Below are positions 1 to 37,807 of a stretch of 37,807 bases of DNA, one piece after another (position 1 is the stretch's first letter; the number at the start of each line of letters is the position of its first letter). A program made the position numbers and the translations under genes. Location of the stretch: positions 1 to 37,807 of the IMG/VR virus record IMGVR_UViG_3300031976_000938. One strand, given 5' to 3'. The notes below the pieces were generated by a model. That model saw nothing but the letters and a program-made list of their open reading frames with translations, was not told the DNA's origin and made no database searches. The stretch comes from a virus.

Positions 1-1361
1 CGGGAAGCGTGAATAGTTATGAAATTTCAGACTATGACAGTTTTTCGGAATACTCTGTTGATGTCAGTCGAGGCGATGTAAGTGTCAGCGGTAGCAGTTT
101 CACGATTACGTTAGATGCGAATGAAAGTCATGGGCCTCTCGATATAAACATTACGCGAGATGGAAAGCCTGTGCTCTATTTTGTTGCAGTCGGGGCTCCC
201 GTTATTGCTCCACCATCTTTAGTTTTCCCAACAAATAATGCTGTCGATGTTGGTTTGTCACTGGTTTTGCAATCGAGTGAGTTTAAAACATATCCAAAAG
301 GAATTGACGCGCCCGTTTCATCAAGCTGGCAATTGTCACTAGACGAGAGCTTTAGCAATATTATTTTTGAGTCTGTAGAAGACAGCGATAATGTTACTTC
401 TTTGCCCGTCCCCTCTGAGCTACTGGAGATTAGCACGTTTTACTATGCACGCTGTCGTCACCATGGCGCGGAGCTTGGGGTTTCCGAATGGTCCCAGACG
501 ATAAGTTTCAAAACCGATAATAAATATATTGAAAAACCTTCTATAACGCATCCAGTAAATAGTGGGGAAGATATTCCAGAGTCTCCCATCATTGAAAGCT
601 CAGCGTTTAGTGCTTTCCCTGAAGGCGTGGACGTGCATTTTGCAACATCTTGGCGATTAATCGATGAAGAAGGCTCTGTTTTATGGGAAAAGATGGGAGA
701 TAGTGAAAATAAAATAAACATTTCTATTCCGCCTGGAACTTTGCAAGAGTCAAAAGAATATGCTGTTCAGGTTATGTATATTGGCGAGAATCTAAAAAGC
801 CCCTGGTCTGATAAGGTAGTATTCTATACTGCTAGTCAGTTTGCTCCTGAAGATGGCAACGCTGGCGTTCCTTTCGCAGGTGGTTATTTCGTTAGACGGA
901 TGTTTGATGAAGAAGGCAGCGAATATGCGTTGGTTGTCTGTTCTGAGCCAGAACAGCAGATATTCAATAGTTTCAGTTTTTATGAAGTTACACAAAAAGT
1001 ATCTAATCTTTCGATTAACGGATACACAGACTGGCGTGTGCCGACGATCGATGAGATGCGAATCATGTTTCGTGAGTTTAAGTCTTCATCTCTGCAAAAT
1101 GATACTAGATACGGCGCTACTGATAAGGTGACCCCCCCGCTGGGAAATTACACAGAAGAAGCACCTGGTGTAACGGCGTTGCCAAGCTTTTTATACCGAG
1201 GAGGAGAGCAAATCAGTGGCATTCAGTGGACTCAGAGTGAAACCGATAGTTACAACGCGCTGGTGGTGCATATGACAACCGGGTATGAGAATGTGCAGCA
1301 CAAGTCCCGAGACTATCAAGTTCGCGCTGTCCGCCGCTCGTATTTACAAGGGAGCCAGTGA
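1..1361 (+). CDS. tail fibre protein, 3' portion (same ORF as 36873..37807, joined across the circular junction; total about 734 aa)
   Basis: The reading frame of the track ORF 9..1361 is continuous with the open ORF from ATG 36873 once the 91-bp overlap is collapsed. It holds two about 95-aa repeats with the same pattern (S-W-x-L...Y...G...S-x-WS...F-x-T) and a C-terminal DUF1566/Lcl-like motif (GYTDWRVPTIDEMRIMF). GC is low, about 40%. Confidence 0.85.
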   Translation, partial: GSVNSYEISDYDSFSEYSVDVSRGDVSVSGSSFTITLDANESHGPLDINITRDGKPVLYFVAVGAPVIAPPSLVFPTNNAVDVGLSLVLQSSEFKTYPKGIDAPVSSSWQLSLDESFSNIIFESVEDSDNVTSLPVPSELLEISTFYYARCRHHGAELGVSEWSQTISFKTDNKYIEKPSITHPVNSGEDIPESPIIESSAFSAFPEGVDVHFATSWRLIDEEGSVLWEKMGDSENKINISIPPGTLQESKEYAVQVMYIGENLKSPWSDKVVFYTASQFAPEDGNAGVPFAGGYFVRRMFDEEGSEYALVVCSEPEQQIFNSFSFYEVTQKVSNLSINGYTDWRVPTIDEMRIMFREFKSSSLQNDTRYGATDKVTPPLGNYTEEAPGVTALPSFLYRGGEQISGIQWTQSETDSYNALVVHMTTGYENVQHKSRDYQVRAVRRSYLQGSQ

Positions 1362-1985
1362 ATGAAAATTGAATACGTCAAAGTTGATCATATTGACCGC
1401 CGCCCCACAACAGAATACCCGGCAAGGCACGGCCCCGATGATCCAGTGCACGGCATACAATTTCTCTGGTGCGAGTCTGGTGATCCTAATCGCTACTTCG
1501 GTTTAGCCCCGGACAGCACGAATCTTGCGACACCAGGCATACTGCGTCAGATTAACGAAGAGGAGTGGGAATATCTCACAAAGCAGCGCCGGGAAATACG
1601 CTTGCAAGAGCTCGCTGATCACCGTTGGCGAATCGAAACCGGCGGCGTCACACTGCCCGGCGGCGGTCGAATCCTTACCGATCGTGAAAGCCAGGCGCAG
1701 GTCAACTCAGCGTATACGACCCTGCGCGAAGACTTCATCACGACAGCGGATTTTAAAGGCGAAAACGGCTGGGTGTTGATCACGCTGGCCGAGATCACCC
1801 CGATCGCCAAGGCAGTAGCCCGGCATGTGCAGCCCTGCTTCACGGCCGAGCGTCGCGTCAGTGAGAAAATAAACGCCGCTGAGGATGCCGAAGCGCTCCA
1901 CGCTATAGACATCGCCAGTGAATTTGCCGCCGAGTTGGAAGCGATTAAGGCCGAGCAACTGGAAGCCGAAACCGCTCCCGGCTGA
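1362..1985 (+). CDS. fibre-associated protein, possible DUF4376-type tail fibre assembly/accessory protein
   Basis: Starts directly after the fibre stop (TGAATG) with a GGGAG RBS. The segment RWRIETGGVTLPGGGRILTDRESQAQVNSAY...HVQPCF resembles the DUF4376 pattern. GC returns to the genome average exactly at this gene boundary. Confidence 0.6.
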   Translation: MKIEYVKVDHIDRRPTTEYPARHGPDDPVHGIQFLWCESGDPNRYFGLAPDSTNLATPGILRQINEEEWEYLTKQRREIRLQELADHRWRIETGGVTLPGGGRILTDRESQAQVNSAYTTLREDFITTADFKGENGWVLITLAEITPIAKAVARHVQPCFTAERRVSEKINAAEDAEALHAIDIASEFAAELEAIKAEQLEAETAPG

Positions 1986-2009
1986 CGCTTAACCGCTGAA
2001 CTACACCGA

Positions 2010-2032
2010 CCCGCCTGTATGGCGGTTTTTTT
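2010..2032 (+). terminator. weak intrinsic terminator after the fibre module
   Basis: CCGCC-tgtat-GGCGG stem followed by TTTTTTT. Confidence 0.45.
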
Positions 2033-2050
2033 GTGCCTGGAGAAAGCCCA

Positions 2051-2239
2051 ATGGCTGATAGCCAAAACCGTCGCAAATACCGCGTCGTCGTCCCGTTCCC
2101 CCACAAGGGTGGGCACTGGACGCAGAAAGGTCAGGAGCTTGAGCTCCTGCGTTGTGAAGCCGAGCAGCTCGTGCGCGCAGGGCGACTGCAGCCGGTTAAA
2201 TCCACCAAGGCCATCGCGGCCGCTAAGAAAGGCGAGTAA
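2051..2239 (+). CDS. small protein preceding the sheath gene (DUF2635-like position in Mu/P2-type tails)
   Basis: ATG 2051 with a GGAG 9 nt upstream; the track ORF 2033..2239 is in the same frame. Basic 62-aa product. Function inferred from synteny only. Confidence 0.5.
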   Translation: MADSQNRRKYRVVVPFPHKGGHWTQKGQELELLRCEAEQLVRAGRLQPVKSTKAIAAAKKGE

Positions 2240-2242
2240 CCG

Positions 2243-3433
2243 ATGGCTGAGATTCCAAATTTTGACCACAACGGCATCTCGATCAATACGACCGAGCCGC
2301 CAGCCCCGATGGGGCCGCTATCCGGCACGATCCCCGGTTGGGTGGGTACCGCGCCCGATCGTGATGCAAGTCTGCCGTTGAACGTGCCGATCCGCATTGC
2401 GAATACGAAAGACGCGGCGCTGCTGGATACCACTGGTGACGAGGCGGGCACGTTGTTTCATGCCGTGTCGCAGACGCTGAAGAAAGCCCAGTGCGTTCAG
2501 TACGTGATTATCGTTGAAGAGCAAACAGACCCCGAAGGCGAGCCGGACTTAGCGGCGACGACTGCCAAGATCATCGGCGGTATCGATGTCGAGAGCGGCC
2601 AGAAGACCGGTATCTCGGCGATTCCTACCGCCGCCGAGGTGCCTAACGTCATCGCCGCGCCTGGCTATAGCCACCAGAAGGAAGTGATTGATGCGCTGGC
2701 CAGCATGGGTCGCCGGATCCGCGCGCGGGTGCTGATCGATGCGCCCGACGAAGCGGTGTCGGGCATTACCGACTTTAGCGAGACGCTAGGCGGTGAGGGG
2801 CTTGGCTTTGAAGGCGTCTACATGGCCTATCAACAGTGCCAGGTGTATTCCAAAGCAGCGCTGGGCCAGATCTTCGTGCCGCCCAGCACGATGGCCATGG
2901 GCTGCTTTGCAGCGGTTCAGCCATGGGAAAGCCCAGGCAACCAGGGCGTGTACATCGACGGCGTGAGCCGGGATATCGATTACAACATCCTGGATAAAAC
3001 GCACGAGGGCGACCTGCTCAACCGCTATGGTGTGAGCTACTTCGCGCGCACCTCGCTGGGTGGTTTTTCGCTGATCGGCAACCGTGCCGTGGATGGATCG
3101 TTCATCTCGCACACGGGCCTCGCTGACGAGATCGGCCGGAAGCTGTGCAAAACGGCACAGAAGGCGATGGCCAAAAACCTGGACATGGCGTTTATGCGCC
3201 AAGAGCTGCGACGGATCGACAACTTTGGGCAGAACTTGGTGGCCCAGGGCGTCCTGCCGATTTTCGAGTGCTACCTGCACCCAACATTGAACACCGTCGA
3301 CGAGTACCGCAACGGCACCTGGTACATCGTGCTGAACTACGCGCGTTACTCGCCAAATGAACACATGGTCTATCAGCTGAACGCATCTGAAGACCTAATC
3401 GGCACCTTCGTGGAGAGCATGCTCAATGGCTGA
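2243..3433 (+). CDS. contractile tail sheath protein (P2 FI-like)
   Basis: 396 aa. By-eye similarity to the P2 FI N-terminus (tract ending PLNVPIRI) and position immediately upstream of the tube gene with an overlapping stop/start. Confidence 0.9.
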   Translation: MAEIPNFDHNGISINTTEPPAPMGPLSGTIPGWVGTAPDRDASLPLNVPIRIANTKDAALLDTTGDEAGTLFHAVSQTLKKAQCVQYVIIVEEQTDPEGEPDLAATTAKIIGGIDVESGQKTGISAIPTAAEVPNVIAAPGYSHQKEVIDALASMGRRIRARVLIDAPDEAVSGITDFSETLGGEGLGFEGVYMAYQQCQVYSKAALGQIFVPPSTMAMGCFAAVQPWESPGNQGVYIDGVSRDIDYNILDKTHEGDLLNRYGVSYFARTSLGGFSLIGNRAVDGSFISHTGLADEIGRKLCKTAQKAMAKNLDMAFMRQELRRIDNFGQNLVAQGVLPIFECYLHPTLNTVDEYRNGTWYIVLNYARYSPNEHMVYQLNASEDLIGTFVESMLNG

Positions 3434-3926
3434 ACGTACACGCCGCATTATTGCGGCCACCTTTCAAGGGTACCCGCTGCTCGAAGAGATCGAGAGCTTC
3501 ACCCCGGTCAACACCGAAAAGACCATGGAGGCTTCGCGCGGCGGGCGTTTCGTTGGTCGCGAGCTGATGGTCGGGCTGGAGAACATGACCGCGTCGATCG
3601 TACTCAACGGCGCCGACTCGGCGCTGTTTGGCGACCTCAGCCCGGCGGCGGGCGAAGACGTCGAGCTCTACGTGCGCGAGGCCTGGGAGACCGAAGACGG
3701 CGAAGCTATTTCGGTGAAGCACGAGATCACCGGAACGGTCAACAATGTTGAATCGCGCGAAACCAAGATGGGCGAGTTCCCACAGCGCACGGTCAGCATC
3801 GCGGTCATCGCGAGCAAGCGCACCGAAGGCGACACGTTGATTCACAACATCAACGTGCGCACTCAGGTAGTCGATCTCGGCAGTGGCGACCTGATGGAAG
3901 CCCACCGCCGCGCCGCTGAAGTATAA
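3426..3926 (+). CDS. tail tube protein (P2 FII-like)
   Basis: 166 aa; ATGGCTGA overlap with the sheath stop. The C-terminal ...DLMEAHRRAAEV resembles the P2 FII end (LEQHRRNIGL). Confidence 0.9.
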   Translation: MAERTRRIIAATFQGYPLLEEIESFTPVNTEKTMEASRGGRFVGRELMVGLENMTASIVLNGADSALFGDLSPAAGEDVELYVREAWETEDGEAISVKHEITGTVNNVESRETKMGEFPQRTVSIAVIASKRTEGDTLIHNINVRTQVVDLGSGDLMEAHRRAAEV

Positions 3927-3946
3927 ACCCAACTCACCGCTACCCG

Positions 3947-3985
3947 CGCCGCCCCGACCTTAGTGCCGGGGCGGCGTTTCTTTTT
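3947..3985 (+). terminator. intrinsic terminator after sheath-tube
   Basis: Perfect 10-bp stem CGCCGCCCCG / CGGGGCGGCG with a 10-nt loop, followed by TTTCTTTTT. Confidence 0.8.
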
Positions 3986-4008
3986 GCCTGCCTGAAGGAT
4001 CCTGACCA

Positions 4009-4566
4009 ATGTGGAAGCCCGAACCGATCACTCTGACGTGGCCGATCAAGCACGATGATGCGCACCTTGAAAAGCTGCCGCTGCGCCCAGTTACCAAAGC
4101 CGAATATGACAAGCACGTCGTGCCGCTGGAAAACGGTACCCAGCAGTTTCTGGCCATGGCGGTGTTGGCCACCGGCCTGCCCGAGAAAGTAATCAAGACG
4201 CTCAAGCGCCCTGACTTCAATAGCTTGGCCGCGTGGCTGCGTGAGATGAGCGGGAACAATGCCGAAGTGTTCCGCGAGATCTCCGACCCTGATGCGCCCG
4301 AGCTACTGGTGCCGATCACGGGTGACGATGGCCACCAGATCGACCGGGTCACTCTGGAAGTGCCCGGCCTGGAAGCGACGATCTTGATGGAGAAGAAGCC
4401 CAACCTGGAAGATCAAAATTGGTTCATCAACATGCACTGCACCGGGCTTTCCCGCGAGGAGCTTGGCCGGTTGTCGTTGCCTGATTGGAACCAGATTCAG
4501 GCGAGGATTACTCGTTTTTTGGCCGACACGGGGGATTATTTTCGCGGCGTGACATCGACACGCTGA
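4009..4566 (+). CDS. tail assembly chaperone (P2 gpE / lambda gpG analogue), zero-frame product
   Basis: Lies between the tube and tape measure genes and contains the slippery heptamer near its 3' end. Confidence 0.8.
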   Translation: MWKPEPITLTWPIKHDDAHLEKLPLRPVTKAEYDKHVVPLENGTQQFLAMAVLATGLPEKVIKTLKRPDFNSLAAWLREMSGNNAEVFREISDPDAPELLVPITGDDGHQIDRVTLEVPGLEATILMEKKPNLEDQNWFINMHCTGLSREELGRLSLPDWNQIQARITRFLADTGDYFRGVTSTR

Positions 4567-4688
4567 CCGATGTGATTCCTCTGGTCTACCACGTTAGCGA
4601 AGCCGAGATCCTGACGTGGAAACCCGACAAAGCGCTGCGCCGCTATGAACTAGCGCTGCAGCGACTCAATCCTAAACGCCGAGGGTAG
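4009..4688 (+). CDS. tail assembly chaperone, -1 frameshift fusion product (P2 gpE+E' / lambda gpGT analogue)
   Basis: A slip at T TTT TTG (4515..4521) moves the frame of 4009 into the frame of track ORF 4485..4688 (...FFGRHGGLFSRR...). This ORF ends 5 nt before the tape measure ATG. Confidence 0.7.
4515..4521 (+). other. programmed -1 ribosomal frameshift heptamer T_TTT_TTG
   Basis: Zero-frame codons are CGT TTT TTG GCC (R F L A). This is the X XXY YYZ heptamer type used by P2 E/E'. The -1 frame stays open for 56 further codons. Confidence 0.75.
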
Positions 4689-4692
4689 CGCG

Positions 4693-7611
4693 ATGGCAGA
4701 ATCCAAATATTCTATCCGGCTCGCTGCCAAGGATGCCTTCAGCAGCACGTTTGAGTCGTTCGAAGACGCCTCAGCGGGCGTGCGCGCCGCAGTGCGCGAT
4801 CAGCAAGATGAGCTGCGCACGCTTAACCGAGTCGCTCGGGATGTTGACGGCTACCAGCGTCTAGAAACGAAGATTGAGTCTACGAAGACCCAGCTTGCCT
4901 CGGCGCGGGCAGAGCATGCCCGCTTGGGGCGCGAGGTTGAGCAGTCTGGGAATCGTGTTGGCGAGCTGGCAGCGCAATATGACACGGCTCGCGTCACGCT
5001 CCGTCGTCTTGAAGATGCGACCGAAAGCAGTGCTGCTGAAGTTAAAGCGGCGCGTGTTGAGCATAATCGCCTTGAGCGGGAGCTGAACGCTGCCGAGCGT
5101 GCTGAACGGTCTCTCACAACACAGCGTGATAAGTCGACAGCCAATGTCAAAACGCTGGAAAGCGCCGAGCGTGGCCACCGTAATGAGCTGGGCCGCGTTA
5201 GTCGATCGCTGACCGATGCCGGTGTTGATACCAACAACCTAGCCGAAGAGCAGCGACGCCTGGAGCGCTCGATTGAGAGCGCGAACGGTGCCCTGCAAAG
5301 CCAGCGTGGCCGCCTGGACGCCGTGCGTGACGCTCAAGGCCGAATCGATGCCAACCGCAACGCGCGGGCAGATTTGCGCGGCAGAGCGGTGGAAACGGCA
5401 GCGCTGGGCTATCTCGCATCGCGTCCGATTAATCAGGCGATGGACGTTGAAACCGCTGCGGCCGAGTACGCCAAGGTGGCCAACGGCGTCACGCCTGAGC
5501 AGATTCAGGAAATGGCGTCGACCAACCTACGCATGTCGACCGAGCGGCAGTTTGCAGCGGCTGAGCTGACGGCGGTTGACCTGTTCCGGATTCAGGCGTC
5601 GGCTGCTCAGGGTGGCATCGATAGCGAAGAGGTGATGCCGTTCACCCGCACCGCCGCGACCATGGCGGCGGCGTTTGATATGAGCGCCGACGATGCCGGT
5701 GACACGCTAATGGCGTGGCGTGCCGGTATGGGGCTCGACCAGGGGCGCGCCAACCTGCTGGCCGATGCCAGTAATGAACTAGGCAATACCTTCAACGCGC
5801 AGTCGGGTGATATTGCCGACGTATTGCGTCGCCAAGGCGCTGTGGCGATGTCGTCGGGCTTTAGCGAGCTTGAAACCGCTGCCCTTTCGGCGGCGCTGCT
5901 CAACGGCGGCGCTACCCGGGAGGTGTCAGCGACAGCGCTGAAGAACCTGACCGGTGCGCTGACCAAGGGCGATGCGGCATCGAACCCGCAAAAGCAGGCG
6001 CTTTCCTCTTTGGGTTTCGACTCGGTGGATCTTGCCAGCTCAATGCAGTCGGATGCCGTGGGCACCACGCTCGAAGTGATCGATGCGCTGCAGCAGGCAC
6101 CGCCTGAGCAGCTCTCGGCGCTGGTAACGCAGATCTTTGGTGAGGACAGCAAGGGCGCAATCATGCCCTTGCTGGCCAACACCGATGCGTTACGCCAGGC
6201 GTTTGATCTGGTGGCCGACGAGCAGTCTCTGATGGGCTCATCGGCACGAGAAGCGGCGGGACTTTCCGAGACATCGCGCACCACCTGGAACCGCACGGTC
6301 TCGTCGTTCGGTCGACTGACCGCGATCGTTGGCACGGCAATGCTGCCCGCCTTTGAGGCGGTGGCTAACCCTTTGGCGGATGCAGTCAACCTGGTTGCCG
6401 ACTTCGCTGAGGAAAACCAAGGGCTTGTGGGCGTGCTTGCCGCAGGTGCGGCGGGCATTGTCGCGCTCAAGACGGCAGCGCTTGGTCTCCAGTTCGGCAA
6501 GCTAATGCTGGGCCAGGGCGCTAACTACGCGCGGCTGGCCAATGCCCGTTCTGGGCTGAATACCCGACAGGCTCAAACGGCTCGCGCGGCAGACGGTGCC
6601 ACGCGGCGCTTAAACGCGGCCATGAACATGCTAGGCCGTGGCGGTGCCGCAGGTGCGGCTGGGCGTCGCGCTCGCACAGCGGGCCGGTCTACAGCCGGTG
6701 CTACGGGTGGAGCGCCGCGCCGTGCCACCGTGCCAGCCGCCAATACGCGCATGGCTGGGATGTCCTTTGCCCCAGTGGCCGGAGCGGCTCCAGCGGCGGC
6801 GCCTGCTGCTGCCGGTAACGCGGCGCGTGGTGGTTGGCGTGGTGGTTTATCGCGCGCGGGCGACCTGGCCAACCGAGCAAGCAACAGCCGGGTAGCGAAA
6901 TGGGGTGGCCGTGCAGCGGTGCCGCTAATGCTGCTGGGAGGCGCTGCTCAAGCGGCCAACGCGGCGGGCGAGGGTGATGCCGAGGGCGTTGGTAGTGCCG
7001 TCGGCGGTATGGCGGGCGGCCTTGGCGGTGCCTGGGCGGGAGCGGGTGCAGGCGCGGCGCTTGGCACGATGATCCTTCCGGGTGTTGGCACGGCCGTGGG
7101 TGGTGCTGCCGGTGGTTTGATCGGTGGCATTGCGGGCTCGGGTGCGGGCCAGTGGATTGGAGAGAAGGCGGGCGGATTCTGGAACTGGGCAACCGGCGGA
7201 GACGACGACAAGCCGCAAGCGGCGCTGGATCCGTTAGCGGTGAATGCGGCCGCTCATGTTGGTGCAACACCGCGTGCACAGATATCTCCTATCGCGTTTA
7301 CCTCTGCCCATCAGGTGGCCGCTGCCAGCCAAGCGCCACCGCCACCGGCGCAGATCTCGCCAGAGGCACTGGTTGTAGCCAACCGGGTGGCATCTCCTGA
7401 GGACGCGGCGCGGGAGGTCACTGAGAACAACGATAACCGCACGATCTCACCATCGTTTGACATCAAGATCGAGTCGAGCGGCGACCCCGCGCGTGACGAA
7501 GTGCTGCTCGATCGCCTGATGGAGCGACTGCGTACCGAGCTAATGCCCATGCTGCAGGGCGGCGGATTGGACGTTCGCCTGGATGCATCACTAACCGACG
7601 GAGGGGCTTGA
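4693..7611 (+). CDS. tail tape measure protein
   Basis: 972 aa. N-terminal coiled coil, central TP901-type tape-measure-like region, Gly/Ala-rich hydrophobic segment near the C-terminus; sits after the frameshift chaperones. Confidence 0.9.
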   Translation: MAESKYSIRLAAKDAFSSTFESFEDASAGVRAAVRDQQDELRTLNRVARDVDGYQRLETKIESTKTQLASARAEHARLGREVEQSGNRVGELAAQYDTARVTLRRLEDATESSAAEVKAARVEHNRLERELNAAERAERSLTTQRDKSTANVKTLESAERGHRNELGRVSRSLTDAGVDTNNLAEEQRRLERSIESANGALQSQRGRLDAVRDAQGRIDANRNARADLRGRAVETAALGYLASRPINQAMDVETAAAEYAKVANGVTPEQIQEMASTNLRMSTERQFAAAELTAVDLFRIQASAAQGGIDSEEVMPFTRTAATMAAAFDMSADDAGDTLMAWRAGMGLDQGRANLLADASNELGNTFNAQSGDIADVLRRQGAVAMSSGFSELETAALSAALLNGGATREVSATALKNLTGALTKGDAASNPQKQALSSLGFDSVDLASSMQSDAVGTTLEVIDALQQAPPEQLSALVTQIFGEDSKGAIMPLLANTDALRQAFDLVADEQSLMGSSAREAAGLSETSRTTWNRTVSSFGRLTAIVGTAMLPAFEAVANPLADAVNLVADFAEENQGLVGVLAAGAAGIVALKTAALGLQFGKLMLGQGANYARLANARSGLNTRQAQTARAADGATRRLNAAMNMLGRGGAAGAAGRRARTAGRSTAGATGGAPRRATVPAANTRMAGMSFAPVAGAAPAAAPAAAGNAARGGWRGGLSRAGDLANRASNSRVAKWGGRAAVPLMLLGGAAQAANAAGEGDAEGVGSAVGGMAGGLGGAWAGAGAGAALGTMILPGVGTAVGGAAGGLIGGIAGSGAGQWIGEKAGGFWNWATGGDDDKPQAALDPLAVNAAAHVGATPRAQISPIAFTSAHQVAAASQAPPPPAQISPEALVVANRVASPEDAAREVTENNDNRTISPSFDIKIESSGDPARDEVLLDRLMERLRTELMPMLQGGGLDVRLDASLTDGGA

Positions 7612-7612
7612 T

Positions 7613-8020
7613 ATGGCGCGACAGCAGCTATCGCTGGGCGGCTTCGTGTTCAGTCAGCAGGGCGAGTTCGCTTACGAGACGCTGGAGCGCAAGTCGTCTG
7701 GCGGCTGGCAGCGGATTGATATCGTCAACGCCAAGCCGCGCGCGCACAACACCGGCCAGGGTGCCGAGACGGTGCGCCTACGTGGCAAGGCTTTTTATGC
7801 CTACGGCATGGACAAGCTCGCCGAGCTGCGCGCCCTTCAGGCGAAGCGTGAACCGCTAACCCTGGTCGATGGCCATGGGGCGAACTGGGGCCGCTGGACG
7901 TTCGACGACTTAAACGAGAACCAGGAGCGCATCATCGACGATGGCACGGCGATGATCGTCAAGTGGGAAATATTGCTGACGGAGTACAGCGATGAGGAAG
8001 ATCCGCAGCCGGGCGGGTGA
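7613..8020 (+). CDS. tail protein, P2 gpU-like
   Basis: 135 aa, GGAGGGG RBS. The T-U-X-D gene order matches P2, and the overall pattern resembles gpU. Confidence 0.85.
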   Translation: MARQQLSLGGFVFSQQGEFAYETLERKSSGGWQRIDIVNAKPRAHNTGQGAETVRLRGKAFYAYGMDKLAELRALQAKREPLTLVDGHGANWGRWTFDDLNENQERIIDDGTAMIVKWEILLTEYSDEEDPQPGG

Positions 8021-8204
8021 TACCGCTAACGGCATTCTGTACCGGGAGACCGGCCGTTACGACGACACTGCTGAGGAAGCGCTGTGGCAAGTCAATCCAG
8101 GCTTGGCGGCCTATGGGCCGACACTGCCGTCGGGCGTTACCGTCTACGTGCCCGAGATCCAGGAGACGCCGACCCTCGCGAAGGTGACTAACGTATGGGA
8201 CTGA
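7992..8204 (+). CDS. tail protein X (P2 gpX-like, LysM-like)
   Basis: ...GDTANGILYRETGRYDDTAEEALWQVNPGLAAYGPTLPSGVTVYVPE... aligns by eye with P2 gpX (QGDTLDAICVRYYGRTEGVVETVLAANPGLAELGAVLPHGTAVELPD). Confidence 0.85.
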   Translation: MRKIRSRAGDTANGILYRETGRYDDTAEEALWQVNPGLAAYGPTLPSGVTVYVPEIQETPTLAKVTNVWD

Positions 8205-9214
8205 TGGGATACACGCCGCTGTTTGAGGCCGACGGCGCTAATGCGGGACTGATCAACTCCCGGCTGATCCGCTGGGAGCGTGTCGACGCGGCGGGCCTTG
8301 AGTCAGATCGGTTGATGCTGGTGGTGGACACCGAAGGCCTGGATGGCCTTCCTAGCGATGGTGGGGTTATCCACTGGCGTGAGGGCTACGCCGAGACTGG
8401 GCTGTGGGATAAGGGTGCGTTTCGCGTGACGCGCACGACGCCGCAACTTTTCCCCATGGCTATGAAAATTGTGGCCACCGCTGCGCCATTTGAGGCACCA
8501 GATGAGACGGCATATCGAGAGCGGCGATCGGCTAGCTATGGGCCTACTACGCTAGGTGAAATATTTCGTCAACTGGTTCGCAAGCACAGCTTCGAGCCCC
8601 GCATCGCTCCAGAGCTCGACATTATAACAGTAGGACATGTTGATCAGGCCGACGAGACCGATTTCGGATTTCTGACGCGGCTGGCTGGCAAGTACGACGC
8701 TGTCACCAAGCCGGTAGACGATCTCTACGTTCTAGCGCTGCGCGGTCAAATTAAAAGCGTAAGCGGGCAGCAGCTTGAGTCTTTGACGCTTTCAGTGCCA
8801 CAGAACAACTTACCAGGTGCTGGCAGCTTCGTGAATGCTTCAGTTGATCGGTCGGGTCGCCAAGAATTTGCCGGTGTGCGGGCCAGCTGGTACGACGACG
8901 AAGCTGCTAAGGCGGTGACGGTAGAAGCAGGAGAGAAGCCGTTCAAAACGCTGCGGCAGCAGTATCAAAGCGAGGCCGAAGCCCAGGCGGCAGCGCAGGG
9001 TGAGCAGCGAAAGCTAACCCGGAAAGCGGCAAAGCTAACGGTCGACGCGCCTGGCGATCCTCGTTTCGTGGCTGAGGGTTTGATCATCCTGGATGACACC
9101 TGGCCAAGCCACATGCGTGGAACGTGGTCGGTCGACAAGGTGACGGCGCGCGGTGAGAAAAGCGGTTATCGCTGCCGGATAGAAGCAACGTGGCCAGAAG
9201 GACACGAAGACTAG
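8195..9214 (+). CDS. tail protein D (P2 gpD-like, late control D family)
   Basis: 339 aa; last gene of the T-U-X-D block. An alternative start at ATG 8204 overlaps the gpX stop. Confidence 0.85.
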   Translation: MGLMGYTPLFEADGANAGLINSRLIRWERVDAAGLESDRLMLVVDTEGLDGLPSDGGVIHWREGYAETGLWDKGAFRVTRTTPQLFPMAMKIVATAAPFEAPDETAYRERRSASYGPTTLGEIFRQLVRKHSFEPRIAPELDIITVGHVDQADETDFGFLTRLAGKYDAVTKPVDDLYVLALRGQIKSVSGQQLESLTLSVPQNNLPGAGSFVNASVDRSGRQEFAGVRASWYDDEAAKAVTVEAGEKPFKTLRQQYQSEAEAQAAAQGEQRKLTRKAAKLTVDAPGDPRFVAEGLIILDDTWPSHMRGTWSVDKVTARGEKSGYRCRIEATWPEGHED

Positions 9215-9354
9215 ATGGAGGGCTCCCTGGTGGTGCGGACACACCGCCAGGGCGCTAACACACTCGATGCACCGAGTGGGCCAGCCATGGCCCCCCATGC
9301 CTGCACAGGCGCTGGGGAGGCTACCCGATAAGTAACTGACCCACAAGGACGAAG

Positions 9355-10110
9355 ATGTCTAAACCATTCATTCAGTGGATGGGCGGCAAGCGCCGCCTGG
9401 CCAAACACATTCTGCCGAACTTCCCTGACCACCAGTGCTACGTTGAGCCCTTCGCGGGCGGCGCGGCGCTGTTTTTCATGAAGCAGCCGAGCAAAGTGGA
9501 GGTGATCAACGATACCAATAGCGACCTGGTTAACTTGTACCGCGTGGTGCAGCACCACCTGGAAGAGTTCGTCCGCCAGTTTAAGTGGGCGTTGGTCTCC
9601 CGCGAGATATTCGCGTGGGAGAAGCTCAAGCACGTTGACACGTTGACGGATATCCAGCGCGCCGCGCGGTTCTACTACCTGCAGCAGCAAGGGTTCGGCG
9701 GTAAGCTCAATTCCAACTTTGGCATCTCGACCACGTCTAGCCCTGGCCTGAACCTGCTGCGGATCGAGGAGAACCTCAGCCAGGCGCACCTGCGGCTCTC
9801 GCGCGTGTTCGTCGAGAACATGGACTGGAAAGCGGTCATGAAGCGCTACGACCGGCCGCACACACTGCACTATCTGGATCCGCCGTATTGGGCGACCGCT
9901 GGCTATGATTGCGAGTTCCCATTCGAGGAGTACGAGGCGATGGCCACGCTTGCGCGGGAGGTGCAGGGGAAGGTGATCATCTCGATCAACGATCACCCTG
10001 ACATACGCCATGTATTCGATGGGCTGCGGATCGAGGAGGTGTCGCTCAACTACACGGTGGGCGCGAGTAACAGTAAGAAGGCCAAGGAGCTGGTGATTTA
10101 TAACTGGTAG
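9355..10110 (+). CDS. dam: DNA adenine methyltransferase, Dam (D12 class) family
   Basis: N-terminal WMGGKRRLAKHILPNFP...YVEPFAGGAALFF (AdoMet motif) and catalytic LDPPYW motif. AAGGA RBS. Confidence 0.9.
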   Translation: MSKPFIQWMGGKRRLAKHILPNFPDHQCYVEPFAGGAALFFMKQPSKVEVINDTNSDLVNLYRVVQHHLEEFVRQFKWALVSREIFAWEKLKHVDTLTDIQRAARFYYLQQQGFGGKLNSNFGISTTSSPGLNLLRIEENLSQAHLRLSRVFVENMDWKAVMKRYDRPHTLHYLDPPYWATAGYDCEFPFEEYEAMATLAREVQGKVIISINDHPDIRHVFDGLRIEEVSLNYTVGASNSKKAKELVIYNW

Positions 10111-10121
10111 GCAAAAAGAAA

Positions 10122-10152
10122 CCCCATCGCCGAAAGGCGGTGGGGCTTTTTT
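10122..10152. terminator. bidirectional intrinsic terminator between dam (+) and the 130-aa gene (-)
   Basis: 10-bp stem CCCCATCGCC / GGCGGTGGGG (one G-U pair) with a GAAA loop. TTTTTT lies downstream on the + strand and AAAAAGAAA upstream, which reads as a T-run on the - strand. Confidence 0.75.
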
Positions 10153-10167
10153 GTGTCTGGAGGTTGG

Positions 10168-10560
10168 CTAGTTAAGCTCATCCCAGGGCACTGAGCCGGG
10201 CAGATCCTCGCCGGGCTCGCGAGGGCGAACTTGGGCGAGCTTCGCTTGGCGATCGGCGGGCGCTGCGAGCCGGTACGCTTCGAGCGTGCTGATCGCCCTG
10301 CCGTTGGCTGTTGTCCAGACCGGTCGGCCGTCCTGCTCACCGACGCGGATCCAGACCGGCCCTTGGTCGCTATCGCTCCACCGGCATGCCGCCCAGTCAT
10401 GGCCCTGGACGTCATCGGTGCGGGTGCAGGTCGCGACCCTGCCGGTTTCCTGGATGACCAGTTCGAGCTGGCGTTCATCTTTGCGGCCTTGGTCGCTTAG
10501 ATAGGCAATGACAGCGGCAACTGCGGTCACGCCGAGAATGATCTTTGTGATGGTTTTCAT
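10168..10560 (-). CDS. membrane-anchored / exported protein of unknown function (moron candidate)
   Basis: N-terminal hydrophobic helix MKTITKIILGVTAVAAVIAYL followed by a soluble domain with two Cys. It has its own flanking terminators. Confidence 0.7.
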   Translation of the reverse strand: MKTITKIILGVTAVAAVIAYLSDQGRKDERQLELVIQETGRVATCTRTDDVQGHDWAACRWSDSDQGPVWIRVGEQDGRPVWTTANGRAISTLEAYRLAAPADRQAKLAQVRPREPGEDLPGSVPWDELN

Positions 10561-10629
10561 ACCTTTCCCCTGCGTTATATCAGGGGAAGGTTATCATGGC
10601 GGGCTGTGCATCGCGGTGTGGGGAGTGCA

Positions 10630-10657
10630 ACAAAAAGCCCTGCTGGGCGGCAGGGCT
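10630..10657 (-). terminator. intrinsic terminator ending the 10666-12130 operon
   Basis: On the minus strand, AGCCCTGC-cgccca-GCAGGGCT is followed by TTTTTGTTG. Confidence 0.65.
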
Positions 10658-10665
10658 GGGGGTGG

Positions 10666-11139
10666 TTAGGGTTTAGGTCGCAAGCCAATGGAGTTTAGTG
10701 TTCCCACGGCTTCTTCGTTTACGCCTTCGCCACTGGGATTCGCCTCGCTGAGCGTTACTCGGGCCACCACGAGGCGTCGATCTCGGCTCAGTCCCAGTCG
10801 ATCCAATAGGTATTTTGCCTGATCAGCCCCAGCGCGGTCGCTGTGTGCGCCATCTGTCAGGGTGGGGTTTCCGTGTTGATCTAGCTTGGCTAGCCACCAC
10901 TGCTCGCCAATCGTGGGCGCGGTCGGCTCGCGCCTTAGCTGTTCTTGCGGCGCTGCTTCCATTAAGCCTGTTGGGGTTTGCGCAGTGCCCGTGCCTGTTA
11001 GAAAGCGATCAGCTTCCTGCTCGATCAGATCTGCTGCGCGCCATGCAGGATGTTTGTGCAGCTCGCTTTCTGGCTGGCCTTCGCAGGCAGATCGGGCGGC
11101 CTTGCGCAGTTCATCGGGGGTCGGTGCGCTGTAGGTCAT
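10666..11139 (-). CDS. hypothetical protein (157 aa)
   Basis: ATGA start/stop overlap with the upstream gene. No family recognised by eye. Confidence 0.7.
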   Translation of the reverse strand: MTYSAPTPDELRKAARSACEGQPESELHKHPAWRAADLIEQEADRFLTGTGTAQTPTGLMEAAPQEQLRREPTAPTIGEQWWLAKLDQHGNPTLTDGAHSDRAGADQAKYLLDRLGLSRDRRLVVARVTLSEANPSGEGVNEEAVGTLNSIGLRPKP

Positions 11140-11576
11140 TGGGCTGCCTCCGTTTCGCCTTTATCTTTAGGTCGCGTGGCGTTGCATTCCGGGTAAGTGC
11201 AGGCCATGGTGCCGTCGCCCATGTCCTCCCAGTCGTGATCGCAATCATCGCTCACCTTTTCCGGAGCGGGCTCCTGTGGGATATACACCTCACGCTTTAC
11301 GGCTGCCGTCATAAGCACCTGGTTATTGCTAACTGTCACGCTGCCAAGTGCGTGGTGCTGGGTGCCTGAGATCGGTGAGGTCATAACCGGTGCGCATGTC
11401 ACCAAGCGCCCCACCAGGCGGTCAAAATCTTCAGGATCAATATCAAACTTATTGGTGAGCAGCTCGTCCATCTGATCCCAGCCCGCATCGTCATCGCTAA
11501 GCTCGCCAGGGAACATCGCTTGCAGCAGTTCAAAACGCTCAAGATCGGTTAGCGGGTAAAATTTCTGTTTGCTCAT
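11136..11576 (-). CDS. hypothetical acidic protein with C-terminal Cys/His cluster (146 aa)
   Basis: AAAGGAAAT RBS. Strongly acidic N-terminal half (ELSDDDAGWDQMDELL...DPEDFD). C-terminal CDHDWEDMGDGTMACTYPEC. Confidence 0.75.
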   Translation of the reverse strand: MSKQKFYPLTDLERFELLQAMFPGELSDDDAGWDQMDELLTNKFDIDPEDFDRLVGRLVTCAPVMTSPISGTQHHALGSVTVSNNQVLMTAAVKREVYIPQEPAPEKVSDDCDHDWEDMGDGTMACTYPECNATRPKDKGETEAAQ

Positions 11577-11592
11577 TATTATTTCCTTTTGA

Positions 11593-11721
11593 TTAGCGCC
11601 GCGGGCGACGACGTTTAGGTGATCCCATCTCTTCGAGGATCTCGATCAGGTAATCCGCCAAAGCGAACAGGTAGCGGATCGTTGCCACCAGGAAGCGGCC
11701 TATCTGTTTGAGCGCTTTCAT
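11593..11721 (-). CDS. small ORF, 42 aa: amphipathic/hydrophobic helix plus poly-Arg tail (not in the ORF track)
   Basis: Hand translation: MKALKQIGRFLVATIRYLFALADYLIEILEEMGSPKRRRPRR. Its ATG overlaps the TGA of the upstream gene (ATGA) and it exactly fills the gap between two called genes. Confidence 0.45.
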   Translation of the reverse strand: MKALKQIGRFLVATIRYLFALADYLIEILEEMGSPKRRRPRR

Positions 11722-11984
11722 TGTCCACCTCTCAGTGCCGCGTGGGCGTCTTTCAGGTGTTGGCCAGTAAGGGTGAGGGTTCGCTCGCTTCCTGGCTCAC
11801 GAGCGGTGTAGAAACCGTCTAGGCAGCGCTTTTCGCGCAGACGCTTGGCCATAACGTCACCGTTGCCGCTAGGGCGTCGGTATTCCCATGCCTGGGCAAA
11901 CGGCGCGAGGGCGGTTTCTAGCGCCTGTATGCGCGCCTGCTGGCGTTCGAGCGCTTGCTCGATGCGTGAGATAGTGTTGCTCAT
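11718..11984 (-). CDS. hypothetical protein (88 aa, N-terminal coiled coil)
   Basis: Track ORF with ATGA overlaps at both ends. Confidence 0.7.
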   Translation of the reverse strand: MSNTISRIEQALERQQARIQALETALAPFAQAWEYRRPSGNGDVMAKRLREKRCLDGFYTAREPGSERTLTLTGQHLKDAHAALRGGQ

Positions 11985-12130
11985 GCTGACGCCCCCAGCA
12001 GCCTTAGCAGGCTGCGAGAAACGCAGGCAGGGGTGTTTTCATCGGTGGCGTAGCGCGTGACGAGTTGCCGGTGCGCCAGCACGTTTTGCAGCGTTATTCT
12101 GCGGATCGTGGTAATCTCTTGCTGAGACAT
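11981..12130 (-). CDS. small ORF, 49 aa (not in the ORF track), first gene of the coupled operon
   Basis: Hand translation: MSQQEITTIRRITLQNVLAHRQLVTRYATDENTPACVSRSLLRLLGASA. GAGGA upstream; its stop overlaps the next ATG (ATGA). Confidence 0.4.
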   Translation of the reverse strand: MSQQEITTIRRITLQNVLAHRQLVTRYATDENTPACVSRSLLRLLGASA

Positions 12131-12200
12131 AGCAGTCCATCCTCGGTTTGTTTATGTCCGCCTGGTAGTCGGTAGCCGCCGACTGCCGGGCTTTTTCGTT

Positions 12201-12521
12201 TTAGGGGTCGTCGGCCAGTATTCGGTCGATGTCGCCCACTTCAAAGCGGCCTTCACCGCGCCGATATTTTTCAAAAAGATCCTGCACTGCTTCATCTAAA
12301 AATGTTTTGACTGGCACGTTATCGCGACTCTTAGCACGCATCATTGTCAGCTTGCTGTGTGTGTCAGGGTGGGTGTCATACGGAACTCGCCGCAGCTTCA
12401 CTTCTTCTTTCACATCGCGCATGGCGCGCTCTACATGCTTAGGCGCTTCCTTCGGCGCTTCTGTTGCGGCTTCCTTAGCCGCCGCAGGCTTGCGCGTCGT
12501 TAGTTTTTTGCGTTCAGCCAT
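12201..12521 (-). CDS. centromere-binding protein, ParG/omega-like ribbon-helix-helix (type Ib ParB analogue), 106 aa
   Basis: Start MAERKK at 12521 overlaps the parA stop (ATGGCTGA). Basic, low-complexity N-terminal tail, then LRRVPYDTHPDTHSKLTMMRAKSRDNVPVKTFLDEAVQDLFEKY, which matches the beta-alpha-alpha pattern of TP228 ParG by eye. Confidence 0.7.
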   Translation of the reverse strand: MAERKKLTTRKPAAAKEAATEAPKEAPKHVERAMRDVKEEVKLRRVPYDTHPDTHSKLTMMRAKSRDNVPVKTFLDEAVQDLFEKYRRGEGRFEVGDIDRILADDP

Positions 12522-13149
12522 TGAGAGCCTCCAGAATTTCCTTACCCAGCGCTTCGATCTCTTGGCGAGCTTTGTCACTGGCGGGTAGGTCCATCACGCT
12601 TCCGCCTTTGGCGCAGTCTGCAAACGCCACGCGTGAGGTGGTCAGTGCTGAAAAAACGGGCAGATCGTATTCAGCCAGAGCGTCGCGGACTTCGCGCCCC
12701 AGGTGCGTATTCTTGATCGCTCGTGACACTACAAATGCCGCCTTGGGCTTTCCGTCAGTTATGTCTTGTCGAGCGTGGATCAGATCAACGACATTCTCAC
12801 AGGCGTATATATCGAACGGGCTGGGCTGACAGGGGATCAGCACGAGGTCTGCAGTCTTGATCGCGGGCGTGATCAGCTCACTGATTTGCGGCGCGCCATC
12901 CAGTATCACGTAGTCGCAGCCACCGGTCAGGCGGGGCAGGTCGCGAGCGACTTGCTTGCCCATGCCCATTACTGGGAAAACGTCCTCGCTTTCGCGTGTC
13001 TCGCTCCACTTGGTAGCACTTCTTTGTGGGTCGATATCTACAAGCGCCACTTTATAGCCTTGCTGGTGTAGCCAGCAGGCCACATTGGTGGCCATTGTGG
13101 TTTTGCCTGCCCCACCTTTTTCGTTTAGAAAGCCAATAACCTTTGTCAT
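12514..13149 (-). CDS. parA: partition ATPase ParA (deviant Walker A, small type Ib form), 211 aa
   Basis: MTKVIGFLNEKGGAGKTT Walker A motif. GAGGAGG RBS upstream of ATG 13149. The longer track ORF (to 13215) reads through the repeat array and lacks an RBS. Confidence 0.9.
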   Translation of the reverse strand: MTKVIGFLNEKGGAGKTTMATNVACWLHQQGYKVALVDIDPQRSATKWSETRESEDVFPVMGMGKQVARDLPRLTGGCDYVILDGAPQISELITPAIKTADLVLIPCQPSPFDIYACENVVDLIHARQDITDGKPKAAFVVSRAIKNTHLGREVRDALAEYDLPVFSALTTSRVAFADCAKGGSVMDLPASDKARQEIEALGKEILEALNG

Positions 13150-13177
13150 TGGTTCATACCTCCTCGGTTTCTGTGCC

Positions 13178-13217
13178 GTACAATAGTACATTAGCACAAA
13201 AGTACAAAAGTACAAAT
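13178..13217. repeat. array A: five tetramer boxes at exact 8-bp phasing (GTAC aata GTAC atta GCAC aaaa GTAC aaaa GTAC aaat) in the parA promoter region
   Basis: Boxes start at 13178, 13186, 13194, 13202 and 13210, each followed by a 4-bp A/T spacer. Read directly from the sequence. Confidence 0.7.
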
Positions 13218-13479
13218 ACTATTTCACATGCCATATATGGCGCTTTCCTCGCGCCGATCCCTTCTAAACCTGCCGTGAACCGCTAGCCACGAGCCTTGCA
13301 GGCTGTAAGCGAGAGCGCCGCTCGCTACCAGTCCCTTTCATACACAAGCCTTGTTGCTGCCTTCTTACCTATCCCTGCCACTACTAGCGCCTTATCCACT
13401 CAATTCGATAACTAATCCATTTAGCGAAAAAGCACCGCCAATAGTAGCGGGCTAAATATGTATGCAAGCCAATAAACCA

Positions 13480-13509
13480 TACATACATAGCCACGCCCCT
13501 ACATACATA
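13480..13509. repeat. two TACATACATA motifs left of the telomere palindrome (inverted relative to the right-hand copies)
   Basis: Exact 10-mers at 13480..13489 and 13500..13509. A 9/10 copy in the opposite orientation lies at 13457..13466. Confidence 0.6.
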
Positions 13510-13529
13510 TACACCCCTACCTATAGATA

Positions 13530-13603
13530 GGGCCACCTATGTATGCATACCCACCCCATACTATACGTATAGTATGGGGTGGGTATGCATACATAGGTGG
13601 CCC
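13530..13603. repeat. telomere resolution site (telRL-type): 74-bp perfect palindrome
   Basis: GGGCCACCTATGTATGCATACCCACCCCATACTATAC | GTATAGTATGGGGTGGGTATGCATACATAGGTGGCCC. The dyad centre lies between 13566 and 13567. All 37 positions of each arm were checked by hand. It lies 133 bp upstream of the protelomerase gene. Confidence 0.85.
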
Positions 13604-13610
13604 AATATAC

Positions 13611-13722
13611 TATGTATGTATACATTGCCCCCAGGTATGTTTATGTATGTATGAGTATATATAGGGCTTGACGTGTATGGTTTGATAGTCTATAAAGATA
13701 CATAGGGTTTACTATGTATGTA
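13611..13722. repeat. three direct TATGTATGTA motifs right of the palindrome
   Basis: Exact 10-mers at 13611..13620, 13642..13651 and 13713..13722. The last lies between the predicted protelomerase promoter and its RBS. Confidence 0.6.
13668..13696 (+). promoter_or_regulatory. sigma70-type promoter for the protelomerase gene
   Basis: TTGACG (13668..13673), 17-nt spacer, TATAAA (13691..13696). Confidence 0.6.
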
Positions 13723-13736
13723 ATGAGGGCGAGAAA

Positions 13737-15299
13737 ATGAGCGGTGAATCACGCAAAAAGGTAGATCTCGGCGAATTGATAGAATGGTTGCTGAGCGAGA
13801 TCAAAGAGATCGACGCCGATGAGGAATTGGCGCGAAAAGAGAAAACCAAGCGGCTGACGCGGCTGGCGCGTAGCTTCAAGAGCAAGCTACACGACGACAA
13901 ACGGCGCAAGGATGCTGACCGGATCGCGGTCACCACCTTCCGCCGCTACATGACTCAGGCGCGGAAAGCGGTGACTGCCCAGAACTGGCGTCATCACAGC
14001 TTTGATCAGCAGATCGAGCGGCTGGCCAGCCGCTACCCGGCATACGCGAGCCAGCTGGAGGCGATCGGCAAGCTTTCCGATATCAGCGCCATTCGTATGG
14101 CCCACCGCGAGCTGCTCGATCAGATCCGCAACGACGATGACGCTTATGAGGATATCCGGGCGATGAAGCTAGACCACGAGATCATGCGTCACCTGACGCT
14201 GAGCTCTGCCCAAAAAACCACGCTGGCTGAAGAGGCTAACGAGGTGATGGAAGAGCGGGCGGTCAACACGATCGAGCTAAATTATCACTGGCTGATAGAG
14301 ACGACTTACGAGCTGCTGAGCAATCGGGAGCGCTTGGTGGATGGCGAATATCGCGGCTTTTTCAGTTACCTAGCGCTGGGTCTAGCGCTGGCCACCGGGC
14401 GGCGGGCGATCGAGGTTTTGAAAACCGGCCGCATCACTAAGGTGGGCGAGTACGAGGTGGAATTTAGTGGCCAGGCCAAAAAGCGCGGCGGCGTCGATTA
14501 CAGCGAGGCTTACCACATCTATACGCTAGTGAAGGCTGACCTGGTTATCGAAGCCTGGGACGAGCTGCGATCGCTGCCGGAAGCCTCCGAGCTGCAGGGC
14601 ATGGAAAACAGCGACGTAAACCGGCGCACCGCCAAAACCTTGAACTCACTGACCAAGCGAGTTTTTGACGACGAGGCTCGCGTGTTCAAAGACAGCCGCG
14701 CGATCTGGGCACGCCTGGTGTTTGAGCTGCACTTCACCCGCGACAAGCGCTGGAAAAAAGTCACCGAGGATGTGTTCTGGCGCGAGATGCTTGGCCATGA
14801 GGACATGGACACCCAGCGCAGCTACCGCGCGTTTAAGATCAATTACCAGGAGCCTGAACAGGCTGACGAGGAAGATCACGAACACGGCAGCCGCCTGGAA
14901 GCGCTGCGCGCCCTGGACGGATCCGAGCAGCTTGAAAGCAGCGATGCTATGGCAAGGGTTCATGCCTGGGTTAAGTCGCAGATCGAGAAGGAGCCCGACG
15001 CCAAAATCACCCAGTCATTGATCAGCCGGGAGTTGGGCGTTTACCGGCCTGCCATCAAAGCGTACCTGGAGCTGGCGCGGGAGGCGCTCGACACGCCAAA
15101 CGTTGACATGGATAAAGTATCGGTGGCGGTGCCCAAGGCGGTGGCCGAGGCTAAGCCCCGGTTGACTCCCCACCAGCAAGGGGATGGCCGGTGGGGTTGT
15201 GTCGCTTCGATTAACGGGATCGAGGTGGCTCGGGTAGCCGACCAGGCAGGAAGGATCGAAGCGATGCGAGCCGCTTACAACGCGGCTGGCGGGCGCTGA
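13737..15299 (+). CDS. protelomerase (telomere resolvase, TelN/TelK family)
   Basis: 520 aa. ...FFSYLALGLALATGRRAIEVLKTG... and LGHEDMDTQRSYRAFKI (His...Tyr active-site pattern of Tyr-recombinase-like resolvases). Adjacent to the palindrome. Confidence 0.9.
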   Translation: MSGESRKKVDLGELIEWLLSEIKEIDADEELARKEKTKRLTRLARSFKSKLHDDKRRKDADRIAVTTFRRYMTQARKAVTAQNWRHHSFDQQIERLASRYPAYASQLEAIGKLSDISAIRMAHRELLDQIRNDDDAYEDIRAMKLDHEIMRHLTLSSAQKTTLAEEANEVMEERAVNTIELNYHWLIETTYELLSNRERLVDGEYRGFFSYLALGLALATGRRAIEVLKTGRITKVGEYEVEFSGQAKKRGGVDYSEAYHIYTLVKADLVIEAWDELRSLPEASELQGMENSDVNRRTAKTLNSLTKRVFDDEARVFKDSRAIWARLVFELHFTRDKRWKKVTEDVFWREMLGHEDMDTQRSYRAFKINYQEPEQADEEDHEHGSRLEALRALDGSEQLESSDAMARVHAWVKSQIEKEPDAKITQSLISRELGVYRPAIKAYLELAREALDTPNVDMDKVSVAVPKAVAEAKPRLTPHQQGDGRWGCVASINGIEVARVADQAGRIEAMRAAYNAAGGR

Positions 15300-15562
15300 T
15301 GTAGTGCAGCGCTAACCAGTTGCATTGATAAACAAGTAGGCATGGGCTGGCGCGGTGGCGTCAGCCCTTTTTTATGCGCTGCTGCCAGGGTCTGGCACAG
15401 CGACTGAGCTAGTGTGACGTGGTCAGCGGCATCTTGGGCCACGCTTTGAAGCGTTTGACTGTCCACGCCATCGGATTGTGATAGCAGTTGCAGCAGTGCG
15501 CTGGCCCTGGCCAGGCGCTCTTCCAGTTGATCCTGTGCCTCAAGTGCAGTTGTCTCGGTCAT
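15275..15562 (-). CDS. small helical protein downstream of repA and preceded by a LexA box; candidate SOS-controlled antirepressor
   Basis: GGGGGG RBS 8 nt upstream of ATG 15562. The first about 65 aa look like a real helical protein. The C-terminal about 30 aa read through the protelomerase terminator and 3' end, so the true 3' end is uncertain. Confidence 0.5.
   Translation of the reverse strand: MTETTALEAQDQLEERLARASALLQLLSQSDGVDSQTLQSVAQDAADHVTLAQSLCQTLAAAHKKGLTPPRQPMPTCLSMQLVSAALHQRPPAAL
15344..15373 (+). terminator. intrinsic terminator after the protelomerase gene
   Basis: GGGCTG-12 nt-CAGCCC followed by TTTTTT. Confidence 0.7.
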
Positions 15563-15588
15563 AAATTTACCCCCCTACGTTTTATGTT

Positions 15589-15608
15589 TACTGTTTAAGT
15601 ATACAGTA
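15589..15608 (-). promoter_or_regulatory. LexA (SOS) box TACTGTTTAAGTATACAGTA
   Basis: Perfect CTGT-N8-ACAG with TA flanks and an A/T-only spacer apart from one G. It abuts a GATAAT -10-like hexamer (15608..13 on the minus strand) and lies 26 nt upstream of ATG 15562. Confidence 0.75.
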
Positions 15609-15611
15609 TTA

Positions 15612-18600
15612 TCAGTGGTGCATAGGGGTCAAGCTAGTTAACTTTTTGCGCATATATTCAGCAGCATATTCAAGCGTCCACGCTAGATGCCCGGTTGCCA
15701 TCTCGTTGAAGCGGCTTAGTATTTCAGGGTTTAGGTTTGAGACCACATCCGCAAGCGGCATGGCCAGCGGCAGCTCCCGGGCCACTTCATACAGCCGCTG
15801 GATCACTGTCGTGTTGCAGTGGATCTCGTCCGCCGTGTTCCGCTTGTGCATGCCCGCTGCGAACTGAATAGCCCAAGCCAGTTGGTCCAGGTCAACGTGG
15901 CCATCGATCACGGCCTGCCGCGTTTCTTCCGGTAGCGCCCTGACCGCATCCACAAGCGACGTGTCCAAACTGAGGGGGTTTGAAGCTACCACGGCGGCGG
16001 CGTAGAGTTTTTCGCTATCGCCGAGAGAGGGATACCTTACTTCTGCTGCTGCTACCCCATCACGCAAAGTGTCCCTATGGCCTGAATCCGCGTGGTTGTC
16101 GGCTTCGTTGGCGGTTTCACGGTGCGGCGCGGCCATCGGCTGGTGGATGCTAGCGGCTTCGTGAGTGGTCAGGCTGTGCACGCCGCGTTCGGCGCGTAGG
16201 CGCACGTAATACATGACCTCTTCCCATGATTGCTCGCTGATCGATAGCACGTTACGGCCGCTGCTCTTACGCTTGTGTACGGCGAGGCCCAGGCGGTCCA
16301 TGATGGATTTAACAAACGAGGTGGCGCATTTCGGCGCTGCTTTAGGGTTAATGTACTGGCCGATTTTGAGCGCGTTATAGAGCTCGATAGCGGCCTGATT
16401 GGCCAGCAGCGTGTCGCGTACTTCGCGGCACTGATCAACATTGAATTCACCCTCGCCGGTGAGGGGATCCACACCCAGCGTCTCAAACACTTGGTTAAGC
16501 AGCCGGTGAACGGGTTTTTTCCAGCGGTGGCGGGTCAGCGTCACGCGGGCTTTGCGCTGCGCCTTGTCGTAAGCGTCGGCCTGGGCCTCAGTCGCCTGGA
16601 GCAGTTCGATAGCGGTTACGTGACGGATGCCCTGGTCGTCATAAAAATCGACGTGCTGGTCATCGATCTCGGGCACGCACAACTGGTGCTCGATGTGATG
16701 GCGGTCGATCTCCGACTGTTCCGCCTCGGACTTGATCTCCTGGCGGCTGAGGCGTGCGAAACGCTCATCATCCGGGGTTTCGACGCTATAAAGGATGTCC
16801 AACCGGCGCTGGCGTACCATAACGCCCGCCGTTTTACGGTTGGTGCGGCTCGCGGCTACTTCGCTTTCGTTAGTCGATAGGCGGTTAACTTGGTAGCCAT
16901 CCGCGATCAGCATCAACAGCAAGTGATTAGCAAAATCGTTACGCGCGCGGTTCTCGCCAGTGCTGCAGCTGAGGAACATTTCATCAAAGACCGTTTTGGT
17001 ACGGCGCAAAACGATCTCGGTGTCGGTCTCGTCAAAATCACAGCTGAGCTCGTCGGCGGCGATCAGGCCGCGGAAGAGCGCTTCGCGGTCGGTCTCACGC
17101 ATCACGCGTGAGATGCCGATGCCCACTACATAGTGGCGGGCAGTGCGGTCGCGCCGCATCATCTGAATGGCGTCAGATGGGCTCACCGTCTGGCCGCTGA
17201 AGATGCCAAAATGGCGCGTAAAATGGGGCGTGGTGATCGACACGCCGCTGGAGATCGCGGGGCTATAAATCAGTACGTCATAATTGACGGCCTCGTCGTT
17301 GGGCCGGTCGAGAAAGCGCTCGGCATCCGGGTTTGCCTTGCTCTCTTTGTGAACCAGCAGCACCTTGGCGTCTGGGCGTTTCTCCTCAATCATCACAGCC
17401 AGTTTTTTGGCGCTTTCAGCGCTGTCGTTAGCGATCAATACGCGCTCACCGGCTACCGCTGCATCAAGGGCTTTTTGCCAGACGCTCTCATGATCAGCGT
17501 GATCGATACGGATGTGGTCGTTGGCAGCGTCCACTTCGATTATGTGGATCGGCTCGCCGGGGCGTGCCATTTCGCAAAGCTCAATCAGTGAATCGTTAGC
17601 ATCCGCGTCGCACATCAACACCTGGCGTGCTGACTGCATTGCTTCGACCAGACCATCCATTACGCGCGTGGGCTGATCAACCGGGCCTGTGGCAATGTGG
17701 CGTAACACCTGGCTTGCTTCGTCGATACACAAAGTATCAACGGTCGTGAACCATGAGCGGCCATCGCCGTTATGAAATTTGGGGTGAGTAATTGAGTTAA
17801 CGCAGCAAGCCAAGTGGGATACATAAGGCATTTCGGCTGCAAGCACATTGCGATAGTGCTGGATTAGGTTTTCCGTTTTGGGCTTGCCGTTCTGGTCATA
17901 AACAACATTCCCTTTTTCATCCAACACAATATTCAGTCGGTGAGCTGCGTCGCCAACGAGTGAAACACGGTGGGCGATATAGGCGGATTTAGACGACTGC
18001 TTTAGTAGCGGTGCTATCAGTTTTTCGGTTTTACCGGCCCCCATCGGCGCGCGAACGATGACCACTCCATCTAAGGATTGAACCATGTGGCGGATGTGAT
18101 CGGGCAGCAAAATATTGCCGTGAGCAGCGCGAACGCCAGGCACTTTATGATAGTTAACGTTCGGGCGTTTCAGACCTTCAGGGGTGAAGCTGCGAAGGCC
18201 AGCGGCGCTTTCCAGCTTCTTTTTTGCCAGCCAGCAAACACGGCTGAGCAGGCGGTGACGGTTGCACGGTAGACCCTGGTTGAACGCAGCGCAGACGGTA
18301 CGGAAAACGGAGCGGCCTGTGTATTTCGTCGGTGCCAGTTGCATGCCTGCGTTGATCGCTTTCAGCGCTTCTTCCATGACGTTCATCTGGCCGGAGGCTT
18401 TGACCCGCTGCAGGCAGTAATCAAAGAACGCCTTTTCAACCGTGACTTTGCTCGCCCGCGAGCGAAGCGCTTTGGCCATGGCATCCAGGCCGATCAGGCA
18501 GTGAACATCATTCCAGTCAGTTGGATTTTTGCCGGTGGCCAGCGCTTCAGTCAGATCGTCGACATCGGGTAGCTCTTCCCAGCACGGCATCACGCTGCGC

Positions 18601-19661
18601 ACTTCTAACTCGCGGCCAACTTCTAGGGCGCGTAGCAGTCCGGCATTACCTGCCATGGGCTTCCAGCAGTCGTTATCTGCCGCATTGATCGGGCGCAGCT
18701 TGTCATTCCAGCGCTTGTACGCGCGTAGCACCTTGGGCAGGTTCTGAGCGTTCATCGCTACGATGACGCCGCACTGCTCGCCCTTGATCGCCGTTTCAGC
18801 CAGCCAGATGCTGGCACCGGTGGCGAAACCTTCACAGCTATAAACGCGCTTCGCGTCGAGGTCACCGATCAGCAGGTGAGCGCCGTCGAACTGACCGCCA
18901 CGCACGGCCACGGTGTATTTTTTGAACTGCGGGTATAGACGCTGCAGGCCGCGATAGTCGCCGTCGATGCCGTGCAGGACAAAAGCAACGAACTCGCCGT
19001 GGCGGTCGCGCATGCGTTTGAGCGTGACGACATCGATGATGCTGCCGATCTGCTTTGCTTCCAGGTAAGGCTCGCTGCCGTCCGCGTCGCCCAGTAGCTC
19101 GACGGTGTCGAACTTGCCCGGCGCGTATTCAAATGTGTGGGCCCCACCGCGATAGAACGCTTGCTCATACGCTTCATGCTCGCCCTGCAGGCGTGCCTGC
19201 TCGATGCGTTCCTGACGTTCTACCTCAGCCATGCGCGCGGCGCGCTCCGCGCGCCGTGCTTCCTGCTTGGCTAACCAGGCGTCGTGCTTGGGGTCAGTCG
19301 CTTGCCCGCCTTCGCGGCGGTGAAGCTCAAGCAGTGCGTCATAACCTGACCAAACAGCGTTATAACCGCCCTGGGCCAGGGTGTGAAAATTGACATGGGG
19401 AAATTCGATGCCGTTGCGGGCTTTCTTGAGCGAGCCGAAAACCGCGACGCGATGGCGTTCGCCTTTAGCCAGGGTGGGGATGCGACCCCGGTGCTTTTTG
19501 TCGTCGAGGCGAAGATCGGATGAGAGCGCGTCCCAGTCGACGGAGACTTCAGCAGCAACGTGGGCAATTTCTGAGTGACAATAATCAAGCAGCGCGTGGG
19601 GGTCGCTGCGGAAACGTTCTTCGTAAAAACTGGCTAAACTCTGGCGTGTGGAGCTGGTCAT
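15612..19661 (-). CDS. repA: replication protein RepA (N15 RepA-like primase-helicase), 1349 aa
   Basis: TOPRIM-like EGFATGASI...AADNDCW; Walker A APMGAGKTE; Walker B-like MCDADAND. Size and position match N15-type RepA. Start taken at MTSSTRQS (19661), because the longer track ORF reads through repeat array B. Confidence 0.9.
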   Translation of the reverse strand: MTSSTRQSLASFYEERFRSDPHALLDYCHSEIAHVAAEVSVDWDALSSDLRLDDKKHRGRIPTLAKGERHRVAVFGSLKKARNGIEFPHVNFHTLAQGGYNAVWSGYDALLELHRREGGQATDPKHDAWLAKQEARRAERAARMAEVERQERIEQARLQGEHEAYEQAFYRGGAHTFEYAPGKFDTVELLGDADGSEPYLEAKQIGSIIDVVTLKRMRDRHGEFVAFVLHGIDGDYRGLQRLYPQFKKYTVAVRGGQFDGAHLLIGDLDAKRVYSCEGFATGASIWLAETAIKGEQCGVIVAMNAQNLPKVLRAYKRWNDKLRPINAADNDCWKPMAGNAGLLRALEVGRELEVRSVMPCWEELPDVDDLTEALATGKNPTDWNDVHCLIGLDAMAKALRSRASKVTVEKAFFDYCLQRVKASGQMNVMEEALKAINAGMQLAPTKYTGRSVFRTVCAAFNQGLPCNRHRLLSRVCWLAKKKLESAAGLRSFTPEGLKRPNVNYHKVPGVRAAHGNILLPDHIRHMVQSLDGVVIVRAPMGAGKTEKLIAPLLKQSSKSAYIAHRVSLVGDAAHRLNIVLDEKGNVVYDQNGKPKTENLIQHYRNVLAAEMPYVSHLACCVNSITHPKFHNGDGRSWFTTVDTLCIDEASQVLRHIATGPVDQPTRVMDGLVEAMQSARQVLMCDADANDSLIELCEMARPGEPIHIIEVDAANDHIRIDHADHESVWQKALDAAVAGERVLIANDSAESAKKLAVMIEEKRPDAKVLLVHKESKANPDAERFLDRPNDEAVNYDVLIYSPAISSGVSITTPHFTRHFGIFSGQTVSPSDAIQMMRRDRTARHYVVGIGISRVMRETDREALFRGLIAADELSCDFDETDTEIVLRRTKTVFDEMFLSCSTGENRARNDFANHLLLMLIADGYQVNRLSTNESEVAASRTNRKTAGVMVRQRRLDILYSVETPDDERFARLSRQEIKSEAEQSEIDRHHIEHQLCVPEIDDQHVDFYDDQGIRHVTAIELLQATEAQADAYDKAQRKARVTLTRHRWKKPVHRLLNQVFETLGVDPLTGEGEFNVDQCREVRDTLLANQAAIELYNALKIGQYINPKAAPKCATSFVKSIMDRLGLAVHKRKSSGRNVLSISEQSWEEVMYYVRLRAERGVHSLTTHEAASIHQPMAAPHRETANEADNHADSGHRDTLRDGVAAAEVRYPSLGDSEKLYAAAVVASNPLSLDTSLVDAVRALPEETRQAVIDGHVDLDQLAWAIQFAAGMHKRNTADEIHCNTTVIQRLYEVARELPLAMPLADVVSNLNPEILSRFNEMATGHLAWTLEYAAEYMRKKLTSLTPMHH

Positions 19662-19679
19662 TTGTTCGTTTCGCTCTAT

Positions 19680-19715
19680 GTACTTTTGTACATTCGTACT
19701 TATGTACAAATGTCA
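19680..19715. repeat. array B: GTAC tttt GTAC attc GTAC ttat GTAC aaat GTCA, 8-bp phased, in the repA promoter/leader
   Basis: Boxes start at 19680, 19688, 19696, 19704 and 19712. A minus-strand TTGACA (19711..19716) overlaps the last box. Confidence 0.7.
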
Positions 19716-19723
19716 ATAAAAAG

Positions 19724-19752
19724 TTGAACGCTACGAGACCACGCCATATACT
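19724..19752 (+). promoter_or_regulatory. near-consensus sigma70 promoter pointing away from repA
   Basis: TTGAAC (19724..19729), exactly 17 nt, TATACT (19747..19752). It sits back to back with the minus-strand TTGACA of repA. Confidence 0.55.
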
Positions 19753-19758
19753 ATCCAA

Positions 19759-19907
19759 AGTTGTACCTAGCTTTCACAGCCTGCCCGCTAACAGGTCTTT
19801 GATATCAACAGCTTGGCACAACAGCCAAAAGATAGTACGTCTGTCTGTGACTGGTCTCACAGCTTCCAACGGCCGGGCCGCTAAACCCGGCCGTTGTTCG
19901 TTTCTGG
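19759..19907 (+). ncRNA. candidate small non-coding RNA (about 150 nt) between repA and cI
   Basis: Bounded by the promoter above and a + strand hairpin with a U-rich tail. No ATG anywhere between 19753 and 19900. Four (C/A)ACAGC motifs lie inside it. Confidence 0.35.
19868..19907 (+). terminator. intrinsic terminator-like hairpin, + strand orientation
   Basis: Perfect 10-bp stem AACGGCCGGG / CCCGGCCGTT with an 8-nt loop, then GTTCGTTTCTGG. The minus-strand side has no T-run. Confidence 0.6.
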
Positions 19908-20012
19908 TATATCTAAACTTTCTGAATATAACGCATAGCGGCGCGTGTAGCGAGTTGCGCTACCATGTTACGCCATAATCTGCCGATTAGTAAAACCAAA
20001 ACGTCAGATGCT

Positions 20013-20657
20013 CTAACCATCTGGACTGATATCTAGTACATACCCCGTGACCACACCCGTAATACTCCACTCATCGGTGAATTTTCGCATTGGGAACTGC
20101 GGGTTTAGTGCGCTAAAAAAATCCTCAACACCGTCAGTAATGTAGCGCCTGAAGAGCGCTTTACTGGCAGCCTTAGAGAAAGCCACCACGTATTCGGAAT
20201 GCTTTGGCCGACGATCCGGCTCCACGAGAATTACGCCCAACGCGCCAAAGCTAAATGAATCGGTGGTCTGCATTGATGTATCCGTTACGTCCAGCGCAAA
20301 TGCATACTCACTCATTGTGTGAGGCGGTGAAACCCAGCGCTGAGGCTTTGAAACGCCCGGTTGATAGCCGTACTCCAAAGTGTGGTAGTCGCTCCAGGCA
20401 ACAACCGGGACCAGGCGCCGACGCTCTACAGGCAGAGAAAAACTGTGATCGCCTTCAGCCATCGACAGTATGTCGTCGACGGTTACGCCAAGGCTGCGAG
20501 CAATCGATGCGGCCAGATGAACGTTTGGCGTCATCTGGTCGCGCTCAATTTTAGATAAGTAGCCAGTATGGATTTGCCCTCCAGTAGCATCACAAAGCTG
20601 CTGGAGTGTTTTTCCCTGGGCGTGGCGCAAGCGCCTGATCACGTGTCCGATTTTCAT
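20013..20657 (-). CDS. CI-like prophage repressor (XRE HTH plus S24 LexA/CI-type C-terminal domain)
   Basis: N-terminal IRRLRHAQGKTLQQLCDATGGQIHTGYLSKIERD (HTH). The C-terminal domain aligns without gaps to lambda CI from RWVS to LNPQ(Y/F)PM. Confidence 0.9.
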   Translation of the reverse strand: MKIGHVIRRLRHAQGKTLQQLCDATGGQIHTGYLSKIERDQMTPNVHLAASIARSLGVTVDDILSMAEGDHSFSLPVERRRLVPVVAWSDYHTLEYGYQPGVSKPQRWVSPPHTMSEYAFALDVTDTSMQTTDSFSFGALGVILVEPDRRPKHSEYVVAFSKAASKALFRRYITDGVEDFFSALNPQFPMRKFTDEWSITGVVTGYVLDISPDG

Positions 20658-20796
20658 TGTTCAATTCTCCGCCGCCATTCTGCATAAAAGCAAAGTCTTA
20701 TTGGAAACACTATTGCGGTTTATTCTTCTAATAAGCAGAATGTGGGGACGCCCACACTAGATGGGCTTAGTGCATAACTAAAAAAGGATGGTTGTC

Positions 20797-21420
20797 ATGT
20801 CATCAAAGCCCTCATCAAAACCGCGCACTGAGTGCGACGTCATCATCAAAGCGACTCTGGATTGGTTCACGAATAGCCGTGAATCGATCGAGTCGTTTTC
20901 CACGATCCACTTGATCCCGGCGCTGGAACGCCAGGGCATGATGGAATTAAACCGCGAAGAGGTTGAGCGCAATACCGATAACTATTTGCGGTGGCGGCGC
21001 AGCGTCTCGATGAAAGTCGGCAGGATCATTCGCGGCGACCAGCCGTTTCCCCTCGCTTGGAAATGGCCGTGGATCAGCCTTTTGCCTGAGCAGTACCAGG
21101 TGGAAGTTCGCCGGGAGCTGATGGCCATGGCCGGTTCGCTCTATGTGCCGGTGCCCCGCTTCTCAGCCGTTGACGATCTCGCCCGCGTTCAATCACAGCT
21201 TCACCGGATCAGCCAAGAGTTTGGTGAGTTGCTGCAGTACGCCCAACCAGCACATAACGGCGGCTATGACCGTAACGATTGCCCTGCACAGGTTGATCGA
21301 ATGATGAAAGAGGCCGTTGACCTGGTGGAAGTGCTGCTGAGCGAAGTGGCGGCGGTGAGCCGTGGTACCGGGCGGCCGCTGCCGCGTATGACGATGATCG
21401 CTTTCGGTATGGGGGAATGA
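20797..21420 (+). CDS. first rightward (early) gene, 207 aa, unknown function; faint resemblance to phage CII/CP76-type regulators
   Basis: Divergent from cI. AAGGA RBS 8 nt upstream of ATG 20797 (the track ORF starts at 20788). No HTH is obvious by eye. Confidence 0.7.
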   Translation: MSSKPSSKPRTECDVIIKATLDWFTNSRESIESFSTIHLIPALERQGMMELNREEVERNTDNYLRWRRSVSMKVGRIIRGDQPFPLAWKWPWISLLPEQYQVEVRRELMAMAGSLYVPVPRFSAVDDLARVQSQLHRISQEFGELLQYAQPAHNGGYDRNDCPAQVDRMMKEAVDLVEVLLSEVAAVSRGTGRPLPRMTMIAFGMGE

Positions 21421-21683
21421 GCATGGAGGATCAATCCAAAGTCTATCGGCGGGTAACGGTTGCCGTAGCTGGGAATACAAAAACGATACGTAAGGCCTGC
21501 GATGCCTTTGAGGCTCTTACAGGTGAAAGCGTTTTTGTAAATGAACCTGGCCTGCTTTCGCTATTTGAAATGCTCGTCCTTGCCAAGGTATGGCATGACA
21601 CGCTTGGTCATTTTGGTGATGAGAAGCGTATGCAAGAGCTGCTGCAGGATTTTATCTCGCACACCAGGGTTAAGGGGGAGTAA
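21417..21683 (+). CDS. hypothetical protein (88 aa)
   Basis: ATGA overlap with the preceding gene. Confidence 0.7.
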   Translation: MSMEDQSKVYRRVTVAVAGNTKTIRKACDAFEALTGESVFVNEPGLLSLFEMLVLAKVWHDTLGHFGDEKRMQELLQDFISHTRVKGE

Positions 21684-21685
21684 TC

Positions 21686-21997
21686 ATGCCGCAGATGAAT
21701 TTCGACCTGTGCGACGACCAGGAGCCGGTTAGCGTTGTGGTTTCCACCGCCGCCGCAGATCGGCTTATTAACTTCATGGCCGAATGTACTGACGCGATCA
21801 CAGAGCGCCGTGAGTTGTTGAGAGAGCAAAACACCCAGCTTGATCGCATCGAGCAGCTTGAAGAGGAGTGTGCACGGATTAACCGTAATCGTGACATGTA
21901 TAAAGATCAGTCAGCGCGTCAGGCCGAAGAACTCCACGCTCTGCGTATCGCTCACCGGGATCTTCGCAATGAGTTATCAGGATGGCGTGGAGAATGA
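21686..21997 (+). CDS. hypothetical coiled-coil protein (103 aa)
   Basis: GGGGGAG RBS. Heptad-rich C-terminal half. Confidence 0.7.
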   Translation: MPQMNFDLCDDQEPVSVVVSTAAADRLINFMAECTDAITERRELLREQNTQLDRIEQLEEECARINRNRDMYKDQSARQAEELHALRIAHRDLRNELSGWRGE

Positions 21998-22064
21998 TCG
22001 CCATCATCAAAGAAGCCATGATCGGCAGCCTTTGGCTTGTCGCTTTAGTGGCCAGTACAGGGGA

Positions 22065-22301
22065 ATGGTTGCTGTGAGTGATATAGCGGATATCGCAGGG
22101 GAAGAACAGGAATGGCGTGACGCTGAGCTAGCCAAACGCTTAGCGCGTGAGCAAGCGGCACGCGAAAGCCAGCAAGGCTCTGAGTTTTGCGATGAATGCG
22201 GTTTTGATATTCCGGCGGCGCGCCGTGCGGCAATGCCCTGGGTAACACGCTGCGTGCCTTGCCAAGATTTTGTCGACCGCCAGGCCAAACGTTTTCGATG
22301 A
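22065..22301 (+). CDS. TraR/DksA-family C4 zinc-finger protein
   Basis: CDECGFDIPAARRAAMPWVTRCVPCQ matches the phage TraR signature C-x-x-C...IP..RR.A.P....C..CQ. AGGGGA RBS upstream of ATG 22065. Confidence 0.85.
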   Translation: MVAVSDIADIAGEEQEWRDAELAKRLAREQAARESQQGSEFCDECGFDIPAARRAAMPWVTRCVPCQDFVDRQAKRFR

Positions 22302-22311
22302 GGGGGTGGTC

Positions 22312-22947
22312 GTGCTGGGAGCTCAGGATCTGGCGTATCTGCGCCGTACCGTTGTTTATGCGCATGCAACGCCATCGCCCCGCCGGGCTAGCGAGGAAGG
22401 TAGCGTCGCGCGCTATACCGATGAGACTTATCGAGACCGCACTCCCCCGGCAGGGCCACGCCGTTGGTCGGCTGAAATGAAACGGGCATCAACACGGCTG
22501 ATCGCCAGCGGCACTAGGCCGAAACCGAGCAGCTCTCTCCCGCTGCCGCCGTGGGCGTTTGATGATGCCCGTATCGTGGCGGCGATCCGCACGCTTGAGC
22601 CTGCTCACCAGCACTGGTTGCGCTATGCGTATGCAGACAGCCGTGAGTGGTGCGACGAGCAGGGGGTCACGGTGGCCTTGTGGAGCCGTTTCGAGCCGAC
22701 CATGGGCAAGGTGCAGGCTAAGACGCTAAAAGCTTGCAAGGGGCTGGCACACCTCGCTGCTCAGTGCCACAAAGCGCGTAAGAACAGCGGCAAACCTGCC
22801 CATGAGCCTGAGCGCTTGCAGCAACTGCTCGGCGTGACGCGGGCGAACTGGGACAAGCACTGGTGTGGCCGGTGGCAGACGATGCACCGCTTACTTAACG
22901 ATATCGACCGTGAAGCGCTTGAGGCGCTTTGGAGGGTGACTGAGTGA
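22312..22947 (+). CDS. possible late-gene antiterminator (Q-like), 211 aa
   Basis: GTG 22312 lies 6 nt after GAGGGGG and just after the TraR stop; the track ORF begins at TTG 22270. Function is inferred from its position upstream of a promoter plus tandem-terminator unit. No motif was verified. Confidence 0.55.
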   Translation: MLGAQDLAYLRRTVVYAHATPSPRRASEEGSVARYTDETYRDRTPPAGPRRWSAEMKRASTRLIASGTRPKPSSSLPLPPWAFDDARIVAAIRTLEPAHQHWLRYAYADSREWCDEQGVTVALWSRFEPTMGKVQAKTLKACKGLAHLAAQCHKARKNSGKPAHEPERLQQLLGVTRANWDKHWCGRWQTMHRLLNDIDREALEALWRVTE

Positions 22948-23366
22948 TTAAACGATTAGTGATTGGGATGGCCTGCCTGGCATTGATACCGGCTCCTGCA
23001 AGTGCTTCTGCTGCGGCTGCCGCGATTGCGGCCGGTGCGGCGGCATCGGCTGCGGCGGGCGCGTCAACGTCGAGCGGTAGCAGCCCTGAGCAACTTCCCC
23101 AAGGGGTCTCAAGCACTCCGATTGAGTGGGAGCGCGTAGGCTGGTTGTACTGCCCTTCTCGATTTGCGGAGCCGTCAGGTTGTCGAGAAACGATAGATCG
23201 TGGGTGGCGTAATGATGAGGCGGGTGATGTTGAACCGTGGGTGGAGTGGATGAAACGTCATCAAGGGGCGAATGCCCGTTATATGGGAATGACAAAAGGG
23301 TCACGTGGATCCGTTAGCCTGTTTTACGGCGTGCCTGCTGAAAATGGTGAAGGGGGTGGAGAGTGA
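22944..23366 (+). CDS. secreted protein of unknown function
   Basis: Signal peptide MIKRLVIGMACLALIPAPASA, Ala/Ser-rich linker, two Cys. GTGA overlap with the upstream gene. Confidence 0.7.
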   Translation: MIKRLVIGMACLALIPAPASASAAAAAIAAGAAASAAAGASTSSGSSPEQLPQGVSSTPIEWERVGWLYCPSRFAEPSGCRETIDRGWRNDEAGDVEPWVEWMKRHQGANARYMGMTKGSRGSVSLFYGVPAENGEGGGE

Positions 23367-23692
23367 CCGATCTAACGATCCTGACCGACGACGATCTAAA
23401 CGACATGGTCAGCGATGCTAAAGCAGAGCTGCGCCGCCGTAAGGAAGAAAAGAAGCTGCCGGTGTTCCTGGTGGATGGCTGCTATCACAAGTCATTGGTC
23501 GAGGCGCTCAAAGAGCTTGAGGAAGATGTCCAGTACGCGCTTAACTTCAAAGGCGGCAAGCCTGAAGAATATATCGCTGAGTATCTGACCGATGGTGTTG
23601 AGCGCATGCCCTTTGGCCTGAAAATAGTGTTTTGGAGCGAGAGCGAGTACGCCTCACGTCCTGACCGTGTGTATGGTTCACCGCTGCCATGA
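23363..23692 (+). CDS. hypothetical protein (109 aa)
   Basis: GTGA overlap and GGGGGTGGAG RBS. Confidence 0.7.
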   Translation: MTDLTILTDDDLNDMVSDAKAELRRRKEEKKLPVFLVDGCYHKSLVEALKELEEDVQYALNFKGGKPEEYIAEYLTDGVERMPFGLKIVFWSESEYASRPDRVYGSPLP

Positions 23693-23991
23693 CAGCCAAC
23701 TGCACCCACTGCCAGCACCCACCGGAGCGCCGTGAAAAGGACGGTGCCCTGCTGCTGATCTGCCCAGTGTGCAACAACCGTGGCGAGGCCAGCACTAACC
23801 ACGACTGGGCGGTAGCGTCCTGGGGCCAGGTCAACCGCACCGACCTGCCCTTCTGCTGTGAAGGTAAGCCGGTGCGCTTTAAGCAGCGTAAGCAGGAATG
23901 GTTCGGCGGCTGCACCGGTTGCGATAACCGTGTGGGTGGTTTTATGTCGTTGCAAGGCGCGGTGGCTGGCTGGGCGCGGCGTTTGCGTTAG
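23689..23991 (+). CDS. Cys-rich protein with two Lar-like (restriction-alleviation type) zinc-ribbon modules
   Basis: CTHCQ...CPVCN...AVASWGQ and CCEG...CTGCDN...AVAGWARR. Each half has CxxC...CxxC followed by an A-x-x-W-x-x-R tail, as in Lar-family proteins. Confidence 0.6.
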   Translation: MTANCTHCQHPPERREKDGALLLICPVCNNRGEASTNHDWAVASWGQVNRTDLPFCCEGKPVRFKQRKQEWFGGCTGCDNRVGGFMSLQGAVAGWARRLR

Positions 23992-24062
23992 TACAAAAGT
24001 GCTTTAGTACGAATGTACATAGGTGGGTTAGTTCGTTTGTACTTGTTGACAAAAGTCCGTAC
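23991..24062. repeat. array C: nine 8-bp phased boxes (GTAC, GTGC, GTAC, GTAC, GTGG, GTTC, GTAC, TGAC, GTCC) overlapping the late promoter
   Basis: Boxes start at 23991 and every 8 bp up to 24055. Four are perfect GTAC and the rest keep 2-3 of 4 bases. Confidence 0.65.
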
Positions 24063-24073
24063 CGAGGTAGTCT
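24046..24073 (+). promoter_or_regulatory. candidate late promoter (PR'-like)
   Basis: Perfect TTGACA (24046..24051), 16-nt spacer, TAGTCT (24068..24073). It is followed by two terminators before the first late gene. Confidence 0.5.
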
Positions 24074-24097
24074 ATATGTCAAATTGCCCTAATTACG

Positions 24098-24126
24098 AAA
24101 GCCCGCCCTAACCCGGCGGGCTTTTT
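24098..24126 (+). terminator. intrinsic terminator 1 in the late leader
   Basis: AGCCCGCC-ctaaccc-GGCGGGCT followed by TTTTCGTT. Confidence 0.8.
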
Positions 24127-24146
24127 CGTTCCCGGTGACAACCTTT

Positions 24147-24174
24147 GCCCGCCTTCGTGCGGGCTTTTTTGTTT
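24147..24174 (+). terminator. intrinsic terminator 2 in the late leader
   Basis: GCCCGC-cttcgt-GCGGGC followed by TTTTTTGTTT. Confidence 0.8.
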
Positions 24175-24197
24175 CTGGCTTCCGCTAAAACTCGCTT

Positions 24198-24524
24198 ATG
24201 GATACGACTATGAACTCCGACTTAATGAGCCAGGAGCTTTTCGCGCGCCTGGTGCGCATTGAGGAGAAGCTTGATCGCGTGGTGCGACTTGAGGAGCGGC
24301 AGGACAGAAACGAAAGGGATATATCTAGCGCCGCTGTGCGTTTAGATGCGGTAGAGGGAAGCGTCGCAAAGCTCAAAACGGAAGTCGAAAAACTCAGCTC
24401 TACGTCAGTGCATCGTTGGGGAACATTCTCAAAAGTGTTCTTCGGCGTGCTTGCGTTTTTCGGGCTTGTTGCTGGGCCGGTGATTGTTGAAATTATTTTA
24501 AACAAGGTAGGTATCCAGCCATGA
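24198..24524 (+). CDS. XhlA-like membrane protein of the lysis cassette (N-terminal coiled coil, C-terminal TM helix)
   Basis: LVRIEEKLDRVVRLEERQDRNERDI...W..FSKVFFGVLAFFGLVAGPVIVEIIL has the same architecture as Bacillus prophage XhlA. The start codon is uncertain because no clear RBS was seen. Confidence 0.6.
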   Translation: MDTTMNSDLMSQELFARLVRIEEKLDRVVRLEERQDRNERDISSAAVRLDAVEGSVAKLKTEVEKLSSTSVHRWGTFSKVFFGVLAFFGLVAGPVIVEIILNKVGIQP

Positions 24525-25156
24525 GCATCGAAGAGCTAAAACGGAAACTGATTGCGGAAGTGATCGACCGAGAAGGCGGCTATTCAAACCGTTCTGAAGA
24601 TCGCGGCGGGCCAACGAACTGGGGCATCACAATCGCAGTTGCGCGGGAGAATGGCTACACCGGCGATATGCGTGCTCTGCCACGTTCCACGGCGGCTGCG
24701 ATCTATGCCGGTGTTTATTGGCATTCGTTGAAGCTGGATGAAGTCGCTGAGTTAAGCACCGACCTGGCGTTGGTGTTGTTTGATTTTGGCGTTAACAGTG
24801 GGCCGGGTCGAGCTGCGGAGTACCTGCAGCGTCAGCTAAACGTTCTGAATAATCGCGGTCAGCTTTATCCCGATATCGCAGTTGACCGGGCGTTCGGTAA
24901 TGAGTCGATGAAAGCCTTGAAAGGTTTCGTGGCTGCACGTGGCCAGGGCGGTTTAGAAGTGTTGGCCCACGCGGTAAACGCTGAGCGCATTGTGTTCTGC
25001 CGTGGTTTGGCCGAGCGCAGCGAAGACCAGGAGACGTTTACTTATGGCTGGTTCAAACGTGTTGTCGAGCTGCTCTCTAACGTGCTGCGGCAGCAACCAG
25101 TGCCGAGCGAATGGCTTAACGAAGTGGCAGCTTTGCCGCAAGGGGGTGTTCTGTGA
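24521..25156 (+). CDS. endolysin, glycoside hydrolase family 108 plus PG_binding_3 domain
   Basis: REGGYSNRSEDRGGPTNWGIT matches the GH108 EGGY...D.GG.TN.GIT signature. ATGA overlap with the upstream gene. Confidence 0.9.
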   Translation: MSIEELKRKLIAEVIDREGGYSNRSEDRGGPTNWGITIAVARENGYTGDMRALPRSTAAAIYAGVYWHSLKLDEVAELSTDLALVLFDFGVNSGPGRAAEYLQRQLNVLNNRGQLYPDIAVDRAFGNESMKALKGFVAARGQGGLEVLAHAVNAERIVFCRGLAERSEDQETFTYGWFKRVVELLSNVLRQQPVPSEWLNEVAALPQGGVL

Positions 25157-25704
25157 GTGTTATCGCTATCGCGTCAGGGCTAGCAAGTGCGGTGGGATTA
25201 GGAAAGCAGATTGGCGGGCTGTTCGACGCAAAAAACGGCGTTGAGGTTGCCGATCGCGTTGTTGATATGGCCAAGCTGCTGACAGGCGCGCCGAGCGGCG
25301 AGGATGCGCTGGATGCGTTAAACGCTGACTCTGAAGCGCGTCTGCGGTTTGAAGAGGCGCTGGTTGATAGCGAGGTGAAGCTTCAGCGAATCGCTCACCA
25401 GGATCGGGTCGATGCTCGCAGCATGCAGGTGGCCACGCTTGAGTCTGATCGTGGCTGGCTATCGAACAACTTCCTGTACTTGATGACCATCGTGCTGCTG
25501 CTGTTTGCGTTTGGCTTTGCTTCAGCTGTGACGTTCATCCCGCTGTCACCAACTGGTGAGCGATACGCTGACTTGATCATGACTGGCTTGGTCGCAGGTC
25601 TTGTTGGCGGCGTCGTGCGCTTCTTCTACGGTGGCGGCGGCAAGCCTCAACCGGCTCAGCTGGGCGGGAAAAACCTGCGTGATTTTGAAGACTACGGCAA
25701 ATGA
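25153..25704 (+). CDS. holin (3-TM, GTA-holin-like family)
   Basis: GTGA overlap with the endolysin and an AGGGGG RBS. N-terminal amphipathic region, then hydrophobic helices (FLYLMTIVLLLFAFGFASAVTFI; LIMTGLVAGLVGGVV). Confidence 0.7.
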   Translation: MSVIAIASGLASAVGLGKQIGGLFDAKNGVEVADRVVDMAKLLTGAPSGEDALDALNADSEARLRFEEALVDSEVKLQRIAHQDRVDARSMQVATLESDRGWLSNNFLYLMTIVLLLFAFGFASAVTFIPLSPTGERYADLIMTGLVAGLVGGVVRFFYGGGGKPQPAQLGGKNLRDFEDYGK

Positions 25705-25826
25705 TAACCGTTATCGTCTTTTAGGTACTCCCCCGCCCTGCAGCCCCCACGGGTGAGAAACTCGCGGGATTCACGCGTTTTTCTTTGAATTTTTCCAGTC
25801 CTTACTTCCTTTCTAGAAGGGACTAG

Positions 25827-25849
25827 CCGGGGTGGCGTCGTCACCCCGG
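25827..25849. other. GC-rich inverted repeat, candidate cos nicking region
   Basis: CCGGGGTG-gcgtcgt-CACCCCGG, about 130 bp upstream of the Nu1-like terS start. In lambda, cosN lies about 190 bp upstream of Nu1. Confidence 0.3.
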
Positions 25850-25872
25850 AAGCCCAGCAACCGCGCACATTA

Positions 25873-25932
25873 GTACACAAGTACAAATGTACAAACGGCC
25901 TTTTGTGAGAAAGGACGTTTCTACATTTGCAC
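25873..25932. repeat. array D: GTAC acaa GTAC aaat GTAC aaac, then five degenerate boxes (GGCC, GTGA, GGAC, CTAC, GCAC) in the same 8-bp phase, upstream of terS
   Basis: Perfect boxes at 25873, 25881 and 25889. Degenerate phased boxes run from 25897 to 25929. Confidence 0.55.
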
Positions 25933-25977
25933 CTAATCACGGCCGCGCGCCTTAGTCCTTTCTGCCGGAGCTATCCC

Positions 25978-26550
25978 ATGGGCGAGATCGTTAGCAAAAA
26001 GATGTTTGCCAGGATGGTCGGTAAAAGTGAGCGCTGGATAGGCAATTGGATCGAAGAAGGCATGCCGACGGCAGGCGGCGGCGGTAAGGGGCGTGTGCTT
26101 GAGATAGATACCGAAGTGGCGATCGACTGGATGGTTCGCCGCGCTGTGCGTCGGCAGGTCGGTGATGAAGATGAAGACGAAGACGGCGTCGGTTCGGCCG
26201 GTGCCGAGGATCGACTACTGAAAAAAGCGCGGCGTGAAAAGCTGCAGATTGAAATAGATTTGGCGCGCCGACGCCTGGTGCCGCTGGATGCGGTCGGGAG
26301 GATCCTGCAGGGGGTGGGCGCGGTGTTCGCTACCCAGCTCGACTCCCTGTCGAGTCGTTTAGCATCTGATTTGGCGGTGATCGATGACCCAGCAAAAGTT
26401 CGAGAGCGGATCCACGCCGAGACCCGCCGTATCCGTGGGTCTACTTCCGAACGACTTGACGATGCAGCATCGGAGCTCGTTGCAGAGCTTGACGCGCTTG
26501 ATTCGATTGACGGCGTCGATGGTGAAGGCACCGCCGCCGAGGACGAGTGA
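25978..26550 (+). CDS. terminase small subunit, lambda Nu1 family
   Basis: FARMVGKSERWIGNWIEEGMPTAGGGGKGRVLEIDT parallels lambda Nu1 LADIFGASIRTIQNWQEQGMPVLRGGGKGNEVLYDS. GGAG 8 nt upstream of ATG 25978. Confidence 0.85.
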   Translation: MGEIVSKKMFARMVGKSERWIGNWIEEGMPTAGGGGKGRVLEIDTEVAIDWMVRRAVRRQVGDEDEDEDGVGSAGAEDRLLKKARREKLQIEIDLARRRLVPLDAVGRILQGVGAVFATQLDSLSSRLASDLAVIDDPAKVRERIHAETRRIRGSTSERLDDAASELVAELDALDSIDGVDGEGTAAEDE

Positions 26551-28513
26551 CGAGTGGGCGCGCGACAAGCGGATCATGCCACCAGCAGCGCCGGTACCGG
26601 GGCCGTTTAACCCTGACAGCAACCCGTACATGAAACCGGTGGCGTGGGCATTCGGCCAGCCGCAGTTTCGCCGCGTGACGTTCGTCATGGGCACGCAAAT
26701 GGGCAAGTCCGTCACGATGGAAAACGTGGTTGGCCATCGCCTGGATGAAGATCCGACACCTGTTCTTTACGTAACGCCGACTAAGCCGCTGATAACGAGC
26801 ACAGTCGAGCCCAAGTTTATGGATATGTTTCGGGAGTGCGCCGCGCTCTGGCGGAAATACGACAAGCGCCGCTCGACCCAGTTCACGAAGTGGATCGGTG
26901 GCACCAAGTTTCGTTTTGCGTGGGCAGGCTCGCCCACTGAGCTCGCGGCCGACTCTGCCGGTTTGATCCTGGTCGACGAAGTAGACCGGATCGTCAACAC
27001 CGGCGAAGGCGACACCACTGAGATCATTGAAGCGCGTGGCGATGCCTACGTGGATTCAAAGGTCGGCTATACCGCGACGCCGTTACGTGGCCGGGTAAAT
27101 AAGCGTAAACATCCAGACACCGGTCTGGAGCATTGGCAAGTGGGCAAAAAGGGCGCGGTAACATCGAAAGTCTGGCGGCTCTGGCAGTCAGGAACGCGCC
27201 ACGAGTGGGCGATCCCATGCCCCAACTGTCTCGACTACTTCATCCCGCATTTGAATTTGCTGTGGTGGCCAGGTCAAGGCCAGCGCGACGAATGCACGCC
27301 AGACGTTGCTGAGCGAGAGGCCCGGCTGATTTGTTTCTGCTGCGGCGAAGGTATCGAGGACAAATATCGTCCCTGGATGAATGCTCGCGGCGTTGCCGTT
27401 GCGCCTGGTCAATCAGTCACTAAGGCGCGCCGCGATGGCGACCAGGTGCTGCCCGGTGAAGTCACCGGCACATCGGAAACCGAAGGATCGAGCCACTACA
27501 GCTTGTGGGTATCCGGGCTGGTCAGCTTCGCGGCTAAAAAATCATACGGCTTTCTAGCTAAGAAGCTCTTGGAAGCGCAGCGATCGGGCGACCCCGCAAC
27601 GCTCATGGGCGTCACAAATACCGGCTTTGGTCAGTTGTTCGCGGAAGTCGGCGACGTGCCAACGTGGGAGGAGATCCGCTCTATGCGTTGGGCCTACGCC
27701 AGTGGCGAGCTTGTGCTGCCGGATCCGCGACAGATCTTCTGCACCATCGACGTGCAGAAAAACCGCCTGGAATACACCGTGCGCGCCTGGTTTACCGGGA
27801 TGGGTTCACAGCTGCTCGAGGAGGGCGAACTCTGGGGCAATACCGACGAGGACGCGGTATGGGATGACCTGAGCGAGCTGATCGACCAAGAGTACGGCGG
27901 TCACCCTATCAACGAAACCGGCATCGATATCGGCTACCGCGATGACCAAGTGTTTGCCTTCATCAATGCTCATAAGGGTCGCGCTATAGCGCTTAGGGGG
28001 CGAGAAAAGCTCGATAAGCCCTTTAAAAAGTACCTTGTGGAAGTTGACCGCAAAGGCAAAACCCGCAAGCGCGGTGACGCCTACTGGGCGTTTGACTCGC
28101 CGCTGGCCAAGCGCTGGGTGCATAGCCGTATTAGCCGCGCGCAAAGCGGCGAGGCTGACCGCTACCCCGGTTGGTGGCTGATCCCTACGGATGTTACCGA
28201 CGACTACTGCAAACAGATCGTGGGCGAGGAGTGGAGCGAAGAGACCGGCACTTATAAGCAGGTCGGTGAAAACCACAAGCTCGACTGCGAGGCGATGCAA
28301 TACATCATGGCGCTACGCGCGAAACTGCACCGCCGAAAACGCGGCGCGCTCACCATGGGCGATCTAAAACGCCTGGCTAAAGGTGAGAGCGGCGATCCAG
28401 TTGAGCAGGTCGACCCGCCGGATAGCGAAGCACTCCCGGCACCACCTACCGATGCCACGCCACCGGCTAAGCCGAAAAAGCGCGGTCGATTCAACATTAA
28501 GAAACGGCGGTAA
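26462..28513 (+). CDS. terminase large subunit, lambda gpA family
   Basis: From M at 26462, MQHRSSLQSLTRLIRLTASMVKAPPPRTSDEWA aligns with lambda gpA MNISNSQVNRLRHFVRAGLRSLFRPEPQTAVEWA. Walker A-like GTQMGKS. ATG 26519 is an alternative start with a lambda-like 32-nt overlap. Confidence 0.9.
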   Translation: MQHRSSLQSLTRLIRLTASMVKAPPPRTSDEWARDKRIMPPAAPVPGPFNPDSNPYMKPVAWAFGQPQFRRVTFVMGTQMGKSVTMENVVGHRLDEDPTPVLYVTPTKPLITSTVEPKFMDMFRECAALWRKYDKRRSTQFTKWIGGTKFRFAWAGSPTELAADSAGLILVDEVDRIVNTGEGDTTEIIEARGDAYVDSKVGYTATPLRGRVNKRKHPDTGLEHWQVGKKGAVTSKVWRLWQSGTRHEWAIPCPNCLDYFIPHLNLLWWPGQGQRDECTPDVAEREARLICFCCGEGIEDKYRPWMNARGVAVAPGQSVTKARRDGDQVLPGEVTGTSETEGSSHYSLWVSGLVSFAAKKSYGFLAKKLLEAQRSGDPATLMGVTNTGFGQLFAEVGDVPTWEEIRSMRWAYASGELVLPDPRQIFCTIDVQKNRLEYTVRAWFTGMGSQLLEEGELWGNTDEDAVWDDLSELIDQEYGGHPINETGIDIGYRDDQVFAFINAHKGRAIALRGREKLDKPFKKYLVEVDRKGKTRKRGDAYWAFDSPLAKRWVHSRISRAQSGEADRYPGWWLIPTDVTDDYCKQIVGEEWSEETGTYKQVGENHKLDCEAMQYIMALRAKLHRRKRGALTMGDLKRLAKGESGDPVEQVDPPDSEALPAPPTDATPPAKPKKRGRFNIKKRR

Positions 28514-28516
28514 ACC

Positions 28517-29032
28517 ATGGAACCGAAAAAACTGCACGCGGGCGATTCTATCGCCTGGGGCCGTGCCGTGCCTGAGTACCTGGCCAGCGCTGGCTGGTCA
28601 CTCAGCTATGTACTGGTTGGCCCGCAGGTGATTGAGATTGAGGCGTTTAGCGATGGTGACGCCTACGCCGTTGAGATTGCCGCTTCGACGACGCGCGATT
28701 GGGCACCAGGGCAGTACAGCTGGGCCGCTTACATGAAAGGTCCAGGTGATCAGCGCCGCACGATCGACACCGGCTTGATCACTATCGCGCCCAACTTACT
28801 GCTGGCAGAGCCAGGCGATGTACGCACCCACGCGCAGCGGATGCTGGCACTCATCCAGGCGGCGCTTGAAAAGCGTATTCCGAAAGACCAGCAGAGCTAC
28901 GAGATCGACGGCCAGCGGCTTGATCGCATCCCAGTAGAACGGCTGATGGAGTTACGCAAGATGTACCGCCGGGAAGCCAATCGCGAGCGTGGTGGTTCGC
29001 CACTGGGTCAATTAATTCACGCAAGGATGTAA
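28517..29032 (+). CDS. head-tail joining protein with gpW-like C-terminal domain and an extra N-terminal domain
   Basis: It sits between terL and the portal, as lambda W does. The C-terminal SYEIDGQRLDRIPVERLMELRKMYRRE resembles lambda gpW [26 protein letters not shown]. Confidence 0.65.
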   Translation: MEPKKLHAGDSIAWGRAVPEYLASAGWSLSYVLVGPQVIEIEAFSDGDAYAVEIAASTTRDWAPGQYSWAAYMKGPGDQRRTIDTGLITIAPNLLLAEPGDVRTHAQRMLALIQAALEKRIPKDQQSYEIDGQRLDRIPVERLMELRKMYRREANRERGGSPLGQLIHARM

Positions 29033-29035
29033 CCC

Positions 29036-30592
29036 ATGGGCCTACTCAAGCGAGCAGCTCGCGCGTGGAAGCTCGCTGGGCAGGCCGATCGTGCGCCTGC
29101 TTTGCCAGCACGTAAAGAGCCAACGCTCACGCGCAATTTCAAAATGGCCAAGTCGTCACGCCTGAACAATTCATGGACAGGTCGCAGCAGCGCCGGTGAC
29201 GCCGACCACATCATCTATAAAGATCACGAAACACTACGGCAGCGGGCGCGAGAGCAGTCGATCAACTCTGGCTATGCCAAACGGTTTTACCGCCTGCTGC
29301 GCCAAAACGTGATCGGGCCGCACGGCATCACTATGCGTTCAAAGGCGTTGAAGCCTGACGGCTTCGCCGACGACAAGATGCGTCGGGCGATCGAACAGGA
29401 GTTTAAGCAGTGGTCGAAGCGCGGCAACTGCGACGTCACCGGGCGCTATAGCTTCGTGACGTTCATGTGGTTATGGGTCGAAACCCTGGCCCGCGACGGT
29501 GAAGTCATGGTGCGCATCTTGCGCAACTGGCCTAACCGCTGGGGGTTTGCGCTGCAGATTATCGAGTCGGATCTGCTCGATACCACGCTGAACACCTGGT
29601 TAAGCAATGGCAACCGGATCCGCATGGGCGTTGAGGTCGACGAGTGGGAAAAGCCGATCGCCTACTGGCTGAAAAAGTCACATCCAGGCGACACCTTTGA
29701 ACGGCCTGCCGAGCAGGACTATCAGCGGATCCCCGCCGACGAATTACGCCTCACGTTCGACCCCTGGCGACCCCACCAGTCGCGCGGCTTCACTTGGACG
29801 CATGCCGGTGCTAACGATCTTCACCACGTTGAAGAGTACGCCGGTGCGGAGTTAGTCGCGGCTGAGCAGGGCGCGAAGATCACCGGCCACTACGAGCAGG
29901 ACGCCGAGTGGGTCGACCCGCCAGGCGGTGAAGATGACGACGACGCCGACCAAGGCGTGATTATTGAAGAAATAGAGGCGGGCAGTGCTCGCCTCTTGCC
30001 GTATGGGGTGAAGTTCAAGCCCTACGACAACAAACACCCTGCGACCAACTTCGCACCGTTCACTAAAGCGGCGGTGCGCCGCATCGCCGGGGCGTTTGGC
30101 CCTTCCTATAACCGTTTAGCTCATGACCTTGAGGGCGTTAGCTTTTCAAGCCTACGCAGCGGTGAGATCGACGAGCGCGATTTTTATAAGTGCGTACAGC
30201 AATTTGCCATCTCAGAGGTATTGGAGTGGATCGGCGAAGCCTGGATGGACTGCTCAATGCTCAAGGGCACGTTGAAGATCCCCCCGCGCTCCTGGGATCG
30301 GCTCTCGCCAGTTGAGTGGCTGCCGCGCGGTTGGGATTGGGTCGATCCGAAGAAAGACAGCGACGCCGCTAAAACCGGCATCGAGACGCTGACCGACTCA
30401 GTCTCGGACATCATGCGCCGCAAAGGGCGTGACCCTGATGATGTTTACAACCAGATCAGCGAGGACATCCGCCGGTTCGAGCGTCTCGGTTTACCCAACC
30501 CCTACGCAAAAGCCCTCAAGGCCAACGGAGTAACCAATGCCGAAACCGACGACGACGAAGACGAAGAGCCAAACGCCACCGGCACCGACTGA
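29036..30592 (+). CDS. portal protein, lambda gpB family
   Basis: SINSGYAKRFYRLLRQNVIGP resembles lambda gpB VRNNGYAANAIQLHQDHIVGS, and AGAFGPSYNRLAHDLEGVSFSSLRSG resembles AAGLGVSYEQLSRNYAQMSYSTARAS. Confidence 0.9.
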   Translation: MGLLKRAARAWKLAGQADRAPALPARKEPTLTRNFKMAKSSRLNNSWTGRSSAGDADHIIYKDHETLRQRAREQSINSGYAKRFYRLLRQNVIGPHGITMRSKALKPDGFADDKMRRAIEQEFKQWSKRGNCDVTGRYSFVTFMWLWVETLARDGEVMVRILRNWPNRWGFALQIIESDLLDTTLNTWLSNGNRIRMGVEVDEWEKPIAYWLKKSHPGDTFERPAEQDYQRIPADELRLTFDPWRPHQSRGFTWTHAGANDLHHVEEYAGAELVAAEQGAKITGHYEQDAEWVDPPGGEDDDDADQGVIIEEIEAGSARLLPYGVKFKPYDNKHPATNFAPFTKAAVRRIAGAFGPSYNRLAHDLEGVSFSSLRSGEIDERDFYKCVQQFAISEVLEWIGEAWMDCSMLKGTLKIPPRSWDRLSPVEWLPRGWDWVDPKKDSDAAKTGIETLTDSVSDIMRRKGRDPDDVYNQISEDIRRFERLGLPNPYAKALKANGVTNAETDDDEDEEPNATGTD

Positions 30593-32528
30593 CCCATCCA
30601 CGCTGCCGATAATACGACAGATTGAAGGCCAGCCGGTTGCGCGATCGCTAAGCGTTGAGCGCGAAACGATCGACGAAGAAAACCGCACGGTCGAGATGTC
30701 GGCCACCAGCGAGTACCCGGTGCAGCGCTGGTTTGGCATGGAAGTGCTTGATCACAGTCAAGGCGCGATTGACTGGACTCGAATGCGCTCCGGCGCGCCG
30801 CTGCTTGCCCAGCATGATCGCTGGTCGACTAAGGGGCAGGTCGGCGTCGTCGAGGAAGCCTGGCTGGATGATGACCGGCGCATGCGTGTGCGTGTGCGGT
30901 TCTCAAAAGGCAAAGAAGCCGAGGAGATTTGGCGCGACGTAGTGGATTTGATCCGACGCAACGTGTCGTGCGGATATCTGCCGCTAGAAATGGTGCTTGA
31001 ACGTCGCGAAGGCGATACCGAGCACTTCCGAGTAACCCGCTGGCAGCCGTTTGAAATTTCCATTGTATCGGTTGCCGCCGACCCCACGGTCGGCATCGGT
31101 CGATCAAATGACCACACCACCAGCACTATCACTATTCGAGGATCGGAAATGCCGAAGCCGAACGAAAACACCAACACGACTACCACCACAACCCAGCCTA
31201 GCGGCAACGGCAACGGCGGCGGCGAGCATCAAGAGCCGACCACGCGCACGTTTGCTGAGCCAAAAGACGATGCACTGGCAAAAGAGCGTCAGCGTAGCGC
31301 CGATATCCTCGCGCTGGGCGAGCGTTTTAACCAGCGTGATCTTGCACTGCAGTCGGTCACTCAGGGAATCTCGGTCGATAGCTTCCGCGCCCAGGTGCTG
31401 GAGCGACAGCACCCGACGCCGATTGAAACCAACCCTGGTGGAAGCCAGCGCGATTTGCCGCAGTTTAATCACCAGAAGCCTGGTCAGGATGTCGAAAAAC
31501 TAGGCATTACCGAGCGCGACATGAGCCGCTTCTCGCTGCTGCGGGCGATCAACGCCATGGCCACCGGCGACTACAAGGACGCAGGCTTCGAGCGCGAGGT
31601 GTCCAACGCTATCGCTGATGAGTGCGGCACGGAAGCGCGTGGCTTGTACATGCCTCACCAGGCGCTGTTCAGCAATGGCCAGCTCCGTCAGCAAGAAAAG
31701 GCAACGCCCGCAAAAGGCGGCGTGCTGGTTGATACCGACCTGCGTACCGATATGTATACCGAGATCCTAAAAAATCTCACGGTGCTGGGTTCGATGGGCG
31801 CTACGGTGCTAAGCGGCCTGCAGGGCGATGTGGACATTCCCAAGCAGCTCAGCGAGGGGAATTTCTTCTGGCTGGATGAAGATGGCGAAGCGCCGCTGAG
31901 CGATATCGATTTTGGCACCATCGGGCTGTCGCCTAAAACGATCAGCGGTGCGATCGCGATCACTCGCCGCCTGCGCAAGCAGTCCAGCATGTCGATTGAG
32001 AACCTCGTGCGCAATGAGCTGTTAAGCGGCGTCGCGGTAACGACCGATAAGGGCTACCTGTACGGCACCGGTGAAGACAACCAGCCGCTGGGCCTGATGT
32101 ATCAAACGGGCGTGCCTGGTCTCACTTACGACGATAAGTTCGGCTGGGATGATGCCGTTGACATGGAAACTCAAGTTGGCCAGGCCAACGTCAGTGCCAA
32201 CGGCATGGGCTACCTGACCAGTGTTGGTCAGCGCGGCGCGGGCAAGAAATCCTTTGTTGCGCCAGGCACTGCCGAGCGCCTCTGGCATAACAACGAGGTC
32301 AACGGCTATCGCGCGGTGGCGTCGAACCAGGTTAATCCAGACACCTGGGTTTTCGGCGACTGGGCGCAGGTCATGATTGCGCTATGGGGCGTGGTGGATC
32401 TCAAGGTGGATACATCAACCAAGGCGGCGTCTGACGGCTTGATCCTGCGCATCTTCCAGGATGTCGACGTTAACGCCCGCCGCAAAGAGGCGTTCAGCAT
32501 CGCCCGCAAAGCGGTAGCGGCGCCCTAA
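30537..32528 (+). CDS. fused prohead protease (HK97 U35/S78 family), linker/scaffold region and major capsid protein (HK97 fold)
   Basis: N-terminal PLLAQHDRWSTKGQVG and VSCGYLP (His and Ser motifs of U35 proteases). Thr/Gly-rich linker. The C-terminal about 330 aa show an HK97-type capsid pattern (...GEDNQPLGLMYQTGV...). It is one uninterrupted ORF. Confidence 0.9.
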   Translation: MPKPTTTKTKSQTPPAPTDPSTLPIIRQIEGQPVARSLSVERETIDEENRTVEMSATSEYPVQRWFGMEVLDHSQGAIDWTRMRSGAPLLAQHDRWSTKGQVGVVEEAWLDDDRRMRVRVRFSKGKEAEEIWRDVVDLIRRNVSCGYLPLEMVLERREGDTEHFRVTRWQPFEISIVSVAADPTVGIGRSNDHTTSTITIRGSEMPKPNENTNTTTTTTQPSGNGNGGGEHQEPTTRTFAEPKDDALAKERQRSADILALGERFNQRDLALQSVTQGISVDSFRAQVLERQHPTPIETNPGGSQRDLPQFNHQKPGQDVEKLGITERDMSRFSLLRAINAMATGDYKDAGFEREVSNAIADECGTEARGLYMPHQALFSNGQLRQQEKATPAKGGVLVDTDLRTDMYTEILKNLTVLGSMGATVLSGLQGDVDIPKQLSEGNFFWLDEDGEAPLSDIDFGTIGLSPKTISGAIAITRRLRKQSSMSIENLVRNELLSGVAVTTDKGYLYGTGEDNQPLGLMYQTGVPGLTYDDKFGWDDAVDMETQVGQANVSANGMGYLTSVGQRGAGKKSFVAPGTAERLWHNNEVNGYRAVASNQVNPDTWVFGDWAQVMIALWGVVDLKVDTSTKAASDGLILRIFQDVDVNARRKEAFSIARKAVAAP

Positions 32529-32550
32529 TCATTAACTAGCGGGCAGGTTT

Positions 32551-32572
32551 GGGGGCGTAAGCCCCCTTTTTT
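32551..32572 (+). terminator. intrinsic terminator after the capsid gene
   Basis: GGGGGC-gtaa-GCCCCC followed by TTTTTT. Confidence 0.8.
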
Positions 32573-32590
32573 ACGCAACAAGGAAACGAT

Positions 32591-32812
32591 ATGGCGACTG
32601 CAAAACCCTCCTCTCGTGTTGCTGTTGTGTCCCTGGGCGGGCACTGGCAATACGGTGATTTTGTAAAAAAAGGCGCGCTGACGCACATGGCCAAGCGCGA
32701 AGCGAAAGAGGCCATCGCAGCCAAGGTGGTGCGTGAAGCAACCGAGGAAGAGATCAAAAAAGCGGCAGGCACGGCAGCAAAAGGTAAAACGGCCGCTACA
32801 GGCGACGAGTAA
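32591..32812 (+). CDS. small Lys/Ala-rich head-associated protein (unknown function)
   Basis: AGGAAA RBS; 73 aa. Assigned by position only. Confidence 0.6.
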   Translation: MATAKPSSRVAVVSLGGHWQYGDFVKKGALTHMAKREAKEAIAAKVVREATEEEIKKAAGTAAKGKTAATGDE

Positions 32813-33177
32813 TGATCGGCGACGACGACTGGGATAGCTTTTTCGACCCGGACGAGATGGGTGTCTTGGTCGAGCTGCATGTTCCGGGCGAGCCGAAACC
32901 GCGTGAAACCGGCGGCATGTGGAGTCAACCGGCGGGGAGGGAGACGCTGCGCCGGGCCTACACAAATGGTGCGGGCCTGCGCATCGCTCCAGACGAGAAG
33001 CCGCTGCAGATCGCTTTGCGCGACCTGCCAAACGCCTGGCGTGAGACGCGGGTGGTTGTCGATGGTGTTGAGTACGCGATCGGCGATCTGGTCTCACTGG
33101 GCCGACTGCGTATTGAACTGATCCTCACTCCCTGGAAAGAACGGAGCGAAAACAATGGCAGCTGGCTTCGCACTTGA
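32812..33177 (+). CDS. head-tail adaptor / head completion protein (putative)
   Basis: TAATG overlap. The pattern WDSFFDPDE...VVVDGVEYAIGDL...LIL is typical of small head-tail joining proteins. Confidence 0.6.
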   Translation: MIGDDDWDSFFDPDEMGVLVELHVPGEPKPRETGGMWSQPAGRETLRRAYTNGAGLRIAPDEKPLQIALRDLPNAWRETRVVVDGVEYAIGDLVSLGRLRIELILTPWKERSENNGSWLRT

Positions 33178-33685
33178 TATCGACATGAGCGAGGCTCTGG
33201 CCCGCGCGCCGGACATCCTCAGTGCTGCCCGGCAAGATCTCGACCGTGCTGCTGACCGCGCGTTGACGAAAACCGCCAAGTGGCTGCGCACACACTCTGC
33301 GCGGGAGATCGGACGCGAGCTAAGCATCATCCAGCGTCCAATTCGCCTGCGCTTCAAGGTTTACCCGATTCGCGGTGAGCGAGAAACAAAGCTGTGGATC
33401 GGCCTTGAGCCGCTGGCCGTTCACTACCTGGGCACGCCACGCCAAACGCCTAGCGGCGTAAGCGTAGGCCGCCACGATTACGAGGGTGCGTTCGTTGACC
33501 CGATGAAAAGCCGCTCGCCTATGGTCTGGCGTCGCAAGGGCAAGGAACGACTGCCGATCGAGAAAGTTACCGAGGACTGGCAGGACGTCGCCCAGCTGGT
33601 CATTCAGCGCTGGGAACGCCGCGCCACGGCGCGTTTCATTGAGATATTTGAGCAGGAGGCGCGATATGTCCTTAGCCGTGATTGA
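33155..33685 (+). CDS. tail completion protein, lambda gpZ / HK97 gp10-like (putative)
   Basis: GGAG RBS. The run of Arg/Lys-rich segments and the ...HDYEGAFV...VWRRKGKERLPI... pattern parallel lambda gpZ (RRIPGAFIQQLKNGRWHVMQRVAGKNRYPI). Confidence 0.6.
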   Translation: MAAGFALDIDMSEALARAPDILSAARQDLDRAADRALTKTAKWLRTHSAREIGRELSIIQRPIRLRFKVYPIRGERETKLWIGLEPLAVHYLGTPRQTPSGVSVGRHDYEGAFVDPMKSRSPMVWRRKGKERLPIEKVTEDWQDVAQLVIQRWERRATARFIEIFEQEARYVLSRD

Positions 33686-34238
33686 ACAGCCATCGGAAGT
33701 TTTCGACGGCATTACCGAGACACTACTCGCCCGCATCGCTGGCATTACCGTCGGCAATTACGACGAGTTTAACGGCGTGACCGGCGACGCCATGGTGCTG
33801 ATTGAGTTCGAGCAATCGTCCCCGGCGAAGCACTCCAACGATGGCCGTCCTGGCAGCCGGTACCGAATCACCCTGCACGGCGTGGTGGCTAAGCATAGAC
33901 GTCGCGCGCCGTTGGAAGCTGTCAACTTAACCAGCGCTTTACAGCGCGTGGTAGCGGCGAAGGCTGCCCACCGCTGGGGATTCAATCACCGCGCGATCGG
34001 TGTGCCGGAGAACGTCAGCTCTGCGCCTTCTATGTTCGCCGGTGGCGAGCATGGTTATGAGGCCTGGGGCGTATCGTTCGAGCAGGTGATCTACGTCGGC
34101 GAACCGCTGGCCGATCCCGAGGCTACACCGCTGGGCGTGCCCGGTATGCCGATGATCGTCTGGAACGCCAACGACCCTGACGACCCGCGCAACATCGATA
34201 GCACCGATGACTATAGGCCTGTCTCATGCGCGCCCTGA
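33666..34238 (+). CDS. neck/tail completion protein (unknown family)
   Basis: AGGAGG 6 nt upstream of ATG 33666; the track ORF starts at 33639. Confidence 0.6.
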   Translation: MSLAVIEQPSEVFDGITETLLARIAGITVGNYDEFNGVTGDAMVLIEFEQSSPAKHSNDGRPGSRYRITLHGVVAKHRRRAPLEAVNLTSALQRVVAAKAAHRWGFNHRAIGVPENVSSAPSMFAGGEHGYEAWGVSFEQVIYVGEPLADPEATPLGVPGMPMIVWNANDPDDPRNIDSTDDYRPVSCAP

Positions 34239-34849
34239 TCGAGCAGCTGATTGGCGATCAGCTAGGGCCGTTCCAGGAACGCATGGCAGAGGCGCAATCC
34301 GGTGCAGACGATGCCCAGCGCCGCCTGCGCAACCAGGGCCGTATCGGCGTTATTTCAGCGGTTCAAGCCAAGCCGCCGCGCTGCAAGGTCCAGCACGGCG
34401 ACAACGAAACGCCGTGGATCAAGTGGCTGACGCTGCGCGCCGGTACCACTCGCGAGTGGGATCCGCCCAGCCTCGGCGAGCAGTGCCTGCTGCTGAACTA
34501 CGGCGGCGGTGATGACGGTGCCCAGGTAGCTGCGCTATGCGGGCTGTTCAGCGCTAAGCACCCGGCACCCTGGGATTCTCTGGATGTGCACGGCCGGGAA
34601 TATCCTGACGGCACGCAATTCAGCTATGACCATGCCGCGCATCGTCTGCTTTGGGAGATCGTCGCGACAAAGATCACTGCTGATCGAGAAAAGATCGAGC
34701 TAATGCACGGTAATAACGGGATTCGCATCGACGCCAGTGGCGTTCATGCGATCGGCTCAGGCCTGGATCACAACGGCACGAACGTGGGTGATAATCATGC
34801 TCACAACGGCGTGACCGGCGGGCCGTCGAATACTGGAGGCCCAATATGA
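34226..34849 (+). CDS. baseplate spike/assembly protein, P2 gpV-like
   Basis: RIGVISAV...CKVQHGDNETPWIKWLTLRAGTTREWDPPSLGEQCLLLNYGG matches the Phage_base_V pattern. Confidence 0.85.
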   Translation: MRALIEQLIGDQLGPFQERMAEAQSGADDAQRRLRNQGRIGVISAVQAKPPRCKVQHGDNETPWIKWLTLRAGTTREWDPPSLGEQCLLLNYGGGDDGAQVAALCGLFSAKHPAPWDSLDVHGREYPDGTQFSYDHAAHRLLWEIVATKITADREKIELMHGNNGIRIDASGVHAIGSGLDHNGTNVGDNHAHNGVTGGPSNTGGPI

Positions 34850-35184
34850 TCGGCATGGATCGAAACACTGGCCGCACTATTAACGACTGGGATCAATTCG
34901 TGTCACGCGTGACCCAGGTAATGACTACCCCGCTGGGGTCGCGTGAACACCGCCGCCGTTTCGGTTCCCGGGTGCCCGAGACGCTAGGCAAAAACATGAG
35001 CGACGAGCTGCTGCTAACCGCTCAGTCGCACGCTATTGACGCTTTTTATAACCCGGTTAACGGCATCGCCGATTTTCGCGTAGATAGCTGTGTGGCCAAG
35101 CGCCGCACGGATGGGCCGGGCATTCTGCTTAAATTTCGCGGCGTCTGGCGTCACGAGCGCGTGCAATTCGAGGTACAGACCTAA
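34846..35184 (+). CDS. baseplate protein, P2 gpW / gp25-like
   Basis: GMDRNTGRTINDWDQFVSRVTQVMTTPLGSREHRRRFGS parallels P2 gpW GMNRSDGLTVTDLEHISQSIGDILRTPVGSRVMRRDYGS. Confidence 0.85.
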   Translation: MIGMDRNTGRTINDWDQFVSRVTQVMTTPLGSREHRRRFGSRVPETLGKNMSDELLLTAQSHAIDAFYNPVNGIADFRVDSCVAKRRTDGPGILLKFRGVWRHERVQFEVQT

Positions 35185-36173
35185 TGCTGATTCCCGGCCA
35201 AAACCGCCTCGCGGATCCTGAGATCGTCGAGGTGCCGCCGTTCGAAGAAATGCTCGCAAATTTCAAAGCGGCAACGATTGCCCATGTAGCAGAAAGCGAT
35301 CCGGCCATGGCGGAAAAGGTTCGCGCTACTTTGGAAAGCGAGCCGGAGGTATTTACCAAATTGGTGGAAGCCGCGACAGTAATGCTACAGACCGAGCGCC
35401 GCCACCGTAATGAACAGATCAAGCAAATGCTAGCTTGGTGGGCAGAGGGCAGCAACCTGGATGCAAAGGTTGCCGACCTGGGCCTGCAGCGTCAAACGAT
35501 CACCGAAGGCGACCCGGCCGCGTTCCCCCCTGTACCGGCGGAAAAAGAAGACGATGAACGCCTACGGCTGCGCTACTTTCTCGCGCCGCACGCGCCTGCG
35601 GCTGGCTCCCGGCTGCATTACCGCGCCGAGGCATTGACGCTGGGCGATCGGGCGCTTGTGACTGTTGAAACACCAGAAACTGGCGAAGTCGTCATCCGTT
35701 ACAAGTTCGCGGGTGATACCTGGGCTGCTCAGGTGAGAGACGCCAAAGGCGTGCGCACCGGCGTCGGTGAGGTCACCGTGGCCGTGTTAGGTCGTGATGG
35801 CGATGGAACGCCCAGCGCTGAGCTACTGGAGGCCCAGCGGGCACACTTCGCTCGCAATGACGTTCGCCCGGAAACTGACGACGTTATAGTCAAAGCTGCC
35901 AGCATTTTACCTTACGAAATAGCAGCGATTGCGTATATTCATCGCGGACCGGATAGCGTCATTACAAAAGGAGAGGCTGAAAAGCGACTGCAGCGCTATG
36001 TCGACGAGCAGCATCACTTGAGCGGCATCGTTGATCCGAGCTGGATATATCATCACTTGCATAAAGCAGGCGCTGTGAGAGTAGGGCTGATCTCACCGTT
36101 GACAGCTATTATTGCAGATTGGGATGAAGCACCGTTTTGTGAACTCCTCACCATTGAAGTGAGGTACTTATGA
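35184..36173 (+). CDS. baseplate wedge protein, P2 gpJ-like
   Basis: 329 aa in the V-W-J-I order with TAATG/ATGA coupling. Confidence 0.85.
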   Translation: MLIPGQNRLADPEIVEVPPFEEMLANFKAATIAHVAESDPAMAEKVRATLESEPEVFTKLVEAATVMLQTERRHRNEQIKQMLAWWAEGSNLDAKVADLGLQRQTITEGDPAAFPPVPAEKEDDERLRLRYFLAPHAPAAGSRLHYRAEALTLGDRALVTVETPETGEVVIRYKFAGDTWAAQVRDAKGVRTGVGEVTVAVLGRDGDGTPSAELLEAQRAHFARNDVRPETDDVIVKAASILPYEIAAIAYIHRGPDSVITKGEAEKRLQRYVDEQHHLSGIVDPSWIYHHLHKAGAVRVGLISPLTAIIADWDEAPFCELLTIEVRYL

Positions 36174-36865
36174 CGCACAGTTTGCTGCCAAAAAATGCGT
36201 CAACTTTAGAGCATGCGTATGAGCGCGCTTTTTTAGAAATATTGAATGACGCTGACGCGCCTTTTCCAGGGTTACTGAACCCCTACGAGTCTCCCGTTCC
36301 GTTTCTTCCTTATTTGGCTAATGATCGAGGGGTCGAAGAGTGGGATAGCGCGGATGATAATGATAAAAAACGCCGTACAATCGCGGCGGCATGGCCTACA
36401 CAACGCTTGGCTGGAACAGGGAAAGCGATCATTACAACGCTGCAGGCGCTAAATTTTAGCGCGACGATAGTACCGTGGCACAAAGAGAAAGATCGAGCTC
36501 AGCCGTTTAGTTTGCGAATTGAGGCACATACGGGTGAAATGCTAGACGACGTTAAATCAAATCGTCTTTTCCGTCGAATACATGCAGTTAAAGCAGAACG
36601 CGATACTTTATCAATAAGTATGCTGCATAAATCTAGCATGAATGTTTACTTAGCCACTTCAGTGGCATCTGGAATTTCAACAAAAGTTTCCCCTCGTGTG
36701 TCTTTTCAGCTTAAGAAAAGTGCTATTAGTATTGCTTGCTTTCAGCATCTATCGTCTAGATACAATATAAAAGTAATGCAAAACAAAATGAACATATCTC
36801 AATCTGAAATTTTTTATTCAGCAACTTGCTATGTTCATCAACATTTAACCGTCAGATCATTGTGA
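36170..36865 (+). CDS. tail protein I (P2 gpI-like) with an atypical AT-rich C-terminal extension
   Basis: N-terminal LLPKNASTLEHAYERA parallels the gpI LLPPSST..E motif. The last about 75 aa are low-complexity and low GC. Confidence 0.8.
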   Translation: MTHSLLPKNASTLEHAYERAFLEILNDADAPFPGLLNPYESPVPFLPYLANDRGVEEWDSADDNDKKRRTIAAAWPTQRLAGTGKAIITTLQALNFSATIVPWHKEKDRAQPFSLRIEAHTGEMLDDVKSNRLFRRIHAVKAERDTLSISMLHKSSMNVYLATSVASGISTKVSPRVSFQLKKSAISIACFQHLSSRYNIKVMQNKMNISQSEIFYSATCYVHQHLTVRSL

Positions 36866-36872
36866 GGCAGTA

Positions 36873-37807
36873 ATGGCTAATTTTCCCGGTTTGGTTTTGA
36901 CTGTTGAAGGTCGATCTCTACAATCAAAGGCTCAAATAGGAACGTCGTTGACGTTCACACGCGTTGCTATCGGTGATGGTGAGAGTAATTTTCCTGATCA
37001 GATGACGCAGCTTTCTAACGAAATTCTGTCTCTTAGCATCCAGGAGTTAGAAGTTATAGGAGATGGGACATCAAAATTGCGTGTGATAATGACGAATGAG
37101 TCGCTTGGCAGTGGCTTTTTTGTTCGTGAACTAGGGCTGTATGCTGAGGATCCTGATACAAAAGAGGAGGTTTTGTATAGCTATACTAACTCTGGGGATC
37201 AGCCTGATTATCTTCCCGCCGGTGGCGGTTCAACTATAGTTGAAAATGTTTTCGATCTTTACACTGTAGTGGGTAATGCGCAGAATGTGACGGCTAGAAT
37301 TAGCGATTACATCACAATTGCAACAAAGCAAGATATTCAGAAAATTTCTCATCTTTTATTGCCGCGGGGAGGGCTGAGGCATCAATTAGCTCGAAAAAGA
37401 TCAAATGATGATGGTGATTTAGAGTGGTTTTATCCCAGTGATGAAATTGATGTTTCGGTCGTCTCGGTAGAAGAGAGGCGTATAGCTGTAGAGGCTCAGA
37501 GGACGTTTAGTTTATCAGTCGTAAGCACCAAAGGATTAGCAGTTTATGTGAACGGAGAAAGAGTCTCTCGTAGCAAGTGGACGCCTGTCACTGATGTGCA
37601 AATGCGTTTTAATTTTGATTTATCAGCAGGCGATGAAGTTATTTTTGTTCAGAATGAGGAAACGGGTGATAATTCAACGGCACGGATATCGCTAACAGGC
37701 CCATCGACTATTTATCCGGGAAGCGTGAATAGTTATGAAATTTCAGACTATGACAGTTTTTCGGAATACTCTGTTGATGTCAGTCGAGGCGATGTAAGTG
37801 TCAGCGG
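36873..37807 (+). CDS. tail fibre protein, 5' portion (ORF open at the window end; continues at 1..1361)
   Basis: ATG 36873. MANFPGLVLTVEGRSLQSKAQIGTSLTFTRVAIGDG...FVRELGLYAEDPDT..VLYSY is the conserved N-terminal tail-collar/fibre (DUF3751-type) domain of P2/Mu-type fibres. Confidence 0.85.
   Translation, partial: MANFPGLVLTVEGRSLQSKAQIGTSLTFTRVAIGDGESNFPDQMTQLSNEILSLSIQELEVIGDGTSKLRVIMTNESLGSGFFVRELGLYAEDPDTKEEVLYSYTNSGDQPDYLPAGGGSTIVENVFDLYTVVGNAQNVTARISDYITIATKQDIQKISHLLLPRGGLRHQLARKRSNDDGDLEWFYPSDEIDVSVVSVEERRIAVEAQRTFSLSVVSTKGLAVYVNGERVSRSKWTPVTDVQMRFNFDLSAGDEVIFVQNEETGDNSTARISLTGPSTIYPGSVNSYEISDYDSFSEYSVDVSRGDVSVS
37717..37807 (+). repeat. 91-bp exact duplicate of 1..91 (circular-assembly overlap)
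   Basis: Base-by-base identity checked. The overlap lies inside a coding sequence and in frame. Confidence 0.95.

Follow-up and report, generated by a model that had tools for sequence, protein, structure and literature searches.

The cis-encoded SymR RNA of Escherichia coli, 77 nt long, is transcribed from a promoter within the opening codons of its target gene, symE. Type Ib par operons are autoregulated by their small ParB/ParG protein. The accessory regions of phage-plasmids collect lysogenic-conversion, defence and counter-defence genes, and their regulation is largely unknown. In VP882-like phages, two variable regions are recognised in the available part of PMC12802170, one of them called the 'accessory region'; within that part the variability of the accessory region is noted, and no RNA, no family for its first gene (ORF49 below) and no cassette structure are described.

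We analysed a 37,807-nt stretch of DNA (the window), which is a phiHAP-1-like (Hapunavirus) linear telomere phage-plasmid of the Halomonas type. The hosts named in the records of its Hapunavirus-like relatives are Halomonas and Vibrio, and no match was found among PLSDB plasmids. On the minus strand the window carries parA (12514..13149), encoding a type Ib ParA/ParF-like ATPase (Pfam AAA_31, CbiA and ParA) with 82% identity to phiHAP-1 ParA; its probable start is the ATG of MTKVIGF, the mechanically called ORF reaching 13215. A small parB analogue (12201..12521, minus strand; phrog_15913), with its likely start at the ATG of MAERKK, adjoins parA in all related loci. Five further minus-strand ORFs follow. 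An earlier note on this DNA had taken them for cargo of a phage-plasmid, placed between the tail genes and the maintenance genes, and that placement holds: they are flanked by tail gene D/methyltransferase on one side and parAB-telN on the other, share the strand of parAB and have gene families in common with the Hapunavirus accessory region, and the name 'accessory region' is given independently in the available part of PMC12802170. It is the same locus as the VP882-like accessory region of that paper and as phiHAP-1 ORF28-32. At this locus VP882 carries gp51 (ORF49 family), gp48 (a small TM peptide), gp45 (the A-domain family described below) and gp43 (a 113-aa cassette family).

The five ORFs, all on the minus strand, are ORF49 (11981..12130, 49 aa), ORF88 (11718..11984, 88 aa), ORF42 (11593..11721, 42 aa), ORF146 (11136..11576, 146 aa) and ORF157 (10666..11139, 157 aa). 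They are chained as first described, by three ATGA overlaps (11981-84, 11718-21 and 11136-39) and one 16-nt gap (11577-11592, the ORF42/ORF146 junction) that contains an AAGGAA Shine-Dalgarno (SD) sequence; each gene has its own SD. A consensus scan recovered the remaining landmarks of that description. The chain ends at an intrinsic terminator read from 10657 to 10636 (10636..10657, minus strand), a hairpin followed by TTTTGTTG; no minus-strand terminator was found between the parB stop (12201) and the ORF49 ATG (12130); and the hairpin reported there, with its T-run on the other strand, is a strong plus-strand terminator (12160..12191) with a 14-bp stem followed by TTTTTCGTTT. In relatives, a conserved 130-aa membrane-anchored gene comes after the position equivalent to the operon-end terminator. 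No sense promoter for the operon was identified, and a promoter-like site inside parB (12367..12340) was rejected as an internal promoter because it is not conserved in relatives.

ORF49 and ORF42, proposed earlier despite being absent from the ORF track, are real genes by dN/dS. The ORF49 frame gave values of 0.17-0.24 against relatives, compared with 0.86-3.0 for the two alternative frames, and the ORF42 frame gave 0.1 against its closest relative; the value for ORF88 was ~0.1. All three genes are present in phiHAP-1, where they are unannotated or mis-annotated. The phiHAP-1 annotation is corrected here, two genes having been concealed by ORF31, which is annotated as a 140-aa fusion frame masking ORF49.

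The five ORFs had been regarded as a single unit, which did not survive comparison: they are a mosaic accessory operon, not one conserved block. ORF49 follows parAB in 30/30 related loci, and the order parA-parB-ORF49-ORF88-ORF36/42 is kept across the phiHAP-1 group. More distant relatives retain ORF49 and differ in the genes after it, ORF88 and ORF42 being restricted to some lineages. Shuffled small domains make up the 146/157-aa pair, which is one of several cassettes that replace one another; depending on the relative, the slot before the terminator holds genes of 146+157, 146+70, 85, 113+127, 198 (DUF5406) or 113+70 aa. Conservation as a block, on which the earlier note's reading leaned, thus extends to ORF49 in every locus and fails for the variable genes behind it. 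Resemblance to ordinary phage early proteins, which the note had set against its own reading, is seen for the domains of ORF146 and ORF157, which occur in the early-gene arrays of unrelated phages.

A predicted extended -10 promoter is embedded, in antisense orientation, in ORF49 codons 5-8 (12109..12117, plus strand; TGGTAATCT, consensus TGnTAnnnT). The T, G, T, A and T of this motif are invariant in 13 sequences from ~8 lineages, and its distance to the complement of the start codon is fixed across lineages; in VP882 and L044 the motif is a perfect TGTTATAAT. Comparison of the first 17 codons of ORF49 in 12 sequences showed the third position to be invariant at codons 6 and 7 alone. Codon 6 is always NNT (I/V/A/Y), despite a GC3 of 0.46-0.84, and codon 7 is always ANC; these two third positions account for A(-11) and for the G in the TG motif. 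The hexamer in the window, TAATCT, matches the consensus at 3/6 positions and has no -35 element, so this promoter would depend on the TG motif.

From this promoter we predict a cis-antisense sRNA of ~75-80 nt (~12124..12201, plus strand), consisting of stem-loop 1 (12126-12158), which displays an anti-Shine-Dalgarno sequence, a terminator hairpin (12160-12191) and a U-tract to ~12201 that abuts the parB stop codon. The predicted sRNA is complementary to the ORF49 start codon and SD, the entire parB-ORF49 spacer and the parB stop codon. The T-run hairpin that the first description had set aside appears to be its terminator.

The candidate RNAs share the two-hairpin fold in 13/13 cases, at lengths of 73-83 nt. 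The terminator hairpin is present in every lineage with differing stem sequences, and the antisense strand always pairs better; across five lineages, the antisense strand had folding z-scores of -3.1 to -6.6, and those of the sense strand were +0.3 to -2.4. In the alignment, 96.9% of cells were paired, compared with 78.7% in shuffles (0/500) and 33-49% in slid controls, with compensatory changes at eight base pairs, counts for which the structure was derived from the same alignment and many of the loci are close relatives. A covariance model of the sRNA found exactly one match in each of 30 par-bearing sources, always antisense, and none in the rest of the window or in 7 unrelated loci. In L046 parB and ORF49 are separated by an inserted 218-aa gene, and the RNA remains with ORF49; in L020 and L021 there is no good U-tract behind the hairpin. 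Rfam 15 gave no matches at the gathering score in the whole window and nothing at E<=1 in 12100-12210. The sole Rfam hits in the window were chance miRNA-like matches to the telomere palindrome. Thus, as judged from aligned sequences, the predicted antisense promoter, its fold, the compensatory changes and the strand-specific stability are conserved in ~8 lineages including VP882, and a conserved small antisense RNA over the ORF49 translation start has apparently not been described before.

On balance, we favour the view that the five ORFs are a Hapunavirus accessory operon continuing from parAB, with ORF49 held in check by the predicted antisense RNA. Sequence comparison establishes how the genes are arranged, that their conservation is mosaic and that the antisense promoter, fold and terminator are conserved; from these results we infer that the RNA is produced and represses, and what each of the proteins may do. 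Such an operon would have three layers: a universal head, made up of ORF49 and the cis-antisense sRNA; lineage-restricted genes, here ORF88 and the small membrane peptide ORF42; and a swappable two-gene cassette, here ORF146 with ORF157, a recurring 'A-domain + W-domain' pair. By pairing with the ORF49 start codon and SD, the predicted sRNA would block translation, and the pairing would probably trigger cleavage of the duplex as well. The block would then pass from ORF49 down the gene chain, because each gene starts on or near the previous stop (ATGA or the 16-nt gap). The likely mechanism is a gate on translation that acts along a coupled gene chain, for which SymR/SymE, Sok/mok-hok and CopA/tap-repA are precedents.

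Together, the pairing block and the coupled starts would make the operon threshold-gated, so that its proteins would be made only when sense transcription exceeds the supply of antisense RNA. We suggest that the gate might open after induction, or on genome entry into a naive cell, where the autoregulated par promoter has yet to be repressed. The earlier note's description of the genes as expressed during lysogeny is doubtful, since the first gene has a conserved predicted antisense RNA across its translation start, which predicts repression, not free steady-state expression. More tentatively, and with somewhat less confidence than for the window itself, all Hapunavirus-like telomere phage-plasmids may carry a new module in which a structured cis-antisense RNA of ~75-80 nt, its promoter embedded in the codons of a basic protein of 48-51 aa, acts together with that protein as a threshold switch for the accessory operon. 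If so, the module would ensure that host-takeover or counter-defence genes act at the time of establishment or induction, or would itself be a new type I toxin-antitoxin (TA) system with a soluble toxin.

ORF49 is basic (pI 10.6), is the first gene of the operon in every relative and belongs to the VP882 gp51 family (phrog_27476), which has no assigned function. ORF88 encodes a coiled-coil protein of an uncharacterised family with the motif PFAxAW...GFY...LTGxHLKDA; most Halomonas-type relatives have it, in L009 in shortened form and in L010 with a frameshift. A PADLOC match of ORF88 to AbiEi (E=7.8e-4, 17 bits) was rejected because it is marginal and confined to the coiled-coil region. In one metagenome locus (L023) an ORF88 homologue sits in an integrase-bearing island, adjoining a TraR/DksA-type zinc-finger gene; scans of viral contigs for the gene context of distant ORF88 relatives gave nothing useful. 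ORF42 is a small hydrophobic/amphipathic peptide with an Arg-rich C-terminal tail, ATGA-coupled to ORF88.

We considered whether these features define a type I TA module for post-segregational killing beside the partition genes, with the antisense RNA as the unstable antitoxin. The toxin would be ORF42, translated by way of coupling in the manner of hok with mok, and/or ORF49, a basic protein acting as a soluble toxin of the SymE/RalR kind, and a cell that lost the phage-plasmid would die once translation was released. The predicted RNA does overlap the translation start of the first ORF in a chain whose ATGA coupling reaches ORF42, counterparts of ORF42 (29-52 aa, single-TM or amphipathic, ATGA-joined to the preceding gene) occur in 6/9 lineages, and the RNA/ORF49 pair lies beside parAB of a low-copy plasmid prophage in 30/30 loci. 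However, the membrane peptide is absent from L039, L044 and L050, which retain the RNA and ORF49, and ORF49 is not hydrophobic. No type I toxin or antitoxin RNA homology, and no similarity to a known TA family, was found in Pfam, NCBIfam or PADLOC, nor in Rfam (E<=1 over the region), and a long variable cargo coupled downstream is unusual at a TA locus. We therefore regard a TA module as unlikely, though it is the best-surviving alternative to an antisense-gated accessory operon.

Within the favoured antisense-gated operon, the genes being gated would include the cassette. ORF146, which fills the first slot, is the very acidic protein with a C/H cluster remarked on in the earlier note (pI 4.25, net charge -17; CDHDW...CTYPEC); it consists of an N-terminal 'A' domain (~100 aa) and an optional C-terminal Zn-knuckle (CDHDW..CTYPEC). 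The A-domain also stands alone in many phages, including as VP882 gp45, and lies in phage early arrays adjoining ERF/SSB or HTH genes. ORF157, in the second slot, has a helical N-module (residues 1-50), which recurs in proteins with different C-termini, and a C-terminal 'W' domain (75-157) joined to it by a disordered linker, the C-terminal half being phrog_37698, a family of unknown function in PHROGs. The adjacency of A and W domains recurs in L050, and P0028 is a fusion of W with the Zn-knuckle. The AlphaFold2 model of ORF146 (pLDDT 80.5) matched only uncharacterised phage proteins in BFVD by Foldseek, that of ORF157 (pLDDT 72.7) has two domains separated by a disordered linker, and neither matched the PDB in Foldseek at E<=0.001.

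Searches of all five proteins with Pfam, NCBIfam and PADLOC gave no significant family, and PHROGs gave only families of unknown function, so that the initial statement that none belongs to a recognisable family stood. The same searches of the relatives' cargo likewise gave families without an assigned function. PDB profile searches with the ORF146, ORF157, ORF88 and ORF49 families also found nothing. The idea that the operon carries defence, anti-defence or TA cargo gained no backing: neither the five products nor the relatives' cargo matched a known family of these kinds, the only PADLOC match in the relatives' cargo being to a generic DEDDh exonuclease. ORF146 and ORF157 showed no Pfam, PHROG or Foldseek-PDB likeness to anti-restriction proteins (Lar/RalR, ArdA or Ocr), and the link to anti-restriction is limited to the acidity of ORF146 and to Pseudomonas phages in which the W-domain gene is adjacent and coupled to a 'Lar-like restriction alleviation' gene. 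Our best guess, made with no family or fold match in support, is that the cassette may serve host takeover or counter-defence at establishment.

The reading first given to this locus, that the genes are constitutive cargo co-expressed with parAB in the lysogen, would make the plus-strand hairpin a mere back-stop terminator shielding parAB from convergent transcription, such as late-operon read-through past the methylase terminator (10122-10145). The parB-ORF49 interval, with no minus-strand terminator, and the SD of every gene fit such co-expression, and the plus-strand terminator would halt antisense read-through. There is also a precedent at another locus, between repA and telN, in the variable toxin/immunity cassette of Klebsiella telomere phages, for which expression in the lysogen was shown by proteomics (PMC12042878). 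However, a back-stop leaves unaccounted for the invariant TGnTAnnnT and the frozen synonymous sites ~10 nt from the start codon, the conserved 5' stem-loop with its anti-SD, and the continued association of the element with ORF49 where a gene has been inserted behind parB. We thus consider constitutive expression improbable.

Slightly less probable still is a secondary immunity or lysis-lysogeny control module like P22 immI (sar RNA, ant) or P1 immI (c4 RNA, icd-ant), in which ORF49 would be a small regulator or antirepressor silenced in the lysogen and the downstream genes passengers: the geometry fits, in that the operon of a plasmid prophage opens with a small, basic, universal protein whose translation start is covered by an antisense RNA, ORF49 is the size of minimal ribbon-helix-helix (RHH) repressors and reads as an alternating segment (TTIRRITL) followed by two predicted helical stretches, and small cI-inactivating ORFs at another locus of linear plasmid phages are mentioned in the available part of PMC12802170, but the ORF49 family has no RHH, Arc, Ant or KilA match in Pfam or PDB profile searches, and the known switch modules of VP882-like phages sit between telN and repA, not at the accessory locus. 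No HMM search favoured an RHH identity for ORF49, and no antirepressor (Ant/KilAC) or Arc/Mnt-type RHH domain was found in ORF49 or the downstream proteins.

If an antisense gate does act on the accessory operon, it would explain how cargo can sit behind the constitutively needed parAB without continual expression, and a single synonymous change in the antisense promoter would turn the cargo on. VP882 offers a tractable model for the antisense-RNA prediction, and the small-protein families defined here (ORF49/phrog_27476, the ORF88 family and the A-domain/W-domain pair) can enter functional screens.

Among described systems, the Klebsiella telocin/immunity locus (PMC12042878) resembles the present one in being a variable cassette of a telomere phage, expressed from the prophage in that case. 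It differs in lying between repA and telN and in encoding a pore-forming bacteriocin with a membrane immunity protein; being at a different locus, it was rejected as an analogy for the operon. Phage P22 sar/ant and P1 c4/icd-ant share with our proposal an antisense RNA that silences translation at the head of an operon and keeps it off in the lysogen, and in P1 icd-ant the silencing is likewise passed on through coupling. In contrast to the immI loci, the locus here is fused to parAB and has no antirepressor or Icd homologue, and c4 works in trans after processing. The hok/sok system, of the plasmid R1 parB locus, and CopA/tap-repA likewise lie in plasmid maintenance regions, and in them an antisense RNA blocks translation of a first frame to which downstream genes are coupled. 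Here, however, ORF49 is conserved under purifying selection and is not a mere leader, the membrane peptide comes third in the operon and is missing from some lineages, and the proteins have no homology to Hok, Mok or Tap. SymR/SymE is similar in having a short cis RNA with its promoter in the target's first codons and full complementarity to the start codon and SD, and in having a small soluble protein as the target. The predicted RNA has no sequence or Rfam relationship to SymR, ORF49 is unrelated by Pfam to SymE (AbrB fold) and, unlike symE, it is the first gene of a long coupled operon carried by a phage-plasmid.

The window represents a linear phage-plasmid of the phiHAP-1-like type (Hapunavirus). 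Its sole close annotated relative, Halomonas phage phiHAP-1, matches it at 79% DNA identity across the parAB end. The phage-plasmid encodes a protelomerase (13737..15299, plus strand; Pfam ResT/TelK catalytic, stirrup, N-terminal and muzzle domains) and, on the minus strand, a type Ib ParA and a small ParB analogue. The interval between parA and the protelomerase gene holds a perfect-type telRL palindrome (13524-13609, within 13449-13722; 43-nt arms, 95% complementary, no spacer), which is the telomere-resolution site. Numerous copies of a TATGTATG(C/T)ATAC-like motif flank it in both orientations and may be centromere or TelN-accessory sites; miRNA-like Rfam matches to the same region were rejected as chance matches. 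The DNA methyltransferase (9355-10110, plus strand), which has its own terminator (10122-10145, plus strand), shares 97.6-98% protein identity with the phiHAP-1 group, whereas ParA (82%), ParB (72%) and TelN (88%) are far more diverged, suggesting recent exchange or unusually strong constraint on the methyltransferase.

Downstream of parAB lie five minus-strand ORFs (ORF49, ORF88, ORF42, ORF146 and ORF157; 10666-12130). As an earlier note had described, they are chained by three ATGA overlaps and a 16-nt gap containing AAGGAA, a minus-strand terminator ends the operon (10657..10636), and none separates parB from the first ATG. ORF49 and ORF42, missing from the ORF track, are genuine genes. The ORF49 frame gave dN/dS values of 0.17-0.24 against four relatives, with substitutions mostly at third positions, compared with 0.86-3.0 in the two alternative frames; the value was approximately 0.1 for ORF88 and 0.1 for ORF42 against its nearest relative. 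Counterparts of all three occur in phiHAP-1 (NC_010342), where the ORF42 counterpart has 36 aa. The phiHAP-1 annotation looks wrong across 4883-5412 of our extracted locus: the annotated 140-aa 'ORF31' is the frame of the ORF88 homologue extended upstream across ORF49, an extension that lacks coding signal and conceals the conserved 49-aa gene (5253-5402), and the gene for the 36-aa membrane peptide (4883-4993) is missing.

By sequence comparison, the five-gene block is a mosaic. Nine IMG/VR loci from the phiHAP-1 group retain the order parA-parB-ORF49-ORF88-ORF36/42, and the stretch from the small peptide to the terminator varies from locus to locus. This slot encodes 146 + 157 aa in the window, 146 aa plus a 70-aa Cys-rich protein in L007, 85 aa in L002-L004, 113 + 127 aa in L005, 113 + 70 aa in L010, and 198 aa (DUF5406) in phiHAP-1, L006 and L009. 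In L009, ORF88 has lost 19 internal residues, and in L010 it is frameshifted. In more distant relatives (ParB identity 38-58%), VP882 and two genome contigs among them, the ORF49 homologue is always kept and the genes after it change. Halomonas-type and VP882-type ORF49 proteins were linked by profile comparison (hhalign probability 96.7%, E = 4e-10), the latter being phrog_27476, a PHROG of unknown function. Unrelated first-slot cassette genes (146 aa and 113 aa) start with the same MSKQK (window 11576-11562 and relatives), and the 198-aa gene with MSNTKN or MCNQKN, which suggests a recombination junction just inside the gene start. Unlike the cassette, a 130-aa protein with an N-terminal hydrophobic anchor, encoded just beyond the operon terminator (10168-10560, minus strand), is kept in place in all Halomonas-type relatives (27-96% identity), with two tandem copies in L010. 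One 36-kb Hapunavirus-like contig sits inside a cyanobacterial assembly ('Spirulina subsalsa FACHB-351', NZ_JAIHOM010000047.1); a Halomonas-type bacterium in the culture is a likelier source than the cyanobacterium.

No fitting family was found for any of the five proteins in Pfam, NCBIfam or PADLOC. The very acidic protein with a C/H cluster mentioned in the earlier note is ORF146 (pI 4.25, net charge -17), in which an 'A' domain (about 100 aa) precedes an optional Zn-knuckle, CDHDWxDxGDGTxxCTYPxCxATR. The A-domain family comprises approximately 30 clusters, half of them without the knuckle, and includes VP882 gp45 (pairwise E = 2e-6). Its genes occur where small early genes are clustered in arrays: one is flanked by an FtsK-gamma protein and an ERF/SSB module in a temperate phage, and two immediately follow an HTH_3 gene. 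The ORF146 AlphaFold2 model (pLDDT 80.5; three helices, a beta-hairpin and a small three-stranded C-terminal unit) had no PDB match at E<=0.001 and resembled only uncharacterised phage proteins in BFVD. ORF157 is a fusion of an N-module (residues 1-50), also found on proteins with four other C-termini, and a C-terminal 'W' domain (phrog_37698); its model (pLDDT 72.7) has two domains joined by a disordered linker and no match in the PDB. The W domain stands alone in several places, including 87-aa and 80-aa proteins of Pseudomonas phages, where its gene overlaps the end of a gene in the PHROG 'Lar-like restriction alleviation protein', and in P0028 it is fused to the same Zn-knuckle as ORF146. 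The same succession, an A-domain gene and then one for a W domain, is seen again in the distant locus L050 and probably on a 1.1-kb Sphingomonas contig; thus, the cassette is a recurring pair with add-ons.

Word-indexed searches matched ORF88 in Hapunavirus-type relatives only, and exhaustive HMMER searching added about 15 distant relatives of 80-230 aa sharing PFAxAW...RRLERALxGFY...LTGxHL(K/R)DA. The family is absent from Pfam and the PDB and almost absent from PHROGs. One distant member, with a Cys-rich C-terminal extension (L023 3000-4210), is encoded on an island that carries an integrase, with a TraR/DksA-type zinc-finger gene and a large primase-like gene as neighbours, so the family is not confined to phage-plasmids. 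A DEDDh/RNase_T-type 3'-5' exonuclease, absent from the window, is shared by four other lineages within their accessory operons (L019 5473-6093, VP882 gp46; L040 3915-4469; L044 1677-2258; L050 2340-3209, with a fused extra C-terminal region). The relatives' cargo matched no defence system, and one gene had a weak Ead/Ea22-like match. The window's own cargo proteins resemble typical representatives of the pool of small early proteins in phages.

Between parB and ORF49 there is a single hairpin, whose T-run the earlier note had placed on the other strand. It can be reread as part of an antisense RNA gene, as seven lines of evidence indicate. The predicted plus-strand RNA (~12124-12126 to ~12201) covers ORF49 codons 1-2, the Shine-Dalgarno sequence, the entire spacer and the parB stop codon, and probably exists. 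The hairpin is found in every lineage despite differing stem sequences, and the antisense strand always gives its more stable form, since G-U pairs there turn into C-A mismatches on the sense strand. The extended -10 pattern TGnTAnnnT occurs in 13/13 aligned sequences, approximately 10 nt before the start-codon complement: TGGTAATCT in the window (12109-12117), a perfect TGTTATAAT in VP882 and L044, TGGTATAGT in L040 and L047, and TGGTATACT in L050. Among the first 17 ORF49 codons of 12 sequences, codon 6 is invariably NNT, despite coding for I, V, A or Y and despite a GC3 of 0.46-0.84, and codon 7 is invariably ANC; each of the others shows three or more different bases in third position. These invariant positions account for A(-11), T(-12) and the TG motif's G, which points to selection on the nucleotide sequence itself.

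Folded from the predicted start, the 13 sequences all take the same shape (73-83 nt): a 5' stem closed by GACAU...(U)GUGUC with an anti-Shine-Dalgarno sequence near its tip, then a GC-rich terminator hairpin and a U-rich tail. Folding z-scores in five lineages were -3.1 to -6.6 for the antisense strand versus +0.3 to -2.4 for the sense strand of the same segments. With the structure derived from the same alignment, 96.9% of alignment cells were paired versus 78.7% in shuffles (0/500), and eight pairs had compensatory changes; slid controls were 33-49% paired. A covariance model gave exactly one match, always antisense, in each of 30 par-bearing sources; seven unrelated phage loci and the rest of the 37.8-kb window gave no match. 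In L046, an AT-rich Vibrio-type relative, a 218-aa DUF6012 gene (1302-1958) is inserted after parB, and the antisense RNA remains with ORF49. Rfam holds no family for this RNA. It could already have been seen in work on VP882 small RNAs (VpdS).

The sequence itself shows a fully complementary antisense RNA gene overlapping the point where translation begins in the first gene of a tightly coupled chain. In the proposed mechanism, pairing would block ORF49 translation, probably followed by duplex cleavage, and coupling would carry the block downstream, so operon protein would appear only when sense transcripts exceed the antisense RNA. Small ParB proteins of type Ib act as repressors at their own promoter, as established for ParG-type systems; sense transcription would thus be expected to peak on entry to a naive cell, possibly with a second peak on induction. 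We consider a repressive role somewhat probable, and any specific biological role considerably more tentative. Alternatively, the hairpin could be a plain back-stop terminator, which would leave the promoter, the 5' stem-loop and the L046 arrangement unexplained. An immI-like control of a small regulator was also considered, and the domain support sought for it was not found. A type I toxin-antitoxin or post-segregational killing module is weakened, as the membrane peptide is not universal: ORF42-type peptides (29-52 aa, one hydrophobic segment, charged ends, ATGA-coupled to the preceding gene) are present in 6/9 lineages.

The earlier note's interpretation, that the operon may be cargo expressed in the lysogen, is partly supported. 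The locus corresponds to the region described as a variable 'accessory region' of VP882-like phages (PMC12802170), and Klebsiella telomere phages express a telocin cassette in the lysogen, from a different locus (PMC12042878). Against it, the five genes are mosaic, lack a defence match and are predicted to lie behind an antisense gate. This conserved gate is the unexpected part of the locus and a putative new variation on known regulatory logic, for which VP882 offers a direct test bed. SymR/SymE, Sok/mok-hok, CopA/tap-repA, P22 sar and P1 c4 are not sequence-related to the RNA or proteins here. The geometry is like that of SymR/SymE, the principle of silencing coupled genes through a block on the first frame is that of Sok/mok-hok and CopA/tap-repA, and the phage setting is reminiscent of P22 sar and P1 c4.

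Follow-up and report, generated by a model that had tools for sequence, protein, structure and literature searches.

The window analysed here, the whole stretch of 37,807 nucleotides of the IMG/VR virus record IMGVR_UViG_3300031976_000938, belongs to the phiHAP-1/VP882 family of linear phage-plasmids. It shares 79% DNA identity with phiHAP-1 and carries the telRL palindrome, a protelomerase and RepA, which bears out its earlier description as a hairpin-telomere phage-plasmid. A putative partition operon, consisting of parA and a small downstream gene, lies next to telRL (Table 1), and four arrays of phased tetramer boxes are distributed over the element. The centre of the palindrome falls at 13566/13567, such that array 1, located upstream of parA, becomes subtelomeric after resolution at telRL; the contigs of related elements terminate 270-520 nt upstream of parA. 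A search of the whole window against Rfam detected no known RNAs.

Table 1. Coordinates of the partition operon, the phased box arrays and neighbouring features in the window
Feature	Position	Strand	Remarks
DNA methyltransferase gene	9355..10110		encoded by the element
Candidate centromere-binding protein (CBP) gene, 106 aa	12201..12521	-	8-nt overlap with the parA stop
parA	12514..13149	-	small Walker-type partition ATPase of type Ib, 211 aa
Array 1, predicted parA operator/probable centromere	13178..13213	.	GTAC GTAC GCAC GTAC GTAC, 8-bp period
telRL, 86-bp palindrome, protelomerase target	13524..13609	.	43-nt arms, 95% complementary
Protelomerase gene, adjacent to telRL	13737..15299		Pfam ResT-TelK_cat and TelK domains
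repA, primase-helicase-type replication protein of telomere phages	15612..19662	-	preceded by array 2
Array 2, four GTAC boxes	19680..19707	.	8-bp period; 18-45 nt before the repA start codon (ATG, 19662)
Array 3	23991..24042	.	GTAC GTGC GTAC GTAC GTGG GTTC GTAC in one 8-bp register; late-leader position
Array 4	25865..25892	.	GCAC GTAC GTAC GTAC; 35 nt before terS (terminase small subunit)

The parA product has a deviant Walker A motif (KGGAGKT) near its N-terminus and is without an N-terminal HTH domain; its ATG, 29 nt from array 1, is preceded by the ribosome-binding site GGAGG. It matches the NCBIfam model NF041546 (ParA_partition) over its full length with 236 bits (cut-off 180), the Pfam families AAA_31 and CbiA, and PHROG 164 (ParA-like). 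Its best solved relatives are the structures of TP228 ParF (4dzz and 5u1g), with an E-value of 1.8e-30 over residues 3-207 versus 2-203, and the previous assignment to the type Ib ParA proteins, which are small ATPases, is thereby upheld. The coding region of the 106-aa protein overlaps the parA stop in the sequence ATGGCTGA. The locus shows three hallmarks of a type Ib system, viz., a ParA of ~200-220 aa with a deviant Walker A and no N-terminal HTH (here 211 aa), a small non-ParB gene immediately downstream of parA, in a layout kept in all relatives, and a series of short repeats ahead of the operon, here the five boxes at 13178-13213. As for the type Ia SopABC/ParABS systems, which combine a large ParA bearing an N-terminal regulatory domain with an HTH ParB-family CBP, ParA is too short at only 211 aa, and Pfam and NCBIfam scans detected no ParB domains in the small protein.

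The 106-aa protein starts with a basic, disordered tail (MAERKKLTTRK..., residues 1-23 having a pLDDT <50 in the AF2 model) that keeps the motif K-L-x-T-x-R-P-x-R. The tail is followed by a helix (residues 28-38), an extended segment (43-51, RRVPYDTHP), a second helix (52-64), the loop SRDNVP, a third helix (71-88) and a conserved FEKY-RGEGRF segment at the C-terminus. In the AF2 monomer model obtained with a 119-sequence MSA, the core has a pLDDT of ~90 and segment 43-51 is extended, not called beta. The protein, whose VP882 homologue is gp52, belongs to PHROG 15913 ('unknown function'), its family comprises 136 clusters at 90% identity, every one of them unannotated, and every database record examined lists the small protein as 'hypothetical' or of unknown function.

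Profile comparisons lend moderate support to an RHH-type (ribbon-helix-helix) core in this protein. Using hhalign, the 119-sequence profile of the family could be aligned to the CopG-family RHH protein 7by2 (73.6%, E 2.9e-5) over the strand, helix A and helix B, with DNVP of the 106-aa family paired with RNIP of 7by2. The same CopG-family protein is the top match (E 0.022) when the profile of family alignment A1 is searched against the PDB, although the more diverse alignment A2, searched against PDB sequences, retrieved noise only, with CopG falling to E 0.23. Among 23 family members, the commonest weak Pfam matches are Antitox_RHH (17/23) and RHH_3 (10/23), all of them under the gathering thresholds and mostly covering helix B alone; a match to PF20605 is precomputed for one member, and the 106-aa protein itself has nothing above threshold in Pfam or NCBIfam. 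Foldseek, queried with each of the two AF2 monomer models, returned no significant RHH match from the PDB or the BFVD viral library; this counts against the RHH assignment, but the search is uninformative for a small obligate-dimer fold with long disordered parts. No match to the Pfam ParG family (PF09274) was obtained in the 23 members at E-values up to 10, and hhalign gave the family a probability of 0.4-0.5% against ParG (1P94; sequence checked against the PDB) and of 5%, over helix B only, against omega of pSM19035 (sequence checked against 1irq). The likeness to ParG is thus one of architecture only: of the initial annotation as a 'ParG-like RHH protein', the arrangement of a tail plus an RHH-like core is supported, but kinship to ParG is not detectable in the sequence (hhalign 0.5%).

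Counted upstream from the parA ATG, array 1 occupies nt 29-64, and the telomere resolution site is ~355-390 bp away from it. Its GTAC boxes at 13178, 13186, 13202 and 13210 and its GCAC box at 13194 are in an exact 8-bp register and the A/T spacers read AATA, ATTA, AAAA, AAAA and AAAT, exactly as had been noted before (GTAC x4, GCAC x1, 8-bp spacing); the array comprises five boxes, since the flanking slots, TCTG and ACTA, are not boxes. The pattern GTAC-N4-GTAC (GTACNNNNGTAC) occurs 8 times in the window versus 0.12 +/- 0.33 times in 100 dinucleotide shuffles, none of which reached 8. A scan requiring at least 3 of 4 phased slots to be in the set {GTAC, GTGC, GCAC}, with A/T-rich spacers, retrieved exactly four arrays in the window, as against 0.01 per shuffled genome. 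These are the arrays listed in Table 1, the third being called at 23991-24018 and extending to 24042, and each of the four lies between genes; in the mechanical ORF list alone, two seem 'coding' owing to spurious TTG-start extensions. The shuffle control that the initial annotation had named as a possible refutation thus does not refute it.

The surroundings of the three other arrays differ. Near array 2 a TTGACA hexamer is present on the repA strand (19716-19711), along with a divergent promoter-like site with its -35 at 19724; the repA homologues of phiHAP-1 and VP882 are annotated 'replication'. Array 3 begins at the stop codon of a Lar-like gene and abuts a TTGACA (24046-24051), downstream of which are two terminator hairpins and then a holin gene, such that the region resembles a late (PR'-like) leader. 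Array 4, before terS, probably adjoins the cos region: its equivalent in phiHAP-1 (39134-39165) is ~80-110 bp from the right end of a record that starts at terS. An array is also found upstream of terS in the P. aeruginosa element pPHPALO418 (13542-13589). It had been suggested that the same array recurs at three other promoters; all three loci exist, but only two of them (repA and the late leader) are at clear promoter-type positions, the other being by terS. A promoter scan called no consensus sigma-70 promoter over arrays 1, 3 or 4, and an operator overlapping a promoter is therefore suggested by position. Scans of whole genomes identified five arrays in phiHAP-1, four in VP882 and three in pPHPALO418, with at most 0.07 in shuffles. 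In the GenBank record of phiHAP-1, arrays are concealed inside over-extended parA and repA annotations.

The arrays were further compared among ~50 related telomere phage-plasmids of Halomonas, Pseudomonas and Vibrio, for 48 of which the sequence upstream of parA was at hand. An array of 4-7 boxes with an 8-bp period, ending ~30 nt before the parA ATG, is present at 48/48 loci, and in nearly all of them the small gene is at, or overlaps, the parA stop according to gene calls. At most of the 48 loci, the starts of parA and the small gene are 628-660 nt apart, and at others the distance rises to as much as 758 nt, the higher values reflecting either a longer ParA or a tblastn match that starts inside the small gene. 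The box itself varies with lineage, the classes being GTAC/GTGC, GGAC/GTCC/GCAC, GTGC, GTTC, GTAC+GGCC+TCGC and GCGT/ACGC. The other array positions are also maintained, the one before repA throughout the family. A four-box array, made of the lineage's own box, is found at the array-2 position in 12 lineages, and the position of array 3, directly 3' of the Lar-like gene, is likewise occupied in phiHAP-1 (37261) and VP882 (35730), and by ACGC/GCGT arrays in the GCGT-box lineage (13335-13374 in L078 and 11162-11233 in L081). Thus, the box differs between lineages yet shifts in step at all arrays within one genome. The fraction of repA boxes belonging to the parA box set of their own genome is 0.81, versus 0.32 across genomes (permutation p ~5e-5, with hand-defined box lists and non-independent lineages); this co-variation is confounded with phylogeny, because all genes of an element diverge together.

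Two Pseudomonas lineages have different boxes (GTTC versus GTAC/GGCC), as do two Halomonas lineages (GTAC versus GGAC), from which it follows that the reader of the box is encoded by the element and not by the host. This bears on the reading of the arrays as bent A-tract or UP-element DNA, as targets of a host nucleoid protein or as methylation- or restriction-related GTAC clusters, which we find scarcely tenable. The spacers are indeed A/T tracts, GTAC is under-represented genome-wide (83 sites in the window versus 141 expected from base composition) and the element encodes a DNA methyltransferase, but neither bendability nor a host factor would yield a box that changes within a host genus and does so in step at all arrays of an element, and GTAC-specific methylation does not generalise, since most lineages have a box other than GTAC. 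A host factor or bent DNA as such was rejected, because the boxes differ within one host genus.

The co-variation is blind to which element-encoded DNA-binding protein reads the boxes, and the arrays could instead be sites of another phage regulator (a Q-like antiterminator, a CII-like activator or an early-left small protein), with the 106-aa protein acting as the partner of ParA and contacting DNA elsewhere or non-specifically. We consider this unlikely. Array 3 immediately precedes the -35-like hexamer in the late leader, a place where some lambdoid phages have their Q-binding elements; however, Q is a lytic-phase protein, whereas autoregulation at parA and repA calls for a protein produced in the lysogen. 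Direct repeats are the targets of CII-type activators, but CII binds two repeats only, 10 bp apart, and CI has its own distinct inverted repeats. The RHH assignment of the 106-aa protein is just moderate, yet 4-7 contiguous 4-bp boxes with an 8-bp period are the signature of RHH arrays, such as those of ParG and omega, and not of HTH regulators. Moreover, the universal site of the array is the parA promoter (48/48 loci) with the small gene alongside, which is the defining type Ib layout. The arrays were also considered as CI operators and this was rejected, as the inverted-repeat motif of the cI-cII immunity region is a different one and box arrays are absent there.

A structural precedent for the way in which RHH dimers could be packed every 8 bp on (A/T)(A/T)GTAC(A/T)(A/T) is the metbox of E. 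coli. Its 8-bp units are arranged in tandem, are palindromic at the core and each take one dimer of the RHH protein MetJ, with cooperative contacts between dimers 8 bp apart. MetJ itself represses metabolic genes, depends on a co-repressor and has no ParA partner. A further parallel in layout is TP228, whose ParG binds ACTC boxes separated by 4-bp AT spacers with one dimer per box, and whose operator is also a centromere (PMC3130281). The CBP of TP228 is small, with a flexible N-terminal tail and a C-terminal RHH core, and the candidate CBP of the window is a small protein with a tail predicted to be disordered and a putative RHH-type core. In both TP228 and the window, the gene of this protein is directly downstream of that of the ATPase, and arrays of degenerate 4-bp boxes with 4-bp A/T spacers are present upstream of the operon; the geometry of array 1 is accordingly that of the published parH/OF layout (PMC3130281), in agreement with the initial annotation. 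The two systems differ in the box (ACTC in TP228, and GTAC/GTGC, which is palindromic, in the window) and in the number of boxes at parA (8+12 versus 5). In addition, the window has further arrays at repA, the late leader and terS, its 106-aa protein has an additional conserved C-terminal segment (FEKY-RGEGRF...) not seen in ParG, and its replicon is a linear phage-plasmid.

The omega protein of pSM19035, an RHH ParB, binds arrays of 7-bp repeats that overlap the copS, delta and omega promoters, with at least 4 contiguous repeats being needed (PMC9499535). As proposed below for the window, a single RHH CBP serves several separate arrays at the promoters of a parA homologue and of a replication-control gene, and omega couples partition, copy number and other functions (PMC9499535). 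Separate repeat arrays at the parA homologue and at replication genes are likewise found in the window, where their overlap with promoters is judged from position. However, the unit of pSM19035 is a 7-bp heptad (WATCACW) in place of 4+4 bp, and pSM19035 is a theta plasmid of Gram-positive bacteria (Firmicutes) and not a phage, and none of its sites is at a promoter of lytic or late genes. In N15, the centromere sites of SopAB (IR1-IR4) are scattered over the genome and not clustered (PMC7205306). N15 and the window element are both linear hairpin-telomere phage-plasmids with dispersed sites, but N15 has a large type Ia SopA, an HTH ParB-family SopB and single 16-bp palindromes, whereas the window has a small ParF-like ATPase, an RHH-type protein and tandem tetramer arrays; as the proteins are unrelated, the shared layout is convergent. 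Some of the N15 sites reportedly lie close to elements of replication and of lytic control, and Sop has been reported to influence the expression of late genes (Ravin et al. 2008).

Based on these observations, we hypothesize that 12201-13225 is a type Ib partition operon, and that its 106-aa RHH-type CBP also occupies the arrays at repA and in the late region. We consider this model probable, and the comparative data are the strongest evidence for it. Its parts would be the ParF-like ATPase, the translationally coupled 106-aa CBP and the upstream five-box (GTAC/GTGC) array with 8-bp spacing. The 106-aa protein is predicted to bind DNA and to be the binder of the arrays: on each box, one CBP dimer would put its beta-ribbon into the major groove, and adjacent dimers 8 bp apart would bind cooperatively and coat the array. 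ParG is known to stimulate ParF through its tail (PMC7308502), and the conserved basic tail of the CBP may similarly touch ParA-ATP on the nucleoid and boost its ATPase activity, thereby leading to segregation. The CBP bound to array 1 would repress parA, which would make the operon autoregulated. The same protein would occupy the arrays upstream of repA, at the junction of Q/Lar and the late (lysis) leader and beside terS/cos, and arrays 2-4 may serve as additional centromere sites and as operators that couple RepA synthesis and late-gene expression to the level of the CBP. Centromere activity, repression and ATPase stimulation are thus predictions of the model, which suggests that one small protein links plasmid inheritance with replication and lytic control.

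The number of boxes per array, 3-7, counts against this model, as at least 8 boxes are required for efficient centromere function in TP228, which has 8+12 (PMC3130281). According to a report on VP882, this element is multicopy and its maintenance needs no more than the RepA module (bioRxiv 10.64898/2026.03.16.712183), from which it follows that active partition may be dispensable in the laboratory. Both points are in keeping with a different account, in which the 106-aa protein binds the arrays solely as a transcription factor for parA, repA and the late genes, the arrays have no centromere function, and segregation proceeds by copy number or another site, or ParA acts in another process. Every array is indeed in the 5' region of a gene or in a leader, each is short against the at least 8 boxes that TP228 wants, and the multicopy VP882 is maintained by the RepA module alone. 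We nevertheless judge this account quite improbable, given that every relative has a ParF-like ATPase, its Walker A intact, in translational coupling with the 106-aa protein, and that operator arrays double as centromeres in both of the RHH systems studied, i.e., OF of TP228 and all parS sites of pSM19035, for which 4 repeats are enough. As for other candidate centromere repeats, only telomere-flanking TATGTATG-type repeats are present near the par locus, and the phased-tetramer scans yielded no further array.

VP882 and its relatives serve as a model of quorum sensing by phages and of the biology of phage-plasmids, and no description of a CBP or a centromere in VP882, phiHAP-1 or VHML was found in the literature searched, outside which lie the phiHAP-1 genome paper and Ravin 2008. 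If the partition model is true, it supplies the missing partition components of the VP882/phiHAP-1 family and predicts that a partition protein directly regulates both RepA and the late/lysis leader. It would also mean that dispersed centromere-operators have arisen independently in N15, with its type Ia system, and in telomere phages of type Ib. The notion of one small RHH protein linking partition with promoters is less new, as omega of pSM19035 and the dispersed centromere sites of N15 are already known.

More tentatively, and with rather less confidence than we place in the model of the single locus, PHROG 15913 could be a ParF-type CBP and genome-wide regulator across the hapunavirus/VP882-like family, in which diversification of box and strand sets incompatibility, or immunity-like, groups. 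On this broader proposal, segregation would be coupled with copy number and the lysis programme through the arrays at parA and repA, at the Q-dependent late leader and at cos/terS, which would form an RHH-based convergent counterpart of the dispersed SopB sites of N15, and variants of the box and the beta-strand (GTAC, GGAC, GTTC and GCGT) would let related phage-plasmids coexist. Should the partition model hold, the family would also offer a natural series of box/strand specificities for studies of RHH-DNA recognition and plasmid incompatibility. The candidate beta-strand by box class reads RRVPYDT in the GTAC, RIPLEVP in the GGAC, KKIPLLAP in the GTTC and ERVYF(N/T)G in the GCGT lineages.

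The element in the window (37,807 bp, 57.1% GC) is a hairpin-telomere phage-plasmid, as the initial annotation had held, and is of the hapunavirus type. Its 11500-14500 region shares 79% DNA identity with Halomonas phage phiHAP-1, and it carries a telRL palindrome and a protelomerase, as well as RepA, a CI-like repressor, a CII-like activator, a Lar-like gene, a holin and terS. A D12-class-like DNA methyltransferase is also encoded (9355..10110). The ParA protein matches the NCBIfam 'ParA family partition ATPase' across the whole model (236 bits; cut-off 180), and its best solved relative, over the full length, is TP228 ParF (4dzz/5u1g; E 1.8e-30); on the strength of these matches we assign it to the small type Ib ATPases of the ParF kind. 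The adjoining gene encodes a 106-aa protein that lacks any covering curated family, bears only 'hypothetical' as its database names and corresponds to PHROG 15913, labelled 'unknown function'. Directly 3' of this small gene lies a hairpin with a 14-bp stem and a T-run (12160-12191). Being on the plus strand, the T-run is misplaced for ending transcription of the minus-strand par operon, which may continue into small ORFs farther downstream (11981..12130, 11718..11984 and others).

Features of the phage-plasmid discussed in the text
Feature	Coordinates	Strand	Details
106-aa protein gene	12201..12521	minus	8-nt overlap with parA stop
parA	12514..13149	minus	211 aa
Array 1 (before parA)	13178-13213		intergenic
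telRL palindrome	centre 13566/13567		86 bp
Protelomerase	13737..15299		Pfam ResT-TelK_cat and TelK domains
repA	15612..19662	minus	1350 aa
Array 2 (before repA)	19680-19707		intergenic; 18-45 nt upstream of repA ATG
Array 3 (late leader)	23991-24018		intergenic; in register on to 24042
Array 3 leader	24046-24175	plus	intrinsic-terminator hairpins ~24100-24125 and 24147-24164; holin gene at 24198; fold z -4.2
Array 4	25865-25892		intergenic; terS-proximal

The small protein quite probably has a ribbon-helix-helix (RHH) fold. Its AlphaFold2 model, built on a 119-sequence alignment, is confident in the core (pLDDT ~90, residues 50-100) and comprises a disordered tail (1-23), a helix (28-38), an extended segment (43-51), a second helix (52-64), a short loop and a third helix (71-88), a predicted order that fits an RHH protein. 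The profile of its family aligns to the CopG-family RHH structure 7by2 over the strand and both helices (hmmsearch E 0.022; hhalign 73.6%, E 2.9e-5), with DNVP at the helix-B N-cap pairing with RNIP of 7by2. The commonest weak Pfam matches among 23 diverse members are Antitox_RHH (17/23) and RHH_3 (10/23), all sub-threshold and mostly over helix B. Foldseek searches with the AlphaFold2 models found no match, and hhalign detected no similarity of the family to ParG (0.5%) or omega (5%), the reference sequences of which were confirmed against the PDB. The description 'ParG-like RHH' given initially therefore stands for architecture and site geometry, while sequence comparison gives no support for placing the protein in the ParG family.

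The five boxes first noticed upstream of parA could be located at exactly the same positions (GTAC at 13178, 13186, 13202 and 13210, GCAC at 13194), with the spacers AATA, ATTA, AAAA, AAAA and AAAT. The word GTAC is depleted window-wide (83 sites against 141 expected) yet concentrated in four arrays, and GTAC-N4-GTAC occurs eight times against 0.12 in dinucleotide shuffles. Under a strict definition (at least three of four phased slots in GTAC, GTGC or GCAC, spacers A/T-rich), the window holds four arrays against 0.01 per shuffle. The pattern is far above chance expectation; all four arrays are intergenic and far beyond the shuffles, so the comparison of density with shuffled and coding sequence fails to refute the array reading. 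Next to array 2 lie a TTGACA (repA strand) and the -35 of a promoter-like site pointing away from repA. Array 3 abuts a perfect TTGACA, after which two terminator hairpins precede the holin gene, a layout like that of the lambda PR'/6S leader, where the Q antiterminator acts.

Two neighbouring features are recorded here in their own right. One, on the plus strand (19724-19905), has the promoter-like site divergent from repA (TTGAAC-17-TATACT), the -35 of which is only 16 bp from array 2. About 150 nt of structured sequence follow (fold z -3.5), closed by a strong terminator hairpin (19867-19896); this stretch lacks an Rfam match, contains a tgttagcgggcagg motif kept upstream of repA in all lineages and may encode a small RNA between repA and cI. 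The cI-cII intergenic region (20676-20742) contains nested inverted repeats, CATTCTGCATA/TAAGCAGAATG and CTTATTGGAA/TTCTAATAAG, which are likely immunity operators unrelated to the tetramer boxes.

Comparison with relatives provides what we consider the decisive evidence. Scans with the small-protein family yielded 46 loci in genomes of IMG/VR and GTDB, to which the phiHAP-1, VP882 and vB_VpaM_MAR records were added; relatives with complete contigs measure 36-41 kb and come from Halomonas, Pseudomonas (including P. aeruginosa), Vibrio and Shewanella. At each of the 48 loci covering the region, parA has in front of it an array of four-bp boxes (4-7 of them, 8-bp period), with spacers T-rich in the parA direction and its end ~30 nt before the ATG. 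The box is GTAC/GTGC in the window and phiHAP-1, GGAC/GCAC/GTCC in Halomonas loci L007 and L008, GTGC in L025, GTTC in many Pseudomonas-type contigs, alternating GTAC/GGCC/TCGC in L009, L030-32 and L041, and GCGT/ACGC in L043-48. In every lineage with sequence, a four-box array in the lineage's own box lies directly upstream of repA. The fraction of repA boxes found in the parA box set is 0.81 within a genome and 0.32 across genomes, and 0/20,000 permutations reached the observed agreement, the box lists being hand-defined and the lineages not independent. Contigs L078 and L081, of the most divergent lineage (GCGT), show ACGC/GCGT arrays in three places: at parA, at repA and directly on the 3' side of the Lar-like gene. 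The last is also the position of array 3, phiHAP-1 37261 and VP882 35730. A terS-proximal array like array 4 occurs in phiHAP-1 and P. aeruginosa pPHPALO418. Inside the early-left operon, ~2 kb farther downstream than the par genes, phiHAP-1 (23805-23832), VP882 (22705-22732) and L008 (12214-12265; four perfect GGAC boxes) have a further array, with no counterpart in the window.

Since the boxes differ between elements of one host genus, their reader is element-encoded, with a specificity that has evolved together with all its sites; the same change of boxes makes it extremely unlikely that the arrays are non-specific DNA features or host-factor targets. Their co-variation would also be compatible with a different element-encoded reader, whether Q-like, CII-like or unknown, which we regard as unlikely given that the position where arrays are universal is the parA promoter, adjoining the small gene, that the 4+4-bp tandem geometry is an RHH signature and that the CI region carries a different motif. 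The candidate β-strand of the small protein differs with box class, which is suggestive, albeit confounded with phylogeny: RRVPYDT accompanies GTAC, KKIPLLAP GTTC, and ERVYFNG or ERVYFTG GCGT, with RIPFEVP or RIPLEVP where GTAC gives way to GGAC.

The par arrangement matches that of TP228, where ParG, a flexible tail joined to an RHH domain, binds arrays of degenerate ACTC boxes with 4-bp AT spacers as one dimer per box and is the repressor of parFG at the operator OF, with both OF and parH serving as centromeres (PMC3130281), its tail contacting and stimulating ParF (PMC7308502). By analogy, dimers of the 106-aa protein would bind each box via the ribbon, with cooperative coating of the array; the basic tail, conserved in the family (consensus K-L-x-T-x-R-P-x-R), would engage ParA, and array 1 would be operator and centromere at once. 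VP882 is multicopy and maintained by its RepA module alone, as would suit a regulator devoid of centromere function, though such a restricted role is quite improbable for the small protein. Its binding at arrays 2 and 3 would presumably either hold down RepA synthesis and late transcription while the phage is lysogenic, or provide extra centromere sites. Late gene expression in N15 was reportedly found by Ravin in 2008 to be influenced by the Sop system.

The interpretation in the initial annotation is thus supported overall, with corrections as to ParG homology and precedents. Control of other promoters by a small RHH partition protein, implied there to be new, is preceded by the RHH ParB omega of pSM19035, whose 7-bp repeats form arrays overlapping the copS, delta (parA) and omega promoters, four contiguous repeats being enough for ParA activation (PMC9499535); the extra arrays would let the present system work similarly. 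Dispersed centromeres in a telomere phage are likewise already known, the N15 SopB sites IR1-IR4 being separate and not clustered (PMC7205306), a layout to which the present system would be a counterpart. What appears to be new, no description being found in the literature as far as searchable, is a large unannotated family of predicted centromere-binding proteins confined to phage-plasmids of the hapunavirus/VP882 type, the tetramer-box arrays that go with it at parA, repA, the late leader and terS, and the diversification of the box lineage by lineage.

Telomere resolution places array 1 ~355-390 bp from the hairpin end. Contigs of many relatives (L010, L012, L013, L016, L018, L023, L026 and others) stop 270-520 nt upstream of parA, consistent with this subtelomeric location. 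Two copies of the small gene are present in each of four 75-79-kb 'circular plasmids' of Pseudomonas (PLSDB H12-H15), which are probably head-to-head assemblies of a ~38-kb hairpin-ended linear prophage. In the phiHAP-1 GenBank record (NC_010342), parA (25853..26617, 254 aa) and repA (28949..32992) start upstream of the arrays, which are thus buried within annotated coding sequences (26517-26552 and 32953-32980); in the relatives, as in the window, the conservation of the ParA N-terminus and the ribosome-binding sites point to genes shorter than annotated.

Follow-up and report, generated by a model that had tools for sequence, protein, structure and literature searches.

A LexA box in front of a small gene

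How does DNA damage reach the lytic switch of a linear-plasmid prophage whose repressor is probably unable to cleave itself, and is a small open reading frame (ORF) beside its replication gene the link? The phage in question occupies a stretch of 37,807 nucleotides, analysed as a whole and called the window here. It is a phiHAP-1-like linear-plasmid (telomere) phage of Halomonas type, and belongs to the same genus, Hapunavirus, as the vibriophage VP882. The features that bear on the question are as follows.

13737..15299, plus strand: protelomerase gene telN (Pfam ResT-TelK_cat, TelK_N and stirrup domains; phiHAP-1 gp34)
15344..15373, plus strand: intrinsic terminator of telN, 10-bp stem followed by T6, from the terminator scan
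15275..15562, minus strand: small ORF of 95 amino acids, from its reading frame and translation; homologue of phiHAP-1 ORF35 (HAPgp35, hypothetical)
15570..15575, minus strand: Shine-Dalgarno-like GGGGGG read in the sequence, 7 nt before the small-ORF ATG
15589..15608, unstranded: LexA (SOS) box TACTGTTTAAGTATACAGTA of the gammaproteobacterial CTGT-N8-ACAG type, predicted from sequence and conservation
15605..15632, minus strand: candidate sigma-70 promoter TTGACC-16 nt-AATACT, proposed from a consensus scan (9 of 12 matches)
15612..19709, minus strand: repA, encoding a primase-helicase replication protein; coordinates are those of the longest possible ORF (phrog_4913 'replication', E = 0; homologue of HAPgp36)
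20013..20657, minus strand: cI-like prophage repressor with an HTH_3 and a degenerate S24 domain (Pfam and PHROG matches)

The small ORF is co-directional with repA, 49 nt downstream of it, and convergent with telN, the overlap being the last 25 nt of the small ORF. The telN terminator is kept throughout family A. It lies within the small ORF, to which its T-run supplies the Lys-Lys codons of 'KKG'. The 49-nt spacer holds the LexA box and has no room for a further ORF. The terminator scan found no terminator between repA and the small ORF, which counts against an antirepressor kept silent in the lysogen: the phage would need to tolerate or block transcripts reading through from repA.

The LexA motif established for gammaproteobacteria is CTGT-N8-ACAG, and the site at 15589..15608 is its sole occurrence in the window. 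Re-reading the sequence agreed with the original prediction that a perfect box stands 26 nt before the ATG (15562..15560) of the 95-amino-acid ORF; it begins 3 nt after the repA stop (15614..15612), and the minus strand here reads TGA-TAA-TACTGT. The other coordinates also agreed, with GGGGGG at 15575..15570, GATAAT (15613..15608) overlapping the repA stop codon at one end and the box, by its first base, at the other, and TTGACC (15632..15627) 13 nt upstream of GATAAT. The hexamer GATAAT, put forward earlier as a −10 element, is thus present but probably not the one used: the consensus scan favoured TTGACC-16 nt-AATACT (15632..15605), with its −35 within the repA coding sequence and its −10 AATACT overlapping the left half of the box. 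Distant relatives carry −35-like TTGCCC or TTGCCA 16–18 nt from TACTGT. Together, the scan and this spacing make a −10 inside or overlapping the box more likely than GATAAT with its 13-nt spacing. The box would then lie over the predicted −10 AATACT, the box-over-promoter arrangement of LexA-controlled antirepressors.

The box is conserved where its flanks are not

We considered whether the box might be a chance palindrome without function. The bare 16-nt core, found once in the window, is not significant by itself because 28 of 100 shuffles also contained at least one (mean 0.31). The full 20-mer, however, lies at most three mismatches from the E. coli consensus TACTGTATATATATACAGTA, a score reached by 0 of 100 shuffles. 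Across 12 distinct relatives, only 1 of its 20 columns varied, against a fraction of roughly 0.5–0.65 in the flanking elements (0.59 at the repA 3′ end, 0.65 in the box-to-ATG spacer and 0.48 in the small ORF). No other element of the locus is as well conserved as the box, which survives where the flanks are unalignable, as in four family members with 36–60% amino acid identity, in which it stands 24–27 nt upstream of the ATG. It is also kept in Halomonas and Pseudomonas prophages.

A survey of 40 viral loci anchored on TelN extended this pattern. In 35 of them, as in the window, the convergent repA and telN genes enclose a short slot with one small minus-strand ORF, and 31 of these 35 slots, from Halomonas- and Pseudomonas-type telomere phages, have a perfect CTGT-N8-ACAG at the repA stop. 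The other four have apparent one-mismatch boxes, read by eye upstream, L052 showing a partial match only. Boxed slots span about 50% TelN divergence, and the hosts of slot-bearing loci (Halomonas, Pseudomonas and Stutzerimonas) are all gammaproteobacteria. The search of relatives proposed with the original prediction thus found both ORF and box conserved. Judged from these alignments, conservation is decisive support for the box being real, and it effectively refutes a chance palindrome, to which we assign next to no probability. We infer that host LexA binds here.

The small ORF encodes a protein under purifying selection

The small ORF is 76% identical to HAPgp35 of phiHAP-1. Over codons 1–65, dN/dS was 0.07–0.26 with synonymous change saturated, which marks the ORF as a real gene whose protein is under purifying selection. 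In relatives its ribosome-binding site is kept as GGGGGG, GGGAGG or AGGGAGG, and slot-ORF length stays at 84–100 amino acids across unrelated sequence families.

These constraints bear on the idea that the ORF is incidental and that the LexA promoter matters either by sending antisense or convergent transcripts into telN or by setting a roadblock where repA ends. The layout lends itself to such a role: a transcript from this promoter must run antisense into the telN 3′ end, the tail of the ORF overlaps both the telN terminator and the telN stop, and no minus-strand terminator followed the ORF in the region scanned. Yet the dN/dS values signify selection on the protein, a strong ribosome-binding site stands at conserved spacing in every family, and ORF length is maintained where sequence is not. 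We therefore consider an incidental ORF very unlikely.

An AlphaFold2 model of moderate confidence (mean pLDDT 65) has helices at residues 3–29 and 35–64. Residues 3–64 or so are predicted to form an acidic helical hairpin (pI 4.2 for residues 1–64), followed by a basic, low-confidence tail at residues 67–95 (pLDDT below 50). Searches of Pfam, PHROGs and NCBIfam with the small ORF gave no match, nor did Foldseek with the model; a helical hairpin is, besides, a generic fold. BLASTP did not match it to Qtip, the antirepressor of VP882, and gave no alignment at E ≤ 100 with a LexA-boxed ORF of phage N15; among phages, tblastn matched phiHAP-1 only. Profile comparison by hhalign placed the family on Qtip over 52 collinear columns, a weak match (P = 0.014–0.02; probability 2–3%). 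By these comparisons, homology to Qtip is only hinted, and statistically secure homology to any validated antirepressor is absent. To call this possibly a new antirepressor family, as had been suggested, is fair, given the empty searches; the resemblance to Qtip, although collinear, is weak. What is proposed is thus an already known induction logic for an uncharacterised protein family.

The repressor has lost its self-cleavage motifs

In the 214-amino-acid cI-like repressor, Ala-Gly and Cys-Gly dipeptides are wholly missing and Arg takes the place of the catalytic Lys (lambda K192, VP882 K172), while Ser and the S24 fold are kept. The missing dipeptides and the Arg make RecA-driven self-cleavage improbable, so that, as far as its sequence can tell, the window has a main repressor that probably cannot self-cleave in response to RecA. 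A Lys-to-Arg change need not be fully dead. Repressors were recovered for boxed-slot loci, though not for every one (L027 and L046 are examples without), and none of those recovered has Ala-Gly, Ser and Lys together. Decay differs by lineage, with Lys-to-Arg and no Ala-Gly in the Halomonas type, and Ala-Ala and Ser-to-Thr, Gly or Leu in the Pseudomonas types.

A dual input, as in VP882, would make the ORF an auxiliary antirepressor, with cI also cleaved at a non-canonical site and Arg acting as the base. The S24 fold and nucleophilic Ser retained in Halomonas-type repressors would allow for this, and VP882, of the same genus, uses both routes. However, the single changes G92D and K172A each abolish cleavage of VP882 cI, the window repressor offers no Ala-Gly or Cys-Gly at all, and motif loss is consistent across the repressors recovered from boxed-slot loci. 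We rate dual input as distinctly improbable.

It is also conceivable that LexA does regulate the gene but that the phage repressor is not what the gene product acts against. The product might be an SOS-timed host-takeover factor or cell-division inhibitor, a modulator of RecA or LexA similar to DinI or GIL01 gp7, or a protein that regulates RepA or TelN as the phage changes over to lytic replication. This would suit a gene that no homology links to a validated antirepressor and that lies between, and overlaps, the plasmid-maintenance genes repA and telN. It would also suit locus L017, in which the small protein is 98% identical to that of the window over residues 1–65 while the repressor allele has been swapped (57% identical in the N-terminal and 30% in the C-terminal domain); the two genes therefore show no visible co-evolution, as judged by these identities. 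By contrast, phiHAP-1 and HMP1, relatives of the window phage, are reported to be mitomycin C-inducible, and an inducible group whose repressors lack the cleavage site, catalytic residues or both requires some link from SOS to the repressor. The box upstream of the small ORF is the only LexA box in the window from which such a link could start, and the same slot is occupied by proven antirepressors in VP882 and Vibrio phage 72. On balance, another function seems unlikely to us, although less so than dual input.

A proposed LexA-controlled antirepressor as induction switch

Our preferred reading, to which we assign a probability of about 0.65, is that the small ORF encodes an antirepressor, a small and acidic helical hairpin, and that host LexA keeps its promoter closed. 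The small protein is probably the route by which DNA damage wakes the phage. The original prediction of an induction trigger is thus supported computationally by box conservation, purifying selection, a degenerate repressor and a position in the qtip slot.

In the lysogen, host LexA would sit on the box, over the −10 and transcription start region just past the repA stop. Upon DNA damage, activated RecA would promote LexA self-cleavage and the promoter would fire. We further infer that the next step is contact between the small protein and the cI-like repressor, whose conserved N-terminal DNA-binding domain, the part that Qtip binds in VP882, is the likeliest target. Repressor would leave its operators, and the cII/Q lytic cascade would start. 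SOS sensing would in this way have moved from repressor autoproteolysis to LexA control of the small ORF, because the repressor lost its Ala-Gly site and catalytic Lys.

If this is true, phiHAP-1-type marine and soil telomere phages would gain a concrete induction switch, in a gene (ORF35) listed as 'hypothetical' since 2008. It would also join two separate literatures, on SOS-controlled antirepressors (Tum, AntC and Gifsy) and on repA-telN small-protein modules described as SOS-independent. The repeated, lineage-specific decay of S24 catalytic motifs would serve as a natural experiment in how phages move damage sensing to another place.

Comparison with known systems

AntC of coliphage N15 is reportedly a LexA-repressed antirepressor of a telomere phage. 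N15 and the window would share a linear-plasmid prophage, a non-cleavable main repressor (on the window side, as predicted from its motifs) and induction via a small protein under LexA. In N15 (NC_001901, 39562..39828), one strong box, CCCTGTGTTTATATACAGTA, lies 22 nt before an unannotated acidic ORF of 75 amino acids, which is followed by a terminator and which, going by its box, is probably AntC. The layout, box then small acidic ORF, is that of the window. The boxed N15 gene differs in position, being flanked by genes 47 and 48 of the right arm instead of lying in the repA-telN slot, and CB, the N15 repressor, lacks Ser, Lys and cleavage site altogether, whereas the window repressor keeps Ser. 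BLASTP at E ≤ 100 found no homology of the N15/phiKO2 gp47 type. Tum of coliphage 186 and GfoA, GfhA and GftA of the Salmonella Gifsy phages follow the same logic, a LexA-controlled antirepressor encoded outside the immunity region and acting against a non-cleavable repressor, but in unrelated phage types and with unrelated proteins (Tum has 146 amino acids and a DinI-like half); no Pfam or PHROG match links the small ORF to them.

The closest counterpart by position is qtip (VP882 gp55), a validated antirepressor gene that belongs with the TF-smORF modules of linear plasmid-like phages (Silpe & Bassler 2019; Silpe et al. 2020, 2023). Small-protein antirepressors are known from its slot. Like the small ORF, qtip has the same orientation there, converging with telN and overlapping its 3′ end. 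Qtip and the modelled window protein appear alike in size, acidity, two helices of about 27 and 30 residues, and a disordered tail. In the weak hhalign match, the family-invariant residues D11 and L26 pair with D13 and L28 of Qtip, of which D13 is essential for inactivating cI. The cI N terminus, the domain that Qtip targets, is 53% identical in the window repressor, with R11, which Qtip recognition requires in VP882, conserved. What differs is the input: in VP882, phage VqmA drives qtip and cI is autoproteolytic, whereas in the window a host LexA box takes this place, with no adjacent transcription factor and a repressor lacking cleavage site and Lys. Phages whose repressors are non-proteolytic were expressly excluded by Silpe et al. 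(2023); our analysis suggests that they rely on this very slot and on a small protein of like kind, but wired to host LexA. More tentatively, and with clear reservations, we propose that the repA-telN slot of Hapunavirus-type phages may be an exchangeable 'sensory input port'. At its core would be a single ancestral antirepressor, a Qtip-like hairpin docking on the conserved N-terminal domain of cI. The LexA-wired form (31–35 of 40 loci, from phages of Halomonas and Pseudomonas) would then be the majority and probably the ancestral state, coupled to decay of the repressor's S24 protease, and the quorum-sensing VqmA-Qtip wiring of VP882, with its cleavable cI, would be derived.

Proposed SOS trigger and gene order

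Comparative evidence from the box, selection, the repressor motifs and the repA–telN slot supports the original prediction that the small ORF would act as an SOS-controlled induction trigger. We assign a probability of about 65% to the reading that the small ORF encodes a LexA-repressed antirepressor through which SOS induces a phage whose own repressor can no longer cleave itself. The 4 kb around the finding are 79.8% identical to Halomonas phage phiHAP-1 and match vibriophage VP882 more weakly; both are Hapunavirus linear-plasmid ('telomere') phages, and the local gene order is that of phiHAP-1 ORF33–38:

12514..13215, minus strand: parA
13524..13609: telomere palindrome, 86 bp
13737..15299, plus strand: protelomerase gene telN
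15275..15562, minus strand: small ORF, homologue of phiHAP-1 ORF35 (HAPgp35), annotated 'hypothetical protein'
15612..~19700, minus strand: repA
20013..20657, minus strand: cI-like repressor
20788..21420, plus strand: cII-like activator

The palindrome is near-perfect: its two 43-nt arms are 95% complementary and directly adjoin. Situated 127 nt upstream of telN, with more partial inverted repeats on its flanks, it is presumably telRL, the site on which the protelomerase acts, in agreement with the annotated repeat_region of phiHAP-1.

The LexA box overlaps a predicted promoter

On re-reading of the sequence, the coordinates and motifs of the original prediction were all correct. The window contains a single copy of the 16-nt core CTGT-N8-ACAG, which alone is not significant because shuffled sequences contain it 0.31 times on average and at least once in 28 of 100 cases. 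The full 20-mer (15589..15608), the sole LexA box of the window, has at most three mismatches to TACTGTATATATATACAGTA, a match attained by no shuffle.

The promoter was assigned differently. A consensus scan of the minus strand returned TTGACC–16 nt–AATACT (15632..15605), overlapping the box, and distant relatives have a TTGCCC or TTGCCA hexamer at 16–18 nt from TACTGT; the −10 element is therefore placed in or over the left half-site of the box. The scan and the spacing in distant relatives argue against the earlier −10 candidate, GATAAT with a 13-nt spacer, which we dropped in favour of AATACT or TACTGT at 16–18 nt. Whichever −10 is right, LexA bound at the box would occlude it together with the start site. 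An Rfam search of 15000..15900 gave no match.

The small ORF is co-directional with repA, which is transcribed for plasmid maintenance, and begins 49 nt downstream of it; a terminator scan found none in the gap that separates the two genes (15563..15614). Our guesses are that a LexA roadblock or a titration threshold keeps read-through from repA harmless in the lysogen.

Conservation among relatives had been proposed as a check, and both the ORF and its box are kept. In the same region of 13 relatives (from IMG/VR and contigs encoding close homologues), aligned as 12 distinct sequences, 1 of the 20 columns of the box is variable, compared with fractions of 0.59 at the 3′ end of repA, 0.65 in the 26 nt that separate box and ATG, and 0.48 within the ORF. 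When 1.84 billion representative proteins were searched with a profile, only five small relatives proved genuine, each of them in this slot; the other matches were short stretches within long proteins. Four relatives that this search added, at 36–60% identity, each lie between a repA-like gene and telN, with boxes such as TACTGTATAATCGTACAGTA, TACTGTATAATTATACAGTG and TACTGTATACTCGTACAGTA 24–27 nt upstream of the ATG in sequence that is otherwise unalignable.

The small ORF encodes a predicted acidic hairpin

Codons 1–65, which are clear of both the overlap with telN and its terminator, gave pairwise dN/dS values of 0.07–0.26 against eight relatives (dS up to 1.3); judged from sequence, the small ORF is a real gene. 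AlphaFold2, run with an 11-sequence alignment, predicts helices at residues 3–29 and 35–64 (pLDDT about 77–81), which form an acidic hairpin (pI 4.2), followed by a basic tail (residues 67–95; pLDDT <50). The tail reading frame crosses the telN intrinsic terminator and the last 25 nt of telN, has a dN/dS of 0.13–0.51 and is divergent in distant members; it might have no function of its own and simply overprint the terminator and stop codon of telN.

That terminator (15344..15373; hairpin 15344..15367 plus T-run) lies inside the convergent coding sequence of the small ORF, whose mRNA therefore has a stable hairpin near codons 64–74. The T-run is read as Lys-Lys ('KKG' codons), and the hairpin and 'KKG/QKG...QP' are kept even in distant members of family A, the small-ORF family of the window and phiHAP-1 ORF35.

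The small ORF had no match in Pfam, PHROGs or NCBIfam, and a Foldseek search of the AlphaFold2 model against BFVD found none below E = 0.6. The regulatory logic of LexA-controlled antirepressors is known; what is new is the protein family, which is uncharacterized and restricted to phiHAP-1-like phages.

The repressor has lost cleavage motifs

The cI-like protein of the window combines an HTH_3 with a Peptidase_S24 domain. In an alignment to lambda cI, LexA and VP882 cI, it retains the nucleophile Ser (DTSM), and Arg (FRRY) replaces the general-base Lys (lambda K192, VP882 K172). The Ala-Gly site is missing, and neither AG nor CG occurs as a dipeptide anywhere in the 214 aa. Both the Lys-to-Arg change and the absence of Ala-Gly are common to all Halomonas-type relatives. 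All of these cleavage motifs are intact in VP882 cI, which undergoes cleavage with RecA*; its G92D, S130A and K172A variants are uncleaved. From its motifs, the window repressor looks non-cleavable, although Arg substituting for Lys may confer residual activity.

Pseudomonas-type repressors have Ala-Ala, Ala-Ser or Ala-Thr at the Ala-Gly position, and their Ser is often Thr, Gly or Leu; by these alignments, their S24 domain was inactivated by another route than in the Halomonas type. In the Pseudomonas/Stutzerimonas-type loci L032–L057 and L067–L070, the repressors have Ala-Ala for Ala-Gly, Thr, Gly or Leu for the catalytic Ser, and an intact Lys. No repressor recovered from the boxed-slot loci, which did not all yield a cI, has the full cleavage set. 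Mitomycin C induces phiHAP-1 and its relative HMP1 (92% ANI) and, with repressors that lack the full set, an SOS-to-repressor route must therefore exist.

Repressor alleles have a mosaic distribution with respect to the remainder of the locus (878..1543 of locus L017 versus 20013..20657 of the window; 12954..13658 of locus L001). Phages with 94–98% identical small ORFs have cI genes that are only 30–57% identical, with the C-terminal domain most divergent, and the HMP1 paper describes a repressor that differs from that of phiHAP-1. The L017 small ORF is 98% identical to that of the window over residues 1–65, and the repressors are 57% identical in the N-terminal domain and 30% in the C-terminal domain. 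If the small protein binds cI, it would have to recognize the conserved N-terminal surface or have broad specificity, as Gifsy antirepressors do; if it does not, it has another target.

The boxed slot is widespread in Halomonas- and Pseudomonas-type telomere phages

A search of genome contigs with the small-ORF profile yielded no confirmed locus. The survey was anchored on TelN and covered 41 IMG/VR loci at 47–88% TelN identity, 40 of them analysable. The telN–repA slot was short (<400 nt) with one 84–100-aa minus-strand ORF in 35 of the 40, and a perfect CTGT-N8-ACAG adjoined the repA stop in 31 of these 35. By-eye reading of upstream printouts gave an apparent one-mismatch CTGT-N8-CCAG in the remaining four, with only a partial match in L052. 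Isolate genomes with the arrangement are those of Halomonas getboli, Halomonas sp. KAO, Stutzerimonas kunmingensis, Pseudomonas cuatrocienegasensis and P. frederiksbergensis. These hosts are gammaproteobacteria, a class whose established LexA motif is CTGT-N8-ACAG, presumably in Halomonas as well.

The Pseudomonas-type small ORFs form separate sequence families that are interlinked (hhalign 70–99%) and have no significant link to family A; thus, the slot and LexA box are conserved while the protein sequences diverge. Loci L032–L057 and L067–L070, from Pseudomonas/Stutzerimonas-type telomere prophages, share the slot layout of LexA box plus small ORF, with small proteins from other families. 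A contig of 36 kb from a cyanobacterial assembly (L065; NZ_JAIHOM010000047.1, 'Spirulina subsalsa FACHB-351') carries a Halomonas-type telomere phage with a 75% identical TelN, a family A small ORF and a LexA box; its source was most likely a co-cultured heterotroph, not the cyanobacterium.

Four surveyed loci had slots of >1 kb that hold other cargo. The repA–telN slot is enlarged in L058 (9600..10700) and L062 (1726..2865), and in both the small ORF lacks a LexA box. The L058/L059 slot holds an extra 172-aa hydrophobic, membrane protein-like ORF and a 102-aa repeat-containing ORF, and that of L062, by eye, an XRE-type HTH-like protein together with a 54-aa ORF and a fragment that resembles a recombinase. 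In the repressor of L058, too, Arg replaces the Lys.

Comparison with known antirepressors

According to the literature, induction of N15 begins with LexA-controlled antC, which acts on the non-cleavable repressor CB. The N15 repA–telN region contained no LexA box; the only strong box in the record is CCCTGTGTTTATATACAGTA (39562..39581), in the right arm. An unannotated acidic ORF of 75 aa starts 22 nt after it and is followed by a terminator. Box and ORF (NC_001901 39562..39828; 4063..4332 of our N15 locus, L004) fall between genes 47 and 48, and the feature is missing from the RefSeq record. The phiKO2 homologue of this ORF is gp47 (annotated Gp47), and the ORF is probably antC. N15 and the window share the box-to-small-acidic-ORF layout, but genome position and protein sequence differ: BLASTP of the small ORF against the N15 boxed ORF, taken as antC, found no similarity, in line with the earlier by-eye view that the two look unrelated in sequence.

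In VP882, qtip (gp55) is directly convergent with telN, and the quorum-sensing receptor gene vqmA-phage lies between qtip and repA. The small ORF of the window occupies the qtip position, but its slot has a LexA box in place of the transcription factor. Silpe et al. 2023 demonstrated that the repA–telN slot harbours transcription-factor/small-protein antirepressor modules; phages with non-proteolytic repressors were deliberately left out, and phiHAP-1 is in their sequence list without discussion. BLASTP found no similarity between the small ORF and Qtip. An hhalign-type profile–profile comparison of the ORF35 family with Qtip gave one collinear 52-column alignment across both helices, which is weak (P = 0.014–0.02, probability 2–3%). 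It places Qtip D13, the one position at which substitution by Ala stops Qtip from inactivating cI, on D11, invariant in 15 of 15 family members, and Qtip L28 on the invariant L26. AlphaFold2 models Qtip as a hairpin of this kind (H9–34 and H41–69). Qtip targets the N-terminal domain of cI and requires cI R11; the window and VP882 repressors share 53% identity in this domain, and the former retains R8-R9-L10-R11. On these alignments, shared ancestry of the small ORF and Qtip is possible. In its logic the small ORF would follow N15 AntC, 186 Tum and the Gifsy antirepressors, and in location and predicted shape it resembles Qtip. The most interesting reading still open treats the LexA-wired and the quorum-sensing-wired small proteins as variants of a single device.

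Follow-up and report, generated by a model that had tools for sequence, protein, structure and literature searches.

Telomere phages such as VP882 are models for the lysis-lysogeny decisions of phages. The prophage of N15 is a linear plasmid whose SopAB centromere sites, IR1-IR4, are scattered, some of them near elements of lytic control. Its Sop system reportedly facilitates late gene expression, as the title of a 2008 paper by Ravin, Rech and Lane (J Bacteriol 190:3538) has it. To our knowledge, the partition module of telomere phages like VP882 and the DNA sites belonging to it are uncharacterised.

Two plasmid systems and two late promoters provide the remaining points of comparison. The parH site of TP228 consists of tetramer boxes with regular 4-bp AT-rich spacers and takes up one RHH dimer per box, a pattern of direct readout of the boxes and indirect readout of the AT spacers (PMC3130281). 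In pSM19035 the ParB is an RHH protein, omega, and the arrays of its repeats overlap three promoters, those of copS, delta and omega (PMC9499535). The Q protein of phage 82 has its binding element (QBE) between -35 and -10, and the segment from -31 to +30 suffices for function (PMC4914094), while the site bound by Q21 is made up of two 8-bp subsites in direct repeat (bioRxiv 10.1101/651190).

The DNA analysed here is a viral stretch of 37,807 nucleotides (IMG/VR record IMGVR_UViG_3300031976_000938, positions 1 to 37,807), referred to below as the window. It is related to phiHAP-1, a phage of Halomonas, and the late regions of the two are 83% identical at the DNA level. phiHAP-1 is annotated as a telomere phage with a linear plasmid as its prophage, and judged by its sequence the window is a phiHAP-1-like telomere phage, with a prophage of the same form predicted. 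It also encodes a protelomerase, a 1349-aa RepA, an S24-type CI, a 210-aa CII-like protein and a DksA/TraR zinc-finger protein. Its putative partition genes and the repeat arrays that are the subject of this report are as follows.

12514..13152, minus strand: small Walker-type ParA of 212 aa, type Ib-like
12201..12521, minus strand: 106-aa candidate centromere-binding protein, downstream of parA and overlapping its end at 12514
13178..13213, unstranded: array A1, upstream of parA (GTAC GTAC GCAC GTAC GTAC)
19680..19715, unstranded: array A2 (GTAC four times, plus GTCA)
23991..24042, unstranded: array A3 proper, seven boxes with 4-bp spacers, occupying about -90 to -39 relative to the putative late promoter
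25865..25932, unstranded: array A4, upstream of terS (GCAC GTAC GTAC GTAC GGCC GTGA GGAC CTAC GCAC)

Comparison with described systems

The window resembles the ParF-ParG-parH/OF system of TP228 in that a small Walker ParA is followed by a small, basic-tailed, RHH-like protein, and in that boxes of varying quality, set in a 4+4 bp geometry, overlap the promoter of the operon. It differs in that the 106-aa protein lacks detectable homology to ParG in sequence (no match to PF09274 even at E <= 10), in that its box is GKMC where that of TP228 is ACTC, and in that its arrays lie at four loci, the late promoter and the cos/terS region included, where TP228 has one block of 20 boxes. The likeness to omega lies in a single RHH partition protein (as proposed here) with several promoter-overlapping arrays at genes of replication control and partition, which would tie copy-number control to partition and regulation; omega needs at least four contiguous repeats, and a run of four good boxes occurs in A3. 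The omega repeats, in contrast, are 7-bp non-palindromic heptads on a Firmicute plasmid and serve no phage late genes, whereas the window has a unit of 8 bp and, among its array sites, a Q-dependent late promoter and the packaging region. With N15 the window shares the dispersed sites of a telomere phage, but N15 relies on type Ia partition, an HTH protein (SopB) and inverted repeats, as opposed to a type Ib, RHH-like system with tandem tetramers. A sequence-only reading of the window had presented control through A3 as a layer not yet described. Since omega on pSM19035 and the Sop/IR sites of N15 are close analogues, that claim was overstated, although our literature search returned no description of these arrays or of the 106-aa family for phages of the phiHAP-1, VP882 or VHML type.

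The four arrays of the window

Scanned for three good boxes set apart by AT-rich spacers, the window yields exactly four clusters, beginning at 13178, 19680, 23991 and 25865, against 0.01 expected. The box consensus across them is G-K-M-C, mostly GTAC and largely palindromic, and the 4-bp spacers are 90% A/T. The pair GTACN4GTAC occurs 8 times in the window against 0.12 expected, and the GTAC tetramer as such is neither enriched nor depleted genome-wide (83 against 81 expected).

Array A3 begins on the last base of the TAG stop codon of the Lar-like open reading frame (23989-23991). Its boxes start at 23991 (GTAC), 23999 (GTGC), 24007 (GTAC), 24015 (GTAC), 24023 (GTGG), 24031 (GTTC), 24039 (GTAC), 24047 (TGAC) and 24055 (GTCC), and an additional GTAC at 24059-24062 stands 4 bp outside the register. 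The nine tetramers in strict 8-bp register that the sequence-only reading had placed at 23991-24062, from the Lar-like stop codon through TTGACA, can thus be read directly from the DNA. They score 29/36 against GTAC, the highest value in the window; the maxima reached in simulation were 24 (300 first-order Markov simulations of the window) and 23 (2000 simulations of matched local composition). No period but 8 scores above 20 in this region, which confines the signal to period 8. As a sequence feature, A3 is real and solid, and lies beyond chance. The same reading had called it the third and longest of the arrays. It is third by position, but of four, and its lead over A4 (28/36) is marginal. 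The register of all nine boxes holds, but boxes 8 and 9 are tetramers of a promoter core that relatives keep whichever box type they have, and do not provide independent evidence of the array, which leaves seven boxes as the array proper.

A1, directly upstream of parA, is the expected centromere and operator of the par operon. A2 separates the start of repA (19661, minus strand) from a promoter-like site that faces right, at 19724-19752.

To the right of that site, which reads TTGAAC-17-TATACT on the plus strand, come a conserved CTGCCCGCTAACAG motif at about 19781-19794 and, at 19867-19896, a strong hairpin resembling a terminator; all three elements recur in distant relatives. The arrangement suggests a transcript of about 140 nt within 19724-19905 (plus strand) running toward the 3' end of cI, a candidate regulatory sRNA. 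Neither this segment nor, at gathering thresholds, the window as a whole has a match in Rfam.

The late promoter and its surroundings

The genes around A3 follow the order Q, Lar-like gene, A3 with TTGACA, two terminators, holin-like gene, endolysin, terS and terL.

22270..22947, plus strand: Q antiterminator of the phage 82 family (PF06323)
23689..23991, plus strand: Lar-like gene, its stop codon abutting A3
24046..24051, plus strand: -35 hexamer TTGACA of the putative late promoter, containing box 8 (TGAC, 24047-24050)
24052..24067, plus strand: spacer between -35 and -10, AAAGTCCGTACCGAGG, containing box 9 (GTCC, 24055-24058) and the out-of-register GTAC (24059-24062)
24068..24073, plus strand: weak -10 candidate TAGTCT, 16-bp spacer from the -35, assigned by inference
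24080..24085, plus strand: -10-like CAAATT in the initial transcribed region, candidate sigma-dependent pause element
24101..24126, plus strand: intrinsic terminator 1, GCCCGCC...GGCGGGC followed by U5 (z = -5.2 for 24080-24180)
24147..24170, plus strand: intrinsic terminator 2

By gene content and order, the region from Q to the lysis genes is a predicted Q-dependent late cassette. The window Q is 35% identical to that of phage 82, and the region agrees with the phage 82 PR' cassette in an 82-family Q upstream, a strong -35, an early -10-like element and terminators ahead of the lysis genes; known cassettes, in contrast, have no reported upstream array, and A3 lies outside the -31 to +30 segment (PMC4914094). 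The role of CAAATT as a candidate pause element is modelled on the lambda/82 paradigm, and relatives carry CAAATT, TAAATT or TAGATT at this position. A strict sigma-70 scan does not call the late promoter because TAGTCT matches the -10 consensus in only three of six positions. The assignment is instead based on position, the perfect -35, the tandem terminators and conservation. A promoter core, TTGACAAAWGTCCG, is common to the closer Halomonas-type relatives whatever boxes stand upstream of it, and through this core the late promoter was recovered in 13 relatives; a scan for the exact core pattern returned mostly chance matches, the true relatives amounting to 12 loci only.

The seven boxes of A3 fall outside the position of the QBE, and only box 9 and the GTAC at 24059 fall inside it. 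The spacer itself, AAAGTCCG(K)A(Y)C..GAG (24052-24067 in the window), is kept among phages whose Q proteins are 62-93% identical, and changes (to AAAAGTAAGGG and others) where Q identity falls to about 45%. Since its conservation tracks Q identity, the spacer is a candidate Q-binding element for this branch of 82-type Q proteins.

Concerted change of boxes among related phages

The arrays are not peculiar to the window. phiHAP-1 has them at all four locations, with one or two more, and its late promoter keeps the nine-box register while the spacers diverge. Across the four arrays, the window and phiHAP-1 differ at 11 of 100 box positions and at 28 of 100 spacer positions (Fisher p = 0.004); boxes that differ less than their spacers, together with the A/T-richness of the latter, make a parH-like pattern of readout. 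Some 40 related phages retain the 8-bp register and the four locations, and the box varies by genome:

window and phiHAP-1: GTAC, at parA, repA, late promoter and terS
L002 (Halomonas getboli): GTCC/GGAC/GGCC, at parA, repA, late promoter and terS
contig 3300048851_000034 (type C): ACGC/GCGT, at parA, repA, after Lar, late promoter and terS (all five)
type D: GTTC/GAGC/GCGC, at parA, repA, late promoter and terS
type F: GTAC/GGCC, at parA, repA, late promoter and terS

In distant relatives the late array, of 3-10 boxes, still fills the stretch between the preceding gene's stop codon and the -35. Type C, for instance, has ACGC GCGT GCGT CCGT and then TTGCAA at its late promoter, and nine boxes in its terS array. 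In several relatives the -35 hexamer shares bases with a tetramer compatible with the box type of that genome, as in TTGCGC of type D and TTGACC of the relative L180. A conserved late promoter deprived of its array, the pattern that the sequence-only reading had named as speaking against it, is not what the relatives display: they keep the array at this promoter.

The concordance of box types within genomes was assessed over ten genome types by setting the parA and repA arrays against the 64 nt that precede the late -35. Register-free 6-mers were used because automatic box calls based on AT-rich spacers slip by 1 bp in some arrays. The 6-mer similarity is 0.24 within genomes and 0.14 between them (permutation p = 5e-4), and an objective choice of regions by lag 8 gives a permutation p of 1e-4. 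The concordance of the late array is weak in L006, VP882, L162 and L166. The boxes change in concert at all sites, and the pattern points to one cognate binder, a single sequence-specific phage protein per genome that would read all arrays, that of the late promoter included.

Several arrays depart from the common arrangement. The terS array of the type F genome L186 (3950-3994) is almost identical to that of type D (GCGC GTTC GTTC GGTC), and its structural module was probably exchanged together with its array; in L185, also of type F, the terS array (10150-10225) has GGAC, GCGC, GGCC and GTAC boxes. VP882 (L011) has two arrays, 35725-35779 and 36369-36410, as do the VP882-type genomes L008 and L009. 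One of them overlaps the end of the Lar-like gene and the other abuts the late promoter upstream of gp69, with the small genes gp67 and gp68 inserted between the two. In phiHAP-1 (L001), extra GTAC-type arrays are seen at 23795-23844 and 23037-23093, upstream of HAPgp28 and within a variable region to the left of the par operon; these have no counterpart in the window, and the number of arrays is therefore not fixed.

Lag-8 arrays number 3-6 in the window, in phiHAP-1, in VP882 and in MAR, a VHML-like phage; PY54 has none. PY54 shares the genes for the CII-like protein, 82-type Q, Lar, RepA and TelN, and its partition system is the type Ia SpyAB.

The 106-aa protein as candidate binder

The ParA of the window matches AAA_31 (1e-22), CbiA (3e-16) and the ParA-like phrog_164 (7e-53), and its size fits the type Ib class of about 200-220 aa without an N-terminal DNA-binding domain. 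No ParB-like gene stands beside parA in the window. The small gene that follows it encodes a 106-aa protein belonging to phrog_15913, for which no Pfam match passes the cut-off. Its family comprises 69 proteins, all annotated as hypothetical. The arrangement of the small gene after parA, in the same orientation, is kept at 41 loci, and all 41 loci with a homologue of the protein have an array in 8-bp register upstream of parA.

A basic tail at the N-terminus of the protein is conserved, and its candidate RHH-like core comprises an extended segment at 41-50 and helices at 52-63 and 71-87. Across the 41 loci, the predicted beta-strand tracks the box: RVPYDT goes with GTAC, KIPLLAP with GTTC, RVYF(N/T)G with GCGT or ACGC, and RLPPVYA with GTGC. 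A profile search of the PDB gave a weak match to the CopG-family regulator 7by2 (E = 0.006) across the strand and both helices, and among 22 family members RHH_3 of Pfam was detected in 18 (best 2e-4) and Antitox_RHH in 11, all below threshold. An AF2 monomer model reached a pLDDT of 60 at first and 72.5 with 69 sequences, the core (80-91) consisting of an extended segment and then two helices. A Foldseek search of the PDB with this model returned noise only; a monomer model is ill-suited to an obligate-dimer fold with a long disordered tail. The divergence of ParA, the 106-aa protein, TelN, RepA, CI and the CII-like protein correlates with array similarity about equally (rho 0.27-0.50). All these proteins co-diverge, so that covariation by itself fails to single out the 106-aa protein.

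The 106-aa protein is nevertheless the best candidate, and likely the binder of the arrays. The sequence-only reading had a partition or operator protein act at A3 independently of CI; the concerted boxes and the type Ib layout support the choice of a partition protein, and the RHH assignment is weak. Operators of CI were rejected as an explanation of the arrays, since the CI proteins of the window and phiHAP-1 are 30-34% identical, yet GTAC boxes are found in both.

Proposed mechanism and alternatives

We lean towards the reading that the four arrays are sites of the 106-aa RHH-like protein and act as dispersed centromeres which could couple occupancy to expression. On the model of ParG at parH/OF and omega at its heptads, every box would receive one dimer, with the dimers covering an array cooperatively, and partition of the linear plasmid prophage would rely on the four resulting complexes as scattered centromeres. 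Every array adjoins or overlaps a promoter or the cos/terS region, so that partition-protein occupancy could be coupled to gene expression: parA could come under autoregulation, repA and the divergent promoter could be affected, and the activity of the late promoter could be adjusted. Occupancy of A3 from -90 to -39 and into the -35 would most plausibly damp late initiation in the lysogen, where the partition protein has to be present, and the overlap of the -35 with an own-box tetramer in several relatives fits occlusion. The silencing of the late operon put forward by the sequence-only reading is a possible outcome; N15, to go by the title of the 2008 paper, is a precedent in the other direction, and the late promoters of relatives can carry as few as 3-4 boxes. 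Such repression is not required, however, since the late operon is already gated by an 82-type Q and two terminators.

This last point belongs equally to the strongest alternative, in which the arrays are centromere sites only and A3, placed in a scarce non-coding gap, is bound with no meaningful effect on late expression. The four arrays do fill the main intergenic gaps of a compact genome, the number of boxes at the late promoter ranges from 3 to 10 among relatives, and VP882-like genomes tolerate two genes between a strong post-Lar array and the promoter. We nonetheless consider this alternative unlikely, if still a serious contender: the array abuts the -35 without a gap in most lineages examined, the -35 overlaps an own-box tetramer in several (TTGCGC, TTGACC), A2 displays the same geometry just upstream of another promoter-like site, and known RHH partition proteins regulate the promoters that they overlap. 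Less probable again is that the arrays are operators of another phage regulator, the 210-aa CII-like protein or an unannotated small protein, with no relation to partition. The lack of discrimination among co-diverging proteins, the weak RHH signals of the 106-aa protein and the location of three of the four arrays at or beside promoters would all suit such a regulator. But an array upstream of parA and a small downstream gene make up the canonical type Ib layout, tetramers every 8 bp suit RHH dimers and not HTH operators, CI is excluded, and PY54, with homologues of the CII-like protein, Q, RepA and TelN but a type Ia system, has no arrays.

The precedent of Q21 with its 8-bp subsites, the contact of A3 with the -35 and the A/T-rich spacers might be taken to indicate late-promoter machinery, either a Q-binding element of 8-bp repeats in the style of phage 21 or a stimulating UP-like element. 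We regard this as improbable, because the window Q is of the 82 family, for which the QBE lies between -35 and -10 and -31 to +30 is sufficient (PMC4914094), because the same boxes occur at parA, repA and terS where the Q cassette is absent, and because box type varies among phages under a constant promoter core and spacer. The seven upstream boxes as a Q21-like QBE were rejected on the same two grounds, an 82-type Q with its QBE inside the promoter and identical boxes at non-Q sites. The palindromic GTAC, and the DNA methyltransferase encoded according to the phiHAP-1 annotation, might also suggest a cluster of methylation sites for a phage enzyme, or the repeat might be neutral or a product of chance. 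This is the least probable explanation of all, and very improbable given the array statistics, the strict 8-bp register and the conservation of the arrays with changed, non-palindromic boxes in distant relatives; degenerate boxes could not be methylated, and GTAC occurs at its expected genome-wide frequency. The statistics effectively refute a chance origin, and the methylation cluster was set aside on account of the degenerate boxes and of the non-palindromic ones in relatives.

Should the 106-aa protein indeed bind the four arrays, it would represent a new family of centromere-binding proteins whose box specificities can be read and switched, and four conserved non-coding elements of these genomes would be explained. 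A partition protein seated on the arrays could tie plasmid inheritance to the control of replication and lysis genes, which would make a second case after N15, mechanistically different, of plasmid-prophage partition wired into lytic genes. More tentatively, and on balance doubtfully, the partition protein of phiHAP-1, VP882 and VHML-type phages may be a genome-wide regulator with co-evolved and mutually incompatible box types, through which replication, late transcription and perhaps packaging would respond to copy number and partition status. The natural variants in box type are ready-made specificity swaps and would predict incompatibility groups of co-resident phage-plasmids.

Immunity and telomere regions

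CI (20013-20657, minus strand) is 30-34% identical to its phiHAP-1 counterpart, against 84-86% for RepA and 89% for the CII-like protein. The divergence of CI amid close flanks looks like a swap of immunity modules between similar phages.

A long perfect palindrome centred on TATACGTATA occupies about 13530-13610, between parA and the protelomerase gene, and its core, CCCATACTATACGTATAGTATGGG, is kept in all relatives. We presume the palindrome to be telRL, the site of telomere resolution. Among the relatives, many metagenomic contigs start about 1 kb from the partition-protein gene, which is consistent with the assembly of linear prophages.
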